A stretch of DNA of 64,000 bases from Candidatus Kuenenbacteria bacterium (GTDB taxonomy: Bacteria; Patescibacteriota; Patescibacteriia; UBA2196; GWA2-42-15). Below the pieces are notes generated by a model. It was not told the origin of the DNA, did not search any database, and saw nothing but the letters and a program-made list of their open reading frames with translations. Location: positions 1,241 to 65,240 of the forward strand of contig JAAZOM010000022.1 in the NCBI GenBank assembly GCA_012797775.1, in the 5' to 3' direction. Position 1 is the stretch's first letter, and every line of letters starts with the position of its first letter. The position numbers were made by a program, and so were the translations under genes. Shown piece after piece: positions 1 through 64,000 of this stretch.

Positions 1-1
1 A

Positions 2-622
2 CCATATATACAAGAAGCGGAGTTGGCGCGGCAAATCAAATCACGGCTTCAAACAATCTCGCTTTGCGACGAAATGACCGATTGGATGTTGGAGCGCGTA
101 AAAGAATGGGAATGCGAGGAGAATTCGTCGTCGCAAAGCGAGGTTCAAAATCTTTCCGAAAATATCAAAACGGCAGAAGCGAAAATGGAAAAGTTAGTTT
201 CCACTTATCTTGATGGCAACATTCCAAAACAGACTTATCTCAAAAAGAAAGATGAAATTTTGCTCGCTTCTGCCGTTTTGGAGCAAAAGAAGAAAGATTT
301 TGAAAGCAGGAGAAAAAATTGGGTCGAACCCCTGCGGGAGTGGATTTTAGATACGAAACAGGCCGATTTTTTGGCCAAGTCGGATAATTTCCACCAAATC
401 AAAACATTTGTTCAAAAAATCGGAACGAACCCTCGGGTTCGTAACAAATCCGCCGTCTTTGATTTTTGCCCAGCCAGCCATTTCGCCGCGAAGCGGGGAA
501 TCATTTTGCGGAGCGCGGCCGCCTCGCGGCCGCGCGGAGCAATGCTTTCAAACGCTGAAGTTTCTATTGGCGGAGAGGGAGGGATTCGAACCCTCGGACC
601 CCGTGAAGGGTCAACAACTTAG
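2..622 (+). CDS. C-terminal fragment of a large serine recombinase (integrase/resolvase family). It is 5'-truncated by the window edge, and the ORF reads antisense into the tRNA, so it may be a remnant or pseudogene.
   Basis: The reading frame is open from the first base. The peptide has the coiled-coil tail typical of large serine recombinases (..KMEKLVSTYLDGNIPKQTYLKKKDEILLASAVLEQKK..). The last ~55 nt overlap tRNA-Ser antisense. Confidence 0.35.
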   Translation, partial: PYIQEAELARQIKSRLQTISLCDEMTDWMLERVKEWECEENSSSQSEVQNLSENIKTAEAKMEKLVSTYLDGNIPKQTYLKKKDEILLASAVLEQKKKDFESRRKNWVEPLREWILDTKQADFLAKSDNFHQIKTFVQKIGTNPRVRNKSAVFDFCPASHFAAKRGIILRSAAASRPRGAMLSNAEVSIGGEGGIRTLGPREGSTT

Positions 623-657
623 CAGGTTGCTGCTTTCAGCCACTCAGCCACCTCTCC
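568..657 (-). tRNA. tRNA-Ser (anticodon GCT), 90 nt with a long variable arm and encoded CCA.
   Basis: Folded by hand: acceptor GGAGAGG/CCTCTCC, 3-bp D stem GCT/AGC, anticodon stem GCAAC/GTTGT with loop CTGCTAA, variable arm GACCC-TTCAC-GGGTC, T arm GAGGG-TTCGAAT-CCCTC, discriminator G, then CCA. Confidence 0.85.
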
Positions 658-700
658 ATGTTTAAAAATTAAGGTTATTTATTTTTTTGGTCAATTATCT

Positions 701-788
701 TCGGACCCCGTGAAGGGTCAACAACTTAGCAGGCGTGAACACGACCCTGGGCAGTGTTCACGGCTTTCAGTCACCGAGCCACCTCTCC
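701..788 (-). pseudogene. Truncated, interrupted second copy of tRNA-Ser(GCT). It keeps the acceptor 5' half, D arm, anticodon loop and variable arm, and lacks the T arm and 3' acceptor. The 5' half of the anticodon stem is replaced by a 29-nt hairpin.
   Basis: Near-identical to the intact tRNA from GGAGAGGTGGCT through GGGGTCCGA, and it diverges exactly there. It carries the inserted inverted repeat GTGAACAC-TGCCCAGGGTC-GTGTTCAC. Confidence 0.6.
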
Positions 789-998
789 ATGTTAAAACAT
801 ATTATAATGGGATAAGTATTAAGTATTATGTATTGTGGGGAGAAACTTGCTCCAGCCTCGCCCAGCTGTAGTATTCCCATAATACTTGATGCATTATACT
901 TAATACTATATTTAATTTTGGCCAAAAAGTCAAAGGTACTTTTGGCATTTTTTGCTATTTTATGATAAAATTAAAAAAGAATAATTAATTTTAAAAAT

Positions 999-1487
999 AT
1001 GACCGAGGATCAACAGAAAACAATGGAACCCCTTTCTTGGTCTTTCCCCGAGCATGAAAAGCATGAACGTAGCCGACGTTGGTATATTATCGCTGGCCTA
1101 ATTGCCGCTTTTTTGTTTGTCTATGCGCTTTTGACGAGTAATTGGCTATTCGCCCTCATTATTATTATGGTGATTATGGTTATGTTTATCAATCACCACA
1201 GTGAGCCACGGCCGATAGAATTTATTATCGACCATGAAGGTATAAAATTGGGGGAGAAACACTATAAGTACAAAGATATCAAAAATTTTTGGATTATTTA
1301 TGAACCGCCAACAGTCAAAAAGATCTTTTTTGTCTTTATGTCTAATACCAAGCCGATTTTGAGCATCCCGATCGGTGAAGAGAACCCCGTGGATATCCGC
1401 GCTTTCCTCCGACAATATTTAGAAGAAGATTTAGATCAAGAGGCCGAGCCCTTCTCTGAGGCCATGGGCCGGATTCTAAAAATTTAA
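999..1487 (+). CDS. Hypothetical membrane protein with two predicted TM helices.
   Basis: ORF with a hydrophobic N-terminal region; a terminator hairpin follows it. Confidence 0.45.
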   Translation: MTEDQQKTMEPLSWSFPEHEKHERSRRWYIIAGLIAAFLFVYALLTSNWLFALIIIMVIMVMFINHHSEPRPIEFIIDHEGIKLGEKHYKYKDIKNFWIIYEPPTVKKIFFVFMSNTKPILSIPIGEENPVDIRAFLRQYLEEDLDQEAEPFSEAMGRILKI

Positions 1488-1501
1488 ATTTTATTTTTCT
1501 T

Positions 1502-1528
1502 GGGCAAGGCACAAGCCTTGCCTTTTTG
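1502..1528 (+). terminator. Rho-independent terminator.
   Basis: GGCAAGGC-ACAA-GCCTTGCC followed by TTTTT. Confidence 0.55.
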
Positions 1529-1547
1529 ATTAATAGATTAATACCTT

Positions 1548-2222
1548 ATGACCTTTGAGCAGATTATAAATGAAATTAAAAAACACGCCAGCCGTAAAAA
1601 TGTTGAGGGTATGGCCCGCTTTGGTATCAATCCAAAAAATACACTTGGTGTTAGTATGCCTGTTTTGCGTTCACTGGCCAAAATTATTGGCAAGGACCAG
1701 AAATTATCAAAAGAGCTCTGGCAAGCCAAAATTCATGAAGCAAGAATTCTAGCTGCTCTTATCGGCGAGCCCCAGCTTGTTGGCGCCAGACAAATGGAAA
1801 GTTGGGTTAAAGATTTTGACTCCTGGGATGTTTGCGACCAGGTCTGCCTCAACCTTTTTGGCAAGACGCCCTTTGCTTGGCCCAAGGCTATTGAATGGAG
1901 CCAAAGGAGAGGAGAGTTTGTTAAACGCGCCGGCTTTGTCCTCATGGCTGTTTTGGCTGTTCATGATAAAAAAGCTGCTGACAAAGAATTTCTGAAATTT
2001 TTTCCCTATCTCAAAAAAGAGGCAATCGACAATCGCAATTTTGTCAAAAAAGCCGTCAATTGGGCCCTGCGTCAGATTGGCAAGAGGAGTCATTATTTAA
2101 GCATCAGGGTTATAAAATTATGCGAGGAAATCCAAAAAATAGATTCCCCAACTTCCAAATGGATAGCTGCTGATGCCTTGCGTGAACTGCGGGTAAAATC
2201 CTACAAATTAGCCAAAAAATAA
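1548..2222 (+). CDS. DNA alkylation repair enzyme (AlkC/AlkD-like HEAT-repeat DNA glycosylase family).
   Basis: Family-typical motifs WDVCDQVC, RAGFVLMAVLAVHDK and KKAVNWALRQIGKRS. Confidence 0.55.
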   Translation: MTFEQIINEIKKHASRKNVEGMARFGINPKNTLGVSMPVLRSLAKIIGKDQKLSKELWQAKIHEARILAALIGEPQLVGARQMESWVKDFDSWDVCDQVCLNLFGKTPFAWPKAIEWSQRRGEFVKRAGFVLMAVLAVHDKKAADKEFLKFFPYLKKEAIDNRNFVKKAVNWALRQIGKRSHYLSIRVIKLCEEIQKIDSPTSKWIAADALRELRVKSYKLAKK

Positions 2223-2249
2223 TTATAATAAGTTATTTGCCTGTCAAAG

Positions 2250-2277
2250 TTGACATATTTTCAAAACCTTGTATAAT
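2250..2277 (+). promoter_or_regulatory. Sigma70-like promoter: TTGACA, 16-nt spacer, then TGTATAAT. It would drive the infA-rpmJ-rpsM.. operon with a ~230 nt leader.
   Basis: TTGACA at 2250-2255 and TATAAT at 2272-2277, preceded by TG. Confidence 0.4.
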
Positions 2278-2504
2278 AAAAAGGTATATTAAAATAGTTA
2301 ATTTTAGGCATTTTATCAACATTAGTCTTATTTTTAATACTAATTAGTTGCCAAATGCGTTAGCGTAGCACTAGCTACCTAATTTTGTTTTACCCTTTAG
2401 GGCAAAACATCTTAAAAATTAAAATTTATCAAACAAGAGTGTTAAACCAAGATCAAAATACTGCCCCAAGCCAGCTTGGTGTCAACCGCAAAGGTTTTAT
2501 TGAG

Positions 2505-2696
2505 ATGGAAGGTGAAATAATAGAGCTTTTGCCAGCCGCCAGCTTCAAGATAAAATTGGATAATGGCCAAGAAATATTTGGCCACCTTTCCGGCAAGATG
2601 CGCATGAATAACATCATGCTTTTAACTGGCGATCGGGTCAAGGTAGAAGTTTCTCCTTATGACCTCGCCAAGGGCAGGATAGTTTACCGTTATTAA
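2505..2696 (+). CDS. infA: Translation initiation factor IF-1. Start uncertain: the ORF track opens at the TTG at 2385, and ATG 2505 gives a 63-aa product.
   Basis: [62 protein letters not shown] matches the IF-1 S1-fold consensus. Confidence 0.8.
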
Positions 2697-2708
2697 AATA
2701 ATTCAAAT

Positions 2709-2822
2709 ATGAAAGTTCGTGCTTCAGTAAAAAAAATCTGCCGTGATTGCCAGATTATACGACGCAAGAAGAGAGTGCGTGTTATCTGCAAAAACCCCAA
2801 GCATAAACAGAGGCAGGGATAA
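2709..2822 (+). CDS. rpmJ: 50S ribosomal protein L36.
   Basis: Manually translated: [37 protein letters not shown] (37 aa). It is absent from the ORF track because it is shorter than the cutoff. Confidence 0.85.
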
Positions 2823-2839
2823 TTTTTAAATATTTTTTT

Positions 2840-3229
2840 ATGGCTAGAATCGCTGGTGTAAATTTACCCAATGAAAAAAGGCTCGAGATTGGCTTGACCT
2901 ATATATTTGGAATTGGCCGCACGACCTCCAAAAAGATTATTGAGCGACTGGGGCTGGATCCCAATATGAAATGCAAAAATCTCTCCGAAGCAGAGTCCAA
3001 CCAACTCAAAAAAATTATTGAGGCAGATATTAGGACTGAGGGTGAGCTCAAGAGAGAAATTCTCTCGAATATCAAAAGACTAAAAGAAATAAATTGTTAT
3101 CGTGGAGTCAGGCACTCCAGAAGGTTGCCGGTTCGTGGTCAGCGCACCAAGACCAATTCTCGCACCGTCCGTGGCAATGTCCGTCATACCGCCGGATCTG
3201 GTAAAAAACCAGCCGCTCAAAAGACATAA
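2840..3229 (+). CDS. rpsM: 30S ribosomal protein S13.
   Basis: MARIAGVNLP...GLTYIFGIGR..RGVRH. Confidence 0.9.
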   Translation: MARIAGVNLPNEKRLEIGLTYIFGIGRTTSKKIIERLGLDPNMKCKNLSEAESNQLKKIIEADIRTEGELKREILSNIKRLKEINCYRGVRHSRRLPVRGQRTKTNSRTVRGNVRHTAGSGKKPAAQKT

Positions 3230-3253
3230 AATTATTTTATTTAATGTATAACT

Positions 3254-3697
3254 ATGGAAAATAATACTGCTGAGGCGACCATGCCAGAGGCGTCAGAGGC
3301 CAAGGCTCCGGCCAAGAAAAACAGAAAGAAAAAAGTGGTTCCGCGGCTCCTCAAGGGCCGTGGTCAGGCTCACATACAATCAACTTACAACAATACAATT
3401 GTTTCCATTACTGATCAGAACGGTAGTGTTTTGGCCTGGTCTTCTGCTGGTAAGTGCGGTTTTAAGGGTGCCAAAAAGGCTACCCCTTATGCGGCCGGCG
3501 TAGTGGTCAAAGAAGTTATAGACAAATGTAAAGATTATGGTATCAAAGAGGTTGATGTTTTGATAAAGGGCATCGGCCCGGCCAGAGAAGGGGCAATACG
3601 TGCTTTAGCTACTTATGGTGTGCAGATTGCTAGTATCAAGGACGTCACCCCTGTGCCACACAATGGTTGCCGCCCCAAAAAGCCGAGGCGCATTTAA
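3254..3697 (+). CDS. rpsK: 30S ribosomal protein S11.
   Basis: HIQSTYNNTIVSITD..GFKGAKKATPYAA... Confidence 0.9.
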   Translation: MENNTAEATMPEASEAKAPAKKNRKKKVVPRLLKGRGQAHIQSTYNNTIVSITDQNGSVLAWSSAGKCGFKGAKKATPYAAGVVVKEVIDKCKDYGIKEVDVLIKGIGPAREGAIRALATYGVQIASIKDVTPVPHNGCRPKKPRRI

Positions 3698-3705
3698 TAA
3701 TTAAT

Positions 3706-3782
3706 AAGCATTTACTCTGAGCGCAGCGAAGAGTCTCGCACCAAGTCAATTTACGAGACTCTCACTTCGTTCAGGATAAAAC
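3706..3782. promoter_or_regulatory. Structured rpsK-rpsD intergenic leader: a hairpin GAGTCTCG-N16-CGAGACTC followed by TTCAGGATAAAA, the reverse complement of the TTATCCTGAA motif of the dispersed element family.
   Basis: The inverted repeat is visible in the sequence, and it is the only sizeable gap inside the ribosomal-protein operon. Confidence 0.35.
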
Positions 3783-3795
3783 AAGTAAAAGATTT

Positions 3796-4428
3796 ATGGG
3801 TAGAGATATAGGACCAAAAGATAGACAAAGTCGCCGCATTGGAGAAAAGCTTTTCCTCAAAGGCGATCGGGATTTGACCAGCAAAAGCGGGATTGTCAGA
3901 CGCAATTATCCGCCGGGTATGCATGGGCCCAAAGGCTACACCCATCGCGGTAGTGAATACGGACGCCAGTTGATTGCCAAACAAAAAATCAAAAAAATGT
4001 ATCGCTTGAGAGAAAAACAATTTCACAATCTTTTTCTCAAAGCTGGCAAGATGAAAGGCGACGCTAGTAGCAACCTCTTGGTTTTGTTGGAGAGCCGGTT
4101 TGATAATGTTATCTATCGACTAGGCCTAGCCACTTCCAGAGATCAGGCTAGACAATTGGTTTCCCATGGACATTTTATGGTCAATGGTAACAAGATCAAT
4201 ATCCCTTCTTATGAGACAAAGACCAAAGATGTTATTACTGTTCGGGAGAAAAGCAAGAACAACGGCCTCCTTGCCCGTTCTTTAAAAGAATCTGCTGGCA
4301 AAAATATTCCTGCTTGGTTGTCTTTTGACACCTCCAAACCGGAAGCCGTGGTTGTTGACTCTCCCTCCACTGAAGAGTTGGGTTTATTGGCCGATGCCAC
4401 TCTCACCATAGAGTTTTATTCAAGATAA
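3796..4428 (+). CDS. rpsD: 30S ribosomal protein S4.
   Basis: S4 N-terminal region plus the S4 RNA-binding domain (LESRFDNVIYRLGLATSRDQARQLVSHGHFMVNG). Confidence 0.9.
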   Translation: MGRDIGPKDRQSRRIGEKLFLKGDRDLTSKSGIVRRNYPPGMHGPKGYTHRGSEYGRQLIAKQKIKKMYRLREKQFHNLFLKAGKMKGDASSNLLVLLESRFDNVIYRLGLATSRDQARQLVSHGHFMVNGNKINIPSYETKTKDVITVREKSKNNGLLARSLKESAGKNIPAWLSFDTSKPEAVVVDSPSTEELGLLADATLTIEFYSR

Positions 4429-4451
4429 AAAATTACTATTAAATTTTTATT

Positions 4452-5312
4452 ATGCAAACTATACCCACGCCTAGTAATATCGAGTTCAAAAAAGAAACCG
4501 ATTTTCGAGGTGATTTTGTGATTGAACCTCTTTACCCGGGTTATGGTTTGACTATTGGTAACGCCCTGAGGCGCGTTTTACTCTCTTCCATTCCTGGTGC
4601 CGCCATCAGCTCTATTAAAATAAAGGGAGTTGACCATGAGTTTTCCACCTTGCCGTATGTCAAAGAAGATATTGTAGATATTATTTTAAATTTGAAGCAG
4701 GTAAACCTGAAAATTGAAGGAGAAAATGATAATCCTGATGAGCCACTCAAAATCACTATCAGAAAAACTGGTGAAGGAAAAATTACCGCCGGTGACTTTG
4801 ACTGCCCTAGCCAGGTTGTTATCGCCAATAAAAATCTTCATCTAGCTACTCTGACAGACAAAGCCGCCAGTTTTGACCTTGAATGTATTGTGGAAAATGG
4901 TATGGGTTATCTGCCCACCGAAAATCGCCCAACCGGAGTTTTGGATATTGGTCATATGGCCATTGATTCTATTTTTACCCCCATCAACCATGTCAACGTT
5001 AAAACGGAAAATGTGCGCGTCGGCGAGATGACCAACTGGGATAAACTAATTATTTCTTTGGAGACCAACGGCACCGTTACTTGCAAGGAGGCTTTTGAAA
5101 TGGCCGTTTCTATCCTAAAAAATCAATTTGATTCCCTAGTTGTTGGGGCCAAGCCACCCAAAAAAGAAAAAGTTGAGGTGGCTGTAGAATTAGATAAAAC
5201 TGAGCCGGCAAAAGGGGACACAATTGAATCAGAGGAGTTATCCGAAGATGAGTCAACTGAGCCACAGGCCAAAAAGAAAAGGGGCCGGCCCAAAAAAGAA
5301 GAAAATAAATAA
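4452..5312 (+). CDS. rpoA: DNA-directed RNA polymerase alpha subunit. It has the NTD only; the C-terminal domain is replaced by an acidic tail plus an AT-hook-like KKKRGRPKK.
   Basis: Alpha-NTD motifs are present (IEPLYPGYGLTIGNALRRVLLSS). No HhH alpha-CTD sequence is present; the last ~55 aa are low-complexity. Confidence 0.85.
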   Translation: MQTIPTPSNIEFKKETDFRGDFVIEPLYPGYGLTIGNALRRVLLSSIPGAAISSIKIKGVDHEFSTLPYVKEDIVDIILNLKQVNLKIEGENDNPDEPLKITIRKTGEGKITAGDFDCPSQVVIANKNLHLATLTDKAASFDLECIVENGMGYLPTENRPTGVLDIGHMAIDSIFTPINHVNVKTENVRVGEMTNWDKLIISLETNGTVTCKEAFEMAVSILKNQFDSLVVGAKPPKKEKVEVAVELDKTEPAKGDTIESEELSEDESTEPQAKKKRGRPKKEENK

Positions 5313-5315
5313 TTT

Positions 5316-5666
5316 ATGAGACACCAAAAACAACGCACCAAACTTGGTAGAAACGTCGGTTCAAGAAAAGCCCTCATGCGGAGCATGGCTATTTCTTTAA
5401 TTGTACACGAGAAAATTACTACTACTTTGTCCAAAGCCAAAGTTTTGAAGCCCATGGTGGAAAAACTGGTAACTCGAGCCAAGAAAAATGACTTGGCCAG
5501 CCGTCGTTTGTTGATCAGTGCTTTAGCCAAAGAAAAACCAGTCAAGAAACTCCTAGAAGTCACTGGTCCAAAGTATTTAGAAAGAAAGGGTGGTTATTTA
5601 CGCATTATAAAACTAGGTGCTCGTCGAGGGGATGGCTCAGAAATGGCTATTATAGAATTTGTATAA
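5316..5666 (+). CDS. rplQ: 50S ribosomal protein L17.
   Basis: MRHQKQRTKLGRN...LRIIKLGARRGDG. Confidence 0.9.
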   Translation: MRHQKQRTKLGRNVGSRKALMRSMAISLIVHEKITTTLSKAKVLKPMVEKLVTRAKKNDLASRRLLISALAKEKPVKKLLEVTGPKYLERKGGYLRIIKLGARRGDGSEMAIIEFV

Positions 5667-6033
5667 TTTTATGAAAAAAGAAATCAAAAGACAAGAACAC
5701 GTTATTGATGCTTCTGGCAAAGTACTCGGTCGTTTGGCCAGTCAGATAGCCGTTCTTTTGCGTGGCAAACACAAACCGGAGTTTGAGCGTCATATAGATT
5801 TGGGTGACAAAGTGGTGGTAGAAAATGTTGACAAAATAAAAGTTACTGGTAACAAATTCAATGACAAGATTTATTACAAAGGTTCTACCCGGCCAGGCGG
5901 TTTGAAAAAAACCAAAATGAAAGCAGTCGTCGCCGACAAGGGCTGGGCCGAAGTTCTGCGCCGCGCAGTTTATCATATGTTGCCCGGCAACAAACTCCGC
6001 CCAGAAATTATGAAGAGATTGATTATAAAATAA
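5659..6033 (+). CDS. rplM: 50S ribosomal protein L13 (the start is probably the ATG at 5671).
   Basis: HVIDASGKVLGRLASQIAVLLRGKHKP. Confidence 0.9.
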   Translation: MYNFMKKEIKRQEHVIDASGKVLGRLASQIAVLLRGKHKPEFERHIDLGDKVVVENVDKIKVTGNKFNDKIYYKGSTRPGGLKKTKMKAVVADKGWAEVLRRAVYHMLPGNKLRPEIMKRLIIK

Positions 6034-6034
6034 T

Positions 6035-6478
6035 ATGGTTATCAAAAAAACAGACAAACCAGAAATCAAAAGAGAAACGGCCGCTACTGGCAAATATTAT
6101 TATGGACTTGGTCGCCGCAAGACCGCCATTGCCAAGGTTAAACTTTTTGAGAATGGTACCGGCAAGCTAGTTGTCAACGGCAAAGAATATAAATCTTTTT
6201 ACAGATATCCTCTTTATGCTGAAAATTTAGAACTGCCTTTCGAATCGGTTGGTTTGACGGGCAAAATAGATGCTGAGATAAAAGTCGTCGGCGGAGGCAT
6301 GAAAGCTAGTTCCGAAGCCTGCCGCTTGGGTATTGCCAGAGCTCTAATCAAAATGACTGAAAATTTCAAGCCCGCTCTCCGCGCTGCTGGCTATGTCACC
6401 CGCGATCCTAGAGCCAAAGAAAGAAAGAAGCCAGGCTTAAAAAGAGCCAGAAGAGCTCCCCAGTGGGCTAAGAGATAA
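6035..6478 (+). CDS. rpsI: 30S ribosomal protein S9.
   Basis: YYGLGRRKTAIAKV...C-terminal RRAPQWAKR. Confidence 0.9.
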   Translation: MVIKKTDKPEIKRETAATGKYYYGLGRRKTAIAKVKLFENGTGKLVVNGKEYKSFYRYPLYAENLELPFESVGLTGKIDAEIKVVGGGMKASSEACRLGIARALIKMTENFKPALRAAGYVTRDPRAKERKKPGLKRARRAPQWAKR

Positions 6479-6493
6479 TGCAATATTTTCCGA

Positions 6494-6522
6494 CACCCCC
6501 GATGTACATCGGGGGTTTTTAT
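6494..6522 (+). terminator. Rho-independent terminator ending the ribosomal-protein operon.
   Basis: CCCCCGATGTACATCGGGGG followed by TTTTT. Confidence 0.7.
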
Positions 6523-6617
6523 TTGACAACGCCCCCATTTTTTTATAGGGTTACTCAATTCAAACAAAAAGTAAATAACCCTTAAAAAGTGCTATAAAAA
6601 AACAGGAGGGTGTAATC

Positions 6618-7646
6618 ATGAAAATGAAATGGATCGTGTTTCTGCTGTTGGTGCTTGCTTTTGGCAGCCCGTCACAGGAAATCGGGGTGACATATTCATA
6701 CCCACACGCCTTATGGTTATACGATGGCGACGAGACCAAGGCCAAGGCGGTGCTGGAACAAGCAGCACAAGCGGGGATAAAGGACTTACGCCTGATAATC
6801 CACTGGAACTGGTGTCAACCAGACTCCAGCGGCCAGTTCGATTTCAGCAGTCTGGAGTGGCAGCTCGAGATCATGGAAAAATACGGGGCCGAAACCGTTA
6901 TATTATGCCTCGGGCGCAAGGTTCCGAGATGGCCCGAGTACCACATTCCCGAATGGGCTAAGCAGTTGCCAGAGGAGGAATTCCGGCAAAAGCTCATCCG
7001 GTACATAGAGGGGGTAATTTCGCATTATTCCGACGACCATCGGATAACCCATTTTCAGGTCGAAAATGAGCCTTTGTCCAGTTTTGGTGAAGGGAAGGAG
7101 TTCTGGCAGAAGAGGTTTGATGATCAGCAAAATTTTCTGGCCGCTGAAATTTCCATCGTTGAAAAGTATGATCATCTTTGCCGGCCTATTATCGTCACTG
7201 ACCCAGGCGATTTTGGAAATTACAATGACGCCGCCGAAAATGCAGATATTTTGGGCGTGAGTTATTATGGGGTAGTTTACAACAGTTGGTTGGGCTATTT
7301 CCCCAACCGCTGGCTTTACAAAAAATTCTTTCGTTTTTTTATTGGGAATTTTTTATGTGGCCCATGGTTCCAGGCCGAGACGATCAGCCAGTTCATCGGA
7401 GGCAAGTCAGTCTGGATGGTTGAAGGCCAAGGCGAACCCTGGGGTCCAAAGGATAACAGGTCGCTCTCCCCAGAGGAGTCTGCCAAAAGCATGAACCCAG
7501 AGAAGCTTCGGCAGAATCTGGAAGCTGTTCGACAAGCTGGCTTCAAAGGGCCAATTTTTCTCTGGGGCATCGAATGGATGGCCTGGATGAGAGATAAAGG
7601 CCACCGAGAGATGTGGGAGACCGTGGAGGGTCTAGTCCGAAAATAA
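6618..7646 (+). CDS. Secreted glycoside hydrolase, clan GH-A (beta/alpha)8 fold, GH5-like. It is markedly GC-richer than its flanks.
   Basis: Signal peptide MKMKWIVFLLLVLAFGSPSQ. NEP acid/base motif (HFQVENEPLSS) and a putative nucleophile region (VWMVEGQGEPWG). Strong SD AGGAGGG 8 nt upstream. Terminators lie on both sides. Confidence 0.5.
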   Translation: MKMKWIVFLLLVLAFGSPSQEIGVTYSYPHALWLYDGDETKAKAVLEQAAQAGIKDLRLIIHWNWCQPDSSGQFDFSSLEWQLEIMEKYGAETVILCLGRKVPRWPEYHIPEWAKQLPEEEFRQKLIRYIEGVISHYSDDHRITHFQVENEPLSSFGEGKEFWQKRFDDQQNFLAAEISIVEKYDHLCRPIIVTDPGDFGNYNDAAENADILGVSYYGVVYNSWLGYFPNRWLYKKFFRFFIGNFLCGPWFQAETISQFIGGKSVWMVEGQGEPWGPKDNRSLSPEESAKSMNPEKLRQNLEAVRQAGFKGPIFLWGIEWMAWMRDKGHREMWETVEGLVRK

Positions 7647-7669
7647 ATTGTGGTAATATATTGTGGTGG

Positions 7670-7699
7670 ACGCTCAACACTAAGTTGAGCGTTTTTTTA
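7670..7699 (+). terminator. Rho-independent terminator.
   Basis: ACGCTCAAC-ACTAA-GTTGAGCGT followed by TTTTTTT. Confidence 0.7.
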
Positions 7700-7776
7700 T
7701 TCTTATTTTACTTACCTCGCTTGCCCAGCTTTCTACTTATCTTGCTTTATCCTCGTTTTTCCGCCATAATTAAAGC

Positions 7777-9498
7777 ATGCTTAACTGGCTCAAAAAATAC
7801 AAAACAGCCATATTTTTAGGCTTATTTTGCTTGGCCTTTTTTTGTATTTACGCTCATTTCAATCTACTGGTTATGCACCCAGACGGGGCAGGGGACAATC
7901 CAAAATTTTCTTCCCCGGACGAGACCGCCAATTATTTTTGGGCCAAAAGACTGGCCCAAGGCCAGCCGCTTTATTATTTTGAAGAGTTAAATGGTCCAGG
8001 CAACAACCTTATCCACCCGAGAAGCATCAATGTTATTGATGGCAAAAACGTACCCGGCTCTTTTCTAGGTTTGATTTTTATTTATGGTTCCCTCGCCAAA
8101 ATCCTCGGCCTCGGAGTCGTTCCCTATTTAACGCCATTTTTTTCCGCGCTCGGGATTTTCTTTTTTTATTTATTACTAAAAAAGATTTTTAATTCTACCC
8201 CTGTCGCTCTTATTCCCGCAACGCTCTTGGCTTTTACTCCAGCTTGGTTTTATTATTCCTGCCGAGGTATGTACCATAACGTACTGTTCACCAGTTTGTT
8301 GATTATGGGGGTTTATTTTTTATGGAAGGTTCTGGCGGAAGCTCCTAGCCCAAATTCCAAATCCCAAGCCCCAAATCAAAAATCAAAAATCAACAATCCA
8401 AAACTAATGTTATATTTCCTCTCCGGTCTTTTGATCAGCTTCGCTCTATTCACTCGCACTTCAGAAATTGTTTGGGCCGCCTTAACTATTTTTTTTATTT
8501 TCATTTTTCACTTTAAAAGGATCTATTGGCCCGGTTTTCTTTTATTTTTGGCCGCTGGAACGATCCCCATTATCGCCTTATTCTATCACAATCAGATTCT
8601 TTACGGTTCACTTATCTCTGCTGGTTATCGCGCCGTGAGTGATGCTGTATCTATTGGCGGCTTGGCTAGTGCTGGTGTTTTATTCCAGATTTTTGTCACC
8701 CCCTTTGGCATTCATCCCGGTTCCATTCTCACCAACGGTTTCAATTATCTTTATCAGCTTTTTCCGATTTGGGGCGCACTTTATTTTCTTGGCGCTTTCC
8801 TCTTCGCGATTCTCCCGACTCATATTATTAAAATCAATTATAAAAAAAGAATCGCTTATCTCGCTTATTGCTTACTGCTCACTGCTTATTTATTGATTTT
8901 TTATGGTTCTTGGGCGATCACTGATCGCATTGACCGGGAGACTCTCTCGCTTGGTACTTCTTATCTGCGTTATTGGCTGCCGATTTATATTGTTACCTTG
9001 CCGTTTGTCGCTACTATTATCTGGCAGCTCGCCAATTTTTTGACTCCGCTCCAAAAAAGAAAAATTTTTTATCAGTCAATTTTTTCTTTTGCCGCTTGCC
9101 TTTGCATATTTATGCCCACGATCAATGTGCTTTTGCGCCAGAGTGACGAAAGTTTGTTTCTTTTAAAAAACCTAAACGAAACTCGTGTTAAATCAGCCAT
9201 TGTTAATAAAATGGTCGGGCCAGAAGATATCGTCCTCGTCTACAAACAGGCGGATAAAATATTTTTCCCCGAACGCACTCTTTTAATTACCGAACTAGCT
9301 GTCCCTATTGATTATGAATCAGTCGCCACCTTGTCAAAAATCAGAGATGTCTATTATTATTCCTACGCCAATCCCAGAGACGTTGATTCCATCTCGCGCT
9401 TGCAATTTGCTCCATATGGATTGGAAATTGTCGAGGGGCAAAAGGTTTTTGGCAATGATAGACTTTATAAGATTAAAAAAATTAGACAAATACAGTAA
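7777..9498 (+). CDS. Polytopic membrane glycosyltransferase, GT-C fold, ArnT/PMT-like (GT39/GT83).
   Basis: More than 10 TM helices. The first extracytoplasmic loop carries the HP..DE motif (HPDGAGDNPKFSSPDETANYFWAKRL) typical of the ArnT/PMT family. Confidence 0.45.
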   Translation: MLNWLKKYKTAIFLGLFCLAFFCIYAHFNLLVMHPDGAGDNPKFSSPDETANYFWAKRLAQGQPLYYFEELNGPGNNLIHPRSINVIDGKNVPGSFLGLIFIYGSLAKILGLGVVPYLTPFFSALGIFFFYLLLKKIFNSTPVALIPATLLAFTPAWFYYSCRGMYHNVLFTSLLIMGVYFLWKVLAEAPSPNSKSQAPNQKSKINNPKLMLYFLSGLLISFALFTRTSEIVWAALTIFFIFIFHFKRIYWPGFLLFLAAGTIPIIALFYHNQILYGSLISAGYRAVSDAVSIGGLASAGVLFQIFVTPFGIHPGSILTNGFNYLYQLFPIWGALYFLGAFLFAILPTHIIKINYKKRIAYLAYCLLLTAYLLIFYGSWAITDRIDRETLSLGTSYLRYWLPIYIVTLPFVATIIWQLANFLTPLQKRKIFYQSIFSFAACLCIFMPTINVLLRQSDESLFLLKNLNETRVKSAIVNKMVGPEDIVLVYKQADKIFFPERTLLITELAVPIDYESVATLSKIRDVYYYSYANPRDVDSISRLQFAPYGLEIVEGQKVFGNDRLYKIKKIRQIQ

Positions 9499-9563
9499 CT
9501 TGTAACTCGCAAAAAGTAAAATTATCCCTTGTGCTAGTTACTAATTACGAGTTACTAGTTACC
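9494..9563. repeat. Dispersed palindromic repeat, copy A: AGTAACTTGTAACTCG, spacer, then CCTTGTGCTAGTTACTAATTACGAGTTACTAGTTACC.
   Basis: Shares about 35 of 37 nt with the copy at the window end (63956-63995). It overlaps the TAA stop of the upstream gene. Confidence 0.7.
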
Positions 9564-10193
9564 AAAAGAATTATTATGCCCATCTATAAATACATAAGAT
9601 TTATCTTAATTGCCGCCCCCATCATCTTTCTGGGCTTTTTAATATACAAAGACCTTGTCCCTAGTGGCCGCTTGATTACTAACTATGATTTTTGTGATTT
9701 AAATCCGTTCGCTTCTTCCTGGTCGCCGCATGGCCGGGTTTTGGCTATAGAAAAAATTAAAATGGGCGGCGACAAATATTGCCAACAAAAAATGGTCATT
9801 GACCCGGTTTATTTTGACATCCGCCTGCCACAAAGATTTAATGAGGCCAGGCTGACCGTCTGGTATCAAAAAAAATCTGAAACAAAATTGCAAATTGGTC
9901 CAGCCATTGATTTATCCGCCTGGCAGTGGCAATTAAAAGATATTAATTATATCCGCACCGAAAACAATTGGCAGGTCGGCGTCGCTGATTATAATATTCA
10001 ATCTTCCAAGCTAGATAATAATCGTTTGCGCTTTCTAGTTTCTTCGCCAAATATGGACACCTCTAGGCAGGAGATTATTTTTAAAAAAATAGAAATAGAA
10101 TTTATAAAAAAACCGATTACCGCTTGGCCGGATTTTATCGAAAGAGCAAAAGAATTCATCTTGTTTTCTAGATTAAAAATTATTTTTCAGTAA
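9531..10193 (+). CDS. Hypothetical protein (the real start is probably the ATG at 9576). The ORF is bracketed by repeat copies A and B.
   Basis: ORF with an N-terminal TM segment. The 5' end of the track ORF is repeat-encoded (LVTNYELLVT). Confidence 0.4.
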   Translation: MLVTNYELLVTKRIIMPIYKYIRFILIAAPIIFLGFLIYKDLVPSGRLITNYDFCDLNPFASSWSPHGRVLAIEKIKMGGDKYCQQKMVIDPVYFDIRLPQRFNEARLTVWYQKKSETKLQIGPAIDLSAWQWQLKDINYIRTENNWQVGVADYNIQSSKLDNNRLRFLVSSPNMDTSRQEIIFKKIEIEFIKKPITAWPDFIERAKEFILFSRLKIIFQ

Positions 10194-10210
10194 CTCGTAA
10201 CTAGCTACTA
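10188..10210. repeat. Dispersed palindromic repeat, copy B (partial): CAGTAACTCGTAACTAGCTAC.
   Basis: It overlaps the TAA stop of the preceding ORF and resembles the left end of copies A and D. Confidence 0.5.
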
Positions 10211-10215
10211 AAGAT

Positions 10216-10422
10216 ATGAGAGAATTTTTCAAAAAACTGATCAATGCTCTATTCTATATTTCGCTCCTTATCTGGCTGGTTTATTTTGTGCTAGAATTAC
10301 TAAAAGAAGGGTTGGTTTCCAATTACTTTGATTTAAACTTATTATTACTCTCGGTGATTGTAATCGGAGTGATAAATATTATGATTAATTATAGCAGCAA
10401 CCATGATGATACGAGAGGCTGA
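10216..10422 (+). CDS. Small hypothetical membrane protein.
   Basis: 68-aa ORF with two hydrophobic helices. Confidence 0.3.
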   Translation: MREFFKKLINALFYISLLIWLVYFVLELLKEGLVSNYFDLNLLLLSVIVIGVINIMINYSSNHDDTRG

Positions 10423-11167
10423 CATTGCTCGCGAAACCAATGTTGATAAGACCGGGCTAGCACTCTCTGTCACCGATTCAGGTGATGTTAATAGCCTTGC
10501 GCAATACCTTATATTTGAAACAAGTAATAATTTTAGACGTGAAGATACTAAGGCCCCATTAGAATTAAGGATTAAAAAATTAGCAAGGGAAATAGCCGAT
10601 AGAAAAAAGGCTGTTGTTTTGATTCGTGACGGTGATAAAATCATAGGGAGCACGACGGTCAGTGATCTTTTGCCAGACAGCAAGGAAGCCTGGGCTGATG
10701 GTACTTTGGTGGATCCTAGTTATCGTGGTCGTGGCATAGGTTTGCAATTAGCTCTAGCGCAAGAAAAAATAGCTAGATCTGCCGGTCGGGAATCAATAGC
10801 CACCATAGTTGCTGTTGATAATATGCCCAGTATTGCCTTGAGATTAAAAGCCGGTTATATATTAAATGGGATTAATCGCTGGAAAAGCGAGGCCGGTTAT
10901 AAATTTAGAAAAGATCTGACAGCGTCATCTGGCGAGGCGGCTGTTAACTGGGTAGACAAAGTTTTAACTGGTGGGATTGGTATAATTGAGAAAATAGACC
11001 AGCAAAACACCCAAAAAGAAATATTGGTTCCAGCTGACGACCCTGATGTTGTTAATAAAATTATAGCCAAGGGTTATCGGGGGGTTTATTTGTTGATGCC
11101 AGAAAATTTTCGGAACGAAAAAGAACAACCAATTAATAAAAATTGTATTGTATTTGTTAAAGATTAA
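10403..11167 (+). CDS. GNAT family N-acetyltransferase.
   Basis: Acetyl-CoA binding motif VDPSYRGRGIGLQLA. Confidence 0.5.
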   Translation: MMIREADIARETNVDKTGLALSVTDSGDVNSLAQYLIFETSNNFRREDTKAPLELRIKKLAREIADRKKAVVLIRDGDKIIGSTTVSDLLPDSKEAWADGTLVDPSYRGRGIGLQLALAQEKIARSAGRESIATIVAVDNMPSIALRLKAGYILNGINRWKSEAGYKFRKDLTASSGEAAVNWVDKVLTGGIGIIEKIDQQNTQKEILVPADDPDVVNKIIAKGYRGVYLLMPENFRNEKEQPINKNCIVFVKD

Positions 11168-11178
11168 TTTATAATAAT

Positions 11179-11661
11179 ATGATTGACGGCGTAAAAATAA
11201 AAGAATTAAAGATCCACCCAGATGTGCACAAAGAAGGCGAAGAAGTGGTCAAAGAACCGGGTTTTTTGGCCGAGGTTTTACGCGCCGATGAAGGGCTTTT
11301 AAAAAAATTCGGCCAAAGCATTTTCACTCTAGCTTATCCAGGTACGATCAAGGCTTTCCATTGGCACAAGCTCCAAGATGATTTATGGTTTTTTGCTACC
11401 GGCAAAGTTATTGTGGTCTTGCATGATCTGCGGGACGATTCACCGACCAAGGGTGAGACCCAGGTTATAGGAGCCGGAGCAGGGGATTATAAATTAATTT
11501 TAATTCCTGTTGGCGTAGCCCATGGCTACAAAGTGCTTGGTGATGAGTCAGCTATGCTTTTTTATCACGTGACCGAAGTTTATAATAAGGACAATCCTGA
11601 CGAAGAACGGATTCCCTACGATGATCCCCAGATTGGTTTTGATTGGGGAAAATACCAATAG
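11179..11661 (+). CDS. dTDP-4-dehydrorhamnose 3,5-epimerase-like cupin (RmlC family sugar-nucleotide epimerase).
   Basis: HWHKLQDDLWFFATGKVIVVLHDLRDDSPTKG and a later GVAHGY. Confidence 0.5.
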   Translation: MIDGVKIKELKIHPDVHKEGEEVVKEPGFLAEVLRADEGLLKKFGQSIFTLAYPGTIKAFHWHKLQDDLWFFATGKVIVVLHDLRDDSPTKGETQVIGAGAGDYKLILIPVGVAHGYKVLGDESAMLFYHVTEVYNKDNPDEERIPYDDPQIGFDWGKYQ

Positions 11662-11692
11662 AATTAAAAATTAGAAATTTAAAATTATTCTT

Positions 11693-12592
11693 ATGAGTTG
11701 GTTATTAATCACCCTCATCGCCTATTTTTTGAACGCCATTGCCATGGTCATTGACAAGACCTTGCTCAAGCGCGATATAAAAAATCCTTTTGTTTATACT
11801 TTTTATATTGCCGCTCTGGGAGCGGTATTAATGGTTTTTATTCTGCCCTTCGGCTTGAAGTGGCCTGGCTTGAGCCAATTTATTGTCAGCCTCGCCGCCG
11901 GCGCTACTTTCGCTCTGGGTTTATTCTTGATGTTTTTTGGGCTTAAGAAAGAGGACGCTTCTCGGCTCACTCCAGTGATCGGCGGGCTGACTCCAGTTTT
12001 TGTCTTCCTGCTGGCTTATTTATTTTTGGGGGAGCGATTATTTGGTCGTCAAATTATTGCTTTTATTCTCATCATTGTTGGTACCTTTGTAGTTTCCTTA
12101 AGTTTTGGCCGGGGGCATGCCCCTCATCTGCGTCGGGCTTTTTGGCTGGCCCTACCCTCGGCTTTTCTTTTCGGACTTTCCTATGTCTTGACCAAAGATG
12201 TTTACAATCATCAGCCATTTATTTCCGGTTTTGTTTGGACCAGACTCGGTGCCTTCATTGTCGCTATTATGCCCATGTTGTGGGCCAAAAATCGCTATGA
12301 TTTGCTTCATCCACCAAAAGGAGGTGGTATGTCTGGTGCCAAGAGCCGTTTTCTTTTCGGTCAAGCTTGTGGCGGTTCATCTGCTATTTTGATCCAATAT
12401 GCCGTGTCTCTGGCCTCCGTTTCTTTGGTTCAAGCCCTGCAGGGCACTCAATATGTTTTTATCTTTCTGGCCGTTCTTTATCTGACTTATTATCGCCCCA
12501 AAATTTTAAAAGAAACATTCAATCCAGCCATTATCACTCAAAAAATAATTGCTATTATTTTGATTGGTCTAGGTTTATATTTTATAATCTAA
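11693..12592 (+). CDS. EamA/DMT-family membrane transporter.
   Basis: Ten predicted TM helices and duplicated EamA-like halves. Confidence 0.45.
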   Translation: MSWLLITLIAYFLNAIAMVIDKTLLKRDIKNPFVYTFYIAALGAVLMVFILPFGLKWPGLSQFIVSLAAGATFALGLFLMFFGLKKEDASRLTPVIGGLTPVFVFLLAYLFLGERLFGRQIIAFILIIVGTFVVSLSFGRGHAPHLRRAFWLALPSAFLFGLSYVLTKDVYNHQPFISGFVWTRLGAFIVAIMPMLWAKNRYDLLHPPKGGGMSGAKSRFLFGQACGGSSAILIQYAVSLASVSLVQALQGTQYVFIFLAVLYLTYYRPKILKETFNPAIITQKIIAIILIGLGLYFII

Positions 12593-12596
12593 AATC

Positions 12597-13166
12597 ATGT
12601 CTTTGTTTTGGTTGGCTATTCATATTTTTTTCTTAGCTTTAGTCCAAGCTTTTCTTGAAGTTCAAATCGAAGGCCCTCATGGCTGGGCTGCCAAGTTGCC
12701 TGTTTGGCGCCCCAGAGCCGACGGGAAAATTGAACGTTTAAAGAAAATATTAAAAATTAAAAAACCCCTGACCGGCTATCATCTGGGCCTGATTGTTTTT
12801 TGGATTTTTATTTTACACTTACCTTTTGCTTTTGGAGTCAGCTGGAGTTGGAAGGCCGAGCTAGTTGTTTTATCTTTTTTAACCTTCTGGATGTTTATCG
12901 AAGATTTTCTATGGTTTATTATCAATCCACACTTTGGCTTCAAAAAATTTAAATCCGAATATGTCTGGTGGCATGATCGCTGGGCCATTGGTGTGCCGGT
13001 TGATTATTATGTGGCCCTTATTTTTTCTTTCATTTTTTATTTACCTGTTAGATCCACTATAGCTGAAAGCATTATTGAATGGCTGAAAATATTAGCTATT
13101 TTTATTGTTTTAACTTTAATCACCATTTTAATCACCGAACTGGTCAGAATGATTAGAAAAAAATAA
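12597..13166 (+). CDS. Hypothetical membrane protein.
   Basis: ORF with several TM helices. Confidence 0.35.
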   Translation: MSLFWLAIHIFFLALVQAFLEVQIEGPHGWAAKLPVWRPRADGKIERLKKILKIKKPLTGYHLGLIVFWIFILHLPFAFGVSWSWKAELVVLSFLTFWMFIEDFLWFIINPHFGFKKFKSEYVWWHDRWAIGVPVDYYVALIFSFIFYLPVRSTIAESIIEWLKILAIFIVLTLITILITELVRMIRKK

Positions 13167-13176
13167 TTTATCAACC

Positions 13177-13213
13177 AAAAACACCCCCGTTATCTTTCAA
13201 GGGTGTTTTTTTA
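13177..13213. terminator. Bidirectional rho-independent terminator between convergent genes.
   Basis: AAAAACACCC-loop-GGGTGTTTTTTT. Confidence 0.65.
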
Positions 13214-13217
13214 TTGG

Positions 13218-13832
13218 TTATTTAATCAGGAAAACATTATAGCCGCTGGTTTGTTTGGACTTTTGTTTGTGTGCCAATTTATCCAACCATCTGGCCAGTT
13301 TATTAAAAATTTTTTTCTTACCCAAGGGACTCAAATATATCCAAGTTTCTAGGGGCCAGCGCACATTTTGTATTTCTATGGAAGAAAAATTTTTGGCCAA
13401 ATGTTTTAACGAATCTTCGGTGTAGCGCCAAAAATCACCATAGTAACCCTTTTCTGCATGATAGCGATAGAGGAAAGGCACATAAATAAAACAATATCCG
13501 CCGGGCTTCAAGACCCGATACATTTCTTCAAAAGCCTTGAACGGATTTTCAATATGTTCCAAAACAGCAATGCAAATTATAGCGTCCACAGATTTATCCC
13601 CTAGCGGCAGATCGTGTATATCACCGACAATATCCGGATTATAATCTGGCACCGGGTCTAAAATTTTATAATACACCCTCTCCAGATATTTTTTGATCCA
13701 GGCGCGATTGGGGTTATAGCGGTTGCCCTTATTTTCCAAGATCCTAAGTCCGCCCCCAATATCCAAAATTTCTTTTTTCTCCTCGAAAATTTGTTTTATT
13801 TTTTGATTAAAAAATTCATCCCACGGAGTCAT
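13218..13832 (-). CDS. Class I SAM-dependent methyltransferase.
   Basis: ILDIGGG (motif I) and VDAIICIAVLEHI..LKPGG (Methyltransf_11-like). Confidence 0.6.
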   Translation of the reverse strand: MTPWDEFFNQKIKQIFEEKKEILDIGGGLRILENKGNRYNPNRAWIKKYLERVYYKILDPVPDYNPDIVGDIHDLPLGDKSVDAIICIAVLEHIENPFKAFEEMYRVLKPGGYCFIYVPFLYRYHAEKGYYGDFWRYTEDSLKHLAKNFSSIEIQNVRWPLETWIYLSPLGKKKIFNKLARWLDKLAHKQKSKQTSGYNVFLIK

Positions 13833-13936
13833 ATTGTTTCGTCGGTTAATTAAGGCTGGTTTGTCTCTTGGCCAGATTTAAGATACAATATAATTACTCC
13901 TTAAGTTTATAATTTTCAAGATATTTAAGCAAATTT

Positions 13937-14998
13937 ATGCGGCTTTTAATGCTTACAAGGAAAGTTGACAGTCAAGACAGTCGGGCCAGTTTTGTTTCTG
14001 ACTGGCTTTTGGAATTAGCCCAAAACCTAGAAAAATTAGTAGTTATTTGCCAAGAAAAAGGCGATACCAGCGGCTTACCGGAAAACATTGAAATCTTTTC
14101 ATTGGGCAAAGAATTAGGCCATTCAAAAATCAAGCAATTTTTCCGCGCGCAGAAAATATTATTCAAGCTTGTCAAAAAAAGTGACGGCGTCTTGGCCCAC
14201 CAGATGCCTATTTATGGGGTTCTTGCTGGGCCTGCCAGTTGGCTGTCTCACAAAAAATTAATTCAATGGTATGCTCATGGTACTGTTGACTGGCGCTTAA
14301 AGTTGGCGAATTTTTTCGTGACCGAATTTGTCACCTCGTCAGCCGATGGTTTTCGAATGCCAACCAAAAAACCAGTGCGGGTTATTGGGCAGGGTATCAA
14401 CACTAATAAATTCAAAATTCAAAATTCAAAACTCAAAGCAAATGAAGAATTTAATATTTTGACTATTGGTCGTATTTCACCGAGTAAAGATATTGAATCC
14501 ATGATCAAGGCTGTTTATGAATTAAAAGAACAGAATGTCGATAATATAAAATTAACTATCATTGGCGCACCAGCTACGGCCGCTGGTTTTCATTATTCCC
14601 AAAATCTTCAGTCTATGGTGGAGAACATGAATCTGGGCAACCAAATCAATTTTTTTGGCGGCATTCCTCACGCTGAAACAATAAAGCATTTAGCTCAAGC
14701 TGATTTATTTTTAAATTTGAGTGATACAGGTAGTTTGGACAAAACCGTTTTGGAAGCTATGGCTGCTGGTTGCCTAGTCTTGACGAGCAATATTGCTTAC
14801 AAAAATATTTTGCCGCCTGAATTATTCACCACCAAAGACAACCCCCAAACCTTGACCCAAAAGATTAAAGAATTGATGGGCTTATCAGAACAAAAAAAAG
14901 AGGAGTTTAAAAAACAATTACGCGATGAAGTCCTCGCCCATCACAACTTGGCCGACTTTGCCAAAAAAATTGTAGGATTATATAGTAATTTATCCTGA
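13937..14998 (+). CDS. Glycosyltransferase family 4.
   Basis: GT4 C-terminal core: GRISPSKDI...EAMAAGCLVLTS. Confidence 0.65.
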   Translation: MRLLMLTRKVDSQDSRASFVSDWLLELAQNLEKLVVICQEKGDTSGLPENIEIFSLGKELGHSKIKQFFRAQKILFKLVKKSDGVLAHQMPIYGVLAGPASWLSHKKLIQWYAHGTVDWRLKLANFFVTEFVTSSADGFRMPTKKPVRVIGQGINTNKFKIQNSKLKANEEFNILTIGRISPSKDIESMIKAVYELKEQNVDNIKLTIIGAPATAAGFHYSQNLQSMVENMNLGNQINFFGGIPHAETIKHLAQADLFLNLSDTGSLDKTVLEAMAAGCLVLTSNIAYKNILPPELFTTKDNPQTLTQKIKELMGLSEQKKEEFKKQLRDEVLAHHNLADFAKKIVGLYSNLS

Positions 14999-15000
14999 AC

Positions 15001-15080
15001 CCCGATGCGAATCGGGGCGAAGGATCCCACCGTAATCCGCTCTATTTGTGGGATCTTTCGCTAACGCTCAAGATAAACTT
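15001..15080 (+). repeat. Dispersed intergenic element, copy 1: TTATCCTGA, hairpin, GAAGGATCCC, loop, GGGATCTTTCG...CTCAAGATAAA. Its TTATCCTGA supplies the upstream gene's last two codons and TGA stop.
   Basis: Alignable with the copies at 27321-27445 and 34146-34181. Confidence 0.6.
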
Positions 15081-15092
15081 CCAAATAAAAAT

Positions 15093-15959
15093 ATGAAAAT
15101 TGCCCTTATTGGCTCCACTGGACAACTCGGTACGGATTTCAAAAAAGTTATTCCTGCTCAATTTTTGGTTAATTTAGATTATCCTAATTTTGACTTAACC
15201 AAAAAAGATCTTGTCCGCGAACAATTATTAGCTATTAGACCAGACATAGTTATTAATACTGCTGCTTATAATCTAGTTGACCGGGCCGAAGATTTCCCCG
15301 AGGAAGCCCTAGCCGTGAATTATTATGGCGTAAAAAATTTGGTTGATGTTTGTTTAGAATTAGATTGTATTCTGGTTCATTACAGTAGTGATTATATTTT
15401 TGGAGGAGAGGACGATCGCCGCACCCCTTACACCGAAGAAGACCACCCCGCGCCAATCAACCAATATGGCCAGTCAAAATTATTGGGCGAACAGGAAATC
15501 ATTAAACGTTGTCAAAAATATTTTATTATCCGTACTTCTGGCCTTTTTGGCACCGCTGGCTCAGAAGGCAAAGGCGGCAATTTTATTGAATCAATTATTA
15601 AAAAAGGTAAAGAAACTGGCGAATTAAAAATTGTTGATGACCAATTTCTTACCCCTACCTATACCTTGGATTTGGCCCGCCAAAGTTGGCAGTTGATGCA
15701 AACCGAACATTTTGGTCTCTACCATGCCACCTCGGAGTGGGAGTGTAGTTGGTATGAATTTGGGAGAGAAGTGATGAAATACATTGATCCCAATATCAAA
15801 ATTATCCCGGTTAAAACTTCTGAATATCAATTGCCCGCCCAAAGACCCAAATATTGTGTTTTGGAAAATAAAAAATTAAAAGAATTAGGTTTAAATATTA
15901 TGCGCCCTTGGGCCGCCACCATTCCTGACTATCTCCAAGAGAAAGGATATCTCCAATAA
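15093..15959 (+). CDS. rfbD: dTDP-4-dehydrorhamnose reductase (RmlD family).
   Basis: MKIALIGSTGQLG..., YSSDYIFGG, YGQSK and VDDQFLTPTY are typical of RmlD. Confidence 0.65.
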   Translation: MKIALIGSTGQLGTDFKKVIPAQFLVNLDYPNFDLTKKDLVREQLLAIRPDIVINTAAYNLVDRAEDFPEEALAVNYYGVKNLVDVCLELDCILVHYSSDYIFGGEDDRRTPYTEEDHPAPINQYGQSKLLGEQEIIKRCQKYFIIRTSGLFGTAGSEGKGGNFIESIIKKGKETGELKIVDDQFLTPTYTLDLARQSWQLMQTEHFGLYHATSEWECSWYEFGREVMKYIDPNIKIIPVKTSEYQLPAQRPKYCVLENKKLKELGLNIMRPWAATIPDYLQEKGYLQ

Positions 15960-15961
15960 TT

Positions 15962-17251
15962 ATGAAAATATTAATCGTCGCTTATAAATTTGGTACCGAA
16001 AAAGAGCTGGGCGAACACCTGGGCACCTATCATTATTTTATAGAAATCGCCCGCCGTCTTGTTGCTTCGGGACACGAGATTGCTGTGATTGCGCCCTGGC
16101 TTTCTTTTTCAAAAAAAGGCAGTGGTGGATTTGATGGCGTCAAAGTAATTCGTTACTATCCGCCGCTCTGGCATAAAATTTGGGCTTTCCCTTTCAACCG
16201 CCTCTTGCGCTTTTCGTATATTTGGGCTACCCAGAGGCAAGTCTTGAAATTTAATAAAAAAGAAAAGCCCGACGCTATTTTTGTCTGGCAGGCTAGGGAA
16301 ACTGGTTATGCCGTTGCCCAGCTAAAAAATAAAATAAAAACACCTTTTATCTTTCGCCAGATCACCACTTGGCACTGGCATTTTGAAAGGGGACCAAAAG
16401 AAATTTTTGGCCAGCGCTCTTGGTACAAGGCCATAAAAAATTTAGGGCTCGGGCGTCTGGTTGATTATCTTTTAAATTTTCTACTTGATCAAAAAACTCA
16501 AAAAAGATATGCTCGTGAGATTTATCAAAAAGCAGATAAGGTTGTTTTTTTGAGTCAGGTGGCTGCGGCCGAAGGCCTTGATATGGGGCTAGACAATGAC
16601 AAGGTTGACACCTTGCCGGTCTCCATAGAGACTGATTTGTTTCAGCCATTAAATAAAAAAAATGACTTACGCCAAAAGCTAGGTATCAATGGAGACAAGG
16701 TTATTTTATTTATTGGCCGCATAAATTTTGCCGAAAAGGGTATTGGTTATCTGCTCGAAGCTCTGCCGTCAATAATTACCGAGATTCCCGGAGTAAATTT
16801 GGTCATTGTCGGCAGTGGCGGGGAAACCCCGCGCATGATGGCCATGATCAAAGATTTGCAGATAGAAAAAAATGTCCAATTGGTTGGCAGTAAATCTTTT
16901 TATCAATTGATCGATTATCTCAATGCCGCAGATGTTTTTGCTACCCCGTCGGTCTGGATGGAAGCTTTTGGCCAAGTGACGATCGAAGCTATGGCTTGCG
17001 GTTTGCCAGTAGTCACCTCTGACGCCGGCGCTAGCCCAGAGATAAATATTAATAATGAGACTGGTTTTATCGTCCCAGCCAAAAACAAAGAAGCGCTCGC
17101 CGAGGCCCTTACCCAAATTTTAAAAGATGACCAACTGGCTGAGAGGTTTGGCCGAGAGGGCCGGCAAAGAGTTTTGGAAAATTATACTTATGAAGTTGTG
17201 ATTGAAAAACTTTTAGCGATTATTCAATCTATAAAAAATAAAACCCGATGA
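15962..17251 (+). CDS. Glycosyltransferase family 4.
   Basis: EAFGQVTIEAMACGLPVVTSD..ETGFIV. Confidence 0.65.
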   Translation: MKILIVAYKFGTEKELGEHLGTYHYFIEIARRLVASGHEIAVIAPWLSFSKKGSGGFDGVKVIRYYPPLWHKIWAFPFNRLLRFSYIWATQRQVLKFNKKEKPDAIFVWQARETGYAVAQLKNKIKTPFIFRQITTWHWHFERGPKEIFGQRSWYKAIKNLGLGRLVDYLLNFLLDQKTQKRYAREIYQKADKVVFLSQVAAAEGLDMGLDNDKVDTLPVSIETDLFQPLNKKNDLRQKLGINGDKVILFIGRINFAEKGIGYLLEALPSIITEIPGVNLVIVGSGGETPRMMAMIKDLQIEKNVQLVGSKSFYQLIDYLNAADVFATPSVWMEAFGQVTIEAMACGLPVVTSDAGASPEININNETGFIVPAKNKEALAEALTQILKDDQLAERFGREGRQRVLENYTYEVVIEKLLAIIQSIKNKTR

Positions 17252-18402
17252 AACTCATTTATTTTAGCAATTCACGCATCCCCACTGAAAAAGGTTATGG
17301 CATACAGATAATGAAAATGTGCCATTTCCTGGCTGCCATTGTTGATCATCTGGAATTGGTTATCCCAACCAAAAAAAACAAGGTCTTTAAAAATGTTGAT
17401 GCTTTCGGCTATTATCAGGTAGAAAAGAATTTTATCCTCAAAAAAATCAGCTGTTTAGATCCCAGCTGGATTGCCAAAAAAATGCCCCAGGGAATTTATA
17501 TCAAAGTCCAGGCCGTTTTTTGGCTGGTGAGTTTGTCCGTTTATTTACTTTTCAAACAAAATAAAAATCAGTTTGTTGCTTATACCCGGGACGAATATTC
17601 CCTGCCTGTTTTGCAGCTTTTTTTCAAAGCAGTAGTCTGGGAAGCGCATACTTTGCCGCGCAACACCAAGCGCTATTTAAAATATTGGTCTAAGTGCCAT
17701 AAAATTATTACTATTACTAATGGCCTCAAAGACGAGCTGGCTGGACTTGGCCTTGATGGAAAAAATATTCTCGTCGCTCCTGATGCGGTTGATTTATCTG
17801 AATTTGAAAAAGTTAGATTGGGCAAACAGGAATTGCGCCAAAAGCTCGGCCTGCCGCCGGATAAAAATATTATCGCCTACACCGGCCATCTTTACGACTG
17901 GAAAGGAGTTCAAGGTCTAGCCGATGCGGCCAAATTTTTGACCGAAAAAGAAATCATAGTTTTCATTGGCGGCTCTGAAGAAAAATTTGACCTAGGTAGA
18001 TTTAGATCGAGAAATGAAGGCAACAAACGAATTTTAATTTTGGGCTACAAGCCCTATGCTCAGATGCCTCTTTATCTGAAAGCGGCCGACGTTTTGGTTT
18101 TGCCAAATTCTGCCGGTGAGCAGAAATCAAAATCTTGGACCTCGCCTTTAAAGCTTTTCATGTATCTGGCTAGCGGTACGCCTATCGTAGCTGCCGATCT
18201 ACCCAGTTTGACTGAAATTTTAAATAAAGATAATGCCGTCTTGTATCAGCCAGACGACTCGGCCGCTATGGCCACCTCTATCCAAAAAGTGTTGACTGAT
18301 CCCTCGCTAAGCACTAAGATAAGTGCAAAGGCCAGAAGTGATGTTCAGGCCCACACTTGGCAAAAAAGGGCCGAGAAAATAGTGGCATTTATCCAATCTT
18401 AA
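17248..18402 (+). CDS. Glycosyltransferase family 4-like.
   Basis: GT-B C-terminal core (LKLFMYLASGTPIVAADLPSL). Confidence 0.5.
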   Translation: MKLIYFSNSRIPTEKGYGIQIMKMCHFLAAIVDHLELVIPTKKNKVFKNVDAFGYYQVEKNFILKKISCLDPSWIAKKMPQGIYIKVQAVFWLVSLSVYLLFKQNKNQFVAYTRDEYSLPVLQLFFKAVVWEAHTLPRNTKRYLKYWSKCHKIITITNGLKDELAGLGLDGKNILVAPDAVDLSEFEKVRLGKQELRQKLGLPPDKNIIAYTGHLYDWKGVQGLADAAKFLTEKEIIVFIGGSEEKFDLGRFRSRNEGNKRILILGYKPYAQMPLYLKAADVLVLPNSAGEQKSKSWTSPLKLFMYLASGTPIVAADLPSLTEILNKDNAVLYQPDDSAAMATSIQKVLTDPSLSTKISAKARSDVQAHTWQKRAEKIVAFIQS

Positions 18403-18404
18403 AT

Positions 18405-19349
18405 ATGCAAAAACTATCAATCGTTATTCCCATTTATAATGAAGCGGAAAATCTCCCCGAGCTTTTCCAGGAAATAAAGTCATCACTGGCTTCTCTTGGA
18501 GCTGATTATGAAATTATTGCCGTTAATGACGGCTCAACAGACAACAGTTTTAATGTCCTAAAATCTTTGGCTACTGCTGATGCCAAAATAAAAGTCATTA
18601 GCTTTAGCCGCAATTTTGGCCAGACGGCCGCCCTTTCTGCCGGCTTTGTCCATGCTTCTGGCGAGGTTATTATCCCCCTTGATGCTGATTTACAAAACGA
18701 CCCCCATGACATCCCTTTACTTTTGGCCAAATTATCCGAAGGATATGATATCGTTTCTGGCTGGCGCAAAAATCGTCAGGACAAATTGATCAGCCGCAAG
18801 ATTCCTTCCCGCCTAGCCAATAGCCTGATCGGCAAAATTACCAAAGTCAAACTTCACGACTACGGCTGCACCATGAAAGCTTACAAAAGAGAGAGCCTGG
18901 CCCCCGTACGTCTCTACGGAGAAATGCATCGTTTTATTCCGGCTCTGGCCGCTTGGCACGGCGCCAAAATTACCGAAGTCGTCACCAACCACCGGCCACG
19001 CAAATTTGGCCAGACCAAATACGGCATTCGTCGGACATTCAAAGTTATTCTTGATCTTTTGACCGTGAAATTCCTGACCGATTATTCTACCAAGCCCATG
19101 CATTTTTTTGGCAAAGCTGGATTTTATTCTTTCTCTCTGGCTTTTCTCTCTGGCTTTCTGGCTGTTTATCTGAGACTCTTCCATCACATTTCTCTGATTA
19201 TCACACCCTTACCCTTGCTGACTGTCTTTTTGATGCTTGTTGGTTTGCAATTTATTCTTATGGGTCTTTTGGCCGAGATGATCACCCGGACCTATTATGA
19301 AACGCAAAATAAGCCAACCTATTTTATTAAAGAAAAAATAAATTTCTAA
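18405..19349 (+). CDS. GT2 polyprenol-phosphate glycosyltransferase (GtrB/ArnC/DPM1-like) with C-terminal TM helices.
   Basis: LSIVIPIYNEAENL, NDGSTDNS and DADLQNDP (DXD motif), plus two C-terminal TM helices. Confidence 0.65.
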   Translation: MQKLSIVIPIYNEAENLPELFQEIKSSLASLGADYEIIAVNDGSTDNSFNVLKSLATADAKIKVISFSRNFGQTAALSAGFVHASGEVIIPLDADLQNDPHDIPLLLAKLSEGYDIVSGWRKNRQDKLISRKIPSRLANSLIGKITKVKLHDYGCTMKAYKRESLAPVRLYGEMHRFIPALAAWHGAKITEVVTNHRPRKFGQTKYGIRRTFKVILDLLTVKFLTDYSTKPMHFFGKAGFYSFSLAFLSGFLAVYLRLFHHISLIITPLPLLTVFLMLVGLQFILMGLLAEMITRTYYETQNKPTYFIKEKINF

Positions 19350-19352
19350 TCT

Positions 19353-21200
19353 ATGTGCGGCATCGTCGGTTATTGTGGGGCTGGCAACCAAGACAATTTA
19401 AAATCGTTGAGCAAACTACTTCATCATCGCGGGCCTGATGATGAAGGTTTTTATTTTGATGAGTTGGTGGGCTTGGCTCATCGCCGCTTATCAATTATTG
19501 ATTTGAGTCCGCTCGGTCATCAGCCCATGAGTAGCGAGGACGATTCGCTCCAGATCATCTTCAATGGCGAAATCTACAATTATCAGGCCTTGAAAAATGA
19601 ATTACTGGCTACCGGCCGCCACCAGTTCAAAAGTCACAGCGATACCGAGGTTATTTTGCATCTCTATGAAGATCTGGGCACCGCTTGTTTTGCCAAGTTA
19701 AATGGCATGTTTGCTTTGGCTATTTGGGACAAAAATAAGCAAGAGTTAATTTTGGCCCGCGATCGGGTAGGGGAGAAGCCGCTTTATTATGCCGAGATTA
19801 ATAATGTTTTTTATTTCTCTTCTGAATTAAAAGTTTTTCCAAGTATCGCAGGCTTTACCAAAAAATTAAACCACCAAGTTTTTTTGAAATATCTGGATCA
19901 GGGTTATTGCCCCGGCCCAAACACTATTTTTGAGTCAGTTCAAAAATTGGGAGCTGGTGAATTTTTGGTTTATAAAAATAATCAGATAAAAATTGAAAAA
20001 TATTGGACCCTGCCAACCTTGGCGGACAAAAGTGCTTTAACTTTTAGCGAAGCGGTTAGCCAGCTTGATAATTTAATTGACGAGGCCGTGAAAATTCGCC
20101 TGATGAGCGATGTGCCTTTGGGCGTGTTTCTTTCTGGCGGCTTGGATTCCTCACTCGTGGCTTATTATGCCCAAAATAATTCATCTCAAAAAATCAAGAC
20201 CTTTACTATTAGTTTTGGCGAAAAGTCATTTGACGAATCACCCCATGCGGCCGAAGTCGCCAAGTTATTAAATACCGATCACCATGTTGCCCAAGTTTCC
20301 GCGGCTGAATTATTATCCACTATTGATGGTTTGCCAAGTATTTTAGATGAGCCACTGGCCGACTCCTCGATTATTCCTACCTATTGGCTATCCAAAAAAA
20401 CGCGTGCCTCTGTGACTGTGGCTCTAGGTGGTGATGCTGGTGATGAATTATTTTTTGGTTACCAAACCTTCAAGGCTTGGCGCTACTGGCAAATTCTAAG
20501 GAGTCAGCCAGCCTTTATCCGCCAATCTCTAAAATCATTAGTCAATATTTTGCCTAGTCGTTCTGGTTATTTCAGTGCTGATTTCAAATTCAAACGAGCC
20601 ATTTTAAATTTTGATGCTGATTTTTATAATCAACATTTCCGTTGGTTTTCACCATTCACCCTCGGGGAATTAGGTGAATTAGTTAAGTCTCCCGACACCC
20701 TTGATTACCATCACTCTTGGCCAGCCGAGGATTATTCCAAATCGCTCAACCAGTCCGCCGCCCTTTATCAAAAGTATTATTTGACTGATGATATCTTTAC
20801 CAAGGTTGATCGGGCTTCTATGGCTGTGTCTCTGGAAACGCGAGCGCCTCTTGTTGATTACCGCTTGATAGAATTTGCCAACAGTCTGCCGCCAGATTTT
20901 AAGTTTCACCATGGTCAGGGTAAATATATTCTCAAAAAATTAGCGGAAAAATACTTGCCAGAAAATATTATTTATCGGGAGAAGCACGGCTTTCCTTCGC
21001 CCGTTGACGCTTGGCTCCGCGGCCCATTAAAAAGTAGGGCAGAGGAATTATTCTCGGGAGAAAAAATAATCAAGCAGGCCCTGCTCAATCCTGAGTTTGT
21101 CCAATTCCTCTGGCAAGATTTTCTCTCCGGTAATCACTATCGCGCTCGCCAGATCTGGCCTCTTTTCATCTGGCAGCTCTGGGCAGAAAAATATTTATAG
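19353..21200 (+). CDS. asnB: Asparagine synthase (glutamine-hydrolysing)-like amidotransferase, AsnB/WbpS-like.
   Basis: N-terminal MCGIVGY (Ntn Cys) and the PP-loop SGGLDSS. Confidence 0.75.
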   Translation: MCGIVGYCGAGNQDNLKSLSKLLHHRGPDDEGFYFDELVGLAHRRLSIIDLSPLGHQPMSSEDDSLQIIFNGEIYNYQALKNELLATGRHQFKSHSDTEVILHLYEDLGTACFAKLNGMFALAIWDKNKQELILARDRVGEKPLYYAEINNVFYFSSELKVFPSIAGFTKKLNHQVFLKYLDQGYCPGPNTIFESVQKLGAGEFLVYKNNQIKIEKYWTLPTLADKSALTFSEAVSQLDNLIDEAVKIRLMSDVPLGVFLSGGLDSSLVAYYAQNNSSQKIKTFTISFGEKSFDESPHAAEVAKLLNTDHHVAQVSAAELLSTIDGLPSILDEPLADSSIIPTYWLSKKTRASVTVALGGDAGDELFFGYQTFKAWRYWQILRSQPAFIRQSLKSLVNILPSRSGYFSADFKFKRAILNFDADFYNQHFRWFSPFTLGELGELVKSPDTLDYHHSWPAEDYSKSLNQSAALYQKYYLTDDIFTKVDRASMAVSLETRAPLVDYRLIEFANSLPPDFKFHHGQGKYILKKLAEKYLPENIIYREKHGFPSPVDAWLRGPLKSRAEELFSGEKIIKQALLNPEFVQFLWQDFLSGNHYRARQIWPLFIWQLWAEKYL

Positions 21201-21262
21201 TGTATAAAATAAGCAAATTTTTTTATTGTCATTTTTATTAAATTATTTTTTATTTAAAAAAT

Positions 21263-21679
21263 ATGTATAATATTTTTAGTTATATCTGGGCCATTATTAA
21301 AAACATTATTGTTTTGTTTATTATATTTTTGATTTTCAACCAAGCTTACTCGTCTTTTGAAACTATTGTTTTTTGTTTTTTAATATTAATTTACATTAGT
21401 ATAAGCCAATTTTTTTCAAGCAACGCTTATGCGCAGATGACCCAAACTCTTTTGTTAACGGAAAGAATTATAAACCTAAAAAAATTATTCAATAAATCTG
21501 AAAATGAAAATTCTTTAAATCCTGATTATATAGAAAACAACGAGGTTGATTTTGAAAAAGAAGAAATAAAAGAGGCTAAGGACAGAATGAAACCCCATGT
21601 TGTCAAATTTTATATCAACTCGGTTTTTAATTTTGTAATTTTTGTGGTTTGCATTTTTTATCTATTTGGAGAATTATAA
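21263..21679 (+). CDS. Hypothetical small membrane protein, extremely AT-rich.
   Basis: ORF with two hydrophobic segments; roughly 22% GC. Confidence 0.3.
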   Translation: MYNIFSYIWAIIKNIIVLFIIFLIFNQAYSSFETIVFCFLILIYISISQFFSSNAYAQMTQTLLLTERIINLKKLFNKSENENSLNPDYIENNEVDFEKEEIKEAKDRMKPHVVKFYINSVFNFVIFVVCIFYLFGEL

Positions 21680-21808
21680 TATAAATTTTTCTCTTCATCA
21701 GGGTTTTTATTCACCTTGTCAATTGCCCCCAAAATTGCTAAGCTAAAAGCAGTAAAACAAGCTATTTTCTTGGCTCATTTTCACATTTGAGCCATTATTT
21801 ATCATATT

Positions 21809-22492
21809 ATGAGCCAAGTAGAAAATTTCAAGGACTGGAATGAAAAAATGGCCATCAAATACAACCCGGACCATTATCACAACAGCCGTAATATTTTTAT
21901 CCGTCTTTTGAGTCATTTGCGCACTCGGCTGATCATTCGTCTCCTCGACGTCAGGCCGAAAGACGAGGTGATCGACCTTGGCTGTGGCTCTGGCAATATG
22001 CTCGCCGCTATTCATAGGGGCCGCCTGACCGGCATTGATCTGTCCGCTTCACTTATTCAGTTGGCCGAAAATAAATTGAAGGGCAGTGGAGCCACTATTA
22101 TTGAGGGCAGTGTCGAAGACCTACCAGAGGTAATTCGTTCAAAAAAATATGACAAAATATTTTCCAGTGAAGTTATTGAACATCTAGAACACCCAGAAAA
22201 AATGATTGACGAGATCGTGGCCATTGCCAAGCCTGAGAGCCTGATAGTCATTTCTTTCCCCAACGAACACCTGATTGGCAAAATAAAATTTGTCCTGCTC
22301 AAGCTGGGACTATTCAAAATATTATTCAAGGGCCTGCCGCCCCAAATGGCGGATGAATGGCATTTGCACGAGATAAAACTTGAATATTTCAAACAATTAA
22401 TCTCCGGCCGCTTGCGCATTATCACCATCAAAAAGATTCCTTCTTGTCTTTTGCCGCTCCATTATGTTTTTCTTTGCCAGATAAATAAATAA
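21809..22492 (+). CDS. Class I SAM-dependent methyltransferase.
   Basis: VIDLGCGSGNM and the VIEHLEHP motif. Confidence 0.6.
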   Translation: MSQVENFKDWNEKMAIKYNPDHYHNSRNIFIRLLSHLRTRLIIRLLDVRPKDEVIDLGCGSGNMLAAIHRGRLTGIDLSASLIQLAENKLKGSGATIIEGSVEDLPEVIRSKKYDKIFSSEVIEHLEHPEKMIDEIVAIAKPESLIVISFPNEHLIGKIKFVLLKLGLFKILFKGLPPQMADEWHLHEIKLEYFKQLISGRLRIITIKKIPSCLLPLHYVFLCQINK

Positions 22493-22496
22493 AATT

Positions 22497-24485
22497 ATGG
22501 CCCTTCTTATTTTTATAAAATTAATCATTTTCTGGGTGATCATCACTTTTTTTGCCTGGCGGCTAATGCTTTTGATATTTAAAGATGAGTCTAAGGAATT
22601 TTTGCTGACGCTGGCTTTGATCGCTGGGCCAGTTTTTTATATTTTTACTCTGAATATTTTGGGCCATTTTTTCCCTATAACTTTTTTATTCTTTTATGTT
22701 TTGGCCGTTTTTCTGATTATTGGTCTCGTGCTGTTTATTTTTACCCATAAAGATAAAATAAAATCTTTTTGGCTCTTGGACAAAAGATGGAGAAAAATTT
22801 TGCTTTTGACCATTATCGTCATTTTTCTCACCACCGGCTTGATCGCCGCTCGGGGCTATTCTGGTGATGAGTTTAATATCTTTAGCACCGTGCCTATGGC
22901 CGGCACGATCGCTGAGGGCAACTTCCCAGTGCGCTGGACAGTCGAGCCGCAGGTCATGGCTTATTATCATTATGGCATAGAGCTTTTTTCCGCCGCCATG
23001 TACAAAACCACAGACTTGCCTTTTTGGTATGGCGTGGATCTTTGCCGCGCTTTATTTACGATCTTATTTTTGGCTCTTATCTTTCTTGTACTTTTCAAAA
23101 TTACCAAGCATCCAGCCAAAAGTTATTTAGTTTCTCTTCTGACGCTCTTTGGCGGCGGTTTGGTTTGGATTTATGGTATTACCGGTTTTATTCATAGGAA
23201 TGCCGCTGCGCCCTGGAAATTTTTGCACCAAGGCACGACTTCGGGCGCGGCCGGACCACTGATCAGAGATATCCATATTCAGTGGGGGGCTATTTCTTTT
23301 CTCCTGATTCTGCTTGGTATTTTTCTTTATTTCAAAGCTGTAGAATACAAGAAAGAAAATAAACCCTGGCTCCCTATCGTCCTAATTAATATTATATCGC
23401 TAGCGGTTCTGGCCCTAGTCGGAGAGACCTACTTATTGGTTGAACTGTTGGTTTTTCTATTGTATCCCTTTGCCACTCTATTTATTAAAAGCCAGAAAAA
23501 ATATTTTAAAACCTATTTGCTGATTTCGCTCCTCACTGTGGCCGCCGTCTCTCTTATTGCCGCTTTCCAGGGCGGGGTATTAACAGAATTATTTCACCAG
23601 AGTTATGACCGCCATCCGCGTCCGACTGGCAACTGGTTCTTTTTCAATCATGAAAAAATTGGTTTTCTTTGGAGCTCTCAATCACTGATCAATTTTGGTC
23701 TGCCCTTATTTCTTATCTTGCCTTGTTTGTATTTGCTATATGTTCGCTTCAGGAAAGGGGAGTATTATCAAGAACTTTTATTTTTGCTTTTGCTTTCTTT
23801 CGCCTGTTTTGCCGTGCCCTTTGTAATGGAGCTTGGCCCGCGCTATGACTATGAAATGCTCCGCTATCTTTATCTGGCCCCGCCATTTTGGAGTCTGGCC
23901 ATTGGACTTGTCTTAGCCGATATTCTCATTGATAATCAACGGGTCAAAAAAATTTGGCATCGCCTCGGCTGGTTAGTCGTATTTTTTATGGTGCTAGTTG
24001 GCTTTCTTTTCCAAATTATTTTTATGGTAGTCCCCATCGGCCGTTCCAGTCAGAGATTTACTCCATTTTTTTACAGCTTTCCACCGCCGACCGCCATAGA
24101 GTCTCGGGCTTTTGCTTGGATCAAGAAAAATACCACTATCAATGATTATTTTTTTAGCTACAGCCCCAGCCAAGACGATTCCACTATCTATAATAAAAAG
24201 ATGAATATTTTTGCTGGCCGCATCGCCCCAGTTTACAGTTATATGGCTGACCACAAGATGCTCAACCGCGACCAGCTGGTTCAGGACTTAATCGCCGCTT
24301 TTGGCCGAGCCGAAGTCTCTTGCCTGCCGGCGGATTTAAAATTTATGGGCTATAAATATCTCTATGTGAGTGAATATTGGCCAGCCGGCCTTGAAGAGAA
24401 GTGCCAGGCCAATAATAAATTAGAATTAAAATATGAGGATTCTAAAAATGGTTCTTTCGCCCGTATTTATAAGATAAATTATTAA
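22497..24485 (+). CDS. Large polytopic membrane protein, possibly a GT-C fold glycosyltransferase or polymerase.
   Basis: At least 12 TM helices and a soluble C-terminal domain. Confidence 0.35.
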   Translation: MALLIFIKLIIFWVIITFFAWRLMLLIFKDESKEFLLTLALIAGPVFYIFTLNILGHFFPITFLFFYVLAVFLIIGLVLFIFTHKDKIKSFWLLDKRWRKILLLTIIVIFLTTGLIAARGYSGDEFNIFSTVPMAGTIAEGNFPVRWTVEPQVMAYYHYGIELFSAAMYKTTDLPFWYGVDLCRALFTILFLALIFLVLFKITKHPAKSYLVSLLTLFGGGLVWIYGITGFIHRNAAAPWKFLHQGTTSGAAGPLIRDIHIQWGAISFLLILLGIFLYFKAVEYKKENKPWLPIVLINIISLAVLALVGETYLLVELLVFLLYPFATLFIKSQKKYFKTYLLISLLTVAAVSLIAAFQGGVLTELFHQSYDRHPRPTGNWFFFNHEKIGFLWSSQSLINFGLPLFLILPCLYLLYVRFRKGEYYQELLFLLLLSFACFAVPFVMELGPRYDYEMLRYLYLAPPFWSLAIGLVLADILIDNQRVKKIWHRLGWLVVFFMVLVGFLFQIIFMVVPIGRSSQRFTPFFYSFPPPTAIESRAFAWIKKNTTINDYFFSYSPSQDDSTIYNKKMNIFAGRIAPVYSYMADHKMLNRDQLVQDLIAAFGRAEVSCLPADLKFMGYKYLYVSEYWPAGLEEKCQANNKLELKYEDSKNGSFARIYKINY

Positions 24486-24490
24486 TTCTC

Positions 24491-25345
24491 ATGTTGTCAG
24501 CCAAGATTATTCAAAATTTAAAATGTCCCCATTGTTTGGCCGGCTTAAAACATTCCGAGCATAATTTTTTGTGTGAGCACTGCCAAAAAGAATATGCCAT
24601 TACCGATGGCGTCGTAAGTTTTGGGCATTTTACTGAGGATAAAGCCAACGCCAGCGCTGACAATCTCATCAGCCGGCTAAAAAACTTTTTTAAAAGATAT
24701 TCCGCTTTTTACAACTTTCTCTATTACGCTTTCGGCGGGTTCTTCGTCGGTCTTAGCGCTAGGCAAGCTATTTGGAGATTAGATCAAGATAAACTAATAC
24801 TCAATCTCGGCTCAGGCATCAAACGCATCCGGCCGGAGGTGATTAATATTGATTTTTTGCCATTTAAAAATGTTGATATTGTCGCTGATATTACCCACTT
24901 GCCATTTGCTGATAATTCCGTTGACGCGATTATCAATGAATTTGTGCTTGAGCATGTCAAAAATCCAGAGGCTATCATCACTGAAATAAAAAGGGTTTTA
25001 AAACCCGGCGGCTTGGTCTATGTCTCCACACCTTTTGTTGAGAGCTTTCATTCTTCACCCCACGATTACCAGCGCTGGACCAAGCCCGGGTTGATTCATC
25101 TCATGAAAGATTTTCAATTAGAAAAAGTTGGTATTCGCTCCGGCCCCACCTCAGCGCTCTTGTCAATTTTAAATGAGTGGTTGGCGGTACTCTTGAGTTT
25201 TGGCTGGCGACCGCTAGAACAAATTTGGCTGATGTTTTTTACTATTATTACCAGTCCTTTAAAGCTATTGGATTATTTTATGTGGCGCTTGCCCAATGCC
25301 GATAATATTTCCTATGCTTTTTATTATTTAGGCAAGAAATCATAA
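24491..25345 (+). CDS. SAM-dependent methyltransferase with an N-terminal Trm112-like zinc ribbon.
   Basis: CPHC..CEHC, then NLGSG..VDAIINEFVLEHV..LKPGG. Confidence 0.6.
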   Translation: MLSAKIIQNLKCPHCLAGLKHSEHNFLCEHCQKEYAITDGVVSFGHFTEDKANASADNLISRLKNFFKRYSAFYNFLYYAFGGFFVGLSARQAIWRLDQDKLILNLGSGIKRIRPEVINIDFLPFKNVDIVADITHLPFADNSVDAIINEFVLEHVKNPEAIITEIKRVLKPGGLVYVSTPFVESFHSSPHDYQRWTKPGLIHLMKDFQLEKVGIRSGPTSALLSILNEWLAVLLSFGWRPLEQIWLMFFTIITSPLKLLDYFMWRLPNADNISYAFYYLGKKS

Positions 25346-25348
25346 TTT

Positions 25349-25873
25349 ATGAAAAACAAATTTTTTATTATAGCCGTTCTCATTGCTCTTGGTTTTGCCA
25401 GTCGCCTTTTCAGCTATCCGCCCAACTTTTCACCCTTGGGTGCCATTGCTCTTTTTGCCGGCTTTTATTTTTTAAAACGCACTTCATTGTTGGTACCTAT
25501 TATTATCCTGGTTGCCTCGGATATTTTTATTGGTTTTTATGATTGGCGTCTGATGGCTTCGGTTTATGCCAGTTTCGTTTTGATTGGGCTCGTTGGTTCT
25601 TATCTAAAAAAACACTATCATTGGTGGTCAGTTGGACTCGGGTCAGTCATTGGCTCCTTGTTATTTTTTATTATTACCAATCTGGCCTTTTGGTATTTTG
25701 GCGGCTTTTATTCCTTGGATTTAGCCGGCCTAGCTTCTTGTTTTACATTAGCCATTCCATTTTTCAAAAATACTCTGATTGGCGACCTGTTTTTTACTAC
25801 GATTTTATTTGGGATTTATAGTCTGGCCCCATATTTACAGAAATTAACAGCAAGAAAGATTGTCCAAGGATAA
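25349..25873 (+). CDS. Small polytopic membrane protein, possibly an ECF-type S component.
   Basis: Five or six TM helices, about 170 aa, immediately upstream of the B12-dependent radical SAM gene. Confidence 0.3.
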   Translation: MKNKFFIIAVLIALGFASRLFSYPPNFSPLGAIALFAGFYFLKRTSLLVPIIILVASDIFIGFYDWRLMASVYASFVLIGLVGSYLKKHYHWWSVGLGSVIGSLLFFIITNLAFWYFGGFYSLDLAGLASCFTLAIPFFKNTLIGDLFFTTILFGIYSLAPYLQKLTARKIVQG

Positions 25874-25901
25874 TCAGTATTATTTATATATTTGTATTAG
25901 T

Positions 25902-27314
25902 ATGAAAATTCTCTTCATTATCCCTCCCTATGATCTCATGGCCAAGGGTTATGGCTCAAAGAAAAAATTGCGCGCTGGTTTTTTCCCACCCTTGGGCGTG
26001 GGTTATTTGGCCGCCCCGCTATTGCAATCTGGCCACAATGTAAAAATCATTGATTGTCCGCCGCTGGACTACCAAAACGAAGATGTCGGCCGGATAGTTG
26101 ACGATTTTCGGCCAGATGTTATTGGTATTTCCTCTCTTTCTGCTTCGGCCGAAGAGGCTTACAGCCTGATAAAATATTTAAAAAATTTATATCCAGCAAT
26201 TCCTATCATTTTTGGCGGGGCGCATGTTACCTGTTTCCCGGAAAAGATCATCGAGGCAGTGCCCATGGTTGATTGCCTTTCCTATGGGGAAGGGGAGATT
26301 ACTTTCCAAAAAATTGTTGATTCTTTGATTAAAACAGGTACTATTGATAAAAATATCCCCGGCATCTGGGTCAAAAATGAGGCTGGTCAATTTGTAAAAA
26401 ATCCGCCTCCGCCAGCCATTATGAATATTGATGAGCTCTTACCGCCGGCTTACGAATTGTATGACTATAGCATCTACATGCCCCTGCCTTTGCAATATAA
26501 AAAATTGCCAGCGGCCAACGTCATCACTTCCCGCGGTTGCCCTTGGGGACATTGTACTTTTTGTTTTGAATCTGGCCGCGCTTCTCAAAAGTATCGCCGC
26601 CATAGTCCTGAGCGAGTAGTTTCCGAAATAAAAAATCTTTATGAAAATTTTGGTATTCGCGAGATCACTTTTTGGGATGATAATTTTTTGGTTAATGAGC
26701 AGTGGATTTTAGAATTTTGCGATTTATTGGACGCCAGTGGCCTAAAAATTCCTTGGTCAGCCTGTGGCCGGGTGAATACCGTCACCAAAACCATGCTCGA
26801 ACGCGCTAAAGAATCAGGCTTGTGGTGTGTTTTTTATGGTTTTGAGACCGGCAACGAAGATTTATTATTGCGCATCAAAAAAGGAGCGACCCTGGAGCAA
26901 GCGCGCCAAGCGGCCCAATGGACTATAGACCTTGGTATTGATATCCGCGGCTCTTTTATGTTGGGGCTACCTGGTGAGACGCCGGGCAAGGCTTTGAAAA
27001 CAATCCAATTCGCTAAGGACCTAAAAATACCCTTTGCTCAATTTCTCCTGACTTTTCCCGAATGGGGGACAGAGCTCTATGATGATGCCTTGGAAAGCGG
27101 TCAGATGGTTTCTTCTTATGGCGGTCGGACAACTGCCACCTATGTGCCCGCCGGTTACAAAAATGCCGAAGAACTACGCGCCATGCAAAAACGCGCTTAT
27201 CATTCTTTTTATTTCAACCCGGCTTTTATTTGGCTCCATATGAAGCGCCTGACTAGTTGGAGCGAAATAAAACAATACTATCTCGGCCTGAAATATATTT
27301 TAGGAGTGAGTTAA
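25902..27314 (+). CDS. B12-binding radical SAM protein (class B radical SAM, methyltransferase-like).
   Basis: N-terminal cobalamin-binding Rossmann-like domain (MKILFIIPPY..GISSLSASAEEAY), then CPWGHCTFC (CX3CX2C). Confidence 0.65.
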   Translation: MKILFIIPPYDLMAKGYGSKKKLRAGFFPPLGVGYLAAPLLQSGHNVKIIDCPPLDYQNEDVGRIVDDFRPDVIGISSLSASAEEAYSLIKYLKNLYPAIPIIFGGAHVTCFPEKIIEAVPMVDCLSYGEGEITFQKIVDSLIKTGTIDKNIPGIWVKNEAGQFVKNPPPPAIMNIDELLPPAYELYDYSIYMPLPLQYKKLPAANVITSRGCPWGHCTFCFESGRASQKYRRHSPERVVSEIKNLYENFGIREITFWDDNFLVNEQWILEFCDLLDASGLKIPWSACGRVNTVTKTMLERAKESGLWCVFYGFETGNEDLLLRIKKGATLEQARQAAQWTIDLGIDIRGSFMLGLPGETPGKALKTIQFAKDLKIPFAQFLLTFPEWGTELYDDALESGQMVSSYGGRTTATYVPAGYKNAEELRAMQKRAYHSFYFNPAFIWLHMKRLTSWSEIKQYYLGLKYILGVS

Positions 27315-27320
27315 ACATAA

Positions 27321-27445
27321 AATTTATCCTGACACTGTCTCGCGAGAGGCAAGGGAAGGATCCCATTTAGGCTCGCACTCACTATAATTTAAGTTTATAC
27401 TTATCGGGACGGGATCTTTCGTCGCTGGCTCCTCAAGATAAATTA
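27321..27445 (+). repeat. Dispersed intergenic element, copy 2: TTATCCTGAC, hairpin (TCTCGCGAGA), GAAGGATCCC, 50-nt loop, GGGATCTTTCG...CTCAAGATAAA.
   Basis: Alignable with 15001-15080 and 34146-34181. Confidence 0.6.
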
Positions 27446-27455
27446 TTACATCACA

Positions 27456-29141
27456 ATGATATTATCTTTTATAAAAAAACACTACCTTATCATCTCGATT
27501 TTGGCTATCGCTTTTATTTTGCGGCTAGTTGGGATTTTATATGGCCATCCATTAGCCCTGGTCAATGATGAAACACCCACGCTGGCTGCTAGTTTGAAGA
27601 TGATTGGCACCAGCTCACTGCGCGCCAATGCTTTTCAGTATTATTATCCGGCTGGCCTCGCCTATGTCTTTCTTCCATTTTTAGCTCTTTATCTAGTTTT
27701 TGCTAGGATTTTTGGGATATTTGGCAGTATCGCCGAGATCAAGGATATTGTTCTTTTAAATATTGGTTATTTCGCACCGGTCGCCAGGTTTGTCAGCGTT
27801 ATTCTAGGCACTGCCTCCGTTTTTTTGGTTTACCACATCAGTCAAAGATTATTTAGCCATAAAAAAATCGGCCTTTTGGCCGCTTGGTTTTTGGCTATCA
27901 ATTTTTTTCATGTGGCTAATTCTCATTATGGTCAGACTTGGACAGCCCAGTCTTTTTTTATTTTATTAGTACTGTTTTGGGCGGTTTATTTTTATCAAAA
28001 AGAAAAAATTTCTCGCTATGATTATCCCTTGGCTGGTATTTTTATCGGTTTGGCCTTTAGCATCAACTTTGTTGGTATTATCAGCTATGTTTGGTTTTTA
28101 TTGGCTCACTGGCTGAAAAATAAGGGCCAAAAGTTTGTAAAAATTTTTATTGCCAATAAGAATTTTTGGCTGGCCAATCTGGTTTTATTATTAATGATTG
28201 CTTTGGTTTATTATCTCAATCCTTTTGGCTTGAATAATTATTTTGGCCGAATTTTTAATGACAACCCCGCAACCAATAGTTACTCCTTTTTTAGTTTTAC
28301 TAGTTTAAAGATTTTATTTTCTTATCTCAAAAATGGCTTTTTAGCGGAGCCGTTATTATTTCTCCTAATTATTCCTGCCGCCCTTATTCTTTGGAGAAAG
28401 CATAAAATTGCTTTTTGTTTTTTAATACCTTGGCTGATTATTTATTTGCTTTTTCTGGCCCCATTGACCAACCCGATGGTTAGATATCTGTTGCCGACCA
28501 TTCCTTTGATGTCTATTGTTGTCGCTTTCTTTATTCACTATCTTTTTGAAAAATTTTCCGCCAAAATAAAAATTTTTATTATCATTATTTTTCTTTTGAG
28601 CTTGCCCAATCTTTTTTTTAGTTTGTTGCTTGATTATCGGATGACCAGACAAGATACCCGCCTCTTGGCTTACAGCTGGGTAGTCAATAATATCAAAAGT
28701 GGCAGCCATATCAAAAATTTAGATCTAGGCGCGGAAATTCCCTTTGTGGAAAGCAAAGAAATAGTCAGCCTGATAAAAGAAAAATTGCCCGAGCTTTATT
28801 CCAGCAAAAGAAAATATTTATCTTCACTAGAGGAGGAAAATTATCCCGATCCCAATTATGCCATTATCAATTATCCTGATCTGGTAGCCGCCGATTATGA
28901 TTTCGAATATTTGATTGTGAGTGACTTTGATAAAAATAATTTAATAAACAAAACCAAACCAACAGCTGCTTCCCAAAAGCTGATAAAATACTTTTATCCA
29001 AGTGAAAATAGCCCCCTGCCAACCAAAAGTGAGCTGGAGTTACCCTTCAATCTTTATTCGTTCGATCCCTGGTTTTTGCTCCGTTTCTATGATTATTATG
29101 GCCCCTATATTGAGATTTACGAGCTAAAAAAGACGCCATGA
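27456..29141 (+). CDS. Polytopic membrane glycosyltransferase, GT-C fold, ArnT/PMT-like (GT39/GT83).
   Basis: First loop HPLALVNDETPTLAASLKM (DE motif) and more than 10 TM helices. Confidence 0.45.
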   Translation: MILSFIKKHYLIISILAIAFILRLVGILYGHPLALVNDETPTLAASLKMIGTSSLRANAFQYYYPAGLAYVFLPFLALYLVFARIFGIFGSIAEIKDIVLLNIGYFAPVARFVSVILGTASVFLVYHISQRLFSHKKIGLLAAWFLAINFFHVANSHYGQTWTAQSFFILLVLFWAVYFYQKEKISRYDYPLAGIFIGLAFSINFVGIISYVWFLLAHWLKNKGQKFVKIFIANKNFWLANLVLLLMIALVYYLNPFGLNNYFGRIFNDNPATNSYSFFSFTSLKILFSYLKNGFLAEPLLFLLIIPAALILWRKHKIAFCFLIPWLIIYLLFLAPLTNPMVRYLLPTIPLMSIVVAFFIHYLFEKFSAKIKIFIIIIFLLSLPNLFFSLLLDYRMTRQDTRLLAYSWVVNNIKSGSHIKNLDLGAEIPFVESKEIVSLIKEKLPELYSSKRKYLSSLEEENYPDPNYAIINYPDLVAADYDFEYLIVSDFDKNNLINKTKPTAASQKLIKYFYPSENSPLPTKSELELPFNLYSFDPWFLLRFYDYYGPYIEIYELKKTP

Positions 29142-30274
29142 GAGTTATTATCCTTGCCAACCACCTAGAGGCGACTGACGGCTGGAGCCGCTATGCTTAT
29201 GATCTCGCCAAAAACCTAAAAGCCGCTGGCCACGAGATTCTTTGTTTGGTCAATAAAAAATCCTCTGCTGATATTGGTCAGAGAGTGGTTTTTGGCAGCC
29301 CCTTGGGCTACCTAGCCAACCCTTGGCGATCTTTCAAAACTGGCAAAAAAATTCAGTCGATATTTTTTGAATTTCAGCCAGACATTATCCATGTCGTTAC
29401 CGAACCCTATGCCAGCTGTTTAATATTTTGTCGTTACCCCAAATCCAAGATAATCATGACTATCCATGGCACCTATGCTTATCCACCAGCACTTTTATCC
29501 AGTTCCCTTAAACATTTTCTGGCCCGCCTGTTGACCACCAGTGTTTATAAAAAAATAACTACTGTTATTGCTGTTAGTTCTTTTACCAAAAATCACTTGA
29601 TCAAAAAAATTAATTCTTCAAAACTCAGAGCCAAAACAAAAGTAATTACCAATGGTATAGATTTGGTCTCATTCCCGCTTTTGAATACCGCCCCGGCTAG
29701 AGACAACAAAATTAAAAAAATTATGTTTGTCGGTGGCATCAAATCTGGCAAAGGAATTTTAGAAGCTCTGGCTGGTTTGCTTTATTATAAAAATAATTTT
29801 TCTGAAGAGTTCCAGTTTATTATTATTGGTCAAGCCGAACCCGAGACATCCTATTTTGGCGCTTTACAAAAATTTATTAATGAGAGCAATTTGATTGACC
29901 AGGTAGTTTTTCGCGGTCGCATCAGTCATGAAGAATTATTGGCTGCATACAAAGAAGCCGATTTGTTTCTGATGCCCTCTCTTTGTGTTGATGATAAATG
30001 GCTTGAAGGCTTTGGTTTGGTTTATCTGGAGGCCGCGAGCCAAGGTGTGCCCTGCCTTGGCTCCAAAGAATCTGGTGCTATTGATGCTATTGTTGATGGA
30101 GAGACCGGTTATCTTGTCGACGCCAGAGATCCCGTTGATATTGCCAAGCATATTGATTTAGTGCTCAACAAAAAAACAATCAATCCGGCTGAGTGTCTTG
30201 CCTGGGCCGAAAAGAATGATATCAAAAACAAAATTAAAGAAATAACAGAACTATACCGCTCCGCATTATTATAA
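29138..30274 (+). CDS. Glycosyltransferase family 4.
   Basis: EGFGLVYLEAASQGVPCLGSK..ETGYLV. Confidence 0.65.
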   Translation: MRVIILANHLEATDGWSRYAYDLAKNLKAAGHEILCLVNKKSSADIGQRVVFGSPLGYLANPWRSFKTGKKIQSIFFEFQPDIIHVVTEPYASCLIFCRYPKSKIIMTIHGTYAYPPALLSSSLKHFLARLLTTSVYKKITTVIAVSSFTKNHLIKKINSSKLRAKTKVITNGIDLVSFPLLNTAPARDNKIKKIMFVGGIKSGKGILEALAGLLYYKNNFSEEFQFIIIGQAEPETSYFGALQKFINESNLIDQVVFRGRISHEELLAAYKEADLFLMPSLCVDDKWLEGFGLVYLEAASQGVPCLGSKESGAIDAIVDGETGYLVDARDPVDIAKHIDLVLNKKTINPAECLAWAEKNDIKNKIKEITELYRSALL

Positions 30275-30281
30275 TATTTTT

Positions 30282-31493
30282 ATGAAAATAGTTATCGTTT
30301 CCAACTCTTTTTCTCCCCGCGAGGGCGGCGCTGCTGCTATCGCCTTTGAGCAGGCCAAATTATTATCAGATCTTGGCCATCAGGTTTTTGTTTTTTCCGG
30401 TGTTGCCGACAAAAATATTGGCTGGTCCAAAGAATCAGGTTTATCTGTTTATCGTTTGGTCACGCCAGGCTTGCCTTGGTTTTTGCGTTCTTATTTTTGT
30501 CTCCGTAATAAAAGGATAGAAGATGAATTTAAGAAATTTTTGGCTGAAGTAAGCCCAGAAGTTATCCACTTTCACAATCTCTATTACCAATTTCCTTTTT
30601 CTTTATTTAAAATAGCCAAAAATTTTACACCTCGCACCCTTTTTACTGTTCATGACGTGATGACCTTTAGCTATACCAAGCTTAGCCACTTTATTGATCA
30701 GAAATATAATTTAGAAAATATTGATACTATTAATTACCATTTATCTTTGTGGTGGCAGCTCAAGCAAAGCAAAAAAGGTTTTAATCCTTGGCGCAATATT
30801 ATTATCCGCCATTATTTAAAATATTTAACCAAAATATTCAGTGTTAGCGGTGAACTCAAAAAAGCTCTAGAGCAAAATAAAATAAAAAATATTACAACTA
30901 TTCACAATGGCATCAATGTTGCCGATTGGGCGGTAGGGGAGAGCGAAGCGCAAAAATTCAAAAAAGAATTAGGTTTGGATAATAAAAAAATTATTCTTTT
31001 CGCCGGCCGCTTGAGCGGCTACAAGGGCACCAAACAAATTATGGCCGCCCTGGAAATTATTACCAAGACAATTCCCGAAGCCATGCTTTTGGTTTTAGAT
31101 AGCCAAAATAATTATCAGAATAGTCAGCCCTATGTTCATTTGGCTGGTTCGGCCAGTCGCGAGCAAATGAAATATTATTACGCCATGAGTGATCTTGTAG
31201 TTGTGCCCTCGATTTGTTTTGATTCTTTTCCCACGATCAATCTAGAAGCCATGGCCTGTCACAAGCCAGTCATCGCCACCATTTTCGGGGGGAGCAGAGA
31301 ATTAGTTGAAGATCAAAAAACAGGCTATTTAGTTAACCCGTTACATATTGATGAATTAGCCGAAAAAATAATTTACCTTTTGCAAAATCCAAAGCTGGCT
31401 AGGGAAATGGGGGAGTCTGGTTATCAAAAAGTAAAAAATGAGTTTAATCAAGAAAAATGGATCCAAGAAATTTTAAACTGCTATCATCATTAA
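30282..31493 (+). CDS. Glycosyltransferase family 4.
   Basis: FPTINLEAMACHKPVIAT..KTGYLV. Confidence 0.65.
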   Translation: MKIVIVSNSFSPREGGAAAIAFEQAKLLSDLGHQVFVFSGVADKNIGWSKESGLSVYRLVTPGLPWFLRSYFCLRNKRIEDEFKKFLAEVSPEVIHFHNLYYQFPFSLFKIAKNFTPRTLFTVHDVMTFSYTKLSHFIDQKYNLENIDTINYHLSLWWQLKQSKKGFNPWRNIIIRHYLKYLTKIFSVSGELKKALEQNKIKNITTIHNGINVADWAVGESEAQKFKKELGLDNKKIILFAGRLSGYKGTKQIMAALEIITKTIPEAMLLVLDSQNNYQNSQPYVHLAGSASREQMKYYYAMSDLVVVPSICFDSFPTINLEAMACHKPVIATIFGGSRELVEDQKTGYLVNPLHIDELAEKIIYLLQNPKLAREMGESGYQKVKNEFNQEKWIQEILNCYHH

Positions 31494-31550
31494 AGTTGCT
31501 CTATTTTCTGCCCCATGTTATCCTAAAATCAAGAAGTTAAATTATAATTC

Positions 31551-32522
31551 ATGAAAGTTCTCATCACCGGTATTGGCGGATTTGTCGGCCAGTATCTCAA
31601 TGATTATATTTCCCAAAACCACCCCGAGGTAGAAATACATGGCACGGTATTTAGCAATGTCCACATTGATCGGACAATTTTTGCTGATAATAAATTTATC
31701 AATCATGTTTGTGACATAAATGACAAAGAAAAAGTTAGAGAATTAATAAATCTAGTCAAGCCGGATATTATTTTTCATTTAGCGGCCCAAAGTTACGTCA
31801 GCTCTTCTTGGGAAAATCCAGAAAATACTCTCCATACCAACATTATTGGCCAAAGCAATTTATTTGAAGCCGTACGCCAATTGCGTGATGAAAAATTTGA
31901 TCCGGTTATCTTAATCGCCTGTTCTTCTGAAGAATATGGCCCAGCAATAGAAATTGGCCACCCTCCCTTTACCGAGGCAAGCGAGCTCAGGCCCAAATCC
32001 CCCTATGCTATTTCCAAAATCGCTCAGGATTTTATGGGTTTTCAATATTTTCAGGCTTACGGCTTGAAAATCATTAGAATCCGGGCTTTTAACCACACTG
32101 GCCCGGGCCGTGATCCAGTTTTTGGTGTTTCCAATTTTGCCAAAAAAATTGCCGATATAGAAAAAGGAAACATTGTGCCAGAAATAAAAACCCGCGACCT
32201 AGGAGCTCTCCGTGATTTTACTGATGTGCGCGATATTGTGCGCGGCTATTGGCTGGCGATAGAAAAATGCCAACCCGGCCAAGTTTATAATCTGTGTTCT
32301 AGCCGCGGTATCACTTTTGAACAAATATTAAATAAACTCTTGGCTCTTTCCGCAGTTAAAAATATTTCTTTGATCAAAGATCCGGAGGGCAAAAGGCCGA
32401 CTGACGGTGGCCAGATTATTGGTGATAATACCAAATTTAAAAATACCACCGGCTGGCAGGTGGAGATTGATTTCTTGGAGCAAACCGTGCCAGACATGTT
32501 AAATTTCTGGCGCAAAAATTAA
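31551..32522 (+). CDS. NAD-dependent epimerase/dehydratase, GDP-4-keto-6-deoxymannose reductase (Rmd)-like.
   Basis: MKVLITGIGGFVGQYL (GxxGxxG) and the YAISK catalytic dyad. Confidence 0.55.
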   Translation: MKVLITGIGGFVGQYLNDYISQNHPEVEIHGTVFSNVHIDRTIFADNKFINHVCDINDKEKVRELINLVKPDIIFHLAAQSYVSSSWENPENTLHTNIIGQSNLFEAVRQLRDEKFDPVILIACSSEEYGPAIEIGHPPFTEASELRPKSPYAISKIAQDFMGFQYFQAYGLKIIRIRAFNHTGPGRDPVFGVSNFAKKIADIEKGNIVPEIKTRDLGALRDFTDVRDIVRGYWLAIEKCQPGQVYNLCSSRGITFEQILNKLLALSAVKNISLIKDPEGKRPTDGGQIIGDNTKFKNTTGWQVEIDFLEQTVPDMLNFWRKN

Positions 32523-32527
32523 GATAG

Positions 32528-33157
32528 TTATTTTTTATTAATTAAATACAAACAAATCCAGTCAGGAGCTTTTGTGCTCTTTTTTTGTTTGGTTAATTTA
32601 TTATCAGTTACAATTTCAACAGATTTTATTTTGAAGCCAATTTGTTCGGCCATAGTTATAAATTCTTTTTTGCTAAAAAAGCTAAACATTCTTTCTCCGA
32701 ACAAATCAGTAACCATTTTTTCTCCATTGCCCTTTTTAAGGGAAACAAAAATTATCCCTTCATCCCTGACTATTTTTCTAAATTTAGTTAATACCTTGGA
32801 GATATCTATTTTGCGCAGATTGATTAAAGACGCACAGGCCCATATGCCGTCATAGTAATTATCGGGCATTTTTATTTTCCTTAGATCACAGCAATATAAT
32901 TTTGATTTTGGGAATTTTTTCCTAATCTCGCTGATTGTTTTTTTAGAATAATCCAAACCAGTCATCTCAAACCCCATTTTTATAAAATCTGAAAAATTAT
33001 CCGATCCGCCGCAGCCAGCATCTAGAATCTTGGCTCCGTCGCTAAGATATTTAGCAAATATTTTTCTCTGCTTTGACCAGTCATAAGAACGACTTTTCTC
33101 AAAATGCCACTTTATTCCTTTTTCGTAATTCTGTTTAGTTTTTTTATATGCATCCAT
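32528..33157 (-). CDS. Class I SAM-dependent methyltransferase.
   Basis: ILDAGCGGSD..GLDYS..IFVSL. Confidence 0.55.
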   Translation of the reverse strand: MDAYKKTKQNYEKGIKWHFEKSRSYDWSKQRKIFAKYLSDGAKILDAGCGGSDNFSDFIKMGFEMTGLDYSKKTISEIRKKFPKSKLYCCDLRKIKMPDNYYDGIWACASLINLRKIDISKVLTKFRKIVRDEGIIFVSLKKGNGEKMVTDLFGERMFSFFSKKEFITMAEQIGFKIKSVEIVTDNKLTKQKKSTKAPDWICLYLINKK

Positions 33158-33160
33158 ATT

Positions 33161-34195
33161 TTATATGTTCTTTAATATCTTTTTCAGCCAATAGTATGGT
33201 CCGGGCAGATAGTGGCGCAGAAAGGATTTGATCTTTTTCTTTAGACCACTATTGATGTCATAGATATACCAAAAAGTATAATTATCCGCTTGGCGATTAT
33301 TGTATTCTATTCTTGCTGGATGCTGGAGTTGAAATTCCATCGGGTAGCGCGCCATATTGGCATTTTTATCTAGCACATTGACTGTCGAGCCAGCTCCTTC
33401 GCCAAAGCCGATATTGGTGATCAAATTTTTTTTCGGAGCGATTACCAGCCCTTCGTGCATCAAGACATTATAAAACCATTGCACATCCCAGGTGCCGTCA
33501 CGCGCTTTTTTATTATCTTTTATATTATCAAAAAGATTGCTCCAATATTCTCTGACCGCATAATTGGGCAATATCTTTTTGAGTTTATCAGTCTTTCTTA
33601 TCCCCTCCCAGCTTTCCAGAAAAAATTCATAAGTGTTAAAGGCTCTTTGCCAAGTGGCCCAACCCCAGGTTTGTGCCACCTGAGAAAAATAATAGCTATC
33701 AGGACAATTAAATTTTTTATTACCTTGTTGGGTGTTCAGCCCGGCAATTTGCATTATTTTTGGGTTATCCTTGTATTTTTCTAGAAGTTCTTCGCAATAA
33801 TAAAAAAAACTTTCATCCGGCAGACAGTCGTCCTCGAGAATTATCGCCCGATCCACTTGCCCAAAAACCCACTCCAGCCCCGAGGCGATCCTCGGTCCGC
33901 AATTCATATTCACCTCAGAAAAATTCTTTTTTACCTCGCACTCCCAATCTACTTGGTCCACTACCGCCCTAGCCGCGTCGCACTTTATTTTTTCTTCGGC
34001 ATTTCTCGCTCCGTCAGCGATCACAAAAAGCTGTCTTGGCTTGACTTGTCTGATGGCATTGAGTGTTTTCTCGGTTGTATCGACGCGCCGATAAACTGTT
34101 AAAAGTATGGGGACATTAAATTGATTTTTCATATTATTATTAAGTTTATCCTGACCCCGCATTGAGTTCTGCGGGGGAAGGATCCCGTGGTTCAT
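33161..34195 (-). CDS. Putative GT-A fold glycosyltransferase (the start is likely a later ATG near 34132).
   Basis: VPILLTVYRR...LFVIADG..ILEDD (DXD-like). Confidence 0.3.
   Translation of the reverse strand: MNHGILPPQNSMRGQDKLNNNMKNQFNVPILLTVYRRVDTTEKTLNAIRQVKPRQLFVIADGARNAEEKIKCDAARAVVDQVDWECEVKKNFSEVNMNCGPRIASGLEWVFGQVDRAIILEDDCLPDESFFYYCEELLEKYKDNPKIMQIAGLNTQQGNKKFNCPDSYYFSQVAQTWGWATWQRAFNTYEFFLESWEGIRKTDKLKKILPNYAVREYWSNLFDNIKDNKKARDGTWDVQWFYNVLMHEGLVIAPKKNLITNIGFGEGAGSTVNVLDKNANMARYPMEFQLQHPARIEYNNRQADNYTFWYIYDINSGLKKKIKSFLRHYLPGPYYWLKKILKNI
34146..34181 (+). repeat. Dispersed intergenic element, copy 3 (core only): TTATCCTGAC-CCCGCATTGAGTTCTGCGGGG-GAAGGATCCC. Its TTA is the TAA stop of the minus-strand GT2 gene.
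   Basis: Same core as copies 1 and 2. Confidence 0.55.
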
Positions 34196-35138
34196 TTTTT
34201 AATGCCGCGTAAATTTTGGGCATTTTATTTTTCAAATAACCTTTCACCATTAAGTTCCTTTTTCGGCGGTAAAGCTCTTTGGCCTCTGCCGATTGTTTTG
34301 TGTTCAGTTGCTCTTTTTGTAGGAATTTCCTATATATCAGCCCATCAATTTTCAAAGCGCTTATCAAGTTTTTTATTTTTTTTGTTTTTTGGTTGCGCGC
34401 CTCATCGCGTTGCACCAATTCATCCCAGCCTATTTTGGCATAACTTTCATTTATTAATTCAAAAATAGATTTTAAATAACAAAGATGTTGCGCCTCGCTA
34501 TTGTTTCGCCCCAGAGAATTACCGTGGATACGGTGGCTCACCAAAAATTCTGGCACATTTGTTATTTGTTCCTCTTTTAAAAGTTTAACATATAAATTTA
34601 AATCTTGGGCGTACTTATATTCCTCATTATAATTGCCTATCTTGGCGATTTTGTCTTTACGGAAAAATATAGAGCTGTGCCAGATGCACGGTTTGCCAAA
34701 GATAAAATGAAACTTTATCAATTTTGTTTCTACTGGCGGCTGCCTCTTGGCCAGCATTTGGCCATTTTCGTCAATAATTTTTACCCAACTGCCCGTGAGC
34801 GCATATTTGGGGTTGCCTTCCATAAATTCATATTGTCTAGCCAGTCTTTCTGGCGCGGATAGGTCATCGGCATCGAGCCTGACAATATATTCACCTTGTG
34901 CCTCCCTGATTCCGACATTGAGAGACTTGGTTAGCCCCAAATTATATGTATTGTGAATTAATCTGATTCTCTTATCTTGTTTAGCGTAATTTTCGATTAT
35001 TTCCTTAGTTTTATCAGTCGAGGCATCATTAATTATAATAAATTCAAAATCAGTGAAAGTCTGGTTCAAAATACTCTCAATTGCTTCTGGTAAATATTTT
35101 TCCGCGTTATAAGCGGACAGCAAGACCGATACTTTCAT
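34146..35138 (-). CDS. Glycosyltransferase family 2.
   Basis: VSVLLSAYNAEKYL, NDASTD and RLDADD. Confidence 0.7.
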   Translation of the reverse strand: MKVSVLLSAYNAEKYLPEAIESILNQTFTDFEFIIINDASTDKTKEIIENYAKQDKRIRLIHNTYNLGLTKSLNVGIREAQGEYIVRLDADDLSAPERLARQYEFMEGNPKYALTGSWVKIIDENGQMLAKRQPPVETKLIKFHFIFGKPCIWHSSIFFRKDKIAKIGNYNEEYKYAQDLNLYVKLLKEEQITNVPEFLVSHRIHGNSLGRNNSEAQHLCYLKSIFELINESYAKIGWDELVQRDEARNQKTKKIKNLISALKIDGLIYRKFLQKEQLNTKQSAEAKELYRRKRNLMVKGYLKNKMPKIYAALKNEPRDPSPAELNAGSG

Positions 35139-35150
35139 AAAATTTTTATT

Positions 35151-36461
35151 TTAGGCCATGGCCTGTAGTTCCTCGTCTTCAGTATACAAAATCTCTAACC
35201 CCTCAATTACCGGCGTGTCTTTATATTGTTTATTAAAGCCATCAAAAAATGCTTTTATCATTTCCAGTTTAATCCGGTAATTTTCTTTATTGTCGGTCGC
35301 CTTTAGGTGCGCCCGCTGACTGCTTTTACAATAAGCACACAGAGGATTCATCTGGCCGTCTCGTGCATTGACTGTCTGCCGCAGATATTGCAAAACCGGA
35401 TGTTGCCAGATTTTATCAAATTCAACTTGGCCATATTTTTCAATATGTTTTTGGTAATTGAAGATAAAAGGATTAAAAACATTACAGCAACCCAGATAAT
35501 ATGAGTCCTGATGTGAATAACAAGAGCGTAGTTGTAATCCGACCCAAGGCGCATTGCAGGCGGTTGCCTTTCTGTCTTTATCTTCTCCTGGCTTCCTGTC
35601 TTTTTCTTTTTGGAAATATGGCGGCTCTTTGGGCAAAGCGGCAATCACTCCCTGCTCTTTGGCATAATTATAAAGGCGATCTATTTTTTTATTAATCTCA
35701 TCCACTTCGTCGTCTCGGACGATTATCTCCTTGAGGGCATGATTATAATCATGATAATGGTAAAGGCCAAAGAAATCTATTTTAAATTTTTTTATTAGAT
35801 CAATCATTTTGACCGCTTCATCTATATTGGCCTTATTCAAAGCATAAACCACGGTAATACGGGGTTTTTTATAATTACCATCCATTTTCTTTTTGGCGAG
35901 AGACACCAGATTGCCGATGACTGTTTCAAAGTCACCAGCCTGCAAGATTTTATAAGTTTCCGGCGTCGCCGCATGGATAGAAAAAGTTATGGCGTCAAAA
36001 CCGATTTTTAGCATGGTATCCTGTATTTTTTCATTTAGCCCCATGCCGTTAGTAGACATGCCCAAATCCAGCTTGTGTTTCAATTTTAAATAACCAATTA
36101 TTTCCTTGAAATGAGGGTTTAATACGGACTCACCAATAAAACCCATAAAATTTATACTGCCAGCCTTATCAAAGATTTTATCAAACGCCTTTATTTGTTC
36201 CGGCGTTATATTATTAGCCACCCTTTCAATATTTTTTTCTCTCAGGTTGTGAACCGAGCAGATCGGGCAGAGTAAATTACAGCAATTGCTCAAGCTCATG
36301 GTAATTTTCGTCGGCTGGCCCTTGGGATTTTTTTTGTTTTTTCCCGCCTCTGCCAAGGCCAACATCTTGTTCAATTTTTTCTTTTTACTTGGTAGCACCA
36401 AAGAAGCCATCGCGTTTATCGGCTGTGTCGAGACGATCTTCTTGATATTCTTTTTAATCAT
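35151..36461 (-). CDS. Radical SAM protein with a C-terminal Cys-rich SPASM-like domain.
   Basis: CNLLCPICS (CX3CX2C), a TIM-barrel core, and C-terminal CNAPW..SC..GCCN..CAYC. Confidence 0.55.
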   Translation of the reverse strand: MIKKNIKKIVSTQPINAMASLVLPSKKKKLNKMLALAEAGKNKKNPKGQPTKITMSLSNCCNLLCPICSVHNLREKNIERVANNITPEQIKAFDKIFDKAGSINFMGFIGESVLNPHFKEIIGYLKLKHKLDLGMSTNGMGLNEKIQDTMLKIGFDAITFSIHAATPETYKILQAGDFETVIGNLVSLAKKKMDGNYKKPRITVVYALNKANIDEAVKMIDLIKKFKIDFFGLYHYHDYNHALKEIIVRDDEVDEINKKIDRLYNYAKEQGVIAALPKEPPYFQKEKDRKPGEDKDRKATACNAPWVGLQLRSCYSHQDSYYLGCCNVFNPFIFNYQKHIEKYGQVEFDKIWQHPVLQYLRQTVNARDGQMNPLCAYCKSSQRAHLKATDNKENYRIKLEMIKAFFDGFNKQYKDTPVIEGLEILYTEDEELQAMA

Positions 36462-37201
36462 AATCCGTTTGCTTTAATTTTTTTAATCAGCCATTTCCGG
36501 CTCCGCAATTTTAGATCGCGGTCATGCAAACGCACAAAGTCTTCGTCCTGAATAAATTCAATGCCCACCATTTGCTTATTACTATCAAGCATATAGCGGT
36601 TCGCTATTACCTTTTTGATATTTGTTTCCTTGAGCGCCTCATAGGTTTTTATACTCCAGACATTGCCCGAGGGTACAAAGATTTCTATGCTTCTCCCAAA
36701 ATAATTTTCTAATATTTTTTGTGATTCTAAAATATGTTCGCGATGCAAAGAGCTTGGCAAGTCTGGCCAGAACTCGCGGTGCATTTTTCTATTGGAATAT
36801 CGGGAATAGGGGAGATGATTACCCACAACGCAATGCGTCAATCCGTGGTTAGCAATGGTTATGAGTTCCTTATCGGCGGCCTGTTTCAACATTGCTGCTT
36901 CGGCCGGGAATTTCTCAGGAAAAGGTGTTAAATTTGAATTTTCATCTACCCAAGTTGCCGCTATAGAGACAATCGGCACAATGCCATTATCCTCAAAAAT
37001 TTTTAAATATTTTCTCCAATCTTCTGCTGTTAGCTCTTCATATTTTGCCCAGCCGCGGAAGGGCCAGACTCTTTTTAAAAATCCATAATTAGCCCAAGGA
37101 AAATAAAAATAAGTTATCCCGCGCCAGGTAAAACTTTTTTTGCCCCATTGGTTATAATATTTGGTCGATGCGCCGATGTCATCAATGCGCCATTGTTTCA
37201 T
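36458..37201 (-). CDS. Putative polysaccharide deacetylase-like protein (DUF2334/CE4-like).
   Basis: RIDDIGAS and IANHGLTHC motifs. Confidence 0.35.
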   Translation of the reverse strand: MKQWRIDDIGASTKYYNQWGKKSFTWRGITYFYFPWANYGFLKRVWPFRGWAKYEELTAEDWRKYLKIFEDNGIVPIVSIAATWVDENSNLTPFPEKFPAEAAMLKQAADKELITIANHGLTHCVVGNHLPYSRYSNRKMHREFWPDLPSSLHREHILESQKILENYFGRSIEIFVPSGNVWSIKTYEALKETNIKKVIANRYMLDSNKQMVGIEFIQDEDFVRLHDRDLKLRSRKWLIKKIKANGL

Positions 37202-38901
37202 TTGGTCAAAATTATAAATAATCCGCTATAATACTGGTCTTGTTTTTTATCCAGCTTCAACATTCTTATCAGTAAAAGCCAAGGTAGAAAAAAAAGATAA
37301 TAACCTATCTTGCGTTTTAATACAGAACCGCCCTGGGCCGATTTCCTTTTTGTCATATCCCAGATAGCCGTATGACTGTTGCCAAAGGTTGTTATTTCTA
37401 CCTTATCAAAACCGCTTTCTTTAAAAACCTTTTCTGCAAATTTTTTTGTCGGCCTTAGGTTGTCATCGTGCTCATTGCTAAAAAAGGGGATACTCAAAAG
37501 TGCTGCACCGCCAGGTTTTATTAAACGATACATTTCTCTTGTTGCTTTAGGGAAATCATTTAAGTATTCCACCACCTCCAAGCACAAAATAGAATCAAAA
37601 TAATTATCAGGGTAATTCAACCCCTTCTCAATATCTCCATATAAAACATTTGCTTCCTTGTTCTCTTCTAGGTCAATAGCTACCATTTCTTCGGCCTTTA
37701 TTATTTGGTCATAGCGCCTGTTTTTTGAGCCGATATCCAATACTCGCCCTTGGAGCAGCCAGATATTTTTTAAAAGCAATTTTTCTAGAGCATTACGATG
37801 CCAGGTAAATTTATAATAGCGGTAAATCATCTTCTTCGCCGCTTTTATTTTTTGGATAAAATTTTTCATTATCAATATTTTATTAAAAACAAACAAAGTT
37901 ATTTTTGTTCTATAGAGTAAAATTTTATTAATTTTTTTACGCTTACCGTCGGTTAGTCGTTCTATTTTATTAATATATTTATAGGCTATCGTTTGAATGG
38001 TTTCATATTTTATGTCCCCGACATAAGCTTGGTATTCCCGACTGATCAATTCTATTTTTTCTATCAGTTCTTTTTCATTGGTAAACAACTCGCCACCTTT
38101 TTGTACTATTTCTCCATTACCGCCACTATTTAGTGCTGCTACTGGCAAGCCGCAAGCCAGTGCCTCTATTATCGCGTTGGAGCAAGCGTCGTCTTTAGTC
38201 GCTGTAATATAAATATCACGTTCTTTAAGTTTATCAGCCAATTTTTCGCTTGTCAGCGGAGGGATAATTTTTATATTTTTAAAATGAACGGGACAATTTC
38301 CCACAAAAGACATTTCATAGCGCGACCAGTCCAGATTTTTGTCCAAGTATTCATAAAACTCAAAGCCTTTTTTTATGTTGCCCGACCAACTGCTGGCGAT
38401 CAATTTTGTTTTTTGCGAATTATGATTTGGCCTATTATCAGTATTAAAAATTTTTGGGTCAACCGCATTGCCGATAATACTATATCTCTTACTATTAAAT
38501 CCCAGTTTTTTTGATTCTTCGTACAGCCAGCCTGAAACAAAAATAGCCCAATCAGGTAATTTACTCGCCACCCCATTCATCAGGCGATCTAAAATAGCCC
38601 ACTCCTTCCCTTTATGATAGCCAAGGATCCCCCCCAGACGGTGAATAAATATTTTATTCGGATATTTTAACTTCAGCTCTACTACCTCCGGCAGTTTTTG
38701 ATAGCTATAAAATATAATACATTCAGCCTTTTCTGTTTCTTCCTCATATATCCCCAAATTAATAAATTCATCCCTCAAGACTTTTAGGAATTGATTGGCG
38801 CCGCCCCAGGGGCCGTCTTTAAAATCGTATAATATTTTAATCTTTAAATTGCTGTTCATAATATTTTTTGTAAAAACCTTTTTTATCCAAAAGCTCCTCA
38901 T
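37198..38901 (-). CDS. Bifunctional GT-B glycosyltransferase (N-terminal) fused to a class I SAM methyltransferase (C-terminal).
   Basis: N-terminal IIEALACGLPVAALNSGGNGEIV; C-terminal VLDIGSKNRRYD..LCLEVVEYL..LIKPGG. Confidence 0.55.
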   Translation of the reverse strand: MRSFWIKKVFTKNIMNSNLKIKILYDFKDGPWGGANQFLKVLRDEFINLGIYEEETEKAECIIFYSYQKLPEVVELKLKYPNKIFIHRLGGILGYHKGKEWAILDRLMNGVASKLPDWAIFVSGWLYEESKKLGFNSKRYSIIGNAVDPKIFNTDNRPNHNSQKTKLIASSWSGNIKKGFEFYEYLDKNLDWSRYEMSFVGNCPVHFKNIKIIPPLTSEKLADKLKERDIYITATKDDACSNAIIEALACGLPVAALNSGGNGEIVQKGGELFTNEKELIEKIELISREYQAYVGDIKYETIQTIAYKYINKIERLTDGKRKKINKILLYRTKITLFVFNKILIMKNFIQKIKAAKKMIYRYYKFTWHRNALEKLLLKNIWLLQGRVLDIGSKNRRYDQIIKAEEMVAIDLEENKEANVLYGDIEKGLNYPDNYFDSILCLEVVEYLNDFPKATREMYRLIKPGGAALLSIPFFSNEHDDNLRPTKKFAEKVFKESGFDKVEITTFGNSHTAIWDMTKRKSAQGGSVLKRKIGYYLFFLPWLLLIRMLKLDKKQDQYYSGLFIILTK

Positions 38902-40657
38902 GGGTTCCTTGTTCTAATATTTTACCATCTACTACCACGACGATATTGTCAGCGCTTTTGATGGTTGATAGGCGGTGAGCGATTGCCACCACCGTCTTTC
39001 CAGCCAAAACTTTCTCCAGCGAAGCTTGTATGGCCTTTTCTGTTTCTGTATCCAAAGAGCTGGTCGCTTCATCCAAAATCAAAAGTTCCGGATCTCTGAT
39101 AATTGCCCGAGCAATAGCAATTCTTTGTTTTTGGCCGCCAGAAAGACGTGCTCCTTTTTCTCCAACTATTGTTTCGTATTTTTGGGGCAGGGTCTCTATA
39201 AAATCATCTATTTGGGCTACCTTTGCGGCGCGCATAATATCCTCTTTGTTGGCTCCCCAGCAACCATAGGCGATATTGTTGGCAATAGTGTCATTAAATA
39301 TCACGATGTCTTGAGAAATATAACCCAGATGTTCTCTCCAAGTTTTAGTATTCACTTCTTTCATGTCAGTTTTGTCAACAAAAATTTGACCGCCCGTCGG
39401 CATTATTAGCCCGGATATTATATTCGCCAGAGTGGTTTTTCCTGACCCTGTCGGGCCGACTAGGGCAGTGATTTTGCCCTTGGGTATCACCAGATTGATT
39501 GATTCTAAAACATTATTCTCTTCCTCATATCTCAAATTAATATCTTTCAAGACAATCTCTTTTTCTAGTTTTGTGATTTTTTGATTTCCATTCCAAGCTT
39601 TTTCTTTTTGTGCCTCTCTGATTATGGCCTCATAGGCCTTATAGGGTTCCATCAACTGGAACATCCTTGCTACTGCCCGCAAGCTGGCGTTGGCCTCGTT
39701 AAACATTTTTAGAAAGATATAGAAATAAGTTATCAAAACCGGCACATAAAAAGTTATATTTAAACCCCATATTTTTGTTACAAAAGTAAAAATACTGACT
39801 AGAGCGGTCATAACGGCAACCTCTGATAGGGGAGCAATTATTGCCTCATAGCTTTCATACTTATAGTCAAGATCGGCCATTGAATTGGATATTTGGTAAA
39901 AATTTTTTCTTTCATATTCTTCAGCTGTAAAAATTTTGACAGATTTTATATTACCCAACTTTTCTATCAATTGGCTATGAAGAATCGCTGACTCTTTGGT
40001 GGCCTGCATGCTAACCTTCTTGACCTTGGCGAATAAATTTTTTATCGGGATGGTTATGACTGCTTCCAAAATTATTGCCATCAGGGTAAATTTCCAAGAA
40101 ACAAAAACAAGTAAAATCAAATAAATTATTATTTTACTCACCTTTGAGATCATTTCTAAGAGTGTAAAATAAAAGCTAACTATTGATTTTGTAAAAATAG
40201 ATATACTTGTCACCAAATTGCCAGCCTTCATCTTATTTGCGAATTGTAAATTAGCCTCCGATGATGCTTCAAACATTTCATATTGCAAATCACGCCTAAT
40301 ACAAGAACTTACCCGGCTGATGGTTATTGTTTTTAGATAAGTAAAAAAACTTTTTAGCACGATCATCCCCAAAGCAAAAAACATTAATTTTAATACAATA
40401 TCTGTTTTATCTCCGGTAAAGAAATGCCCCCAAAATTTTTCTAGAAATGGTATTGTTGCTTGTGCGCTGGAAGACGGATCGATTATACTCTGAAAAAAAG
40501 GAATCATTGTACCCAAGCTAAAACCCTCGAAAATTGATGCCAGTACACTAAAAACAATAGACAAGGCAGTCAATTTTTTGTATTTTTTGAGTTTGCCGTA
40601 GGCCTTTTTAAAATATTCCTGCCTTTCTGGTGTAAAATATTTCATATTTAATCCCAA
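38837..40657 (-). CDS. ABC half-transporter exporter with fused TMD and NBD, MsbA/PglK-like (the start is likely the ATG at 40645).
   Basis: Six N-terminal TM helices, Walker A GPTGSGKTT, signature LSGGQKQRIAIARA and Walker B ILDEATS. Confidence 0.75.
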   Translation of the reverse strand: MGLNMKYFTPERQEYFKKAYGKLKKYKKLTALSIVFSVLASIFEGFSLGTMIPFFQSIIDPSSSAQATIPFLEKFWGHFFTGDKTDIVLKLMFFALGMIVLKSFFTYLKTITISRVSSCIRRDLQYEMFEASSEANLQFANKMKAGNLVTSISIFTKSIVSFYFTLLEMISKVSKIIIYLILLVFVSWKFTLMAIILEAVITIPIKNLFAKVKKVSMQATKESAILHSQLIEKLGNIKSVKIFTAEEYERKNFYQISNSMADLDYKYESYEAIIAPLSEVAVMTALVSIFTFVTKIWGLNITFYVPVLITYFYIFLKMFNEANASLRAVARMFQLMEPYKAYEAIIREAQKEKAWNGNQKITKLEKEIVLKDINLRYEEENNVLESINLVIPKGKITALVGPTGSGKTTLANIISGLIMPTGGQIFVDKTDMKEVNTKTWREHLGYISQDIVIFNDTIANNIAYGCWGANKEDIMRAAKVAQIDDFIETLPQKYETIVGEKGARLSGGQKQRIAIARAIIRDPELLILDEATSSLDTETEKAIQASLEKVLAGKTVVAIAHRLSTIKSADNIVVVVDGKILEQGTHEELLDKKGFYKKYYEQQFKD

Positions 40658-42348
40658 TTAAAATAAATATTTTTAATTTTTTCTTTTTTAATTCTGTCTT
40701 TTAGCTGGTCCATTTTTACACGCATCTCAGGAATTCTCTTGCCGTGTCCTTCAACCAAAAGCCATTTAATTTTTTTTATTGCCCCACTATCTATCAAGCT
40801 TGTTATTATTTCACACTCTACGCCCTCAACATCCATTTTAACCAACTTTATCTCTCGCCCCAGACTATTTATAAACCCTGACAGGTCAATCAACCCCACT
40901 ACTATATAATCTTTTGGGTTTATATTTCCCTTGTATTCAAGTAAGGAAGAGCCAATAGACCATTTTACCTGATCCTCACTGGCGTTTTTGTGTAGATATA
41001 GCGGCATGGTTGTATTTTGGGTATAAACTCCTTTGTTTATACAATGTACCTTGTTGCTGCCGGGGAATTTTTTTGATAATTCTCCAAAGGCGTAGGGGTT
41101 TGGCTCAAAAGCATAAACCTCAGCTCCCTTATCCATCATCATTTTTGTATACTTTCCGATATTCGCGCCGCAATCGATTGCCGTATCACCAGGCTTTAAT
41201 TTATTTAAGTAAAAAAGACCATCGCGTATCTCTCTGCCAATAATAAAATATATTTTGTATTTCCACTTCAAAAAAGTAGGATATTTATTCAACCGGCCGA
41301 TTAGTGTTGCTAAAATTTTTTTTTGTTTCATTTTGTTGAGCTTACTTATTAAATCTTGATATTTTTTTATATAATTATTTTTATTGAGCATTGCCGCGGC
41401 CCTCTCATAATTTTCATTGATATATTCTAAATCCTTGGCTTGCCTATGTTCATTTTTTACCCAATCAATTATTTTATTAATACTTGTCTCATTATAAATT
41501 AAATCTTCATGTATAAAATCTTGCGCTAAGCCGACATCGGTCGAAAAAATCATCGTTCTGGTGAGAGCCGCTTGTAAAATCGCCTTTGGCCCCCCCTCGC
41601 TTTTTGAACTGACAATACACAAGTCAATCAAATTATACAATAAATTAATGGTTTCTTCTGGCAGATTATTGATCAAAATATCATCCTCTTTATTTTCGAT
41701 ATAGTTATAGTCACCCACAAAAATAAAGGGGATATCGTATTTTTGGCATTCACTGATCACATAATGTCTCCGTGGCCCGGCCAGAACCAGCATTATTTTT
41801 TCTTTGGGCAGCAAGCGCAATATTTTTATCAGCAAGTCCGGGTCCTTTTGCCACTTTGGTGCCAATAAATTATTACCCAAGGAATCTCGCTGAAAAGTGC
41901 CAATTAAAATACGGTTGGCTATTTTGTTTTTATCTATTTTTAATATTTCGCAAATTTTTTCTTTGCTCTCTTTTAGCGGTTTGTATATCTCCGGCGAGAC
42001 ATAAAAGGGGATTTGGCTATACGAACAGCCCTCGTTTTTTAGGAAGTTAGAAATTTTTTCATTCGGCGAGATCCAATAATCAATTAATTTTTTTGCTTGC
42101 TGATAATTCTCCAGATTGTTGGTCACCACCGCCACTGTTTTTCTACCAAGCAGCTTGCGCCAAAAAAATAAGAATATTTTATTAATAGAAACTATTTGGG
42201 CATACCAGACAAAAAATAAAATATCCGCCCGACTATATTTTTCTACTAGTTCAACCCCGGGTATTTTTTTTAGGAAATACTCGGCATTTTTTCTGTCCTT
42301 ATCTATCGACCAGCCGACTCCATCTGTGCCAATTAATTTTATTTTCAT
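40648..42348 (-). CDS. Two-domain protein: N-terminal glycosyltransferase-like domain fused to a C-terminal FkbM-family methyltransferase.
   Basis: C-terminal DCGANIGKYT..AFEPNP..KMDVEG (FkbM). Confidence 0.5.
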   Translation of the reverse strand: MKIKLIGTDGVGWSIDKDRKNAEYFLKKIPGVELVEKYSRADILFFVWYAQIVSINKIFLFFWRKLLGRKTVAVVTNNLENYQQAKKLIDYWISPNEKISNFLKNEGCSYSQIPFYVSPEIYKPLKESKEKICEILKIDKNKIANRILIGTFQRDSLGNNLLAPKWQKDPDLLIKILRLLPKEKIMLVLAGPRRHYVISECQKYDIPFIFVGDYNYIENKEDDILINNLPEETINLLYNLIDLCIVSSKSEGGPKAILQAALTRTMIFSTDVGLAQDFIHEDLIYNETSINKIIDWVKNEHRQAKDLEYINENYERAAAMLNKNNYIKKYQDLISKLNKMKQKKILATLIGRLNKYPTFLKWKYKIYFIIGREIRDGLFYLNKLKPGDTAIDCGANIGKYTKMMMDKGAEVYAFEPNPYAFGELSKKFPGSNKVHCINKGVYTQNTTMPLYLHKNASEDQVKWSIGSSLLEYKGNINPKDYIVVGLIDLSGFINSLGREIKLVKMDVEGVECEIITSLIDSGAIKKIKWLLVEGHGKRIPEMRVKMDQLKDRIKKEKIKNIYFNWD

Positions 42349-42351
42349 ATT

Positions 42352-43086
42352 TTACTCATGTTCAATTACGCCCCACCATTCACCCCAGTTGATTTGGTAA
42401 TTTTTTATTTTCCAGCCGCTTTCTTTTAGTTCCTTTTCAATTTCCTCAACAGTATATTCTGTTTCATGTGTCGGGTCTAGCCGGTATTCAAAACCCATCA
42501 ATTTTTTATAAACAGTCAGCCAGTCGCGGCTGATCATGGGTACACGCAAAAGTAATATTGGGGCAATTTTTTTCATATTTTTTAGTAGCTCGCGGCGCTC
42601 CCGGATATGTTCTAATACATTTGATAATACTACCTTGTCAAATTTCTCTTGGGGCTCATACTCATTCAGATCAGCCACCAAAAATTTCAAATTATCTTTT
42701 TTATATTTATTCCTAGCCTCTTCTATGCTTTTAGAATTAAAATCCACCCCCAGTACATATTTTGCTTTTTGGGCGATTTTCATAGCCACCAAACCCGTGC
42801 CCGACCCAGCATCTAGCACCCTATCATTCGGCTCAATGTTGTCCAGAAAAAACTGGTGGTATTTAATTATGCCATGCTTGGGGTGGATTCCCTTATTCAA
42901 GCTGACGGCCAGCTCTGATATTTTCTCATAGGCCCTGTTATGCTGGTCTATGTATTTGCCCAAGAGTTTTATTTTTTTCTTTTCCGTCAAAGATCTGGCC
43001 TTGATTGCTGACAGAGCCACAGTTAAAGTTTTTTTGAGCCCTCGTTGTTTTAAATTATTTTTAATTTTTACTAATAAGTTTTTCAT
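42352..43086 (-). CDS. Class I SAM-dependent methyltransferase.
   Basis: VLDAGSGTGL..GVDFN..LSNVLEH. Confidence 0.6.
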   Translation of the reverse strand: MKNLLVKIKNNLKQRGLKKTLTVALSAIKARSLTEKKKIKLLGKYIDQHNRAYEKISELAVSLNKGIHPKHGIIKYHQFFLDNIEPNDRVLDAGSGTGLVAMKIAQKAKYVLGVDFNSKSIEEARNKYKKDNLKFLVADLNEYEPQEKFDKVVLSNVLEHIRERRELLKNMKKIAPILLLRVPMISRDWLTVYKKLMGFEYRLDPTHETEYTVEEIEKELKESGWKIKNYQINWGEWWGVIEHE

Positions 43087-44209
43087 AAATATTTATTTCC
43101 TTATTAATCTGGGTTTTTAGTGAAAAATTATCAACCACAAACCGTCTGGCACTTTCTCCCAGCTTTCTCTGTCGATCATCATCATTGATTATTGATAATA
43201 TTTTTTTGCGTATATCTTCAAAATTATTTTCTGTGAGTAGCCCCGTCTCTCCATCTTTGATTATTTCTTTTGTGCCTTCCACCCTCGTTCCAATACAGGC
43301 GAGACCCATACTCATTGCTTCCAAAAGTGATTTTGGCATCCCTTCATAAAGCGATGGCAAAACATAAATTTTATATTTATTTAATAATTTTGGCAATTCG
43401 TCATTCGGTCGCCGGCCAGTGAAGGTTAATTCTACCTTCAGCCCCTCGGCCAACCTTTCTAATTCTTTTTTTAATAATTCACTTTTTTCATCCATTGGGC
43501 CGCCGATTATATCTAGGGCGATATCCGTACCCTCGAGTGCCCTTATTAAAGTATTCAGATTTTTTTGTTCTTCAATTTTGCCAGAATAGGTGATTCTTCG
43601 GTCGTGTTTATCGCTGGTTTCTGGTGCAAATTTATCCGTATCAATATAATTGGCGATTACTTCTATTTTCTCGGGTTTAATTTTATATTTCTCTAGTAAA
43701 TATTGCCGATCACCTTCCGAGGTCACCAGCGCCGCATCGGCCAGAGCGTAGGCAATTCTTTCCCACCAGATTATTTTTTTATCCGCCTTGCCCTTTTGCT
43801 TCACCTGAAAAAGCGACTGCGTCCAACCAGTTCGGAGTATTAATTTACCCCTTGGTTTTATGATTTTAGCAACTAACGCTGCCCGGGCTTTTAACTGATT
43901 TGTTTTCCAGAAATTGCACTCCCTAACTTTTTTCCAATTTAAAAAAGGCAAAAGCCAGCGGTAATCCCTGGCTCTCATGCGCCATTTTTTGTAAACAATT
44001 TCAATGTTCGGCGCCAGATACTTGGCATAGTGCAACTCTTCCCGACCATCGTAAGTGAATAAATAAATTTTTTTAAAATATTGCGCCAGAATATTATAAG
44101 GCGCTATTTCTCTTGTCAGTATACCCGCCTTATCCCAATTTTTTAGGCTCATCTTTTCTGTCAAAAAAAATCCCAAAATTTTTTCCTTTAGCTTAGCACT
44201 ATTATTCAT
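43061..44209 (-). CDS. Glycosyltransferase family 4.
   Basis: EGMPKSLLEAMSMGLACIGTRV..ETGLL. Confidence 0.65.
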   Translation of the reverse strand: MNNSAKLKEKILGFFLTEKMSLKNWDKAGILTREIAPYNILAQYFKKIYLFTYDGREELHYAKYLAPNIEIVYKKWRMRARDYRWLLPFLNWKKVRECNFWKTNQLKARAALVAKIIKPRGKLILRTGWTQSLFQVKQKGKADKKIIWWERIAYALADAALVTSEGDRQYLLEKYKIKPEKIEVIANYIDTDKFAPETSDKHDRRITYSGKIEEQKNLNTLIRALEGTDIALDIIGGPMDEKSELLKKELERLAEGLKVELTFTGRRPNDELPKLLNKYKIYVLPSLYEGMPKSLLEAMSMGLACIGTRVEGTKEIIKDGETGLLTENNFEDIRKKILSIINDDDRQRKLGESARRFVVDNFSLKTQINKEINIYEKLISKN

Positions 44210-44234
44210 AATTCTTTATTCTTAATTCATCGTC

Positions 44235-45686
44235 CTATTGTCCGCCGCCGGTCAATACTGTTTTTACAGTTTTTAAAATAATAGAAATATCCAAAACTAG
44301 CGACCTATTTTTTATATAATAAAGGTCATATTGCAATTTTTCCCAGGCATCTTTTTCCGAAGCCCCGTAGGGGAAATTAATCTGCGCCCAGCCAGTTAGC
44401 CCCGGTTTGACCAAGAGGCGCGTCTCGTAAAAGGGGATTACTTCTTTCAGTTTTTCAATAAACTCCGGCCGCTCGGGCCTTGGTCCGATAAAACTCATTT
44501 CGCCGCGAAGAATATTTACCAGCTGTGGGATCTCATCGATTCTCGATTTTCTGAGGAAGCGGCCAATTCTTGTTACTCGTGGGTCATTTTTTTGTGCCCA
44601 TTGCGGTCCGTTTTTTTCTGCCTCCACTACCATTGTTCTAAATTTAACCGCCATAAATTTTTTGCCGTTTTTACCAGTTCGCTGTTGCATAAAGAAACCT
44701 GGGCCCTCGCTAGTCGCTCTTATTGTAAAATATATTATTGGCAAAAATGGTATTGAGATAAAAAGCATGATTAAAGACAAAACAAAGTCCGCCACCCTTT
44801 TTTGGGTTTCATAAATTCTCTTGTTTGCTTCTTTGATATTTTCCAAAAACCATAGTTGCCCAATGGTATTTATCAATATTTTACCAGTAAATTGTTCTGC
44901 AAACTTTGAGAAGTCCCAGATAGTTATTTTTTGTGATAGTAGTTTATAAAGCTGACTGATTACTTCTGGCCGGTATTCTTGACTGTTGGCTATTATAATT
45001 ATTCTGATCTTATTATCATTGATAAATTTTTCCAGTTTTTCTTCTCCTTCTAAAAATTCAAGTTTCTCTCCATTATCAGAGAGTGGTGTATCAGGGGGTG
45101 GCGTGCTATTGTCTTTGGATTTAAATATCGCGGCTACCTTTATGCCCATTTGGGGCTTATTATTTATTTCTCGGGCTAAATTTAAAGATTCTTCCGACAA
45201 GCCGATAATCAGAGCCTTCTCTAAAAATTTTTTATTAACAATTATAGTATTAAAAAATCTCCGCCAAGCAATAATCAGTGTGCCAAAGATTATTATATCC
45301 AAAACCAAGATTGTTTTCGGGGTAATGCCCGTAGTGGTTATATAAAAGAAAGCGAAACCAATCATGGCGCACCAGATTATATTTTTTATCATCAGGGCAT
45401 AAAATCTAAAATTATTTCTAGCTGTTTCTAGATCATATAGCTTATTAATAAAAAATATTACAATCCAGAGTAAAAAAACAAGAGAAAAAGGCAGCCAGTG
45501 CTTGGCCCAAGTTTCGTTATCCACTGCTTTTTGAAAGCGCAAAAACAGGGTTAACCACAAAGAAAAATAGAGAATAATTATATCTCCGATGAACAAAACC
45601 AACCGCTTGATTTTAGAAGCGACACTAATCATATCTTGGGTTATTATATTTGTTTTTATTATAGTAAAAATCAGGCTTTTTTTCAA
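44235..45686 (-). CDS. Polyprenyl-phosphate hexose-1-phosphate transferase (WbaP/PglC-type bacterial sugar transferase), the initiating enzyme.
   Basis: C-terminal Bac_transf domain: KRVADFVLSL...MVVEAEKNGPQWAQKNDPRVTRIGRFLRKSRIDEIPQL..GEMSFIGPRPERPEF. Confidence 0.8.
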   Translation of the reverse strand: MKKSLIFTIIKTNIITQDMISVASKIKRLVLFIGDIIILYFSLWLTLFLRFQKAVDNETWAKHWLPFSLVFLLWIVIFFINKLYDLETARNNFRFYALMIKNIIWCAMIGFAFFYITTTGITPKTILVLDIIIFGTLIIAWRRFFNTIIVNKKFLEKALIIGLSEESLNLAREINNKPQMGIKVAAIFKSKDNSTPPPDTPLSDNGEKLEFLEGEEKLEKFINDNKIRIIIIANSQEYRPEVISQLYKLLSQKITIWDFSKFAEQFTGKILINTIGQLWFLENIKEANKRIYETQKRVADFVLSLIMLFISIPFLPIIYFTIRATSEGPGFFMQQRTGKNGKKFMAVKFRTMVVEAEKNGPQWAQKNDPRVTRIGRFLRKSRIDEIPQLVNILRGEMSFIGPRPERPEFIEKLKEVIPFYETRLLVKPGLTGWAQINFPYGASEKDAWEKLQYDLYYIKNRSLVLDISIILKTVKTVLTGGGQ

Positions 45687-45742
45687 GCGCTCGGCTATTC
45701 TTGTTTTATTAACCTTTATATTATAAAATAAAGTTAATAACT

Positions 45743-47962
45743 ATGATAAACACCAATTTGACCCGCTATTTAAGAAATAGCCTGTGGGTTTGTTTATACT
45801 TAATACTTATTACGCCCCTTTTGATCGGGAATAATTTTTTATTTCCTTTTATTTCCCTAAAAACTTTTTATTTTCGTATTTTGGTGGAAATAGCTCTTTT
45901 TTTCTATATTCTGCTTGCCTTTTCCCATTCCTCATATCGCCCAAAGATAAACAGACTAACGCTCTTGGTTTCCATTTTCGGTTTGGTAGTTTTGTTGACC
46001 GGCCTTTTGGGTGTTAATTCTTATCGGAGCTTTTGGGGCACAATTGAGAGAGGGGAGGGTTTTTTGACTATTTCTCATATTATTATTTTTTTCTTTCTTT
46101 TATCCCAAGCCTTTCAGAATAAGCGCCAATGGCTAAATTATTTTTCTGCCTCAATTATTGTTAGTTTTTTTGTTGGTCTTTATGCTTTGGGCCAAGAATT
46201 TACACAAATTTCTTGGATAGTTGGAGCTGGCGAGGGCCGACTTTCTTCCACTCTTGGCAATGCCGCTTATTTAGGGGCCTACTCCCTTGGTCATTTGTGG
46301 CTCTGCGCTATTATTTTATTTGAAAACAAAAAAATATATTGGCGTATTCTTTTTGGGATTTTTTCCCTCTTCGAGCTTTATATCTTATGGCAGTCGGAAA
46401 CCAGAGGCGCCCTACTCGGCCTACTTTTCACACTAGTTTTAATTCTAATACTCTTACCATTTTTTTCTCAGAAAAAGAAAACAAGGATAGTTTCAATTCT
46501 GGCCATATTAATATTGGTTCTCTCTTTTCTTTTTGTTTGGTCGAATCGGCATTCTGGCTGGATCGCCAAATCTAATACCCTAAATCGTTTGGCCAATATT
46601 TCCCTAGAAGATATCACCACTCAGTCGCGCCTACTCGCTTGGGACTCTTCTTGGCAGGGCTGGAAAGACCGATTTTTGCTGGGCTATGGCTGGGAGAACT
46701 ACAATATCGCTTTTAATAAATATTTTCACCCGGAAATTTTCCGTGATAATGGTTCACAAATTTGGTTCGATCGCGCCCACAATACCTTATTTGACGTCGC
46801 TGTCGCCACTGGCATTGGCGGCCTAATTATTTATCTGGCTATTTTTGGGGCAGCCCTGTTTTATCTCTTCCGCTTTTTGAGGAGAGACAGGGAGAATATG
46901 GCTATTTATTTAATCACCATTGCTTTTTTAATCGCTCACTTTGTCCAAAACTTTTTTGTTTTTGACTGCCTGGCCACCTATATTATGCTTTTTATGGTTT
47001 TGGCGTTCGTATCTTTTATTATCAGCAAGCATCAAAAAAACATTCAACCCCAAATCAAGGAAGAAATAGTCCCCTTTAATTATTTGGTTTGTTGCCTCGG
47101 CTTTGTTTTTCTGATTTTATCTGGTTTCTTCTTTAATATCAAACCTGCCAAAGCCAATATTTCCGGCCTTGATGGCCTCAGATATTTTTATCAAGGAAAA
47201 ATAAACGAAGGTGTTGATAAAATGGTTGCCGCTATTAATATGGGCACCTACCAATCAACAGAAATTCGCCAAAAACTCACTGACAATATTATCAACACAG
47301 ACAAGAGCGGCTATCCGGGTAATGCCGAACAGCTAAAGCGCAATTTTTCTATTGCCGTACAGGAAACCCAAAAAAATATAGAATTATCACCCAAGGATGT
47401 CCAAAATTATCTATATTTGATGATAATTTATAATAATTATTCTTTTATGGACGCCTCTTTGCCCAGTCAAGTATTGCGGCTTGGTGGCGAGGCTCAGAAG
47501 CTGGCGCCAAACAGGCCCCATGTTTATTTTGAGATGGGACAGGCGGCTATTAACTCTGGTAGTCCCAAACAAGGTGTTGAATATTTTAAAAAAGGGGTTG
47601 GCCTTAATCCGGATAATCTAGATTCGCAATGGATGCTTTTGACAGCCTATATTATTACCGGTGACGAGAAATCCTCAGAATCTCAATATCAGACGATGAT
47701 CAAATTGGGCTTATCGGAAAATATTCAAAACCTTGAACGCCTGATTCGTCTTTATTATCTGACAAAAAATTATGATCAGATGATATATTTTTATAAAAAA
47801 ATTATTGACCTCGAACCGCAAAACACTGATCATTGGTCCAAGCTTTCTGGCGTTTTAAAAGAAAAAAATGATCCTATTCTTTTCAACCAAACAATGTCAG
47901 AGCTGCTTGAAAAATATCCTGCCATGTCTACCAAGCTATTGCCAGCAGTTATCACGAAATAA
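45743..47962 (+). CDS. O-antigen ligase/polymerase-like (Wzy_C domain) membrane protein with C-terminal TPR repeats.
   Basis: About 12 TM helices, the Wzy_C hallmark loop (RAHNTLFDVAVATGIGGL), and C-terminal TPR-like repeats. Confidence 0.6.
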   Translation: MINTNLTRYLRNSLWVCLYLILITPLLIGNNFLFPFISLKTFYFRILVEIALFFYILLAFSHSSYRPKINRLTLLVSIFGLVVLLTGLLGVNSYRSFWGTIERGEGFLTISHIIIFFFLLSQAFQNKRQWLNYFSASIIVSFFVGLYALGQEFTQISWIVGAGEGRLSSTLGNAAYLGAYSLGHLWLCAIILFENKKIYWRILFGIFSLFELYILWQSETRGALLGLLFTLVLILILLPFFSQKKKTRIVSILAILILVLSFLFVWSNRHSGWIAKSNTLNRLANISLEDITTQSRLLAWDSSWQGWKDRFLLGYGWENYNIAFNKYFHPEIFRDNGSQIWFDRAHNTLFDVAVATGIGGLIIYLAIFGAALFYLFRFLRRDRENMAIYLITIAFLIAHFVQNFFVFDCLATYIMLFMVLAFVSFIISKHQKNIQPQIKEEIVPFNYLVCCLGFVFLILSGFFFNIKPAKANISGLDGLRYFYQGKINEGVDKMVAAINMGTYQSTEIRQKLTDNIINTDKSGYPGNAEQLKRNFSIAVQETQKNIELSPKDVQNYLYLMIIYNNYSFMDASLPSQVLRLGGEAQKLAPNRPHVYFEMGQAAINSGSPKQGVEYFKKGVGLNPDNLDSQWMLLTAYIITGDEKSSESQYQTMIKLGLSENIQNLERLIRLYYLTKNYDQMIYFYKKIIDLEPQNTDHWSKLSGVLKEKNDPILFNQTMSELLEKYPAMSTKLLPAVITK

Positions 47963-47964
47963 TT

Positions 47965-50190
47965 ATGTTTGTATTCAAAAAGATAAAATTTTTATATTTA
48001 CTTGTGGTGATTAATTTTATTTCCATAAATTTTTTGCCTTATAACCCAGTTGGCGCCGCCGGTGTTTCATCGGTTGGGGAAGACTATCTTGGTAGTGAAA
48101 TGCTTTTAAAGTTAAAAAATAATGATTTTGTTTATGAGATTAAATTGCGAGACGAAACACCCCAAGAATTTATAAATAACAATATAAAAAATGATGCCGT
48201 TGATTTTATAGAGCCCAATTATATTTATCGCGCTTCTATTTTAGAGCCCAATGACCAGTATTATTCTCAGCAGGTTTACCTTTCTATTCTAAATACCCCC
48301 ATGGCCTGGGATTATACTACTGGCAGTGGTGATGTGGTGGTCGCCGTCATTGATAGTGGGGTTGATATAAAAAATCCCGATTTGGTCAATAATATCTGGC
48401 ACAACACAAAAGAAATTCCCAATAACGGCATTGATGATGACAGCAATGGTTTTGTTGATGACTATTCTGGCTGGGATTTTATTGAAGGCGTACCAGACCC
48501 CAGCCCAAAGTTTACGGGTAATTATACCTTTATGGGTATCAATCATGGTACGATTATTGCCGGGGTTATCGCCGCAGAAGGTAATAACAAAATCGGGATA
48601 ACTGGTCTTAGCTGGCACTCAAAGATAATGCCCCTTAGGGTTTTGAGCGGCGAGGGTACGGGTGATTCATATGATGTGGCTAGGGCTATTGATTATGCTC
48701 GCCTCAATGGAGCCAAAATTATAAACTTGAGCTTTATCGGAGATAAAAAATCAGAAACACTCAAGGAGGCCATCCGTCGGGCCTACCAATCTGGTATTTT
48801 ATTGGTAGCAGCGGCTGGCAATGAAGTCAATCAAGGTGAAGATCTGAAGGATAAACCGCTGTACCCAGTCTGTATGGACGGTGATAGCCCTGGCGACAAC
48901 TGGGTATTGGGTGTTGCCTCTTTGGATAACTATGATCACTTGGCTAGTTTTTCCAATTACGGTAGTTGTGTGGATATCACGACCCCGGGCGTTGGAATTT
49001 TTAGTACTCTAGTGAAAAACGATGCTCGTTTTGAATATCGCAATGAATACGGTGGGCTCTGGACAGGCACTTCCATGTCTGTACCCCAAGTCGCTGGTGC
49101 GGCGGCTTTGTTAAGATCCCTAAAGCCAGAATTGTCAGTTTTGGAGTTGCGCGATCTTCTTCTCAAAAATTCTGACAACATAGACCATCTCAACTCTAAA
49201 TATGCCGGCAGACTGGGTCGGGGCAAGTTAAATATCTTTAGGGTACTATCTGCTGCCAAAAACTCACTTAGCTCTATCGAATATCGTACAGACAAAATAA
49301 TTGTTGCCCCAGGTGTTGGTGGTGGACCCCAGATTAGAACTTATTATGAGGGCAAGCCCTATTCCCAATTTTTTGGGTTTGATAAAAATAAAAGATTTGG
49401 GGCCAATATCGCCAGTCGTGATTTGACCGGTGATGGGCAAGAAGAGTTGATCGTGTCCGCAGAAAAAGGGGAGGAGCCTTGGGTGCAGATTTTTGATATT
49501 AATGGCAATTATAAAGCAAAATTTTTGGCTTATGATAAAAATATGAAACAAGGCGTTAAGGCCAGTGCCGGTGATATAAACAATGACGGCCAAGAGGAAA
49601 TAATCACCGTACCACAGTCTGGTTACAAGCCCTTGGTAAAGATATTCAATCAAACTGGTAATCTCTTGGGTGAGTTTTATGCCTTTAATCAATTTTTTAG
49701 AGGTGGTTTAAGTATTAGTATAGGTGACGTAAACAACGATACTTTTGAAGAAATAGTTGTCGGCGCCGGGCCTGGTACGCAGAGCTTTGTAAAAATATTT
49801 AATTACCATGGTCAGCTTTCCGGTCAGTTTATTGCCTACAAGGAGAATTTCTTTGGTGGAGTCAATGTTGCTATTGGGGATGTCGACAGTGATAGCCAAA
49901 AAGAAATAATTTTAGCCCCCATGGGTAAAATGGCTCCCGAAGTTAAAATTTTTAATTTCCAAGGCCTTTTAAAATCTAGTTTTTTGGCTTATGACAAAAA
50001 ATTTATAAACGGTGTTAATGTCGCCGCCGGCGATATTAATAATGATGGTTATGATGAGATAATCACCGGCCCGGGCGCTGGCGGCGGTCCGCAGGTCAGG
50101 GTTTTTAATATCAAAGGTAAGGCGCTTATGCAGTTTATGGTTTTTAATGATAAATTTAAAGGTGGAGTAAAGGTTTCTTCAGGCAAATAA
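47965..50190 (+). CDS. Secreted S8 subtilisin-like serine protease with C-terminal FG-GAP-like repeats.
   Basis: Signal peptide. Catalytic Asp (VAVIDSGVD), His (HGTIIAGV) and Ser (GTSMSVPQVAGAAAL). Six or more copies of GD(I/V)NNDGxEEI. Confidence 0.75.
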   Translation: MFVFKKIKFLYLLVVINFISINFLPYNPVGAAGVSSVGEDYLGSEMLLKLKNNDFVYEIKLRDETPQEFINNNIKNDAVDFIEPNYIYRASILEPNDQYYSQQVYLSILNTPMAWDYTTGSGDVVVAVIDSGVDIKNPDLVNNIWHNTKEIPNNGIDDDSNGFVDDYSGWDFIEGVPDPSPKFTGNYTFMGINHGTIIAGVIAAEGNNKIGITGLSWHSKIMPLRVLSGEGTGDSYDVARAIDYARLNGAKIINLSFIGDKKSETLKEAIRRAYQSGILLVAAAGNEVNQGEDLKDKPLYPVCMDGDSPGDNWVLGVASLDNYDHLASFSNYGSCVDITTPGVGIFSTLVKNDARFEYRNEYGGLWTGTSMSVPQVAGAAALLRSLKPELSVLELRDLLLKNSDNIDHLNSKYAGRLGRGKLNIFRVLSAAKNSLSSIEYRTDKIIVAPGVGGGPQIRTYYEGKPYSQFFGFDKNKRFGANIASRDLTGDGQEELIVSAEKGEEPWVQIFDINGNYKAKFLAYDKNMKQGVKASAGDINNDGQEEIITVPQSGYKPLVKIFNQTGNLLGEFYAFNQFFRGGLSISIGDVNNDTFEEIVVGAGPGTQSFVKIFNYHGQLSGQFIAYKENFFGGVNVAIGDVDSDSQKEIILAPMGKMAPEVKIFNFQGLLKSSFLAYDKKFINGVNVAAGDINNDGYDEIITGPGAGGGPQVRVFNIKGKALMQFMVFNDKFKGGVKVSSGK

Positions 50191-50192
50191 TT

Positions 50193-50678
50193 ATGATAGG
50201 CAAAATTTTTTATAACCTTTATAATAAATTGGCGGACAAGATCAGGAATATACCCATAGTTCGCAAGCACCCTACCGCCAAAGAATTAATAAAATATTCG
50301 ATTGTTGGCAATTTCAGTAATATTTTAGATCTTGTTTTATATGTCATTTTGACTCGCTCTTTTATTTTTTGGCATGAAAATTATCTTTTTGCCAATGTCC
50401 TTACGATGGTTGTCGGCAGTCTTAGCCGTTTCTTTCTCCATAAAAAATGGACATTCCGCCACGACACTGGCTCTTTTCATGAGCAATATCTTAGATTTAT
50501 TGCCGTTATGTTCGTCAGCCTTATCTTGAGCACCGTTCTATTGTTTTTAACTGTAGAATACTTGCTTGTTAATGATATTGTGGGTAAACTTATTGCTACC
50601 GCTATTATTACCCTTATTGTCTATTATTTAACCAAAATTTGGGTGTTCAAAAAAGGTATTCCTTGTAATAAATTTTAA
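50193..50678 (+). CDS. GtrA-family membrane protein.
   Basis: About 160 aa, four TM helices, N-terminal KYSIVGNFSNILDL. Confidence 0.45.
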   Translation: MIGKIFYNLYNKLADKIRNIPIVRKHPTAKELIKYSIVGNFSNILDLVLYVILTRSFIFWHENYLFANVLTMVVGSLSRFFLHKKWTFRHDTGSFHEQYLRFIAVMFVSLILSTVLLFLTVEYLLVNDIVGKLIATAIITLIVYYLTKIWVFKKGIPCNKF

Positions 50679-50701
50679 TAATTAAGTTAATTAACAAAAA
50701 T

Positions 50702-51724
50702 ATGACTACTATTGATAAAGCTTCTTTGGCCACTGGCCGCCAAAATGTTATTTTGACTGGGGCCGCCGGGTTTATCGGTTCCAATCTCGCTGAGGCGCTA
50801 GTCAAAAATTACAATGTTATTGCCATTGATAATTTTATTACCGGTAAAGAAAAAAATATTGACATGCTTTTGCAGCTGCCAAATTTTGAGTTTATTAGAC
50901 ATGATATTTCCCAACCTTTAAAATTGGAAGATTTTCCCGAATTAAAAAAATTCCAGATTGATGTTCAGGGTATAAATAAAATTTTTAATCTAGCTTGCCC
51001 GACAGCTCCCAAAGACCACGCCAAATATGCCATGGAAATAATTGCCGCCAATTCTATCGGCATGCAAAACATGCTGAACCTGGCCCTAAAATACAAAGCG
51101 ACCTTTGTCCATGTCTCCAGCCAACATGTCTATGGCATGCCCAAAGACACCAACCCCATCAAGGAAGACTATTTCGGTTATGTCAATCCGGTGAGCCCGC
51201 GCAGCGCCTATGATGAGGGCAAAAGATTTGCCGAGTCTATCGTTAGTGAATATCAAAGGCAGTTCGGGCTGGACGCTAGGGTCGCCCGGGTTTTCACCAC
51301 CTACGGCCCGCGCATGGCCCTCAAAGAAGGTCGTTCTGTCCCTGATTTTATTATCAACGCCCTCAACGGCGAAGATTTGATTATTTATGGTGATGAGAAT
51401 ACCAAAAATACCTTCTGCCATGTCGACGATATCGTTGACGGCCTTATAAAATTGGCCAACTCACCCCTCAATACGCCAGTCAATTTGGGACATTATGAAA
51501 AGTATACTCTCAAAAGCACTGCGGAATTGATCATCAAGCTGACTGAATCAAAATCTAAAATAATTTATCGTGATCCAGAGTGGTATGTTGCTTCCTATAA
51601 TATCCCCGACATCTCTTTGGCCAAAGAATCCCTTGGCTGGTTCCCCTTGATCGGTCCAGAAGAAGGATTGTCAAAAACCATAGAGTTTACCAAAATCAAT
51701 CTGAGATTGTATCAGTCTCAATAA
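50702..51724 (+). CDS. UDP-glucuronate decarboxylase (UDP-xylose synthase)-like NAD-dependent epimerase/dehydratase.
   Basis: ILTGAAGFIGSNL..IDNFITGKEKNI, followed by a YxxxK-like catalytic motif (YDEGK). Confidence 0.55.
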   Translation: MTTIDKASLATGRQNVILTGAAGFIGSNLAEALVKNYNVIAIDNFITGKEKNIDMLLQLPNFEFIRHDISQPLKLEDFPELKKFQIDVQGINKIFNLACPTAPKDHAKYAMEIIAANSIGMQNMLNLALKYKATFVHVSSQHVYGMPKDTNPIKEDYFGYVNPVSPRSAYDEGKRFAESIVSEYQRQFGLDARVARVFTTYGPRMALKEGRSVPDFIINALNGEDLIIYGDENTKNTFCHVDDIVDGLIKLANSPLNTPVNLGHYEKYTLKSTAELIIKLTESKSKIIYRDPEWYVASYNIPDISLAKESLGWFPLIGPEEGLSKTIEFTKINLRLYQSQ

Positions 51725-51747
51725 TAATTAAGAATTAATAGAAGATT

Positions 51748-52905
51748 ATGTCAAAATACATTTTTACTTCCGAGTCGGTCACCGAAGGTCATCCAGACAA
51801 AGTTTGTGACCAGCTGTCAGATGGTATTTATGATGAAATGATTAAACAAGATCCAGACGCTCATGCCGGCATTGAATGTTACGCCACCACCGGTCTGGTC
51901 GTAGTCGGCGGTGAGGCCCGCACCAAGGCCTATATTGACATTCAGGAGACAGTTAGAAAAATTTTACAACGCATCGGCTATGACAAGCCGGAAATTGGTT
52001 TTTGTTTTTCTGATGTTGGAGTTATCTCCACCTTACACGAACAGTCACCAGATATTGCCCAGGGTGTTGACGAGGGCGCCGGTGAATTCAAAGAACAAGG
52101 TGCTGGCGACCAGGGCTTGATGTTTGGCTTTGCCACCAATGAAACACCGGAATTGATGCCTATGCCGATTTCTCTGGCTCATAAATTGACTGCCAAATTA
52201 TCCGAGGTGCGCAAAAGCGGGCAATTACCTTATCTGCGCCCCGATGGTAAAAGCCAAGTGACAGTTGAATATGAAGATGGCAAGCCAGTTCGAGTTAGTA
52301 CTGTAGTCATCGCCGCTCATCATGCCGACGATGTTTCTTCGGAACAATTACGTGCTGACATAAAAGAGCAAGTTATCCAGCCAGTACTCGGCGATTTAGT
52401 TGATGAGAATACGAAATATTTTATCAATTCTACTGGTCGCTTTGTTTTGGGCGGCCCGCCAGCCGATACCGGCCTTACTGGTCGCAAAATCATTGTTGAT
52501 ACTTACGGCGGTTATAGCCGTCATGGTGGTGGCTGTTTTTCCGGCAAATGTATCACCAAAGTTGATCGCTCGGCCGCCTATATGGCGCGCTATGTCGCCA
52601 AAAATATCGTCGCCGCTGGGCTGGCTGACAAATGCGAGATCCAGGTCGCTTATTCCATTGGTGTGGCTGAACCAGTCAGTATTTTGGTAGATACTTTTGG
52701 TACTGGTAAAATTTCTAATGAGAAAATAGAGCAGGCGGTTAAAGAAACTTTTAGCTTCAAGCCCAAGGATATTATTGACCAGCTAGATCTCAAGCGCCCA
52801 ATTTATGAAAAGACCGCTGCTTATGGCCACTTTGGCCGCGAACTGCCGGAGTTCACTTGGGAAAAAACCGATAAGGCGGAAATATTAAAAAAATATTTGG
52901 TATAA
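51748..52905 (+). CDS. metK: S-adenosylmethionine synthetase.
   Basis: [17 protein letters not shown] and GGGAFSGKD-like GGCFSGKC. Confidence 0.9.
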
Positions 52906-52908
52906 TCT

Positions 52909-53331
52909 ATGGAATATATTGACAAGGAAATTGATATTAAACCAAAAGAGGAATTAACAAAAGTTACGGGGATTTTTGAAGGCCTGATTCAGTCAGAAAG
53001 ATTGATCAATGCCAATATCTTTTGCTGGTTGCCCCATGAGGTTTCTTCTTTGGTTTTGGCCGAATCCGATCCAAATTTTCTTGCCGACCTCAAAGATTAT
53101 TTGGCTGATACTATTCCTTCAGGCCAATGGGTCAAGCACGATGAACCGAATACGCCGTTTCGTCATAATGCTCATGAGCATATTCGCACTAAAGTTATTG
53201 GCCGCCACTCATTGACGCTACTAGTTAAAGATTCAAAAATATGGTGGGGGCAGTACCAAGATCTTTATTTATACAATCCTGTTTATCAACATAAATCAAA
53301 CAAGCTGCTTATCCGTATAATGAAATTTTAA
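52909..53331 (+). CDS. YjbQ/UPF0047 family protein (secondary thiamine-phosphate synthase-like).
   Basis: The HNAHEH..L.G.S and W.GQYQ.L pattern of the YjbQ family. Confidence 0.5.
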   Translation: MEYIDKEIDIKPKEELTKVTGIFEGLIQSERLINANIFCWLPHEVSSLVLAESDPNFLADLKDYLADTIPSGQWVKHDEPNTPFRHNAHEHIRTKVIGRHSLTLLVKDSKIWWGQYQDLYLYNPVYQHKSNKLLIRIMKF

Positions 53332-53371
53332 AATAAAAAGCGGCCCCGCAATTTATATGACGGGGGCCGCC
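53328..53371 (-). terminator. Rho-independent terminator for the minus-strand small gene (hairpin, then a T-run on the minus strand).
   Basis: GCGGCCCCG-N12-CGGGGGCCGC, preceded on the plus strand by AAATAAAAA. Confidence 0.65.
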
Positions 53372-53400
53372 GCTCTGGTGGCTATTGCCGACAATCCCGG

Positions 53401-53679
53401 TTAAATCACCCGGAATGAAGAACACTGCACCACCACCCGAATTGGACTTGAGATAGTTGCCAAGATGGCGTCTTCATAGGAAAATTTTATGACGCCATTC
53501 TGTGCCGCCACCAATAGAATATCCAGCAGTTGTGGCGTCCAGATCCCTCCAAGTAAATTCGGTTCACCTTTAAGGATGTAACTGCAAAGATCCGTAAAAG
53601 AGACACTCTCCCCACTGTGCGTTTCAAAAAATTCACGCACCAGTTTGCCCAGAATCTCTCTGGTTTCCACGATCATCAC
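53401..53679 (-). CDS. GC-rich orphan small protein (92 aa) with a strong SD and its own terminator; function unknown.
   Basis: AAAAGGAGGTGATGATCGTG context (SD GGAGGTG 5 nt from the start). A terminator follows. Roughly 48% GC against ~38% in the flanks. Confidence 0.45.
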   Translation of the reverse strand: MMIVETREILGKLVREFFETHSGESVSFTDLCSYILKGEPNLLGGIWTPQLLDILLVAAQNGVIKFSYEDAILATISSPIRVVVQCSSFRVI

Positions 53680-53863
53680 CTCCTTTTATTACACAGGCTT
53701 TTATTAGTTCATGTTCAAAAAATGACCATCATCTGATAGTAACAGAGAATCTTCTGTTTGGCAAGAGGCAAAAATATTTCCAAGTCCTCCCAAGGTTCAA
53801 CCATCACCGCCTAGACCGCGAAGCAGGGCAGACTGGATTGAACCAATGATTCAAAAATTATCT

Positions 53864-54781
53864 ATGACCATCCTTGTCACTGGTGGCGCCGGTTTTATTG
53901 GCTCACACCTGGTAGATAAATTAATAAAAGAAAAACACCGCGTTATTGTTGTGGATGATTTGTCAACCGGCAAAAAAATAAACTTAAACAAACGCGCCAA
54001 ATTTTATCGTCTGGATATTCAGGACAAAAAACTGGAACAAATATTCAAAAAAGAAAAACCACAAGTTGTTTATCATCTGGCCGCCCAGATGAATGTCCGC
54101 AAATCTATCGCTGATCCCATTTTTGACGCAAAAACTAATATCGTCGGTGTTTTGAATTTATTGGAAAATTGCGTCAAATACCATGTAAAAAAATTTGTCT
54201 TTATTTCCACCGGCGGGGCGATTTATGGTGACGGCGTCAAGATTCCTACGCCTGAAACAGCCACCGAGGCACCGATCTCACCCTATGGCATTGCCAAGCT
54301 GGCCACCGAAAAATATTTACATTATTATCGTCATCAATACGGATTAAACTACACCGTGCTCCGTCTGGCCAATATCTATGGCCCGCGCCAAAATTATCTA
54401 GGAGAAGCCGGGGTCGTAGCCATTTTTTGCCATCAACTCAAAAATAATCAACCCACATTTATCAATGGTCCTGGCCAACAAACCAGAGATTTTGTTTTTG
54501 TCGCCGATGTTGTTGCCGCTGCCTTAAAAGCCCTCAAAGACAAAAAACCAAATATTTACAATATTGCCACCAGCAAAGAAAATAATATCAATCAATTGGC
54601 AAGTGCTTTGCAAAAAGTTAGCGGCGTGAAAACCCCCATTGAGCATCGCTCGGCTATCAAAGGTGAGCAGATGAGAAGCTGTCTGAATTACCAGAAGATA
54701 AAAAAACACCTTGGTTGGTCGCCAAAGTATGATCTAGAAAAAGGACTAAGGGAAACCTGGCAGTGGTTTCAGAAAAATTAA
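53864..54781 (+). CDS. galE: UDP-glucose 4-epimerase-like NAD-dependent epimerase.
   Basis: MTILVTGGAGFIGSHLVDKL and YGIAK. Confidence 0.6.
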   Translation: MTILVTGGAGFIGSHLVDKLIKEKHRVIVVDDLSTGKKINLNKRAKFYRLDIQDKKLEQIFKKEKPQVVYHLAAQMNVRKSIADPIFDAKTNIVGVLNLLENCVKYHVKKFVFISTGGAIYGDGVKIPTPETATEAPISPYGIAKLATEKYLHYYRHQYGLNYTVLRLANIYGPRQNYLGEAGVVAIFCHQLKNNQPTFINGPGQQTRDFVFVADVVAAALKALKDKKPNIYNIATSKENNINQLASALQKVSGVKTPIEHRSAIKGEQMRSCLNYQKIKKHLGWSPKYDLEKGLRETWQWFQKN

Positions 54782-54793
54782 GTAATTAAAATT

Positions 54794-55330
54794 GTGATTA
54801 TGGATCTTGATCCTTTTATCCGCAAAGTTCCCAATTGGCCCAAACCCGGCATTTTGTTTTATGATATTACCACCTTACTCGAAAACAAAGATGTTTTTAG
54901 GGACTTGACGGAAGCATTGGCCCGGCCATTTTTGGGTGAAAAAATCGACAAAGTCGTGGGCATAGATGCACGCGGTTTTATTTTAGCCGGGGTTATCGGT
55001 TATAAACTAGGAGCCGGCGTATCTCTGGTCCGCAAAAAAGGCAAGCTGCCGTTTAAAACCATTGCCGAGTCATACACCCTAGAATACGCTTCCGAGACAG
55101 TCGAGATGCACGAAGACACCATCAAAAAAGGGGAGCGGGTTTTGATTGTTGATGACTTAGTCGCCACTGGCGGTACCCTTGTCGCCGCCACCAAGCTTGT
55201 GGAGAGATTGGGCGGCGAAATAGTCGGCATCGCCTGTGTCGTCAATTTGCCGTTTCTCGGTGGATCAGAAAAATTACGCCCATACAGATTTCATTCTCTT
55301 ATCAACTATCACGACGACCAGGTTGTTTAA
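54794..55330 (+). CDS. apt: Adenine phosphoribosyltransferase.
   Basis: PRPP motif VLIVDDLVATGGT, plus VVGIDARGF. Confidence 0.85.
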   Translation: MIMDLDPFIRKVPNWPKPGILFYDITTLLENKDVFRDLTEALARPFLGEKIDKVVGIDARGFILAGVIGYKLGAGVSLVRKKGKLPFKTIAESYTLEYASETVEMHEDTIKKGERVLIVDDLVATGGTLVAATKLVERLGGEIVGIACVVNLPFLGGSEKLRPYRFHSLINYHDDQVV

Positions 55331-56034
55331 AGCTTGCTCAAAATAGTCTGAATTATTTGTACTGAATTTTTAGCCGCTTGACCCAAAAAATTATTAAAGT
55401 CAATTCCCGCCTCGCTGTCAGCTTTGTCTGAAATTGTCCGGGCGATAACAAAAGGTATTTGATTTACCGTGCAGACATGGGCGACCGCCGCCCCTTCCAT
55501 CTCTACCGCGTCGCCCTGAAGTTCATCGGTGAGATAAGAAAATTCTAGAATTTTTGCTCGAGTAATAAACTGATCTCCTGTCAGTATGCGGCCCTCGACC
55601 ACTTTGTTATTTGGCAACTGTGTTTCTAGGGCAATTTTTTTCAGATTTTCATCAGCCGCAAAAATTTTATAATCAGTATAGGGTATAGCGCCACGTGAAT
55701 AGCCTAGAGCCTCGGCCTCCATGTCGTGATACATACAATCTCGACTGACGACCACATCGCCGATTTCCAGATTTTTATTCAGGGCGCCAGCCAAGCCAGT
55801 AAAAATTATTTTTTGCGGACCATAAGTATTAATTATTTTCTGGCAAACCAAAGCCGCAAAGACCTTGCCGAGTCCAGACTTGGCTATCAAGACATTTTTG
55901 CCGGCTATCTGGCCCAGGTAAAATTCAAAACCTTGCCACTTTTCACCGCGCAGATTTTCCGCTAGGGCCAAATATTCGTTTATTTCCTCGTCCATGGCCC
56001 CGATAATTCCGATTAAACCCAAATTTTGTTTCAT
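55327..56034 (-). CDS. mtnN: 5'-methylthioadenosine/S-adenosylhomocysteine nucleosidase.
   Basis: GIIGAMDEE..KSGLGKV..EMEGAAVA. Confidence 0.8.
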   Translation of the reverse strand: MKQNLGLIGIIGAMDEEINEYLALAENLRGEKWQGFEFYLGQIAGKNVLIAKSGLGKVFAALVCQKIINTYGPQKIIFTGLAGALNKNLEIGDVVVSRDCMYHDMEAEALGYSRGAIPYTDYKIFAADENLKKIALETQLPNNKVVEGRILTGDQFITRAKILEFSYLTDELQGDAVEMEGAAVAHVCTVNQIPFVIARTISDKADSEAGIDFNNFLGQAAKNSVQIIQTILSKL

Positions 56035-56122
56035 AAGTTTAAATTTTTACACCAGCTTTATTTAATGTTAAGATATTATTTCAGAGCCGTCAAAGTGTAT
56101 TTACAAGTAAAAACAATAAATT

Positions 56123-57565
56123 ATGCCCCAAAAATTTGCCACTCGTTTTGCCCCCAGCCCCACCGGGGACTTGCATATTGGCGGTTTGCGTACCGCTCTT
56201 TTCGCCTATCTTTTTGCCAAAAAAAATCAAGGCAAATTTTTCTTGCGCATTGAGGATACGGACCAGACGCGATACAAGGAGGGGAGTGTTGAGGGCATTA
56301 TCGCCGGTCTAAAATGGGCTGGGCTTCATTATGATGACGAAATAGTTTATCAATCAAAAAGAACAGAAATTTATCAAAAGCATGCGGCCGAATTGGTAGA
56401 AAGTGGGCACGCTTATCATTGTTTTTGCACCGCTGACGATCTGGCCAGCATGCGCCAAGAACAAACGGCTGATGGTAATACGGTCACGCGCTATGATCGT
56501 CGTTGTCTAAACCTCACACCCGAGGAAGTCAAATCAAGATTAGACTCCGGCGTGCCACACGTTATCCGTCTCAAGGTGCCGAGTGGTGAAACAGAATTTA
56601 CCGATTTAATTCGCGGCCAAGTTAAAATTAATAATGCTGATATTGATGACCAGATTCTCCTCAAGTCAGATGGCTTTCCGACTTACCACCTGGCCAATGT
56701 CATAGACGACCACGAGATGGGCATCACCCACGTCATCCGTGCTGAAGAGTGGCTACCCTCCACACCCAAACACATTATTCTTTACCAGATGTTTGGCTGG
56801 GAGATCCCCGAGTTTGTTCACCTGTCAATGATTCTCGCTCCAGACAGAACCAAGCTGTCCAAACGCCATGGTGCCACTTCTGTTTTGGAGTTTAAAAATC
56901 TTGGTTATTTACCCGAGGCAGTAGTCAACTACATTGCCCTTCTCGGCTGGAATCCCGGTACGGAACAGGAAATTTTTTCTCTGAAAGAATTGGAACATGA
57001 ATTTGATCTCGCCAAAGTCAATAAAGCCGGCGCGATTTTTGATATTGAAAAACTCAACTGGATGAACGGCCACTATATCCGGCAGAAAAGTTTGGATGAG
57101 CTCACTCATTTATGTATTCCTTGTCTGGATAATTATTTACAAACCAATTACCAGCTACAAGTTACTAGTTATTCTTTTGAATTTCTGAAATCGATCGTCG
57201 GCCTAGAACAAGAGCGTCTCAAGAAGCTCTCTGAAATAGGGGAGCGAACCAAATACTTTTTTACCCGCCCCACAGTTGACCCCAAAACGTTAGTCTGGAA
57301 AAAATCCACGCCCGCAGAAACCCAAGAGAGATTGAAATTTTTGGTAGAATTTCTCGCCACGATTCCTGAAGAAAACTGGACCAGAAACACCCTGGAAGAA
57401 ATTTTAATTGACGAAATAAAGCGCCGTGGCTTTGGCAATGGCGACACCTTGTGGCCGATGCGCGTGGCCCTATCCGGCGAAGAAAAGTCTCCCTCGCCTT
57501 TTGAAATCGCCGAAGTTTTGGGGAAAGAAGAGACGCTAAAGAGATTAAAATTGATCCAAGGATAA
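56123..57565 (+). CDS. gltX: Glutamate--tRNA ligase.
   Basis: RFAPSPTGDLHIGGLRTA (HIGH) and KLSKR (KMSKS). Confidence 0.9.
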   Translation: MPQKFATRFAPSPTGDLHIGGLRTALFAYLFAKKNQGKFFLRIEDTDQTRYKEGSVEGIIAGLKWAGLHYDDEIVYQSKRTEIYQKHAAELVESGHAYHCFCTADDLASMRQEQTADGNTVTRYDRRCLNLTPEEVKSRLDSGVPHVIRLKVPSGETEFTDLIRGQVKINNADIDDQILLKSDGFPTYHLANVIDDHEMGITHVIRAEEWLPSTPKHIILYQMFGWEIPEFVHLSMILAPDRTKLSKRHGATSVLEFKNLGYLPEAVVNYIALLGWNPGTEQEIFSLKELEHEFDLAKVNKAGAIFDIEKLNWMNGHYIRQKSLDELTHLCIPCLDNYLQTNYQLQVTSYSFEFLKSIVGLEQERLKKLSEIGERTKYFFTRPTVDPKTLVWKKSTPAETQERLKFLVEFLATIPEENWTRNTLEEILIDEIKRRGFGNGDTLWPMRVALSGEEKSPSPFEIAEVLGKEETLKRLKLIQG

Positions 57566-57591
57566 TTTAATACTATAATACTATAAACAAA

Positions 57592-57634
57592 ATCACCCCG
57601 CAGTTACAGCTGTCGGGGTGATTTATGTTTGTGC
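57592..57634. terminator. Bidirectional rho-independent terminator.
   Basis: AAATCACCCCG-N13-CGGGGTGATTT, flanked by A and T runs. Confidence 0.6.
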
Positions 57635-57663
57635 ACTATTGTCATCTGTGCCCATAAGGCATC

Positions 57664-57927
57664 TTATGATTTGGACGTCTGCTCTTTGGCTTCTTTATTT
57701 TTGAAATAAAGAGTCGAAGCCACTGTGCCAAGAGCACAGCCGAGAGCATAGAGTATTACCAATTGCCAGTTGCTAATATCATTGACTATTGTCTCGAGCA
57801 CATAGTACCAGATAAAAATATTGACAATCGTCACGGCTCCACTCGCCAAGATCTGGTTTTTGGTAACTACTTTGGTCCAAGTAGTGACAATCAGCATTTC
57901 CAAAATGCCCACAAAAAATAGCATCAT
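57664..57927 (-). CDS. Small hypothetical membrane protein.
   Basis: 87-aa ORF with two TM helices. Confidence 0.3.
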   Translation of the reverse strand: MMLFFVGILEMLIVTTWTKVVTKNQILASGAVTIVNIFIWYYVLETIVNDISNWQLVILYALGCALGTVASTLYFKNKEAKEQTSKS

Positions 57928-58212
57928 AATAATCTCTTTTATGGCGCTTATTTGCCACTTAGTTTATAAAAAGAACGACCTTTTTATTCTCCAGAAAAAA
58001 ATCAACCAATTAATTACTAACGGGTTGATTTTTAACTGTTTTTCCATTATACTCCGAAAAAGCCCTTTTGTCAACCACAAAAAACCTGTCATTGCGAGGA
58101 GCCAGAGCGACGAAGTTGCCTCATCTTCCCGATAGCTTTTTCCCCCTATTTTTGCTAGTATTAAATTAGTTCTATTCGTATATTTGTATAATATTTGTAA
58201 ATTTGTAGTGGC

Positions 58213-59310
58213 ATGAAAATTTGCCTCATCAATAATCTCTACCCACCCTACAATCGCGGTGGCGCTGAGCGGGTAGTAGAAAACCAAGCCCAAGAATTTG
58301 TGACCGCTGGCCATGAGGTTTTTATTATTACCTCGAGGCCGATACAAGACCGCTCTCAAGCAGGCTCAGAAAAAATTAAAGTCTATCGCTTTTTTCCTCC
58401 CAATATCATTTCCTATTACCACCTGCAAAAATTACCCTTTCCGCTCCGCGCCCCGTGGCGTCTCTTTGACACTTTTAATTTTCACTCCTATTTTAAAATC
58501 AAAAAAATATTGCAAACAGAAAAGCCAGATATTGTCTATGCCCACAACCTAACAGGCCTTGGTCTTCTTATTCCGCGTTTAATTAAAAAATTGAAAATAA
58601 AATATACTCAAACCATGCATGATGTGGTCGGTATCCGCCCGAGCGGCCTTTTGCTTTATGGTCAGGAAAAAGAAAATATTTTTATCAAATTTTGGACCAG
58701 CTTGAATCGCTGGCTGTATAGCTCTCCAGACAAGGTTATCTTTCCGTCAGTATGGCTAAAAAAATATTATGAAGGGCATAAATTCTTCCCGCATGGCCCA
58801 AAAGAGGCTGCACAGAATTTCTACTTGCCATCAGCCAATCTATTGTTGAATAAGAAATTAAAATCCCCAGACAAAGTCACTTTTCTTTACATCGGTCAAA
58901 TCGAAAGCCACAAGGGCATTCTATTTTTAATCCAAACCCTAAACGAGTTACTAGTTACTAGTTATGAGTTACTCATTCTGGGTTCTGGCTCCCAGCTTGA
59001 ATCAGCCAAAGACCTAGCCAAAAGTAATTCACAGATCAAATTCCTCGGTTATCAGCCCAAAGAAAAGATTCAAGAATATTTAAAACAAGCCGACTACACC
59101 ATTGTCCCGTCTCTATGTTATGAGGCCTCACCTACTGTTATTTTTGAGAGCTTGGCTGTTGGTGTGCCTGTTATCGCTTCAAATCTCGGCGGCATCCCCG
59201 AATTAATCAGGGTAGGGGAGAAGGGTTATTTGTTTGAGCCGGGTAATAAAAAGCAGTTGTTAGAAATTATTGAAGATATTTATGCCACAAACCAAAATGC
59301 AAAAAATTAA
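58213..59310 (+). CDS. Glycosyltransferase family 4. It contains a dispersed-repeat-derived segment in-frame.
   Basis: N-terminal NRGGAERVV and C-terminal EASPTVIFESLAVGVPVIAS. Confidence 0.65.
   Translation: MKICLINNLYPPYNRGGAERVVENQAQEFVTAGHEVFIITSRPIQDRSQAGSEKIKVYRFFPPNIISYYHLQKLPFPLRAPWRLFDTFNFHSYFKIKKILQTEKPDIVYAHNLTGLGLLIPRLIKKLKIKYTQTMHDVVGIRPSGLLLYGQEKENIFIKFWTSLNRWLYSSPDKVIFPSVWLKKYYEGHKFFPHGPKEAAQNFYLPSANLLLNKKLKSPDKVTFLYIGQIESHKGILFLIQTLNELLVTSYELLILGSGSQLESAKDLAKSNSQIKFLGYQPKEKIQEYLKQADYTIVPSLCYEASPTVIFESLAVGVPVIASNLGGIPELIRVGEKGYLFEPGNKKQLLEIIEDIYATNQNAKN
58942..58976. repeat. Dispersed palindromic repeat, copy C, embedded in-frame in the GT4 CDS: ACGAGTTACTAGTTACTAGTTATGAGTTACTCAT, encoding ELLVTSYELL.
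   Basis: The same GTTACTAGTTAC units as copies A and D. Confidence 0.55.
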
Positions 59311-59929
59311 GTCAGGTATAGCCGTCGATATTGACGAGACGTTGTCTGGTACGGCTGAGTATTGGTTCAGGCAGATGGCAAAACTTTTTGGCAATCCAGA
59401 AAAGCTGTCAGTAAAAAAATTAATTACCAAATATCGCTATACTTACAATGTTCCTTATTGGCAAACTGGGGGAGCACTAGCTTGGCTTGAACAGCAACGT
59501 CATTCTAATGACTTACAAAAAATTTTACCTTTGATAAAAAACTCCAATCATTATTTAAACAAAATAAACAAAATACTGCCCATAGCCGTTTATTTGACTA
59601 CCAGGCCAGACACTATCGTTCGGGGTACAAAATTTTGGCTTGATAAACACAATTTCCCAAAAGCGCCAATAATCGCCAAGCCATTGAGCTGGAAAGAAAA
59701 CAGTAATTTGTGGAAAGCCAAAACGCTGACAAAATTATATCCTCAAATTATTGGTATTATAGATGACAATCCAGAGTTGGTTGATTATTTATCCGTAAAT
59801 TACAAGGGAACAATTTTTTTATATGATAATAAATCAAAAAAACGGCCGCCGTTAAAAATTATTTGCGCTAAAACCTGGCCGATTCTCTATAAAAAGATAG
59901 TTACTCAAAAATTGACCAAAGCCAGCTAA
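59270..59929 (+). CDS. HAD-superfamily hydrolase (5'-nucleotidase-like). The start is possibly the ATG at 59297.
   Basis: DxDxT motif (IAVDIDETL). Confidence 0.4.
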   Translation: MKIFMPQTKMQKIKSGIAVDIDETLSGTAEYWFRQMAKLFGNPEKLSVKKLITKYRYTYNVPYWQTGGALAWLEQQRHSNDLQKILPLIKNSNHYLNKINKILPIAVYLTTRPDTIVRGTKFWLDKHNFPKAPIIAKPLSWKENSNLWKAKTLTKLYPQIIGIIDDNPELVDYLSVNYKGTIFLYDNKSKKRPPLKIICAKTWPILYKKIVTQKLTKAS

Positions 59930-59952
59930 AATTGTAGGATTAATATATATTT

Positions 59953-60384
59953 ATGGCCAAAGAACATGAAAAATTTTGGATCACCCAGGCCGGTGTTATT
60001 ATCAGAGATAATAAATGCCTAGTTTTGGAACTAACCAAACCGGCTGGTTTTTGGGATATTCCCGGTGGCCGCGTTGATATTGGCGAAGCAGATAATAGCG
60101 AAGCTGCTTTCCGTCGGGAAATAAAAGAGGAGTTAGGCGTTGAGGATTTTAGAATTATCGACTTAGTCGCTCATGATATTTGGTGCGCCAGCGAGGGTAA
60201 TACCCCAGTTTGCGCCCTAATATTTTTGATTGATAATCTTGATACTTATAATTTCCAATTAAGTCACGAACACGCTCAATATAAATGGGTCAGCGAAGAG
60301 GAGATCAAGGACGAATTCCTTTGGCCCGGAGCGATTAAAATGCTGAAAAAAGCCTTTGCCCGTTATAGAGAATTAAAAAAATAA
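59953..60384 (+). CDS. NUDIX hydrolase.
   Basis: Nudix box [25 protein letters not shown]. Confidence 0.7.
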
Positions 60385-60391
60385 GTTAGTT

Positions 60392-61810
60392 ATGAAATTT
60401 TATATCACCACAACTTTACCTTATGTCAATGCCGAGCCACATATCGGCTTTGCTTTGGAAATTGTGCAAGCTGACGCCATCGCCCGTTGGCGCGCTCAAA
60501 ATGGCGACGAGGTGTTCTTTAATACCGGCACCGACGAGCATGGGCTGAAAATTTATCGCAAAGCTCTAGAGCTCGGAGTTGACCCGCAAAAATACTGCGA
60601 CGAATATGCCGTCAAATTTGACAGCTTAAAAAGCGCTCTAAACTTGAGCTACAACAGTTTTATTCGTACTACTGACGAGCACCATCTCAAGGCCGCTCAG
60701 GATTTTTGGCGTCTTTGTGAAAAAAATGGTGATATTTATAAGAAAAATTATCAAGTCAAATATTGTGTTGGTTGCGAACTGGAAAAGACAGAATCAGAAC
60801 TAGAAAACGGTAAATGCCCCATCCATCCCAATTTAGAATTAGAATTAATTGACGAGGAAAATTATTTTTTCCGTTTTTCCAAATATCAAAAACCACTTCT
60901 AGATTTGTATGAAAAAAATCCTAATTTTGTCGTACCCGCTCACCGCCTCAAAGAAATAAAAAGCTTTATTGAATCAGGCCCGGAAGATTTTAGTGTTTCC
61001 CGGCTCAAAGAAAAAATGTCTTGGGGTATCCCAGTACCCGGTGACGAGAGTCAAGTGATGTATGTCTGGTTTGATGCGCTGATTAATTATATTTCTTGTC
61101 TTGGCTGGCCCAAAGACGAAAAAAGATTCCAAGATTTTTGGCCAGGTGTTCAGGTCGCCGGCAAGGATAATCTGCGCCAGCAAACGGCTATGTGGCAGGC
61201 CATGCTTTTGTCCGCCGGTTTGCCGCCCTCCAAACAGGTGATGATTCACGGGTTTATTACGGCCGGTGGTGAAAAAATGAGCAAATCTCTCGGCAATGTC
61301 GTCAACCCTTTTGACTTGGTAGAAAAGTATGGTACTGATGCCGTGCGCTATTATCTGCTCGCCAAATTGCCACCCTTTGAAGATGGCGATTATACTGAAG
61401 AAAAATTTAAAGAAGCCTACACTGCTGATCTGTGCAACGGCCTTGGCAATCTAGTTTCTCGTGTTTCCAACCTGATTGAGAAAAATAATTTATCACTCAA
61501 ATTATATACCGATAGTGATGATGAAATAAAAAAGAGCTTTGATCAAAAATTATCCGCCTATAAATTCAACGAGGTCTTGGAAATTCTCTGGAGCAAACTG
61601 CGCGCTTGCGACGAAACCATCACCAAAACAGAACCCTGGAAAATAAAAGACAAAGAAGAGTTGAAGAAAATATTAGAACCAATTGCCCAAGATATTTTAG
61701 ATGTAGCGATTTTACTCCAATCATTTTTGCCAAATACTGCAGAAAAGATTATTCGAACGTTTACTACCGAGAAAATTGTGAAAAGTGAAATTTTGTTTCC
61801 TAGAGTTTAA
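60392..61810 (+). CDS. metG: Methionine--tRNA ligase (short form).
   Basis: HIGF (HIGH-like) and KMSKSLGN. Confidence 0.9.
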
Positions 61811-61812
61811 TT

Positions 61813-62283
61813 ATGCTTGAAGAACGTTTTAAAATCACCCCGGCTTCATATTTATTTCTCATCAATGATAAAAATGAATTGCTTTTAGGTTTGCGACAGA
61901 ATACCGGCTATCGCGATGGACAACATGAGGTGCCCGCCGGTCACATTGAGGCAGGGGAATCTTTTGTTGATTGCATTGTCAGAGAGGCCAAAGAGGAAGC
62001 TAATGTAGAAATAAAAACGGAAGACCTAAAAATCGCTCATATTTTACATCGACTAAAGAGCGATGAAGAAGAGCCGGATAAAAACCTTCGTCAACGCCTA
62101 GATGTATTTTATATTGCCAAAAAGTGGTCTGGCGAAATCAACAATAATGAATCCAGCAAATGCGCTTATTGGCGCTGGTTTCCCCTAGATAAATTGCCCG
62201 ACAATATTTTCCCTTATGTTAAATTCGCCCTAGAACAATATCAAAGAGGCGTCATGCTCAGCGAAATAGGGTTTAAAAATTAA
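61813..62283 (+). CDS. NUDIX hydrolase.
   Basis: Nudix box GHIEAGESFVDCIVREAKEEANV. Confidence 0.65.
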   Translation: MLEERFKITPASYLFLINDKNELLLGLRQNTGYRDGQHEVPAGHIEAGESFVDCIVREAKEEANVEIKTEDLKIAHILHRLKSDEEEPDKNLRQRLDVFYIAKKWSGEINNNESSKCAYWRWFPLDKLPDNIFPYVKFALEQYQRGVMLSEIGFKN

Positions 62284-62303
62284 AAATTAGAAACTTTACT
62301 CAT

Positions 62304-62822
62304 ATGCTCGTCATCGACATTATTTTGCTCATTATAATTCTGGGTTTTATTATCAACGGCTGGCAATTGGGTCTTATCAAAACCCTTGGCGCTTTGATTG
62401 GCATTCTGGTTGGTGTGGTTTTGGCTGGCCATTTTTTCAATGAGCTAGCCGTACTCCTCACTCCGGTTTTTGGCGGTCGCGAAAATCTCGCCAATATTAT
62501 CAGCTTTTTGGCGATATTTTTGATCGTCAATGGTCTCGTTGCCATGGGCATCTGGCTTCTCAAGGGCACACTCAAGCTTCTTTCTTTTGTGCCATTTGTC
62601 AAACTAGTTGATCATATTGGTGGTGCGGTTGTCGGCCTTGTTTGCGGGGTTTTTGTCCTAGGGATTTTAATTGTGGTTGTTTATAAATATCCGGTTATCA
62701 ATTTTCTGACCGTTTATTTGGAACAATCAAAAATTGTGCCGTTTATAGTCAAAGGCTCATCGGTTGTTATGCCCCTTTTGCCTGAAGCAGTCAAGCAAGT
62801 AAAAGATGTCCTAAAGGTTTAA
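62304..62822 (+). CDS. CvpA-family membrane protein.
   Basis: Four TM helices and the N-terminal pattern D.I..II..G.I.G...G.I...L typical of CvpA. Confidence 0.5.
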   Translation: MLVIDIILLIIILGFIINGWQLGLIKTLGALIGILVGVVLAGHFFNELAVLLTPVFGGRENLANIISFLAIFLIVNGLVAMGIWLLKGTLKLLSFVPFVKLVDHIGGAVVGLVCGVFVLGILIVVVYKYPVINFLTVYLEQSKIVPFIVKGSSVVMPLLPEAVKQVKDVLKV

Positions 62823-62826
62823 CATC

Positions 62827-62966
62827 TTTTCCCCTCCTCTCTGAGGAGGGGGTAGGGGGTGGTGGGAGACTCGCAGTAATTTGATTATATAAAAAACTTA
62901 TTAGTGCAACTGTCCCACCACCCTGGCTCGCGAGCTCGCCACCCCCCCCTCAGGGAGGAGGGGAAA
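62827..62966. repeat. GC-rich compound inverted repeat (~140 nt) with nested hairpins and G-runs; a candidate structured RNA, terminator or miniature insertion.
   Basis: Outer arms TTTCCCCTCCTC/GAGGAGGGGAAA and inner arms GGGTGGTGGGA/TCCCACCACCC around a ~40-nt AT-rich loop. Each arm has its own CCTCC..GGAGG hairpin. Confidence 0.6.
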
Positions 62967-63016
62967 TTCACGCGCCCGGATTAGTTTTTAGACTAAAAAA
63001 TTCTAAAATTATTTTC

Positions 63017-63883
63017 ATGCCCTTTCTTATTGACAGCCACGCCCATGTGAATTTCAACGCTTTCAAAGACGACGGAGAAGAAATTATCCGTCGTTCTTTG
63101 ACTAAAGGTATCTGGATGGTCAATGTCGGTTCACAGCATGATACCTCCAAACGCGCTTTGGAAATTGCCAATCAATATGACGAGGGCGTTTATGCCGCTA
63201 TTGGGCTACACCCGATTCATTTATCGCACACCGAAGTTGACGAAGAAGAAATTCATTTTCAGACCCGTGAGGAACAGTTTGATGAAAATAAATATCAAGC
63301 TCTAATTGACGCTGACAAAAATCATAAAATCGTGGCCGTAGGGGAGATTGGCCTTGATTATTTTCATATTCCGGCAGAGATGACCCTGGAAGAAGTGAGA
63401 AATCGTCAAGCACCAGATTTTATCAAACAGCTACATTTTGCCGCCAAAAATAATCTGCCAGTGATTATCCACTGCCGCGATTCTGAGCGTGGCAAATTTG
63501 ACGCTTATCGAGATACTTTGGACATCCTGAAAGCAGAAATAAAAAATGGTTTGCAACTACGGGGCATCAAGCACAGCTTTGACGGCGATCTAAAGATTGC
63601 CGAAGAGTTTTTTCAATTGGGATTTTACATCAGCTTTACCGGCGTGATTACTTTTGGCAAAAATGCTGAAGATTTGCGCCAGCTAGTCAAAGCTTTACCC
63701 TTAGATAAAATATTAGTAGAAACCGATTGCCCCTATTTGGCTCCGGCCCCCCATCGCGGCGAGCGCAATGAACCAAGTTTTGTCGAATTTACCGCCCAAA
63801 AAATCGCGGAATTAAAAAATATTTCTTTGGATAAGGTTGCTGAAACTACTATGGAAAATACAAAAGATTTATTTAAATTTTAG
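63017..63883 (+). CDS. tatD: TatD-family metal-dependent hydrolase (DNase).
   Basis: IDSHAHV, VGEIGLDY, IIHCRD and ETDCPYLAP. Confidence 0.85.
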   Translation: MPFLIDSHAHVNFNAFKDDGEEIIRRSLTKGIWMVNVGSQHDTSKRALEIANQYDEGVYAAIGLHPIHLSHTEVDEEEIHFQTREEQFDENKYQALIDADKNHKIVAVGEIGLDYFHIPAEMTLEEVRNRQAPDFIKQLHFAAKNNLPVIIHCRDSERGKFDAYRDTLDILKAEIKNGLQLRGIKHSFDGDLKIAEEFFQLGFYISFTGVITFGKNAEDLRQLVKALPLDKILVETDCPYLAPAPHRGERNEPSFVEFTAQKIAELKNISLDKVAETTMENTKDLFKF

Positions 63884-63887
63884 GTCG

Positions 63888-63997
63888 AGTAACTTGTAAC
63901 TAGTAACTCGTAATTAGTAAATGGTAGAATTTTTATTTTAAATAAAATAACAGTCCTTGTGCTAGTTACTAGTTACGAGTTACTAATTACTGCCTTG
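63888..63997. repeat. Dispersed palindromic repeat, copy D. It has left and right arms of GTAACT/AGTTAC-type units around a 27-nt AT-rich spacer and is truncated by the window end.
   Basis: The right arm CCTTGTGCTAGTTACTAGTTACGAGTTACTAATTAC matches copy A at about 35 of 37 nt. Confidence 0.7.
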
Positions 63998-64000
63998 TTT

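What the first reader, a model, noticed from the sequence alone, without database searches (positions are those of the whole stretch)
1..800. Integrative-element junction: serine-recombinase tail reading antisense into tRNA-Ser(GCT), followed by a truncated, interrupted second tRNA copy.
Seen directly: an intact 90-nt tRNA-Ser(GCT) at 568-657 on the minus strand. About 45 nt away, at 701-788, lies a second copy that matches it through acceptor 5' half, D arm, anticodon loop and variable arm, then stops exactly at the T-stem junction. In that copy the 5' half of the anticodon stem is replaced by a 29-nt palindrome (GTGAACAC..GTGTTCAC). On the other side of the intact tRNA, an open frame runs from the window edge. 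Its product has the coiled-coil tail characteristic of large serine recombinases, and the frame has no stop before entering the tRNA antisense. Duplicated tRNA segments are the classic footprint of site-specific integration into a tRNA gene. What is unusual here is that the duplicated part is the 5' two-thirds rather than the 3' part, and that the putative integrase is a serine rather than a tyrosine recombinase. The element body would lie to the left of the window.
Basis: partly seen in the sequence, partly recalled or inferred. Interest (0 to 1): 0.6.

Follow-up and report, generated by a model that had tools for sequence, protein, structure and literature searches.

The report
Serine-integrase element docked at tRNA-Ser
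The window opens inside the last gene of a small mobile element whose large serine recombinase has inserted it into the 3' end of a tRNA-Ser gene, a target serine integrases are barely known to use; the half-tRNA next door is an unrelated relic of a kind common in these bacteria.

Summary
Homologues 83-88% identical carry Resolvase, Recombinase and Zn-ribbon domains, so the frame is a large serine recombinase (LSR) tail.

In 80 Patescibacteria loci, 65 of 70 relatives converge on a tRNA 3' end, mostly tRNA-Ser. Window 1-573 is 89-91% nt-identical to copies at other tRNA-Ser genes. Identity stops at 573|574 (TTGGCGG|AGAGG), which marks the element/host boundary.

In relatives the element is 3.3-9.6 kb with this layout:
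- host flank, then a conserved arm X
- variable cargo
- inverted X plus an inverted 131-nt copy of the LSR 3' end
- the LSR gene
- the tRNA

Only GCGG is shared by all junctions. attP therefore lies inside the ORF, integration swaps the LSR C-terminal tail, and a second inverted attP persists.

The partial tRNA lies on the host side. It sits at the same position as a 5' fragment in a relative with no LSR at that tRNA's 3' end (that relative has a GIY-YIG gene there). It is not the att duplication.

The parts
2..573 (+). Last 572 nt of the large serine recombinase gene. This is the right end of the mobile element (P side of the att site).
   Evidence: Frame 2 is open. Homologues at 83-88% identity carry PF07508 and PF13408. 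The full-length homologue in L007 has Resolvase, Recombinase and Zn_ribbon_recom domains. Nucleotide identity to L006-L012, L014, L016 and L017 is 89-91% and ends at 573 in copies followed by X instead of a tRNA.
443..573 (+). Segment corresponding to the right inverted repeat (IR-R) of relatives. It comprises the P arm plus codons for a low-confidence C-terminal region.
   Evidence: It aligns to L007 1664-1794. That stretch has a 100% identical inverted copy just upstream of the LSR start codon. 51 of 57 loci with at least 1 kb upstream have such a copy, with median identity 99.25%. Residues 141-206 have pLDDT below 50. The left copy itself lies outside the window.
506..542 (.). GC-rich palindrome (17-nt arms, 3-nt centre) inside IR-R.
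   Evidence: I11; -28.7 kcal/mol, z -3.1. It is conserved in the closest relatives but is only a 5-bp hairpin in L032. Its role is unknown.
570..573 (.). GCGG core, the complement of tRNA positions C71 C72 G73 C74. The inferred crossover lies within it.
   Evidence: It is the only sequence common to attL (B|X), the intact inverted attP (P|X) and attR (P|tRNA) in relatives. The core changes to GTGC or GTGA at Arg/Gly/Leu or Glu tRNAs. Identity between element copies stops here.
574..622 (+). Read-through tail of the recombinase: 15 codons (EGGIRTLGPREGSTT) plus a stop, encoded antisense to the tRNA T arm and variable arm.
   Evidence: The same GGIRT-type tails occur in many homologues, while others end in the element-encoded tail ..ILxFARTFFE*.
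568..657 (-). Intact tRNA-Ser(GCT), the host target gene (B' side). Its last 6 nt (CCGCCA) overlap the element end.
658..700 (-). 43-nt spacer between the two tRNA copies, with promoter-like hexamers for the intact tRNA.
   Evidence: TTGACC(721-716)-16-GATAAT(699-694) on the minus strand. A second candidate, TTGACC(694-689)-17-TAATTT(671-666), was read directly from the sequence.
701..788 (-). Non-functional 5' two-thirds copy of tRNA-Ser(GCT): acceptor 5' strand, D arm, anticodon loop and variable arm. It is a relic at the lineage's conserved tRNA position.
   Evidence: It aligns with the 5' fragment of L088 at the same distance from the conserved promoter block of the downstream 162-aa gene.
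734..762 (.). 29-nt palindromic insertion replacing AGCAA in the relic.
   Evidence: The hairpin core ACCCTGGGCA resembles ACCCTAGGCA at the aligned position in L088 (tentative).

Best explanation
**Element junction.** Window 1-573 is the right-hand end of a small integrative element of Patescibacteria. The genome is annotated Candidatus Kuenenbacteria. The element is driven by a large serine recombinase.

- The recombinase gene runs to the very end of the element, and its attachment site lies inside its own reading frame.
- Integration recombined the element's attP with the 3' end of the host tRNA-Ser(GCT) gene. attP consists of a P arm (the last codons of the gene), the core GCGG, and a P' arm called X here. 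The attB core is C71-C72-G73-C74 of the tRNA.
- The tRNA stays intact because the P arm supplies the discriminator base and CCA.
- The recombinase loses its native tail (..GG-D/E-ILxFARTFFE*, encoded by X). It now reads 15 codons antisense into the tRNA.

**Layout in relatives.** By homology with 50-odd relatives, the part left of the window should hold, in order:
- the other ~1.1 kb of the gene;
- an inverted, near-identical copy of window 443-573 directly upstream of the start codon, joined to X. This is an intact second attP in inverted orientation;
- 1.5-8 kb of variable cargo;
- a second X in direct orientation, joined through GCGG to host DNA (attL).

This layout is what integration of a circle carrying two inverted attP copies would give.

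**What is shown and what is inferred.** Shown: the anatomy in relatives and the boundary in the window. Inferred: the recombination chemistry, the circular form and any role of the second attP.

**Partial tRNA.** The copy at 701-788 is separate. It is a dead 5' remnant of the resident tRNA-Ser gene, left by an earlier event that placed a promoter and a fresh 5' part (or a whole gene copy) next to it. It later acquired, or came with, a hairpin insertion. In relatives the same spot holds such remnants together with a tiny GIY-YIG nuclease gene.
For: **The ORF is a large serine recombinase.**
- Homologues carry PF07508 and PF13408.
- The 88%-identical full-length L007 protein has PF00239 (7e-23), PF07508 and PF13408, with a YARKST catalytic-Ser motif.
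- It is distantly related to SprA, A118 Int, CcrB and XisF.
- The window fragment is modelled as a coiled coil.

**tRNA targeting is family-wide.**
- 174 relatives were found in species-representative genomes.
- 65 of 70 loci with downstream sequence have a convergent tRNA at the ORF end: Ser 48, Arg 5, Glu 5, Gly 3, Leu 2, Val 1, Ala 1.

**The boundary and recent mobility.**
- Copies in different Patescibacteria lineages, at tRNA-Ser GCT, CGA and TGA genes, are about 90% nt-identical.
- Identity ends at ..TTGGCGG|.

**Anatomy in relatives.**
- The inverted repeat flanking the LSR is present in 51/57 loci. It is 126-231 nt long with median identity 99.25%.
- The X arm is conserved.
- A second, direct X (161-519 nt, 98-100% identical) lies 2.6-9 kb upstream in 21/26 loci.
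- The common core is GCGG, GTGC or GTGA, matching the tRNA type.
- Cargo is variable and is neither phage-like nor conjugative: RM systems, Mrr, permeases, methyltransferases, surface proteins.
- The layout occurs in complete genomes (CP064994.1, CP060229.1, OY970382.1).

**Both tails exist.** ..FARTFFE* and ..GGIRT.. C-termini are both present among 120 homologues. One contig runs LSR-IR-X-cargo (L097).

**The relic is independent of the LSR.**
Against: - Only the last 573 nt of the element are in the window. The catalytic domain, the left repeat, X, the cargo and attL are predicted from relatives, not seen here. No X motif occurs anywhere in the window.
- No empty attB, excised circle or inversion isomer was demonstrated from reads.
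- The X-tailed proteins all sit on contigs of 3 kb or less. They could come from a different arrangement or from assembly paths through the 131-nt repeat.
- Six loci with long upstream sequence lack the inverted copy. Three loci (L013, L029, L049) end in non-tRNA sequence, and L011 has both attPs intact next to chromosomal-looking genes. The model does not explain these.
- attP x attP or attP x attR reactions are not expected of canonical serine integrases (own knowledge). The purpose of the second attP is therefore open.
- The half-site symmetry is only partial.
- For the relic, the window has no GIY-YIG gene. Its break point (T-stem junction) differs from those of the GIY-YIG cassettes (positions 13-37).
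Confidence: 0.75

Rival explanations
1. The 5' two-thirds tRNA copy is the att-site duplication made when the serine-recombinase element integrated. The element would be bounded by tRNA-Ser fragments.
For: The copy lies 43 nt from the targeted tRNA, with a perfect 33-nt repeat. tRNA fragments are the classic island signature (PMC4383910).
Against: - The element boundary is at 573|574. The copy lies beyond the whole intact tRNA, on the host side.
- Relatives' attL shares only 4-10 nt with the tRNA.
- L087 has the LSR end without an obvious copy. L088 has a copy and no LSR sequence at the tRNA 3' end.
- Fragments are equally common at tRNAs with no LSR.
Confidence: 0.04
2. The recombinase with its flanking inverted repeats is not a mobile element end. 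It is a resident invertible switch: a DNA invertase that flips its own 1.4-kb gene segment next to a tRNA promoter. Flipping would toggle its C-terminus or expression.
For: - Near-perfect 131-nt inverted repeats bracket the gene in 51/57 loci.
- Both C-terminal tails are found in databases.
- Contigs often break at the repeats.
Against: - Copies are about 90% identical across distant hosts and at different tRNA genes, with a sharp boundary.
- Direct and inverted X copies bracket variable cargo, with a B|X junction.
- Several copies occur per genome at different tRNAs (L067/L075).
- No assembled locus has the flipped state with the tRNA upstream of the gene.
- Inversion could still occur in addition to mobility.
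Confidence: 0.1
3. The partial tRNA arose by a simple local tandem duplication of the tRNA 5' part. Decay, gene conversion and a hairpin insertion followed. No mobile element was involved.
For: - The two units are head to tail with 107-nt spacing.
- Similarity extends 12 nt upstream of both 5' ends.
- A perfect 33-nt block next to a diverged D loop fits gene conversion.
Against: - Apart from those 12 nt, the 43-nt spacer is unlike the sequence upstream of the relic.
- The orthologous position in L088 and L086 carries remnants associated with a GIY-YIG gene.
- Cassettes of fragment, GC hairpins, GIY-YIG ORF and intact tRNA recur at many tRNAs.
Confidence: 0.3
4. The tandem tRNA arrangement and palindrome are an assembly artefact at a repeat.
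For: Related contigs start inside this region (L001 at window 646, L002-L005 at 741).
Against: The same partial copy with the palindrome and the start of the intact tRNA occurs in an independent ENA assembly with one SNP. The Logan contigs agree from 741 onward.
Confidence: 0.03

Closest known systems
Large serine recombinases / serine integrases of phages and ICEs (phiC31, Bxb1, A118/LI Int, SPbeta SprA, CcrAB, XisF)
   Same: - Same domain order in the full-length homologue: Resolvase, Recombinase, Zn ribbon with a coiled-coil insertion.
- Detectable sequence similarity to SprA, A118 Int, CcrB and XisF.
- Junctions share only a few bases.
   Different: - The target is the 3' end of a tRNA gene, and the gene is preserved. 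Known serine-integrase elements usually insert inside protein genes and disrupt them (PMC5704250).
- attP lies inside the recombinase ORF.
- The element keeps a second, inverted attP.
- No recombination directionality factor is evident in the smallest cargos.
S-Int genomic islands at t(m)RNA genes predicted by TIGER (Mageeney et al. 2020, PMC7192596)
   Same: These are computational cases of serine integrases using tRNA genes.
   Different: That study found only 14 of 297 and stated that such use 'has not been reported previously' and needs experimental proof. Here a whole clade (174 relatives; 65/70 at tRNAs) is dedicated to tRNA 3' ends. I could not check whether any of the 14 belong to this clade.
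Integrases whose gene spans attP: Myxococcus phage Mx8 IntP and SSV-type 'suicidal' archaeal integrases
   Same: The attachment site lies inside the integrase reading frame, and the target is a tRNA gene. Integration therefore alters (Mx8) or splits (SSV) the integrase (PMC4383910 citing Tojo 1996; PMC7253208). Here the last ~15 residues are exchanged.
   Different: Those are tyrosine recombinases with long identity segments. This one is a serine recombinase with a 4-nt core. It also retains an intact inverted copy of the native 3' end.
Tycheposons and other tRNA-targeting cargo islands of streamlined genomes
   Same: They are small cargo-carrying elements at tRNA genes in bacteria with reduced genomes, with variable niche or defence cargo (bioRxiv 10.1101/2020.12.28.424599).
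   Different: - Tycheposons use tyrosine recombinases in 910 of 937 cases.
- They leave partial tRNAs at both ends.
- They often carry replication genes. None of these features holds here.
Yeast 2-micron plasmid (FLP/FRT inside 599-bp inverted repeats)
   Same: The reconstructed free form would be a circle of two unique segments separated by 300-650-bp inverted repeats, each containing a recombinase site. This is inferred. The 2-micron anatomy is own knowledge.
   Different: The recombinase family differs. No replication origin or circle has been seen here. Flip-flop is unproven, and attP x attP recombination is not expected of serine integrases.

Membership tests
Large serine recombinase (serine integrase) | N-terminal resolvase catalytic domain with the nucleophilic serine | not testable with these tools
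   This part of the gene lies left of the window. It is met in the 88%-identical full-length homologue L007 (PF00239, E 7e-23; YARKST motif).
Large serine recombinase (serine integrase) | Recombinase domain and zinc-ribbon domain C-terminal to the catalytic domain | tested here: met
   Homologues that align over the whole window fragment carry PF07508 and PF13408 immediately upstream. The window itself begins just after the zinc ribbon.
Large serine recombinase (serine integrase) | Antiparallel coiled-coil motif inserted in the zinc-ribbon domain | tested here: met
   The AlphaFold model has helices 23-70 and 76-103 with the turn at YLDGNIP, and pLDDT 91-95 over residues 50-90. The fold search returned only generic coiled coils.
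Large serine recombinase (serine integrase) | att sites share only a short crossover core, so no long direct repeats flank the element | tested here: met
   attL, the intact attP and attR of 18 relatives share GCGG, GTGC or GTGA and little else.
Large serine recombinase (serine integrase) | attP and attB half-sites with dyad symmetry and shifted zinc-ribbon motifs | tested here: inconclusive
   The P and P' arms share about 13 of 19 positions. CGAACC sits 6 nt farther from the core in X than in the tRNA T arm. This rests on inspection only. No binding data exist.
Classical tRNA-gene genomic island (Islander signature) | Tyrosine integrase | tested here: not met
   The recombinase belongs to the serine family.
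Classical tRNA-gene genomic island (Islander signature) | A displaced tRNA fragment marks the far end of the island | tested here: not met
   The far junction in relatives carries 4-10 nt of identity only. The window's partial tRNA lies outside the element.
Classical tRNA-gene genomic island (Islander signature) | The target tRNA gene is restored by element sequence | tested here: met
   The tRNA is intact, with its last 6 nt inside the element's repeat.
Serine DNA invertase / invertible segment | Recombinase sites in inverted orientation bracketing a segment | tested here: met
   Inverted repeats of 131 nt bracket the gene in 51/57 relatives. This cannot be seen in the window.
Serine DNA invertase / invertible segment | Both orientations of the segment present in a population | tested here: inconclusive
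   Both C-terminal tails exist in databases, but no locus shows the flipped state at a tRNA. Reads were not available.
GIY-YIG mini-cassette at the 5' part of a tRNA gene (candidate origin of the relic) | A 5' tRNA fragment followed directly by GC-rich hairpin(s) | tested here: met
   In the window, tRNA positions 1-26 are followed by the 29-nt hairpin. The same pattern occurs in L031, L055, L006 and L088.
GIY-YIG mini-cassette at the 5' part of a tRNA gene (candidate origin of the relic) | A GIY-YIG ORF between the fragment and the intact tRNA | tested here: not met
   Only 43 nt separate the copies in the window. The ORF is present at the orthologous place in L088 and L086.

The most novel reading that the evidence does not exclude
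Patescibacteria harbour a large, undescribed class of minimal mobile elements, with these features:
- a serine integrase dedicated to tRNA 3' ends;
- an attP embedded in the integrase's own coding sequence, so the enzyme's tail changes on integration;
- a free form carrying two inverted attP copies, an architecture like the 2-micron plasmid that allows either-way integration or flip-flop.

These 3-10 kb elements would shuttle restriction-modification, transporter and surface genes between distant CPR lineages. They may be a main route of gene exchange in these bacteria.
Probability: 0.4. Interest if true: 0.8.

Novelty: new variant of a known kind. Interest (0 to 1): 0.6.

Why it matters
- **Target choice.** Reference works on genomic islands state that serine integrases are not known to use tRNA genes. 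They treat the few predicted cases as needing proof. A whole clade that does so, with precise junctions in more than 60 genomes, would change that picture.
- **Natural experiments.** The clade gives dozens of attP/attB pairs whose core co-varies with the tRNA type. This is useful for understanding, and perhaps re-targeting, serine integrases.
- **Gene exchange in Patescibacteria.** It also names a concrete vehicle for horizontal transfer in a phylum where islands have been counted but their mechanism was left open.
- **Annotation.** Half-tRNAs beside tRNA genes in this phylum should not be read as att sites without checking.

Tried and rejected
- Pfam on the window fragment alone gave nothing significant. 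The family came from homologues.
- The Rfam scan of 1-3000 found no family for the partial copy or the palindrome. A scan around the structured tRNA-like element of L033 also found none.
- Foldseek of the model against the PDB returned only generic coiled coils.
- I searched for the free element in IMG/VR by attP pattern and by protein. There were no matches, so there is no sign of a phage link.
- The palindrome is not a repeat family. It has one copy in the window and none in 84 other loci.
- I considered that the element carries its own tRNA and inserted into the old one. I rejected this because identity between element copies stops before the tRNA.
- I considered that the GC palindrome at 506-542 is the recombination site. 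I rejected this because its sequence and length are not conserved across the family.
- I could not extend the window leftward. Contigs carrying the neighbouring gene start at 646 or 741.
- Literature searches for this element type in Patescibacteria found nothing. The library is incomplete, so absence is weak evidence.
Full report
**1. The observation**

The window begins in an open frame (frame 2, bases 2-622) that stops at 620-622. ARAGORN and Rfam place an intact tRNA-Ser(GCT) at 568-657 on the minus strand. The frame therefore runs 53 nt into the tRNA on the opposite strand.

A second copy lies 43 nt upstream of the tRNA in tRNA sense, at 701-788. It has the acceptor 5' strand, the D arm, the anticodon loop and the variable arm.
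- It is 33/33 identical over 701-733 = 594-626.
- It is 87% identical over 38 nt at 763-800 = 632-669, which includes 12 nt upstream of the 5' end.
- It ends 2-3 nt into the T stem.
- AGCAA of the anticodon stem is replaced by a 29-nt palindrome at 734-762. The palindrome is unique in the window and absent from shuffles, and it folds as a hairpin.
- An independent ENA assembly has the same arrangement with one SNP.

**2. The open frame is a large serine recombinase**

- The fragment alone hits no Pfam family.
- 150 database proteins match it. The best are 83-88% identical, and the longer ones carry Recombinase and Zn_ribbon_recom domains just upstream.
- A full-length homologue (L007, 563 aa) has Resolvase (7e-23), Recombinase and Zn ribbon domains.
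- That homologue is distantly similar to SPbeta SprA, A118 integrase, CcrB and XisF.
- A model of the window fragment shows the long antiparallel coiled coil (helices 23-70 and 76-103, pLDDT 91-95 over residues 50-90). The last ~65 residues are of low confidence.
- Ribosomal proteins of the window are annotated Candidatus Kuenenbacteria.

**3. The association with a tRNA 3' end defines the family**

A scan of one genome per species found 174 relatives. The 80 fetched are nearly all Patescibacteria MAGs. Of the 70 with downstream sequence, 65 have a convergent tRNA at the end of the frame, usually overlapping by 22-50 nt. The counts are Ser 48 (all four anticodons), Arg 5, Glu 5, Gly 3, Leu 2, Val 1 and Ala 1. 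The many homologue C-termini of the type ..GGEGGIRT.. are antisense translations of the T arm.

**4. The boundary of the element**

- Window 1-573 is 89-91% nt-identical to L006-L012, L014, L016 and L017. These come from differently named lineages (Roizman-, Staskawicz-, Falkow- and Brennerbacteria) and sit at tRNA-Ser GCT, CGA or TGA genes.
- The alignment is about 97% identical over the last 190 nt. It collapses immediately after ..TTGGCGG, at window 573.
- Copies followed by something other than a tRNA align exactly to 573.

So 573|574 is the element/host junction. The intact tRNA is the host target, not cargo. The element has moved recently between distant hosts.

**5. Anatomy seen in relatives (not visible in the window)**

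(a) *Inverted repeat around the gene.* The last ~131 nt of the gene reappear as an inverted copy that ends at the gene's own start codon.
- It is present in 51 of 57 loci with at least 1 kb upstream.
- 43 copies are complete (126-231 nt), with median identity 99.25%.
- About 1412 nt lie between the arms.

(b) *The X arm.* Outside that left copy lies a conserved sequence, X (TGAnATnnTnnCCTTTGCGCGAACC..). Read in frame after the repeat, it encodes ..ILxFARTFFE*. This is the alternative C-terminus carried by at least 17 of 120 homologues.

(c) *A second X.* A second X in direct orientation lies 2.6-9 kb further left in 21 of 26 loci.
- It is 161-519 nt long and 98-100% identical to the inverted X.
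- It is joined to unrelated DNA through the same 4-nt core.

(d) *The core.* The core is GCGG at tRNA-Ser, GTGC at Arg/Gly/Leu and GTGA at Glu. It is the only sequence common to the three junctions.

(e) *Cargo.* Between the two X copies lies variable cargo:
- restriction-modification systems and Mrr;
- an AbiEii-like ATPase;
- xanthine/uracil permeases;
- methyltransferases;
- a GTP-cyclohydrolase fusion;
- beta-helix/PKD surface proteins.

No phage, replication or conjugation genes were found.

Total length is 3.3-9.6 kb. The layout occurs in complete genomes (CP064994.1, CP060229.1 with two copies, OY970382.1).

**6. Mechanism**

The order is B|X - cargo - X(inverted)|IR(inverted) - LSR - IR|tRNA. 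This is what results if a circle with two inverted copies of attP (each = IR + core + X) integrates through the copy at the 3' end of the gene into the tRNA 3' end.
- X resembles the T-arm side of the target. CGAACC lies 20 nt from the core in X and 14 nt from it in the tRNA. The P and P' arms share about 13 of 19 positions.
- This is reminiscent of the attP/attB half-site logic of serine integrases (own knowledge; not tested).
- The anatomy and boundaries are shown. The circle, the chemistry and the function of the second attP are inferred.

The second attP might allow integration in either orientation. It might allow restoration of the native tail by inversion across the 131-nt repeats. It might allow 2-micron-like flip-flop. 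None of these is demonstrated.

Several loci do not fit:
- six lack the inverted copy;
- L013, L029 and L049 have non-tRNA right junctions;
- L011 has both attPs intact;
- in four loci the gene abuts a displaced tRNA 3' fragment.

**7. The partial tRNA**

It lies on the host side of the junction, beyond the whole intact tRNA. I compared relatives of the adjacent 162-aa gene.
- L087 (71% aa identity) has an intact tRNA-Ser(GCT) at the corresponding place. The end of the LSR repeat lies at its 3' end, and no obvious partial copy is present.
- L088 (65%) has a 5' fragment (GGAGAGGTGGCTGA plus hairpins). It aligns with the window's copy at the same distance from the conserved promoter block. A GIY-YIG gene and an intact tRNA follow, and no LSR sequence is found in the 167 nt beyond the tRNA 3' end.
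- L086 (71%) has a pseudo-tRNA riddled with three small palindromes, next to a GIY-YIG gene.

Across all loci, partial copies within 600 nt are as frequent at tRNAs without an LSR (24/85) as at LSR-linked ones (16/70). A recurrent cassette consists of a 13-36-nt 5' fragment, GC hairpins, a 78-87-aa GIY-YIG ORF and an intact tRNA. It occurs at Cys, Glu, Ser and Val genes.

The window's copy is therefore a relic of an older, LSR-independent event.
- One candidate is a decayed cassette of that kind.
- The other is an old local duplication.
- I cannot decide between them. There is no ORF here, and the break point differs.

The relic may now contribute a -35 box (TTGACC 721-716) to a promoter-like site for the intact tRNA.

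**8. Comparison with what is known**

- Mageeney et al. 2020 found 14 of 297 S-Int islands at t(m)RNA genes. They called this unreported and in need of proof.
- The IME review says serine-recombinase IMEs disrupt their target genes.
- Tycheposons are a functional analogue built on tyrosine recombinases.
- A survey of horizontal transfer in Patescibacteria includes the genome of L039 but mentions neither recombinases nor tRNAs.
- I found no description of this element type. The library is incomplete, and the window shows only its last 573 nt.

I rate it a new variant of a known kind.

**9. Verdict**

- Interest is 0.6.

Noticed in passing
L031 1886-2193, 4077-4423, 9807-10152, 10982-11319; L055 17695-18032; L006 1651-2138; L088 262-612; L086 1-290: Tiny cassettes sit in the 5' part of tRNA genes (Cys, Glu, Ser, Val). 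Each has a 13-36-nt copy of the tRNA 5' end, 60-70 nt of GC-rich hairpins, a 78-87-aa GIY-YIG ORF and then the intact tRNA. They look like a gene-restoring homing-endonuclease element.
   Followed up: partly
L033 1812-1928; L035 1503-1610; L010 5778-5896; also L028, L041, L051: Upstream of LSR-linked tRNA-Ser genes, an 18-nt copy of the tRNA 5' end starts a ~100-nt element. The element folds into a multi-branch structure closed by pairing of that copy with a complementary 3' stretch (z -4 to -8). No Rfam family matches.
   Followed up: partly
L007 250-271 vs 1561-1582; L032 9027-9050 vs 10335-10358; L013 8814-9044: The left inverted repeat continues with a 22-24-nt inverted copy of the EWILDTKQ codons. 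Compared with the right copy it lacks an 80-nt stretch. L013 has the undeleted 231-nt version.
   Followed up: no
window 807-909: A long AT-rich imperfect hairpin lies between the tRNA relic and the promoter block of the 162-aa gene (plus strand -37 kcal/mol, z -4.6). Only a chance-level Rfam miRNA hit was found.
   Followed up: partly
window 9527-9562, 58937-58972, 63955-63990 and inverted 63896-63929: Dispersed 34-36-nt repeats built of GTTACTA-like heptamers. Two copies form an inverted pair at the right edge of the window.
   Followed up: no
window 49489-49609 and 49948-50068: A 121-nt direct repeat at 71% identity, 459 nt apart.
   Followed up: no
L019, L045 (6175-6226 vs tRNA 6344-6429), L057, L080: In four loci the recombinase abuts a displaced tRNA 3' fragment, and the intact tRNA lies 48-136 nt further on. 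This suggests a later insertion between them.
   Followed up: no
L013 10574->, L029 10573->, L049 10571->, L011 1-1900: Some elements end in non-tRNA or degenerate X-like sequence. L011 has both attP copies intact, followed by ABC-transporter, RadC, SpoU and sigma-factor genes. It may be a free or differently integrated form.
   Followed up: partly
L089, L090, L091, L093 versus window, L087, L088, L095: More distant relatives have tRNA-Ser(GCT) and tRNA-Ser(TGA) on the same strand as the 162-aa gene, with tRNA-Arg(GCG) after it. In the window's lineage tRNA-Ser(GCT) is on the opposite strand and the others are gone. The whole 64-kb window holds a single tRNA.
   Followed up: no
L078 1197-1447 vs 2991-3241: A 252-nt inverted copy (86.5%) of the recombinase 3' region lies downstream. 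It may be a second, opposed element.
   Followed up: no

What the first reader, a model, noticed from the sequence alone, without database searches (positions are those of the whole stretch)
4452..5312. RpoA without a canonical alpha-CTD; C-terminus replaced by an acidic tract plus an AT-hook-like KKKRGRPKK.
The 286-aa RpoA has a normal NTD, but the last ~55 residues are low-complexity (EKVEVAVELDKTEPAKGDTIESEELSEDESTEPQAKKKRGRPKKEENK). None of the helix-hairpin-helix alpha-CTD sequence that contacts UP elements and activators is present. The RGRP core is the signature of AT-hook minor-groove binders of AT-rich DNA. In an AT-rich genome this could be a replacement for UP-element recognition. 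I do not know whether this is lineage-typical or peculiar to this organism.
Basis: partly seen in the sequence, partly recalled or inferred. Interest (0 to 1): 0.5.

Follow-up and report, generated by a model that had tools for sequence, protein, structure and literature searches.

The report
RNA polymerase alpha with AT-hook tail
In this Candidatus Kuenenbacteria genome and a large clade of related ultra-small bacteria, the RNA polymerase alpha subunit has swapped its normally universal folded DNA- and activator-binding end domain for a floppy acidic tail tipped with one strictly conserved AT-hook, which probably holds the enzyme on A/T-rich DNA upstream of promoters.

Summary
ORF 4452-5312 (+) is the operon-resident rpoA of a Candidatus Kuenenbacteria bacterium (Patescibacteria/CPR).

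- **Domain content:** residues 1-228 are a normal alpha N-terminal domain. Residues 229-286 have no alpha-CTD by any test: Pfam at E<=10, a clade-specific CTD HMM (-1 bit), hhalign (probability 0.03%), and an AF2 model with no secondary structure. rplQ starts 4 nt after the rpoA stop, so no CTD can be hidden downstream.
- **Tail anatomy:** an acidic linker followed by K274-KKRGRPKK-282.
- **Lineage-typical:** 84 of the 120 closest homologs (45-100% identity) carry exactly one RGRP, a median of 5 residues from the C-terminus. RGRP is invariant and the flanking K residues are >90% conserved. The linker is unalignable but net-negative in 95% of cases, with a median length of 46 aa. Hook codons vary at nearly all synonymous sites, so selection acts on the peptide.
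- **Phylogeny:** all hook sequences fall in one NJ clade (137 tips, one CTD). Other Patescibacteria keep the CTD or carry lysine-rich tails. The hook and the CTD never co-occur (0 of 52).
- **Function is inferred, not shown:** two tethered minor-groove readers per RNAP replacing the alpha-CTD-DNA contact, by analogy with the WhiB7 and CarD AT-hooks.
- **Prior reports:** none found in the literature I could search.
- **Verdict:** new variant of a known kind, moderately high interest.

The parts
4452..5312 (+). rpoA, RNA polymerase alpha subunit, 286 aa, including the stop codon
   Evidence: ORF. TIGR02027 scores 237.2 bits, above its cutoff of 227.8. PDB alpha subunits match at E 5e-55. It is 100% identical to a protein named DNA-directed RNA polymerase subunit alpha [Candidatus Kuenenbacteria bacterium].
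4452..5135 (+). alpha N-terminal domain (aa 1-228): dimerisation domain plus insert domain
   Evidence: PF01193 covers aa 25-226 and PF01000 covers aa 55-176. AF2 pLDDT is mostly >90, and the last helix is 211-227.
5136..5270 (+). acidic, intrinsically disordered linker (aa 229-273), which replaces the interdomain linker and the CTD
   Evidence: AF2 gives no secondary structure, with pLDDT <50 for residues 240-269. From F226 the linker is 47 aa with 14 D/E and 6 K/R. Among 92 hook-bearing orthologs the linker is unalignable, has a median length of 46 aa (IQR 42-51), and is net negative in 95%.
5271..5297 (+). AT-hook KKKRGRPKK (aa 274-282); the RGRP core is 5280-5291
   Evidence: Sequence read. 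Pfam PF02178 AT_hook is the only hit on the tail, at E 0.0056 and 16.8 bits against a gathering score of 17.4. RGRP is invariant and the flanking K residues are >=90% conserved in orthologs. Codons differ synonymously between genomes. It is the only K-flanked RGRP in the six-frame translation of the window and of 511 kb of related loci apart from rpoA.
5298..5309 (+). short C-terminal cap EENK after the hook
   Evidence: In orthologs the hook is followed by a median of 5 residues counted from the end of RGRP (range 2-24), usually KK plus 1-4 acidic or polar residues.
5316..5666 (+). rplQ (L17), the context gene that starts 4 nt after the rpoA stop and leaves no room for a CTD
   Evidence: In all 79 related loci tested, rplQ follows rpoA. 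In the 31 CTD-less loci the gaps are -35 to 101 nt, plus one of 579 nt with no ORF.
2840..4428 (+). rpsM, rpsK and rpsD, the upstream genes of the alpha operon (context)
   Evidence: The ORF translations are typical S13, S11 and S4 sequences. The gene names come from my reading of the translations and the conserved operon order.

Best explanation
This is the organism's housekeeping RNA polymerase alpha subunit. In it the folded C-terminal domain has been replaced, in an ancestor of a large Patescibacteria clade, by a ~45-residue acidic disordered tether ending in a single canonical AT-hook. The alpha NTD assembles the core enzyme as usual. Each RNAP therefore carries two flexible tails that leave the enzyme on its upstream face. 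The RGRP tip inserts into the narrow minor groove of A/T tracts upstream of the -35 element, as alpha-CTD residue R265 does at UP elements and as the WhiB7 AT-hook does next to sigma region 4. This adds DNA affinity at promoters without any folded domain. The acidic linker probably serves as a spacer and as an intramolecular charge shield that limits non-specific DNA binding, as in HMGA and CarD. The activator-contact surfaces of the alpha-CTD are simply gone, which fits the small regulator repertoire of these reduced genomes. What is shown: the domain loss, the disorder, the motif, its conservation under peptide-level selection, and its clade distribution. What is inferred: DNA binding, preference for promoter-upstream A/T DNA, and the role of the acidic linker.
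For: - **CTD absence is real, not an artefact:**
- **Conservation:** 84 of 120 nearest homologs carry exactly one RGRP near the C-terminus. The consensus is [KP]KKRGRPKK, with K at -1 and -2 in 78-81 of 84 and at +5 in 78 of 84, inside an otherwise unalignable tail.
- **Selection acts on the peptide, not on DNA or a ribosome-binding site:** Arg codons AGG/AGA/CGC/CGG/CGA/CGT, Gly codons GGC/GGT/GGA/GGG and Pro codons CCC/CCT/CCG/CCA all occur in 9 genomes, and the distance to rplQ varies.
- **Composition and length of the linker are conserved although its sequence is not:** median 46 aa, net negative in 95%, median charge -8.
- **Mutual exclusivity:** none of 52 CTD-bearing relatives has RGRP.
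- **Clade distribution:** all 92 hook sequences fall in one NJ clade of 137 tips whose parsimony root state is 'hook'.
- **Equivalent tails elsewhere:** other CTD-less Patescibacteria alphas end in lysine-rich, H1-like tails. These are the same two interchangeable DNA-binding tail types as in myxobacterial CarD proteins (acidic segment plus RGRP hooks, PMC4374960; the functional equivalence of HMGA-like and H1-like domains is the title of reference 5 of that paper).
- **Direct precedent:** an AT-hook reads an A-tract immediately upstream of -35 within an RNAP holoenzyme in WhiB7 (PMC10245118).
- **Motif match:** Pfam AT_hook is the only family matching the tail.
Against: - No binding or transcription data exist for any of these proteins.
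- The Pfam AT_hook score is just under the gathering threshold (16.8 vs 17.4 bits).
- In the window, 18 predicted intergenic promoters have 66% A+T at -59..-36, against 65% for random intergenic 24-mers, and no longer A/T runs. There is therefore no detectable UP-like signal, although the sample is small and the promoters are only predicted.
- The hook is dispensable in some lineages. Close relatives at 64-69% identity (P0022, P0025, P0031) end in ...SKKEDK without RGRP, and Uhrbacteria and Falkowbacteria-type proteins have acidic-only or K-rich tails. By parsimony the hook was lost about 18 times inside its clade, on a crude NJ tree.
- A single AT-hook binds DNA weakly on its own (general knowledge of HMGA proteins), so two hooks per RNAP may give only modest affinity.
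- G+C content does not differ between hook-bearing and CTD-bearing loci.
Confidence: 0.5

Rival explanations
1. Non-specific DNA or nucleoid tether. The basic tip (AT-hook here, lysine-rich tails in sister lineages) only raises the general electrostatic affinity of RNAP for DNA, for example to aid facilitated diffusion or retention on the nucleoid. It has no preference for promoter-upstream A/T tracts and is not equivalent to UP-element reading.
For: Related lineages use sequence-non-specific K-rich tails or degenerate patches (KKRGRKKK, KKKTRKKK, KKKARKKK) at the same position. No A/T enrichment is seen upstream of predicted -35 elements in the window. G+C is the same in all tail classes.
Against: If only charge mattered, RGRP would drift. 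Instead R, G, R and P are each invariant in 84 of 84 and 22 of 22 sequences spanning 45-100% NTD identity, with synonymous codon turnover. The Gly-Arg-Pro geometry is specifically what fits the minor groove (PMC10245118).
Confidence: 0.25
2. The tail acts mainly through something other than duplex DNA. The acidic tract could be a DNA mimic or autoinhibitory element (like sigma70 region 1.1 or the delta subunit tail), or a docking site for a partner protein. The hook could bind RNA or that partner.
For: Acidic composition and length of the linker are conserved. About 20 sequences keep an acidic tail with no basic tip at all, which suggests the acidic part has a role of its own. From general knowledge, some extended AT-hooks bind RNA.
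Against: The most conserved element by far is the canonical DNA-type hook with directly flanking K/R residues. No candidate partner is known. The position on the alpha subunit is exactly where a DNA-binding module normally sits.
Confidence: 0.12
3. A stand-alone alpha-CTD or a second, CTD-bearing rpoA elsewhere in the genome supplies the canonical function, and the tail is secondary.
For: Only 64 kb of this genome and ~6.7 kb around rpoA in 31 other CTD-less genomes could be inspected, so most of each genome was not seen.
Against: No CTD-like ORF was found in the window (tblastn best E 0.1, HMM best E 0.5) or in the 31 CTD-less loci (no hit at E<=1). A CTD that is not tethered to the NTD would not be held at the promoter. 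The hook is under strong selection regardless.
Confidence: 0.05
4. Functionless remnant or annotation/assembly artefact: a truncated gene with a low-complexity read-through.
For: Low-complexity tails often evolve neutrally. Some lineages have lost the hook.
Against: The same architecture is seen in more than 90 independently assembled sequences from NCBI, JGI, ENA and Logan. The gene ends at a proper stop 4 nt before rplQ. The four core residues are invariant despite synonymous codon turnover.
Confidence: 0.03

Closest known systems
Canonical bacterial alpha-CTD (Pfam PF03118), the UP-element and activator-contact domain of RpoA
   Same: It sits at the same place in the same protein, on a flexible tether after the alpha NTD, with two copies per RNAP. 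Its DNA contact is also a minor-groove reading of A/T-rich DNA by an arginine (R265 in E. coli, from established knowledge).
   Different: There is no helix-hairpin-helix fold and no detectable homology. A 9-residue motif replaces a ~75-residue domain. There are no surfaces for class I activators or for sigma region 4. The linker is about three times longer and acidic.
Myxococcus xanthus CarD C-terminal HMGA-like domain, and the histone H1-like equivalents in other myxobacteria
   Same: It is an RNAP-associated protein with an intrinsically unfolded tail made of an acidic segment followed by RGRP AT-hooks (PMC4374960). In related species the hooks are replaced by lysine-rich H1-like tails, the same AT-hook versus K-rich alternation seen here among Patescibacteria alphas.
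   Different: CarD is an accessory factor that binds the beta subunit, has four hooks, and works with CarG at ECF-sigma promoters. Here a single hook is fused to a core subunit and replaces a universal domain.
WhiB7 C-terminal AT-hook (Mycobacterium)
   Same: [quoted passage not shown]
   Different: WhiB7 is an Fe-S regulator bound to sigma-A region 4 and acts at a specific regulon. Here the hook is constitutive on every RNAP and sits on a long tether, so its reach and site choice are looser.
Eukaryotic HMGA1/HMGA2
   Same: They are disordered proteins with K/R-flanked RGRP hooks combined with an acidic tract.
   Different: HMGA proteins have three hooks with the acidic tail C-terminal to them and are free architectural factors. 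No common ancestry is implied.
Archaeal RpoD and eukaryotic Rpb3/AC40 (alpha homologues without a CTD)
   Same: They share the NTD fold only, with PF01193 and PF01000 and no alpha-CTD. Weak NCBIfam hits to archaeal subunit D appear.
   Different: The sequence is clearly bacterial RpoA and lies in the bacterial alpha operon. Archaeal and eukaryotic homologues have no AT-hook tail.

Membership tests
Bacterial RNA polymerase alpha subunit (RpoA, TIGR02027) | N-terminal dimerisation domain (PF01193) with an inserted domain (PF01000) | tested here: met
   PF01193 at E 3.5e-21 and PF01000 at E 1.4e-28. TIGR02027 at 237.2 bits, above its cutoff of 227.8. The AF2 NTD is confident.
Bacterial RNA polymerase alpha subunit (RpoA, TIGR02027) | Encoded in the rpsM-rpsK-rpsD-rpoA-rplQ operon | tested here: met
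   Gene order. rplQ follows rpoA in all 79 related loci tested.
Bacterial RNA polymerase alpha subunit (RpoA, TIGR02027) | C-terminal domain (PF03118) joined by a flexible linker | tested here: not met
   No PF03118 at E<=10. The custom CTD HMM scores -1 bit. hhalign probability is 0.03%. Residues 228-286 are unstructured in the AF2 model.
Alpha-CTD (PF03118) | Helix-hairpin-helix fold of ~70-80 residues with the LxLSxRxxNxL and GxGxK motifs | tested here: not met
   These motifs are nearly invariant in the alignment of Patescibacteria CTDs (A3) and absent from the tail.
AT-hook (Pfam PF02178; Aravind and Landsman 1998 definition as cited in PMC10245118) | R-G-R-P core flanked on both sides by K/R residues | tested here: met
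   The motif is KKK-RGRP-KK. The consensus over 84 orthologs is [KP]KK-RGRP-KK.
AT-hook (Pfam PF02178; Aravind and Landsman 1998 definition as cited in PMC10245118) | Profile score at or above the Pfam gathering threshold | tested here: inconclusive
   16.8 bits, E 0.0056, on the 27-aa tail; 14.6 bits on the 57-aa tail. The cutoff is 17.4 bits. It is the only family reported.
AT-hook (Pfam PF02178; Aravind and Landsman 1998 definition as cited in PMC10245118) | Lies in an intrinsically disordered segment | tested here: met
   AF2 shows no secondary structure, with pLDDT ~59 for residues 270-286 and <50 for 240-269.
AT-hook (Pfam PF02178; Aravind and Landsman 1998 definition as cited in PMC10245118) | Binds the minor groove of A/T-rich DNA | not testable with these tools
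   This needs EMSA or footprinting with distamycin competition.
HMGA-like domain of the CarD type | An acidic segment followed by basic RGRP hooks in an unfolded C-terminal region of an RNAP-associated protein | tested here: met
   The linker has a net charge of -8 and is followed by the hook. The CarD description is in PMC4374960.
HMGA-like domain of the CarD type | Several (three or four) AT-hook repeats per chain | tested here: not met
   There is exactly one RGRP per protein in 84 of 84 sequences.

The most novel reading that the evidence does not exclude
A large part of the Patescibacteria radiation has abandoned the alpha-CTD, which is otherwise regarded as a universal bacterial promoter-recognition and activator-contact domain. 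In its place are intrinsically disordered, eukaryote-style DNA-binding tails: an HMGA-like acidic tract plus AT-hook in the Kuenenbacteria-containing clade, and histone-H1-like lysine-rich tails that arose several times elsewhere. If so, upstream promoter recognition in these bacteria relies on DNA shape read by a 9-residue motif, and alpha-CTD-dependent (class I type) activation does not exist there.
Probability: 0.45. Interest if true: 0.75.

Novelty: new variant of a known kind. Interest (0 to 1): 0.62.

Why it matters
The alpha-CTD is a textbook component of bacterial transcription initiation: it reads UP elements and is the contact point for CAP-type activators. A large, environmentally abundant bacterial clade has replaced it with a disordered tail carrying an AT-hook. 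This gives a natural experiment on the minimum needed for upstream promoter contact. It predicts a different regulatory logic in reduced-genome episymbionts, with no alpha-CTD-dependent activation. It also provides a compact, transplantable module that can be tested directly in E. coli alpha chimeras. The parallel use of AT-hook and H1-like tails matches what is known for CarD and points to convergent, interchangeable solutions. Finally, it is a practical warning for annotation: short RpoA proteins in CPR genomes are genuine, not truncated genes.

Tried and rejected
1. **Frameshift or truncation artefact: rejected.** rplQ starts 4 nt after the stop. All 31 CTD-less loci have rplQ directly downstream.

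2. **Divergent but genuine CTD in the tail: rejected.**

3. **CTD encoded separately nearby: not found.** Nothing in the 64-kb window or in the 31 loci. Whole genomes could not be scanned.

4. **Hook conserved because the DNA is a ribosome-binding site or translational-coupling signal for rplQ: rejected.** Synonymous codons vary freely, and the distance from the hook to rplQ ranges from about 15 nt to several hundred.

5. **AT-hooks being common in these proteomes: rejected.** rpoA carries the only K-flanked RGRP in the window and in 511 kb of related loci.

6. **UP-like A/T enrichment upstream of predicted -35 elements in the window:** no signal (0.66 vs 0.65 A+T). This is uninformative rather than negative, with only 18 predicted promoters and no mapped transcription start sites. 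A comparison with CTD-bearing genomes was not pursued, because the alpha-CTD also prefers A/T tracts and so no contrast is predicted.

7. **G+C difference between tail classes:** none.

8. **Literature:** searches combining AT-hook, rpoA, alpha-CTD and UP element with Patescibacteria, CPR and Parcubacteria found nothing relevant. A 2024 review of Patescibacteria biology does not mention RNA polymerase.

9. **The hook as a relic of the CTD segment around the R265 equivalent:** MAFFT places KKRGRPKK under LSxRxxNAL, but hhalign sees no relationship. I treat this as coincidence until intermediates are found.

Full report
**1. What is there**

The ORF at 4452-5312 (+) encodes a 286-aa protein. It sits between rpsM, rpsK and rpsD upstream and rplQ, rplM and rpsI downstream. 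It is 100% identical to a database entry named DNA-directed RNA polymerase subunit alpha of a Candidatus Kuenenbacteria bacterium, from a 91.7-kb contig. NCBI places this organism in the Patescibacteria/Parcubacteria group.

- Pfam finds the two N-terminal-domain families, PF01193 and PF01000, and nothing else, even at E<=10.
- The NCBIfam RpoA equivalog TIGR02027 is passed (237.2 bits against 227.8), but every RpoA model and every solved alpha subunit aligns only up to residues ~224-264.
- The DNA at 5271-5297 reads KKKRGRPKK, followed by EENK and a stop.
- rplQ starts 4 nt later, so a frameshifted or split CTD is excluded.

**2. Is a diverged CTD hiding in the tail?**

No.
- A CTD HMM built from 48 Patescibacteria alpha-CTDs scores the tail at -1 bit.
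- A profile-profile comparison of 22 hook tails against 20 CTD regions gives a probability of 0.03%.
- AlphaFold2 with a 41-sequence alignment models residues 1-227 with high confidence. It gives no secondary structure for 228-286, with pLDDT <50 for 240-269.
- No CTD-like ORF exists elsewhere in the window or in the 31 CTD-less loci (~6.7 kb each) from related genomes.

**3. Is it peculiar or lineage-typical?**

It is lineage-typical.
- Of the 120 closest database proteins (45-100% identity), only 4 carry PF03118.
- Eighty-four of them have exactly one RGRP, a median of 5 residues from the C-terminus. The consensus is (E/D-rich)...[KP]KKRGRPKK(E/D).
- In an alignment of tails alone, the only invariant columns are R, G, R and P, and the only columns >=90% conserved are the flanking lysines. 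Mean column identity is 27%.
- The linker is conserved in kind but not in sequence: median 46 aa (IQR 42-51), 25% Glu, net negative in 95% of proteins, median charge -8.
- In the window and eight other genomes, the hook codons differ at nearly every synonymous site, while the distance to rplQ varies. The constraint is therefore on the peptide, not on the DNA or on a ribosome-binding site.
- The K-flanked RGRP of rpoA is the only one in the six-frame translation of the window and of 511 kb of related loci.

**4. Distribution**

A scan of one genome per species returned 80 rpoA loci.
- 48 have a canonical CTD. Where named, these are Moran-, Doudna-, Lloyd-, Nomura-, Kaiser- and Taylorbacteria and Minisyncoccales.
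- 8 have the RGRP hook: Kuenenbacteria, Veblenbacteria, isolate BM507, and a complete 886-kb chromosome.
- 15 have lysine-rich, histone-H1-like tails.
- 7 have acidic-only tails, including Uhrbacteria and Falkowbacteria.

An independent, tail-blind search with the NTD alone against 1.84 billion cluster representatives gave, among the best 150: 91 with a CTD, 25 K-rich, 4 with a hook plus 1 hook-like, and the rest acidic-only tails or fragments.

On a neighbour-joining tree of the NTD (198 sequences), all 92 hook proteins fall in one clade of 137 tips that contains a single CTD-bearing sequence. Parsimony reconstructs the hook at the root of that clade, with repeated later decay to hook-like, K-rich or acidic-only tails. 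Over the whole tree the CTD was lost about ten times. The tree is crude, and the sample is biased toward relatives of the query.

The hook and the CTD never co-occur (0 of 52). G+C content does not differ between tail classes.

**5. How it most likely works**

These steps are inferred, not shown. The alpha NTD nucleates core assembly as in all bacteria, which is established knowledge. The two tails leave RNAP on its upstream side, where the alpha-CTDs are normally tethered. A 45-residue disordered tether can span the DNA from about -40 to beyond -70. The RGRP tip is the canonical minor-groove reader of A-tracts.

There is a direct structural precedent inside a bacterial initiation complex. [quoted passage not shown]

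The closest architectural precedent is M. xanthus CarD. This RNAP-binding factor has an unfolded C-terminal region made of an acidic segment followed by RGRP hooks (PMC4374960). Related CarD proteins use H1-like lysine-rich tails instead. That is the same pair of alternatives found here among Patescibacteria alphas.

I therefore favour a tethered A/T minor-groove contact that replaces the DNA-binding role of the alpha-CTD, with the acidic linker acting as spacer and charge shield. The activator-contact role of the alpha-CTD is lost.

**6. Evidence against, and limits**

- No experiment exists for any of these proteins.
- The Pfam AT_hook score is just below threshold (16.8 vs 17.4 bits).
- Eighteen predicted intergenic promoters in the window show no A/T enrichment at -59..-36 over the intergenic background (0.66 vs 0.65). 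The window has no rRNA operon and only one tRNA gene.
- Several close relatives have lost the hook (P0022, P0025 and P0031 end in ...SKKEDK), so it is not indispensable.
- Whole genomes could not be scanned for a separate CTD.
- A purely electrostatic, non-specific DNA tether remains a serious rival. However, it does not explain the invariance of all four core residues.

**7. Novelty**

Searches of the held literature found no description of CTD-less or AT-hook-tailed RpoA in Patescibacteria/CPR. Papers in subscription journals outside the library cannot be excluded.

The components are all known: RpoA, the AT-hook, and RNAP-associated AT-hooks. The new element is a core RNAP subunit that has replaced a domain regarded as universal with a hook across a large clade. 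I class it as a new variant of a known kind, with interest 0.62.

Noticed in passing
window ~700-795 (- strand), next to tRNA-Ser 568-657 (-): A truncated second copy of tRNA-Ser(GCU) lies about 45 nt upstream of the real gene. It keeps the 5' acceptor, D arm, anticodon arm and variable arm, has a ~29-nt hairpin insertion, and lacks the T arm and 3' acceptor. ARAGORN and Rfam do not call it.
   Followed up: no
window 2250-2277 (+): A perfect sigma-70 consensus promoter, TTGACA-N16-TATAAT, lies upstream of ORF 2385-2696 at the head of the rpsM-rpoA gene block. A 12-nt pure A/T run sits at roughly -54 to -65. This is anecdotal and not statistically meaningful.
   Followed up: partly
loci L009, L019, L020, L024, L028, L032, L035, L040, L046, L050, L053, L059, L060, L070, L080: Other Patescibacteria RpoA proteins also lack the CTD but end in lysine-rich, histone-H1-like tails (for example ...KKPAAKKKIKKETKKQPKKAASKTKKSKK). 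These tails are scattered among CTD-bearing lineages on the NTD tree, which suggests several independent replacements.
   Followed up: partly
alignment A1, columns ~377-392: MAFFT places KKRGRPKK under the LSxRxxNAL segment of CTD-bearing relatives, which is the position of the DNA-contacting arginine equivalent to E. coli R265. This hints that the hook could be a relic of that segment. hhalign finds no relationship.
   Followed up: partly
L036 about 3810-4390: A 579-nt gap without an ORF separates rpoA from rplQ, where other genomes have 2-100 nt. The translated frames show an internally repeated sequence, so it may be an inserted repeat element.
   Followed up: no
protein P0026 (homolog list): Its C-terminus...VIFFFKQKTAYEIYQCDWSSDVCSSDLIV, is unlike any other tail and looks like an assembly chimera or contaminant junction. 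It was excluded from the analyses.
   Followed up: no
proteins P0022, P0025, P0031 (64-69% identical to the window protein): These close relatives end in ...SKKEDK. Compared with ...KKRGRPKKEDK in their neighbours, this looks like a short internal deletion that removed exactly the RGRP core.
   Followed up: partly

What the first reader, a model, noticed from the sequence alone, without database searches (positions are those of the whole stretch)
6494..7699. GC-rich, terminator-insulated gene for a secreted clan GH-A glycoside hydrolase inserted right after the ribosomal-protein operon.
The 6618-7646 ORF is visibly GC-richer (roughly 50%) than everything around it. This is enough to create a spurious 110-aa alternative-frame ORF inside it (6629-6961). 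It has its own strong SD (AGGAGGG), a signal peptide, a GH5-like NEP catalytic motif, and clean rho-independent terminators on both sides (6494-6522 and 7670-7699). The compositional contrast and self-contained transcription unit suggest horizontal acquisition of a secreted polysaccharide-degrading enzyme. That would be relevant if the organism is an episymbiont or scavenger.
Basis: partly seen in the sequence, partly recalled or inferred. Interest (0 to 1): 0.55.

Follow-up and report, generated by a model that had tools for sequence, protein, structure and literature searches.

The report
Horizontally exchanged secreted glycosidase gene cassette
A gene for a secreted sugar-chain-cutting enzyme sits as a compositionally foreign, self-contained unit just after a ribosomal-protein operon in a tiny "Candidatus Kuenenbacteria" bacterium, and comparison with relatives shows it is an accessory gene that is swapped, replaced and lost at this one site, which is real but fairly ordinary gene exchange.

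Summary
ORF 6618-7646 (342 aa) has the highest GC (0.496) and GC3 (0.586) of 62 long ORFs in the window. It also has by far the most atypical codon usage (z -6.6). A strong SD, a signal peptide and terminator hairpins on both sides are present.

Horizontal history is supported, but the exchange is within Patescibacteria.
- Family-wide, the gene's GC3 equals its host's GC3.
- The site between rpsI and a GT39 glycosyltransferase is empty or holds other cargo in five related lineages, and holds a decayed remnant in one.
- A near-identical strain (flanks 99.6-100%) carries an allele only 75% identical (dS ~1.2).
- A 72%-identical copy sits at another locus in a 35% GC genome.
- No mobile-element signature was found, so exchange is probably by flank-mediated homologous recombination.

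The substrate is unknown. Fusions to EamA permease, GH1, nuclease and peptidase domains favour glycan scavenging.

The parts
6035..6478 (+). rpsI (ribosomal protein S9). It is the last gene of the S13-S11-S4-rpoA-L17-L13-S9 operon and the conserved left flank of the variable site.
   Evidence: ORF. Pfam Ribosomal_S9 on the syntenic gene of L001. Relatives at 62-83% identity, all followed by the GT39 gene. The 3' part carries short synonymous-only divergent tracts against L001.
6495..6524 (+). Intrinsic terminator of the ribosomal-protein operon (9-bp GC-rich stem, 4-nt loop, T-run).
   Evidence: dG -16.1, z -3.4. An equivalent hairpin is conserved in L001, L169 and L175.
6523..6551 (+). Candidate promoter of the cassette: TTGACA (6523-6528), 17-nt spacer, TAGGGT (6546-6551). 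Inferred only.
   Evidence: Read from the sequence. The TTGACA and a TAGGAT/TAAGAT -10 are conserved at the same place in L175 and L169. The consensus scan did not call it because the -10 is weak.
6604..6610 (+). Shine-Dalgarno AGGAGGG, 7 nt upstream of the ATG.
6618..7646 (+). Gene for a secreted clan GH-A glycoside hydrolase (342 aa). It is the compositional outlier of the window.
6618..6665 (+). Signal peptide (MKMKWIVFLLLVLAFG, likely cleavage AFG/SP). Inferred by eye.
   Evidence: Sequence. Close alleles have canonical A-x-A sites, e.g. P0003 ..NALAQA/QE. AF2 models residues 2-14 as a lone helix ahead of the barrel.
7062..7073 (+). E149-N150-E151-P152. N-E is the clan GH-A acid/base motif just after strand beta4 (residues 145-148).
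   Evidence: E149, N150 and E151 are invariant in 110 homologues. Strand position.
7422..7424 (+). Codon of E269, the predicted catalytic nucleophile at the end of strand beta7 (residues 264-271).
   Evidence: Invariant in 110 homologues, together with E273 and W275. Strand position.
6629..6961 (+). 110-aa alternative-frame ORF inside the GH gene; no evidence that it codes.
   Evidence: Listed. It lies wholly within the GH reading frame on the same strand. Not tested for homologues or coding signal.
7668..7701 (+). Intrinsic terminator of the cassette (11-bp stem, 5-nt loop, T-run).
   Evidence: dG -15.3, z -4.4. A near-identical hairpin is kept in L175 although the GH gene is absent there, and a terminator is also kept behind the L009 remnant.
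7742..7776 (+). Conserved block ahead of the GT39 gene: TTGCTT, 17-nt spacer, CATAAT, ending 6 nt before the ATG. Right boundary of the variable site. Candidate promoter of a leaderless mRNA (inferred).
   Evidence: TTTTCCGCCATAATTA is invariant in six Kuenenbacteria loci. No SD is present.
7777..9498 (+). GT-C / GT39-type (PMT_2, STT3-like) membrane glycosyltransferase. Conserved right flank, mosaic against the sister strain.
   Evidence: Homologue annotations. Conserved synteny rpsI-[X]-GT39. Tracts with pS 0.3-0.8 and low pN lie between 100%-identical stretches.
6260..9860 (.). Region of mosaic divergence from the otherwise 99.6-100% identical strain L001/L002. It is centred on the GH gene (74.8% nt identity).
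11693..12592 (+). EamA/DMT permease gene, 4 kb downstream on the same strand. It is homologous to the N-terminal domain of EamA-GH fusion proteins of this GH family (suggestive functional link).
   Evidence: Pfam EamA. 31-36% identity over its full length, E down to 7.6e-47, to the EamA domain in at least 20 of the 150 best family representatives. Its 120 closest homologues are unfused.

Best explanation
ORF 6618-7646 is a functional, monocistronic accessory gene. It lies between the terminator of the ribosomal-protein operon and its own terminator. It has its own leader and SD and probably its own promoter.

It encodes a Sec-exported retaining glycosidase of clan GH-A, with N150-E151 as acid/base on beta4 and E269 as nucleophile on beta7. 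The enzyme belongs to a large, uncharacterised, Patescibacteria-wide family that fits no single established GH family.

In this Kuenenbacteria lineage the gene occupies a variable slot between two conserved genes, rpsI and a GT39 glycosyltransferase. The conserved flanks act as homology arms. Divergent alleles are brought in by homologous recombination from other Patescibacteria, which explains the foreign GC3 and codon usage. In other lineages the gene is lost by deletion or replaced by other cargo.

Status of each step:
- Shown: fold, catalytic residues, compositional anomaly, patchy presence, and allele replacement between near-identical strains.
- Inferred: promoter, signal-peptide cleavage, and recombination as the exchange mechanism.
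- Inferred with lower confidence (~0.45): outside the cell the enzyme cuts beta-linked glycans from the environment or a host envelope, and the products are taken up by a DMT/EamA permease.
For: Composition:
- Highest GC and GC3 of 62 ORFs, and codon-usage z -6.6.
- This is not a family trait. In 41 metagenomic loci the homologue's GC3 equals that of its neighbours (mean difference +0.008, median z 0.11) over genomes of 30-57% GC.

Patchy presence at the rpsI-GT39 site:
- Intact in the window and in L001/L002.
- L009 has a remnant: signal-peptide ORF joined out of frame to the last 44 aa, hmmsearch E 2.5e-19, terminator kept.
- L010 is empty (133-bp spacer).
- L169-172 and L173/174 show no GH trace.
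- L175 has no GH but keeps the same leader and the same terminator hairpin.
- L176, the same species as L175, carries a 304-aa reverse-strand gene instead.

Allele replacement:
- Against L001 the flanks are 99.6-100% identical but the GH is 74.8% identical in nt and 73% in aa, with dS 1.19, dN 0.185 and dN/dS ~0.16.
- The neighbouring genes carry short tracts of pS 0.3-0.8.
- The L001 haplotype was assembled identically from a second sample.

Transfer between distant genomes:
- The L003 copy is 72% identical in aa, while the GT39, 220-aa and 68-aa homologues on the same contig are only 33, 33 and 51% identical.
- It sits behind rpmA in a 35.5% GC genome, with GC3 0.532 against 0.296 sd 0.03 for its neighbours.

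Enzyme:
- Catalytic residues invariant in 110 sequences.
- The profile hits GH5, PslG, GH35 and GH42 in PDB.

Function:
- Fusions to EamA (at least 20 of the top 150 representatives), GH1, SNase, C39-like peptidase, YkuD and DUF192.
- An EamA gene lies 4 kb downstream.
- In L173 an EamA gene is directly followed by a cytoplasmic GH1.
Against: - No donor was identified. No family member closer than 72% was found in a higher-GC genome.
- The L009 remnant and the conserved leader and terminator in L175 imply the cassette has been at this site since before these species split. It is then unclear why GC3 has not ameliorated, unless alleles are re-imported repeatedly.
- All sequences are metagenome assemblies. 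The fine mosaic pattern could be partly chimeric assembly of co-occurring populations, although one haplotype is reproducible.
- No integrase, tRNA, flanking direct repeat or terminal inverted repeat marks the cassette.
- The EamA link is weak. The fused EamA domains are only 31-36% identical to the window's EamA, and its 120 nearest homologues are unfused.
- The window's EamA lies within a run of glycan-biosynthesis genes, which suits the rival reading.
- Promoter, export and activity are untested.
Confidence: 0.7

Rival explanations
1. The enzyme is a resident envelope-glycan processing hydrolase, analogous to PslG, BcsZ or PgaB. It belongs functionally to the adjacent surface-glycan biosynthesis cluster: GT39, GNAT, RmlC-like, EamA, methyltransferase, GT4, RmlD, GT4. 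The locus is variable because surface-glycan loci are under diversifying selection, as O-antigen and capsule loci are. Nutrition is not involved.
For: The downstream genes are glycan-biosynthesis genes. The profile hits PslG (GH39) at E 8e-07 and Foldseek at E 6e-09. The divergent mosaic extends into the GT39 gene. In such a cluster EamA could be a polyprenyl-phosphate-sugar flippase, like ArnE/F working with ArnT (own knowledge).
Against: The GH is dispensable while the GT39 cluster is kept: five related lineages lack it and one has a remnant. Elsewhere the family is not linked to GT39; no GT39, 220-aa or S9 homologue was found in 80 family loci. In L003 the GH is 6 kb away from the GT39-like gene, behind rpmA. 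Fusions to SNase and GH1 point to scavenging. The divergent tracts in GT39 are mostly synonymous, which fits imported DNA rather than diversifying selection.
Confidence: 0.2
2. The enzyme is a cell-wall hydrolase acting on peptidoglycan or a wall polymer. It would serve either as an autolysin or as a weapon against the host cell of an epibiotic CPR bacterium.
For: Some family members carry a C-terminal C39-like cysteine peptidase or a YkuD L,D-transpeptidase domain, and in L006 a C39-like gene is adjacent. Glycosidase-peptidase fusions are typical of wall hydrolases (own knowledge). The protein is exported.
Against: No similarity was found to known muramidase or glucosaminidase families. All fold matches are clan GH-A enzymes acting on beta-glucans, galactans, mannans or xylans. 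C39 adjacency was seen in only 2 of 32 loci with adequate flanks. The window protein has no such extra domain.
Confidence: 0.08
3. The GC excess is not a sign of transfer. It would be a native property of the gene (selection on mRNA or on amino-acid content), or an assembly or binning artefact.
For: The gene has evidently been at this site for a long time (L009 remnant; leader and terminator conserved in L175). GC1 is also somewhat raised, at 0.531.
Against: Family-wide there is no GC3 excess. The excess lies mainly at third positions, with GC2 near the mean. The same subclade is an even stronger outlier in a 35% GC genome at another locus. The gene is contiguous with 100%-identical flanks in independent assemblies. 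dS of 1.2 between strains whose flanks have dS near 0 cannot arise in place.
Confidence: 0.02

Closest known systems
GH42 / GH35 beta-galactosidases (e.g. Thermus A4 beta-galactosidase 1kwk, Bifidobacterium 4ucf)
   Different: Sequence identity is only 15-18%. Only model positions 9-140 of 376 are matched. The protein is a bare 342-aa barrel without the GH42 trimerisation and C-terminal domains. It is secreted rather than cytoplasmic. GH5, GH10, GH1 and GH164 score almost as well.
GH5 endoglucanases and mannanases (4nf7 Cel5C, 7vt5 MtGlu5, GH5_18 7lr8/9y4v)
   Same: They give the best sequence hits in PDB (E 1e-3 with the single sequence, 2.5e-11 with the profile). They share the NEP motif. 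Family-conserved R58, N150, E151, Y217, E269 and W316 lie where GH5's conserved Arg, Asn-Glu, Tyr, Glu and Trp would be expected (the GH5 residue list is from own knowledge).
   Different: This protein gets no hit to Pfam PF00150 at E <= 10. Only the N-terminal half aligns. The two conserved GH5 histidines were not recognised.
PslG (GH39) of Pseudomonas aeruginosa, the exopolysaccharide-processing hydrolase encoded in the psl biosynthetic operon
   Same: It is a clan GH-A barrel with an N-terminal membrane or signal segment, encoded beside glycan-biosynthesis genes. Profile hit E 8e-07.
   Different: Identity is 14-15%. The protein has no C-terminal beta-sandwich domain. The gene here is dispensable while the neighbouring cluster is retained.
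Variable cassettes between conserved flanking genes that are exchanged by homologous recombination (e.g. O-antigen and capsule loci between galF and gnd in enterobacteria; own knowledge)
   Same: Both show atypical GC, conserved flanks, very divergent alleles in otherwise near-identical strains, and no integrase or att sites.
   Different: Here the cassette is a single gene, in a Patescibacteria genome, directly behind a ribosomal-protein operon. The promoter/leader and terminator frame is retained even where the cargo differs.

Membership tests
Clan GH-A glycoside hydrolases | (beta/alpha)8 TIM-barrel catalytic domain | tested here: met
Clan GH-A glycoside hydrolases | Acid/base Glu preceded by Asn at the C-terminal end of strand beta4 | tested here: met
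   N150-E151 follow strand 145-148. E149, N150 and E151 are invariant in 110 homologues.
Clan GH-A glycoside hydrolases | Nucleophile Glu at the C-terminal end of strand beta7 | tested here: met
   E269 lies in strand 264-271 and is invariant in 110 homologues.
Clan GH-A glycoside hydrolases | Retaining hydrolysis of a beta-glycosidic bond | not testable with these tools
   Requires an enzyme assay.
GH5 (Pfam PF00150 Cellulase) | Score above the family's gathering threshold | tested here: not met
   This protein gets no PF00150 hit at E <= 10. 70 of 110 family members match at E <= 0.001, best 1.9e-10.
GH5 | The conserved residues Arg, His, Asn, Glu, His, Tyr, Glu, Trp (list from own knowledge) | tested here: inconclusive
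   R58, N150, E151, Y217 (at least 90%), E269 and W316 are conserved. The two His were not identified. No structural superposition of side chains was done.
GH42 (Pfam PF02449 plus GH42M and GH42C domains) | Full-length match to the catalytic model, together with the trimerisation and C-terminal domains | tested here: not met
   PF02449 is passed (27.9 bits against 21) but only over model positions 9-140 of 376. The protein ends with the barrel at 342 aa.
CAZy family assignment (dbCAN) | Significant match to a CAZy family or subfamily HMM | not testable with these tools
   No CAZy/dbCAN library was available.
Horizontally acquired accessory gene | Composition and codon usage atypical for the host genome but not for the gene family | tested here: met
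   window; L001, L003; family-wide control.
Horizontally acquired accessory gene | Patchy presence at a conserved syntenic site among relatives | tested here: met
   Intact in the window and L001/L002. Remnant in L009. Absent in L010, L169-172, L173/174, L175 and L176.
Horizontally acquired accessory gene | Gene similarity incongruent with the similarity of the surrounding genome | tested here: met
   75% nt identity inside 99.6-100% identical flanks. 72% aa identity against 33% for co-resident genes in L003. No formal tree reconciliation was done.
Mobile genetic element / genomic island | Integrase or transposase, tRNA target, flanking direct repeats or terminal inverted repeats | tested here: not met
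   The only tRNA is at 568-657. No meaningful flanking repeats. The neighbours are rpsI and GT39.

The most novel reading that the evidence does not exclude
The rpsI-GT39 intergenic site of Kuenenbacteria may be a conserved 'expression socket'. Its promoter/leader and terminator are retained even where the cargo differs. Different secreted or surface cargo genes would be exchanged into it between species by flank-mediated homologous recombination. The glycosidase would then be a member of an undescribed, Patescibacteria-specific clan GH-A family that works as one module with a DMT/EamA permease (and GH1) to harvest glycans. That would be a dedicated nutrient-acquisition system of ultra-small episymbiotic bacteria.
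Probability: 0.25. Interest if true: 0.6.

Novelty: new member of a known kind. Interest (0 to 1): 0.4.

Why it matters
Patescibacteria (CPR) have tiny genomes and depend on other cells or on scavenged compounds, yet little is known about how they acquire nutrients or how their genomes exchange genes.

This locus gives a clean, checkable example of strain-level allele replacement and gene loss in an uncultivated CPR lineage. No mobile-element machinery is involved.

It also points to a large uncharacterised clan GH-A family: at least 586 clusters at 50% identity score E <= 1e-30. Recurrent fusions of this family to a DMT permease, GH1, a nuclease and a peptidase suggest a surface hydrolase and uptake toolkit.

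If the enzyme's substrate were determined, it would show what these organisms feed on or attack. As a phenomenon, however, horizontal exchange of a secreted glycosidase is ordinary.

Tried and rejected
- Diversity-generating retroelement as the cause of the divergence. Rejected: substitutions are spread over all four bases (differences at G 76, C 66, T 61, A 56), 148 are transitions and 111 transversions, they span the whole gene, and dN/dS is ~0.16.
- Assembly chimera for the divergent allele. Made unlikely, not excluded: L002, from a second sample, is 100% identical to L001 over 7643 bp.
- Mobile-element insertion. No adjacent tRNA, integrase or flanking repeats.
- GC-richness as a property of the gene family. 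Rejected by the 41-locus control.
- General linkage of the family to a C39-like peptidase gene. Only 2 of 32 loci with adequate flanks show it, so it is confined to one branch and to fusion proteins.
- Linkage of the family to rpsI or GT39 outside Kuenenbacteria. None in 80 loci.
- Residual GH coding sequence in the spacers of L169, L173, L175, L176 and L010. None by hmmsearch --max.
- Metagenome scan with the single protein. It found no close relative; the alignment-based scan worked.
- Fold search against afdb50. The library was not available.
- NCBIfam. No meaningful hit.
- Literature. Only a general survey of GH families in CPR genomes was found (PMC5581439); nothing on this family or locus.
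Full report

Yes.
- ORF 6618-7646 (+, 342 aa) starts at an ATG 7 nt after AGGAGGG (6604-6610).
- Upstream, 17 nt after the rpsI stop, there is a hairpin at 6495-6516 followed by a T-run (dG -16.1 kcal/mol, z -3.4).
- Downstream there is a hairpin at 7668-7694 plus T-run (dG -15.3, z -4.4). None of 200 shuffles folds as well in either case.
- The 110-aa alternative-frame ORF at 6629-6961 exists, nested in the GH frame. It was not examined further.
- The gene's GC is 0.496 and its GC3 is 0.586. Both are the highest of 62 long ORFs (means 0.404 sd 0.040 and 0.414 sd 0.052). GC2 (0.370) is close to the mean and GC1 (0.531) is somewhat raised, so the excess lies mainly at synonymous positions.
- A likelihood test of synonymous codon choice ranks it first of 63 ORFs, at z -6.6. 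The next is -3.7.
- The adjacent ribosomal-protein genes have GC3 0.37-0.47.

**2. Whose genome is it, and what is the protein?**

An identical protein is deposited from a Candidatus Kuenenbacteria MAG (GYA54_02885). Every named homologue is from Patescibacteria: Parcubacteria, Moranbacteria and similar groups.

An AlphaFold model built on 110 homologues is confident (pLDDT 91.8, pTM 0.90) and is a (beta/alpha)8 barrel.
- E149-N150-E151 directly after beta4 and E269 at the end of beta7 are invariant across 110 sequences. This is the clan GH-A acid/base and nucleophile arrangement.
- By sequence the protein passes only Pfam GH42, at 27.9 bits, and only over the first third of the model.
- Among 110 family members, 96 touch GH42, 70 GH5, 46 GH10 and 28 GH2_C. 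All matches are weak.
- The family profile's best PDB hits are GH5 MtGlu5 (2.5e-11), PslG (8e-07), and GH35/GH42.

So 'clan GH-A' is established, but 'GH5-like' is not. No CAZy library was available.

An exhaustive profile search finds 586 clusters (at 50% identity) with E <= 1e-30 and 1181 with E <= 1e-10. The family is large and uncharacterised.

The N-terminus (MKMK, an 11-residue hydrophobic core, then AFG/SP) looks like a cleavable signal peptide. The close allele P0003 has a canonical A-Q-A site. This is inferred by eye.

**3. Is it foreign?**

Four independent lines of evidence say it is an exchanged accessory gene.

(a) Control for the gene family. In 41 metagenomic loci with adequate flanks, from genomes of 30-57% GC, the homologue's GC3 matches its neighbours (mean difference +0.008, median z 0.11). 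The excess is therefore not intrinsic to the family.

(b) Relatives. I fetched Kuenenbacteria loci through S9 and through the downstream membrane protein. The order rpsI-[X]-GT39-220 aa is conserved, but X varies:
- Intact GH in the window and in L001/L002.
- In L009 a remnant. It keeps the SD and a signal-peptide ORF (MKLMKLVLFVCLLLNCYSFARESMAEP*), joined out of frame to the last 44 residues (hmmsearch E 2.5e-19), with a terminator behind it.
- In L010 only a 133-bp spacer.
- In L169-172 a 90-aa ORF.
- In L173/174 a 358-bp spacer.
- In L175 a 47-aa ORF, framed by the same leader (TTGACA...TAGGAT...CTCAATCCAAACAAAAA...AGGAG) and the same terminator hairpin as the window cassette.
- In L176, the same species as L175, a 304-aa reverse-strand nucleotidyltransferase-like gene.

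(c) Near-identical strains.
- L001 matches the window at 99.6-100% across the ribosomal operon and from about 9900 onward. The GH gene, however, is only 74.8% identical in nt and 73% in aa.
- For the GH gene dS is 1.19, dN is 0.185 and dN/dS is ~0.16. Both alleles are therefore old and under purifying selection.
- The 3' end of rpsI, the GT39 gene and the 220-aa gene contain short tracts with pS 0.3-0.8 and low pN, lying between 100%-identical stretches. This is the signature of imported DNA from a lineage about as divergent as the GH alleles are from each other.
- A second assembly (L002) reproduces the L001 haplotype exactly.
- The three closest alleles (window, L001, L003) are themselves mosaic relative to one another.

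(d) Another genome.
- P0003 (72% aa identity) lies behind rpmA in a 35.5% GC genome.
- That genome's GT39-like, 220-aa-like and 68-aa-like proteins are only 33, 33 and 51% identical to the window's.
- Its GH GC3 is 0.532, against 0.296 sd 0.03 for the neighbours.

No tRNA, integrase or flanking repeat marks the cassette. The likely mechanism is therefore homologous recombination through the conserved flanks.

One point remains unexplained. The L009 remnant and the conserved frame in L175 imply long residence at this site. The persisting GC3 excess then needs repeated re-import, or a high-GC donor that I did not find.

**4. What does it do?**

This is inferred. The family has no fixed genomic neighbourhood, but it has informative fusions.
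- At least 20 of the 150 best representatives carry an N-terminal EamA/DMT 10-TM permease.
- Others carry GH1, staphylococcal nuclease, a C39-like peptidase, a YkuD L,D-transpeptidase or DUF192.
- The window encodes an EamA permease 4 kb downstream (11693-12592). It aligns over its full length, at 31-36% identity and E down to 7.6e-47, with the fused EamA domains. Its 120 nearest homologues are unfused, however.
- In relative L173 the EamA gene is directly followed by a GH1 without a signal peptide.

The simplest reading is an exported glycanase whose products are imported by the permease and, where a GH1 is present, finished inside the cell. I put it at about 0.45.

There are two rivals.
- An envelope-glycan processing enzyme tied to the adjacent GT39/GNAT/RmlC/GT4/RmlD cluster. 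The PslG resemblance supports this. The gene's dispensability, and its lack of linkage to GT39 elsewhere, argue against it.
- A wall hydrolase. The C39 and YkuD fusions support this. All fold matches argue against it.

**5. Comparison with what is known, and novelty**

Glycoside hydrolases are known to be widespread in CPR genomes (PMC5581439). Clan GH-A enzymes and recombining variable cassettes between conserved flanks are both well-known kinds.

This gene is a new member of those kinds. It may found a new GH family, which I could not test. The locus gives an unusually clear strain-level example of allele replacement and decay in an uncultivated lineage.

**6. Verdict**

The finding is solid but moderately interesting (0.4).

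Noticed in passing
window 7742-7777: The GT39 gene has no SD. A conserved TTGCTT, 17-nt spacer and CATAAT end 6 nt before its ATG. The block TTTTCCGCCATAATTA is invariant in six Kuenenbacteria loci. This is a candidate leaderless mRNA.
   Followed up: partly
L176 395-590; L173 4546-4720: Right after the rpsI stop there is an insertion of about 110 bp. It is followed by a duplicated copy of the last ~22 nt of rpsI plus the terminator. It may be a small inserted element with target duplication.
   Followed up: no
L176 611-1525 (-) versus L175 4224-4904: Two contigs of one species (flanks 97.7-99.8% identical) differ at the same rpsI-GT39 site. One has a 304-aa reverse-strand gene with a weak nucleotidyltransferase match. 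The other has a 681-bp spacer with a 47-aa ORF.
   Followed up: partly
L001 11922-12407, between the window's 12592 and 12597: The sister strain carries an extra DUF2726 gene (GC 27.8%) that the window lacks. This is a second strain-specific indel within 6 kb of the GH.
   Followed up: no
window 21263-21679 (+): A 138-aa ORF with GC 24.7% and GC3 26.6%, the lowest in the window, with no Pfam match. It is a low-GC outlier of unknown nature.
   Followed up: partly
window 33161-45686 (-): A block of minus-strand genes has collectively atypical synonymous codon usage (z -2.5 to -3.6) relative to the rest of the window.
   Followed up: no
window 568-657 (-) and ORF 23-622 (+): tRNA-Ser(gct) overlaps the end of ORF 23-622. 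That ORF has no Pfam hit and the second most atypical codon usage. It is probably not a real gene.
   Followed up: partly
L003 7719-9071: The 72%-identical GH copy in the unrelated low-GC genome also lies directly behind a ribosomal-protein gene (rpmA, L27), within a few dozen nt. This may be coincidence or a preference for such positions.
   Followed up: no
L173 8236-10398: In a relative that lacks the GH at the rpsI site, the EamA gene is followed 4 nt later by a GH1 beta-glycosidase without a signal peptide. No GH1 is present in the 64-kb window.
   Followed up: partly
window 6529-6548 / 6592-6611: A 20-nt inverted repeat (80% complementary) could pair the C-rich stretch after the rpsI terminator with the SD of the GH gene in read-through transcripts. 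The SD-side arm falls in the stretch that diverges in L001.
   Followed up: partly
L001 5883-6911 (allele B), codon 152: The sister strain's allele has NES instead of NEP (P152S), although P152 is at least 90% conserved in the family. The catalytic Glu residues are intact.
   Followed up: no
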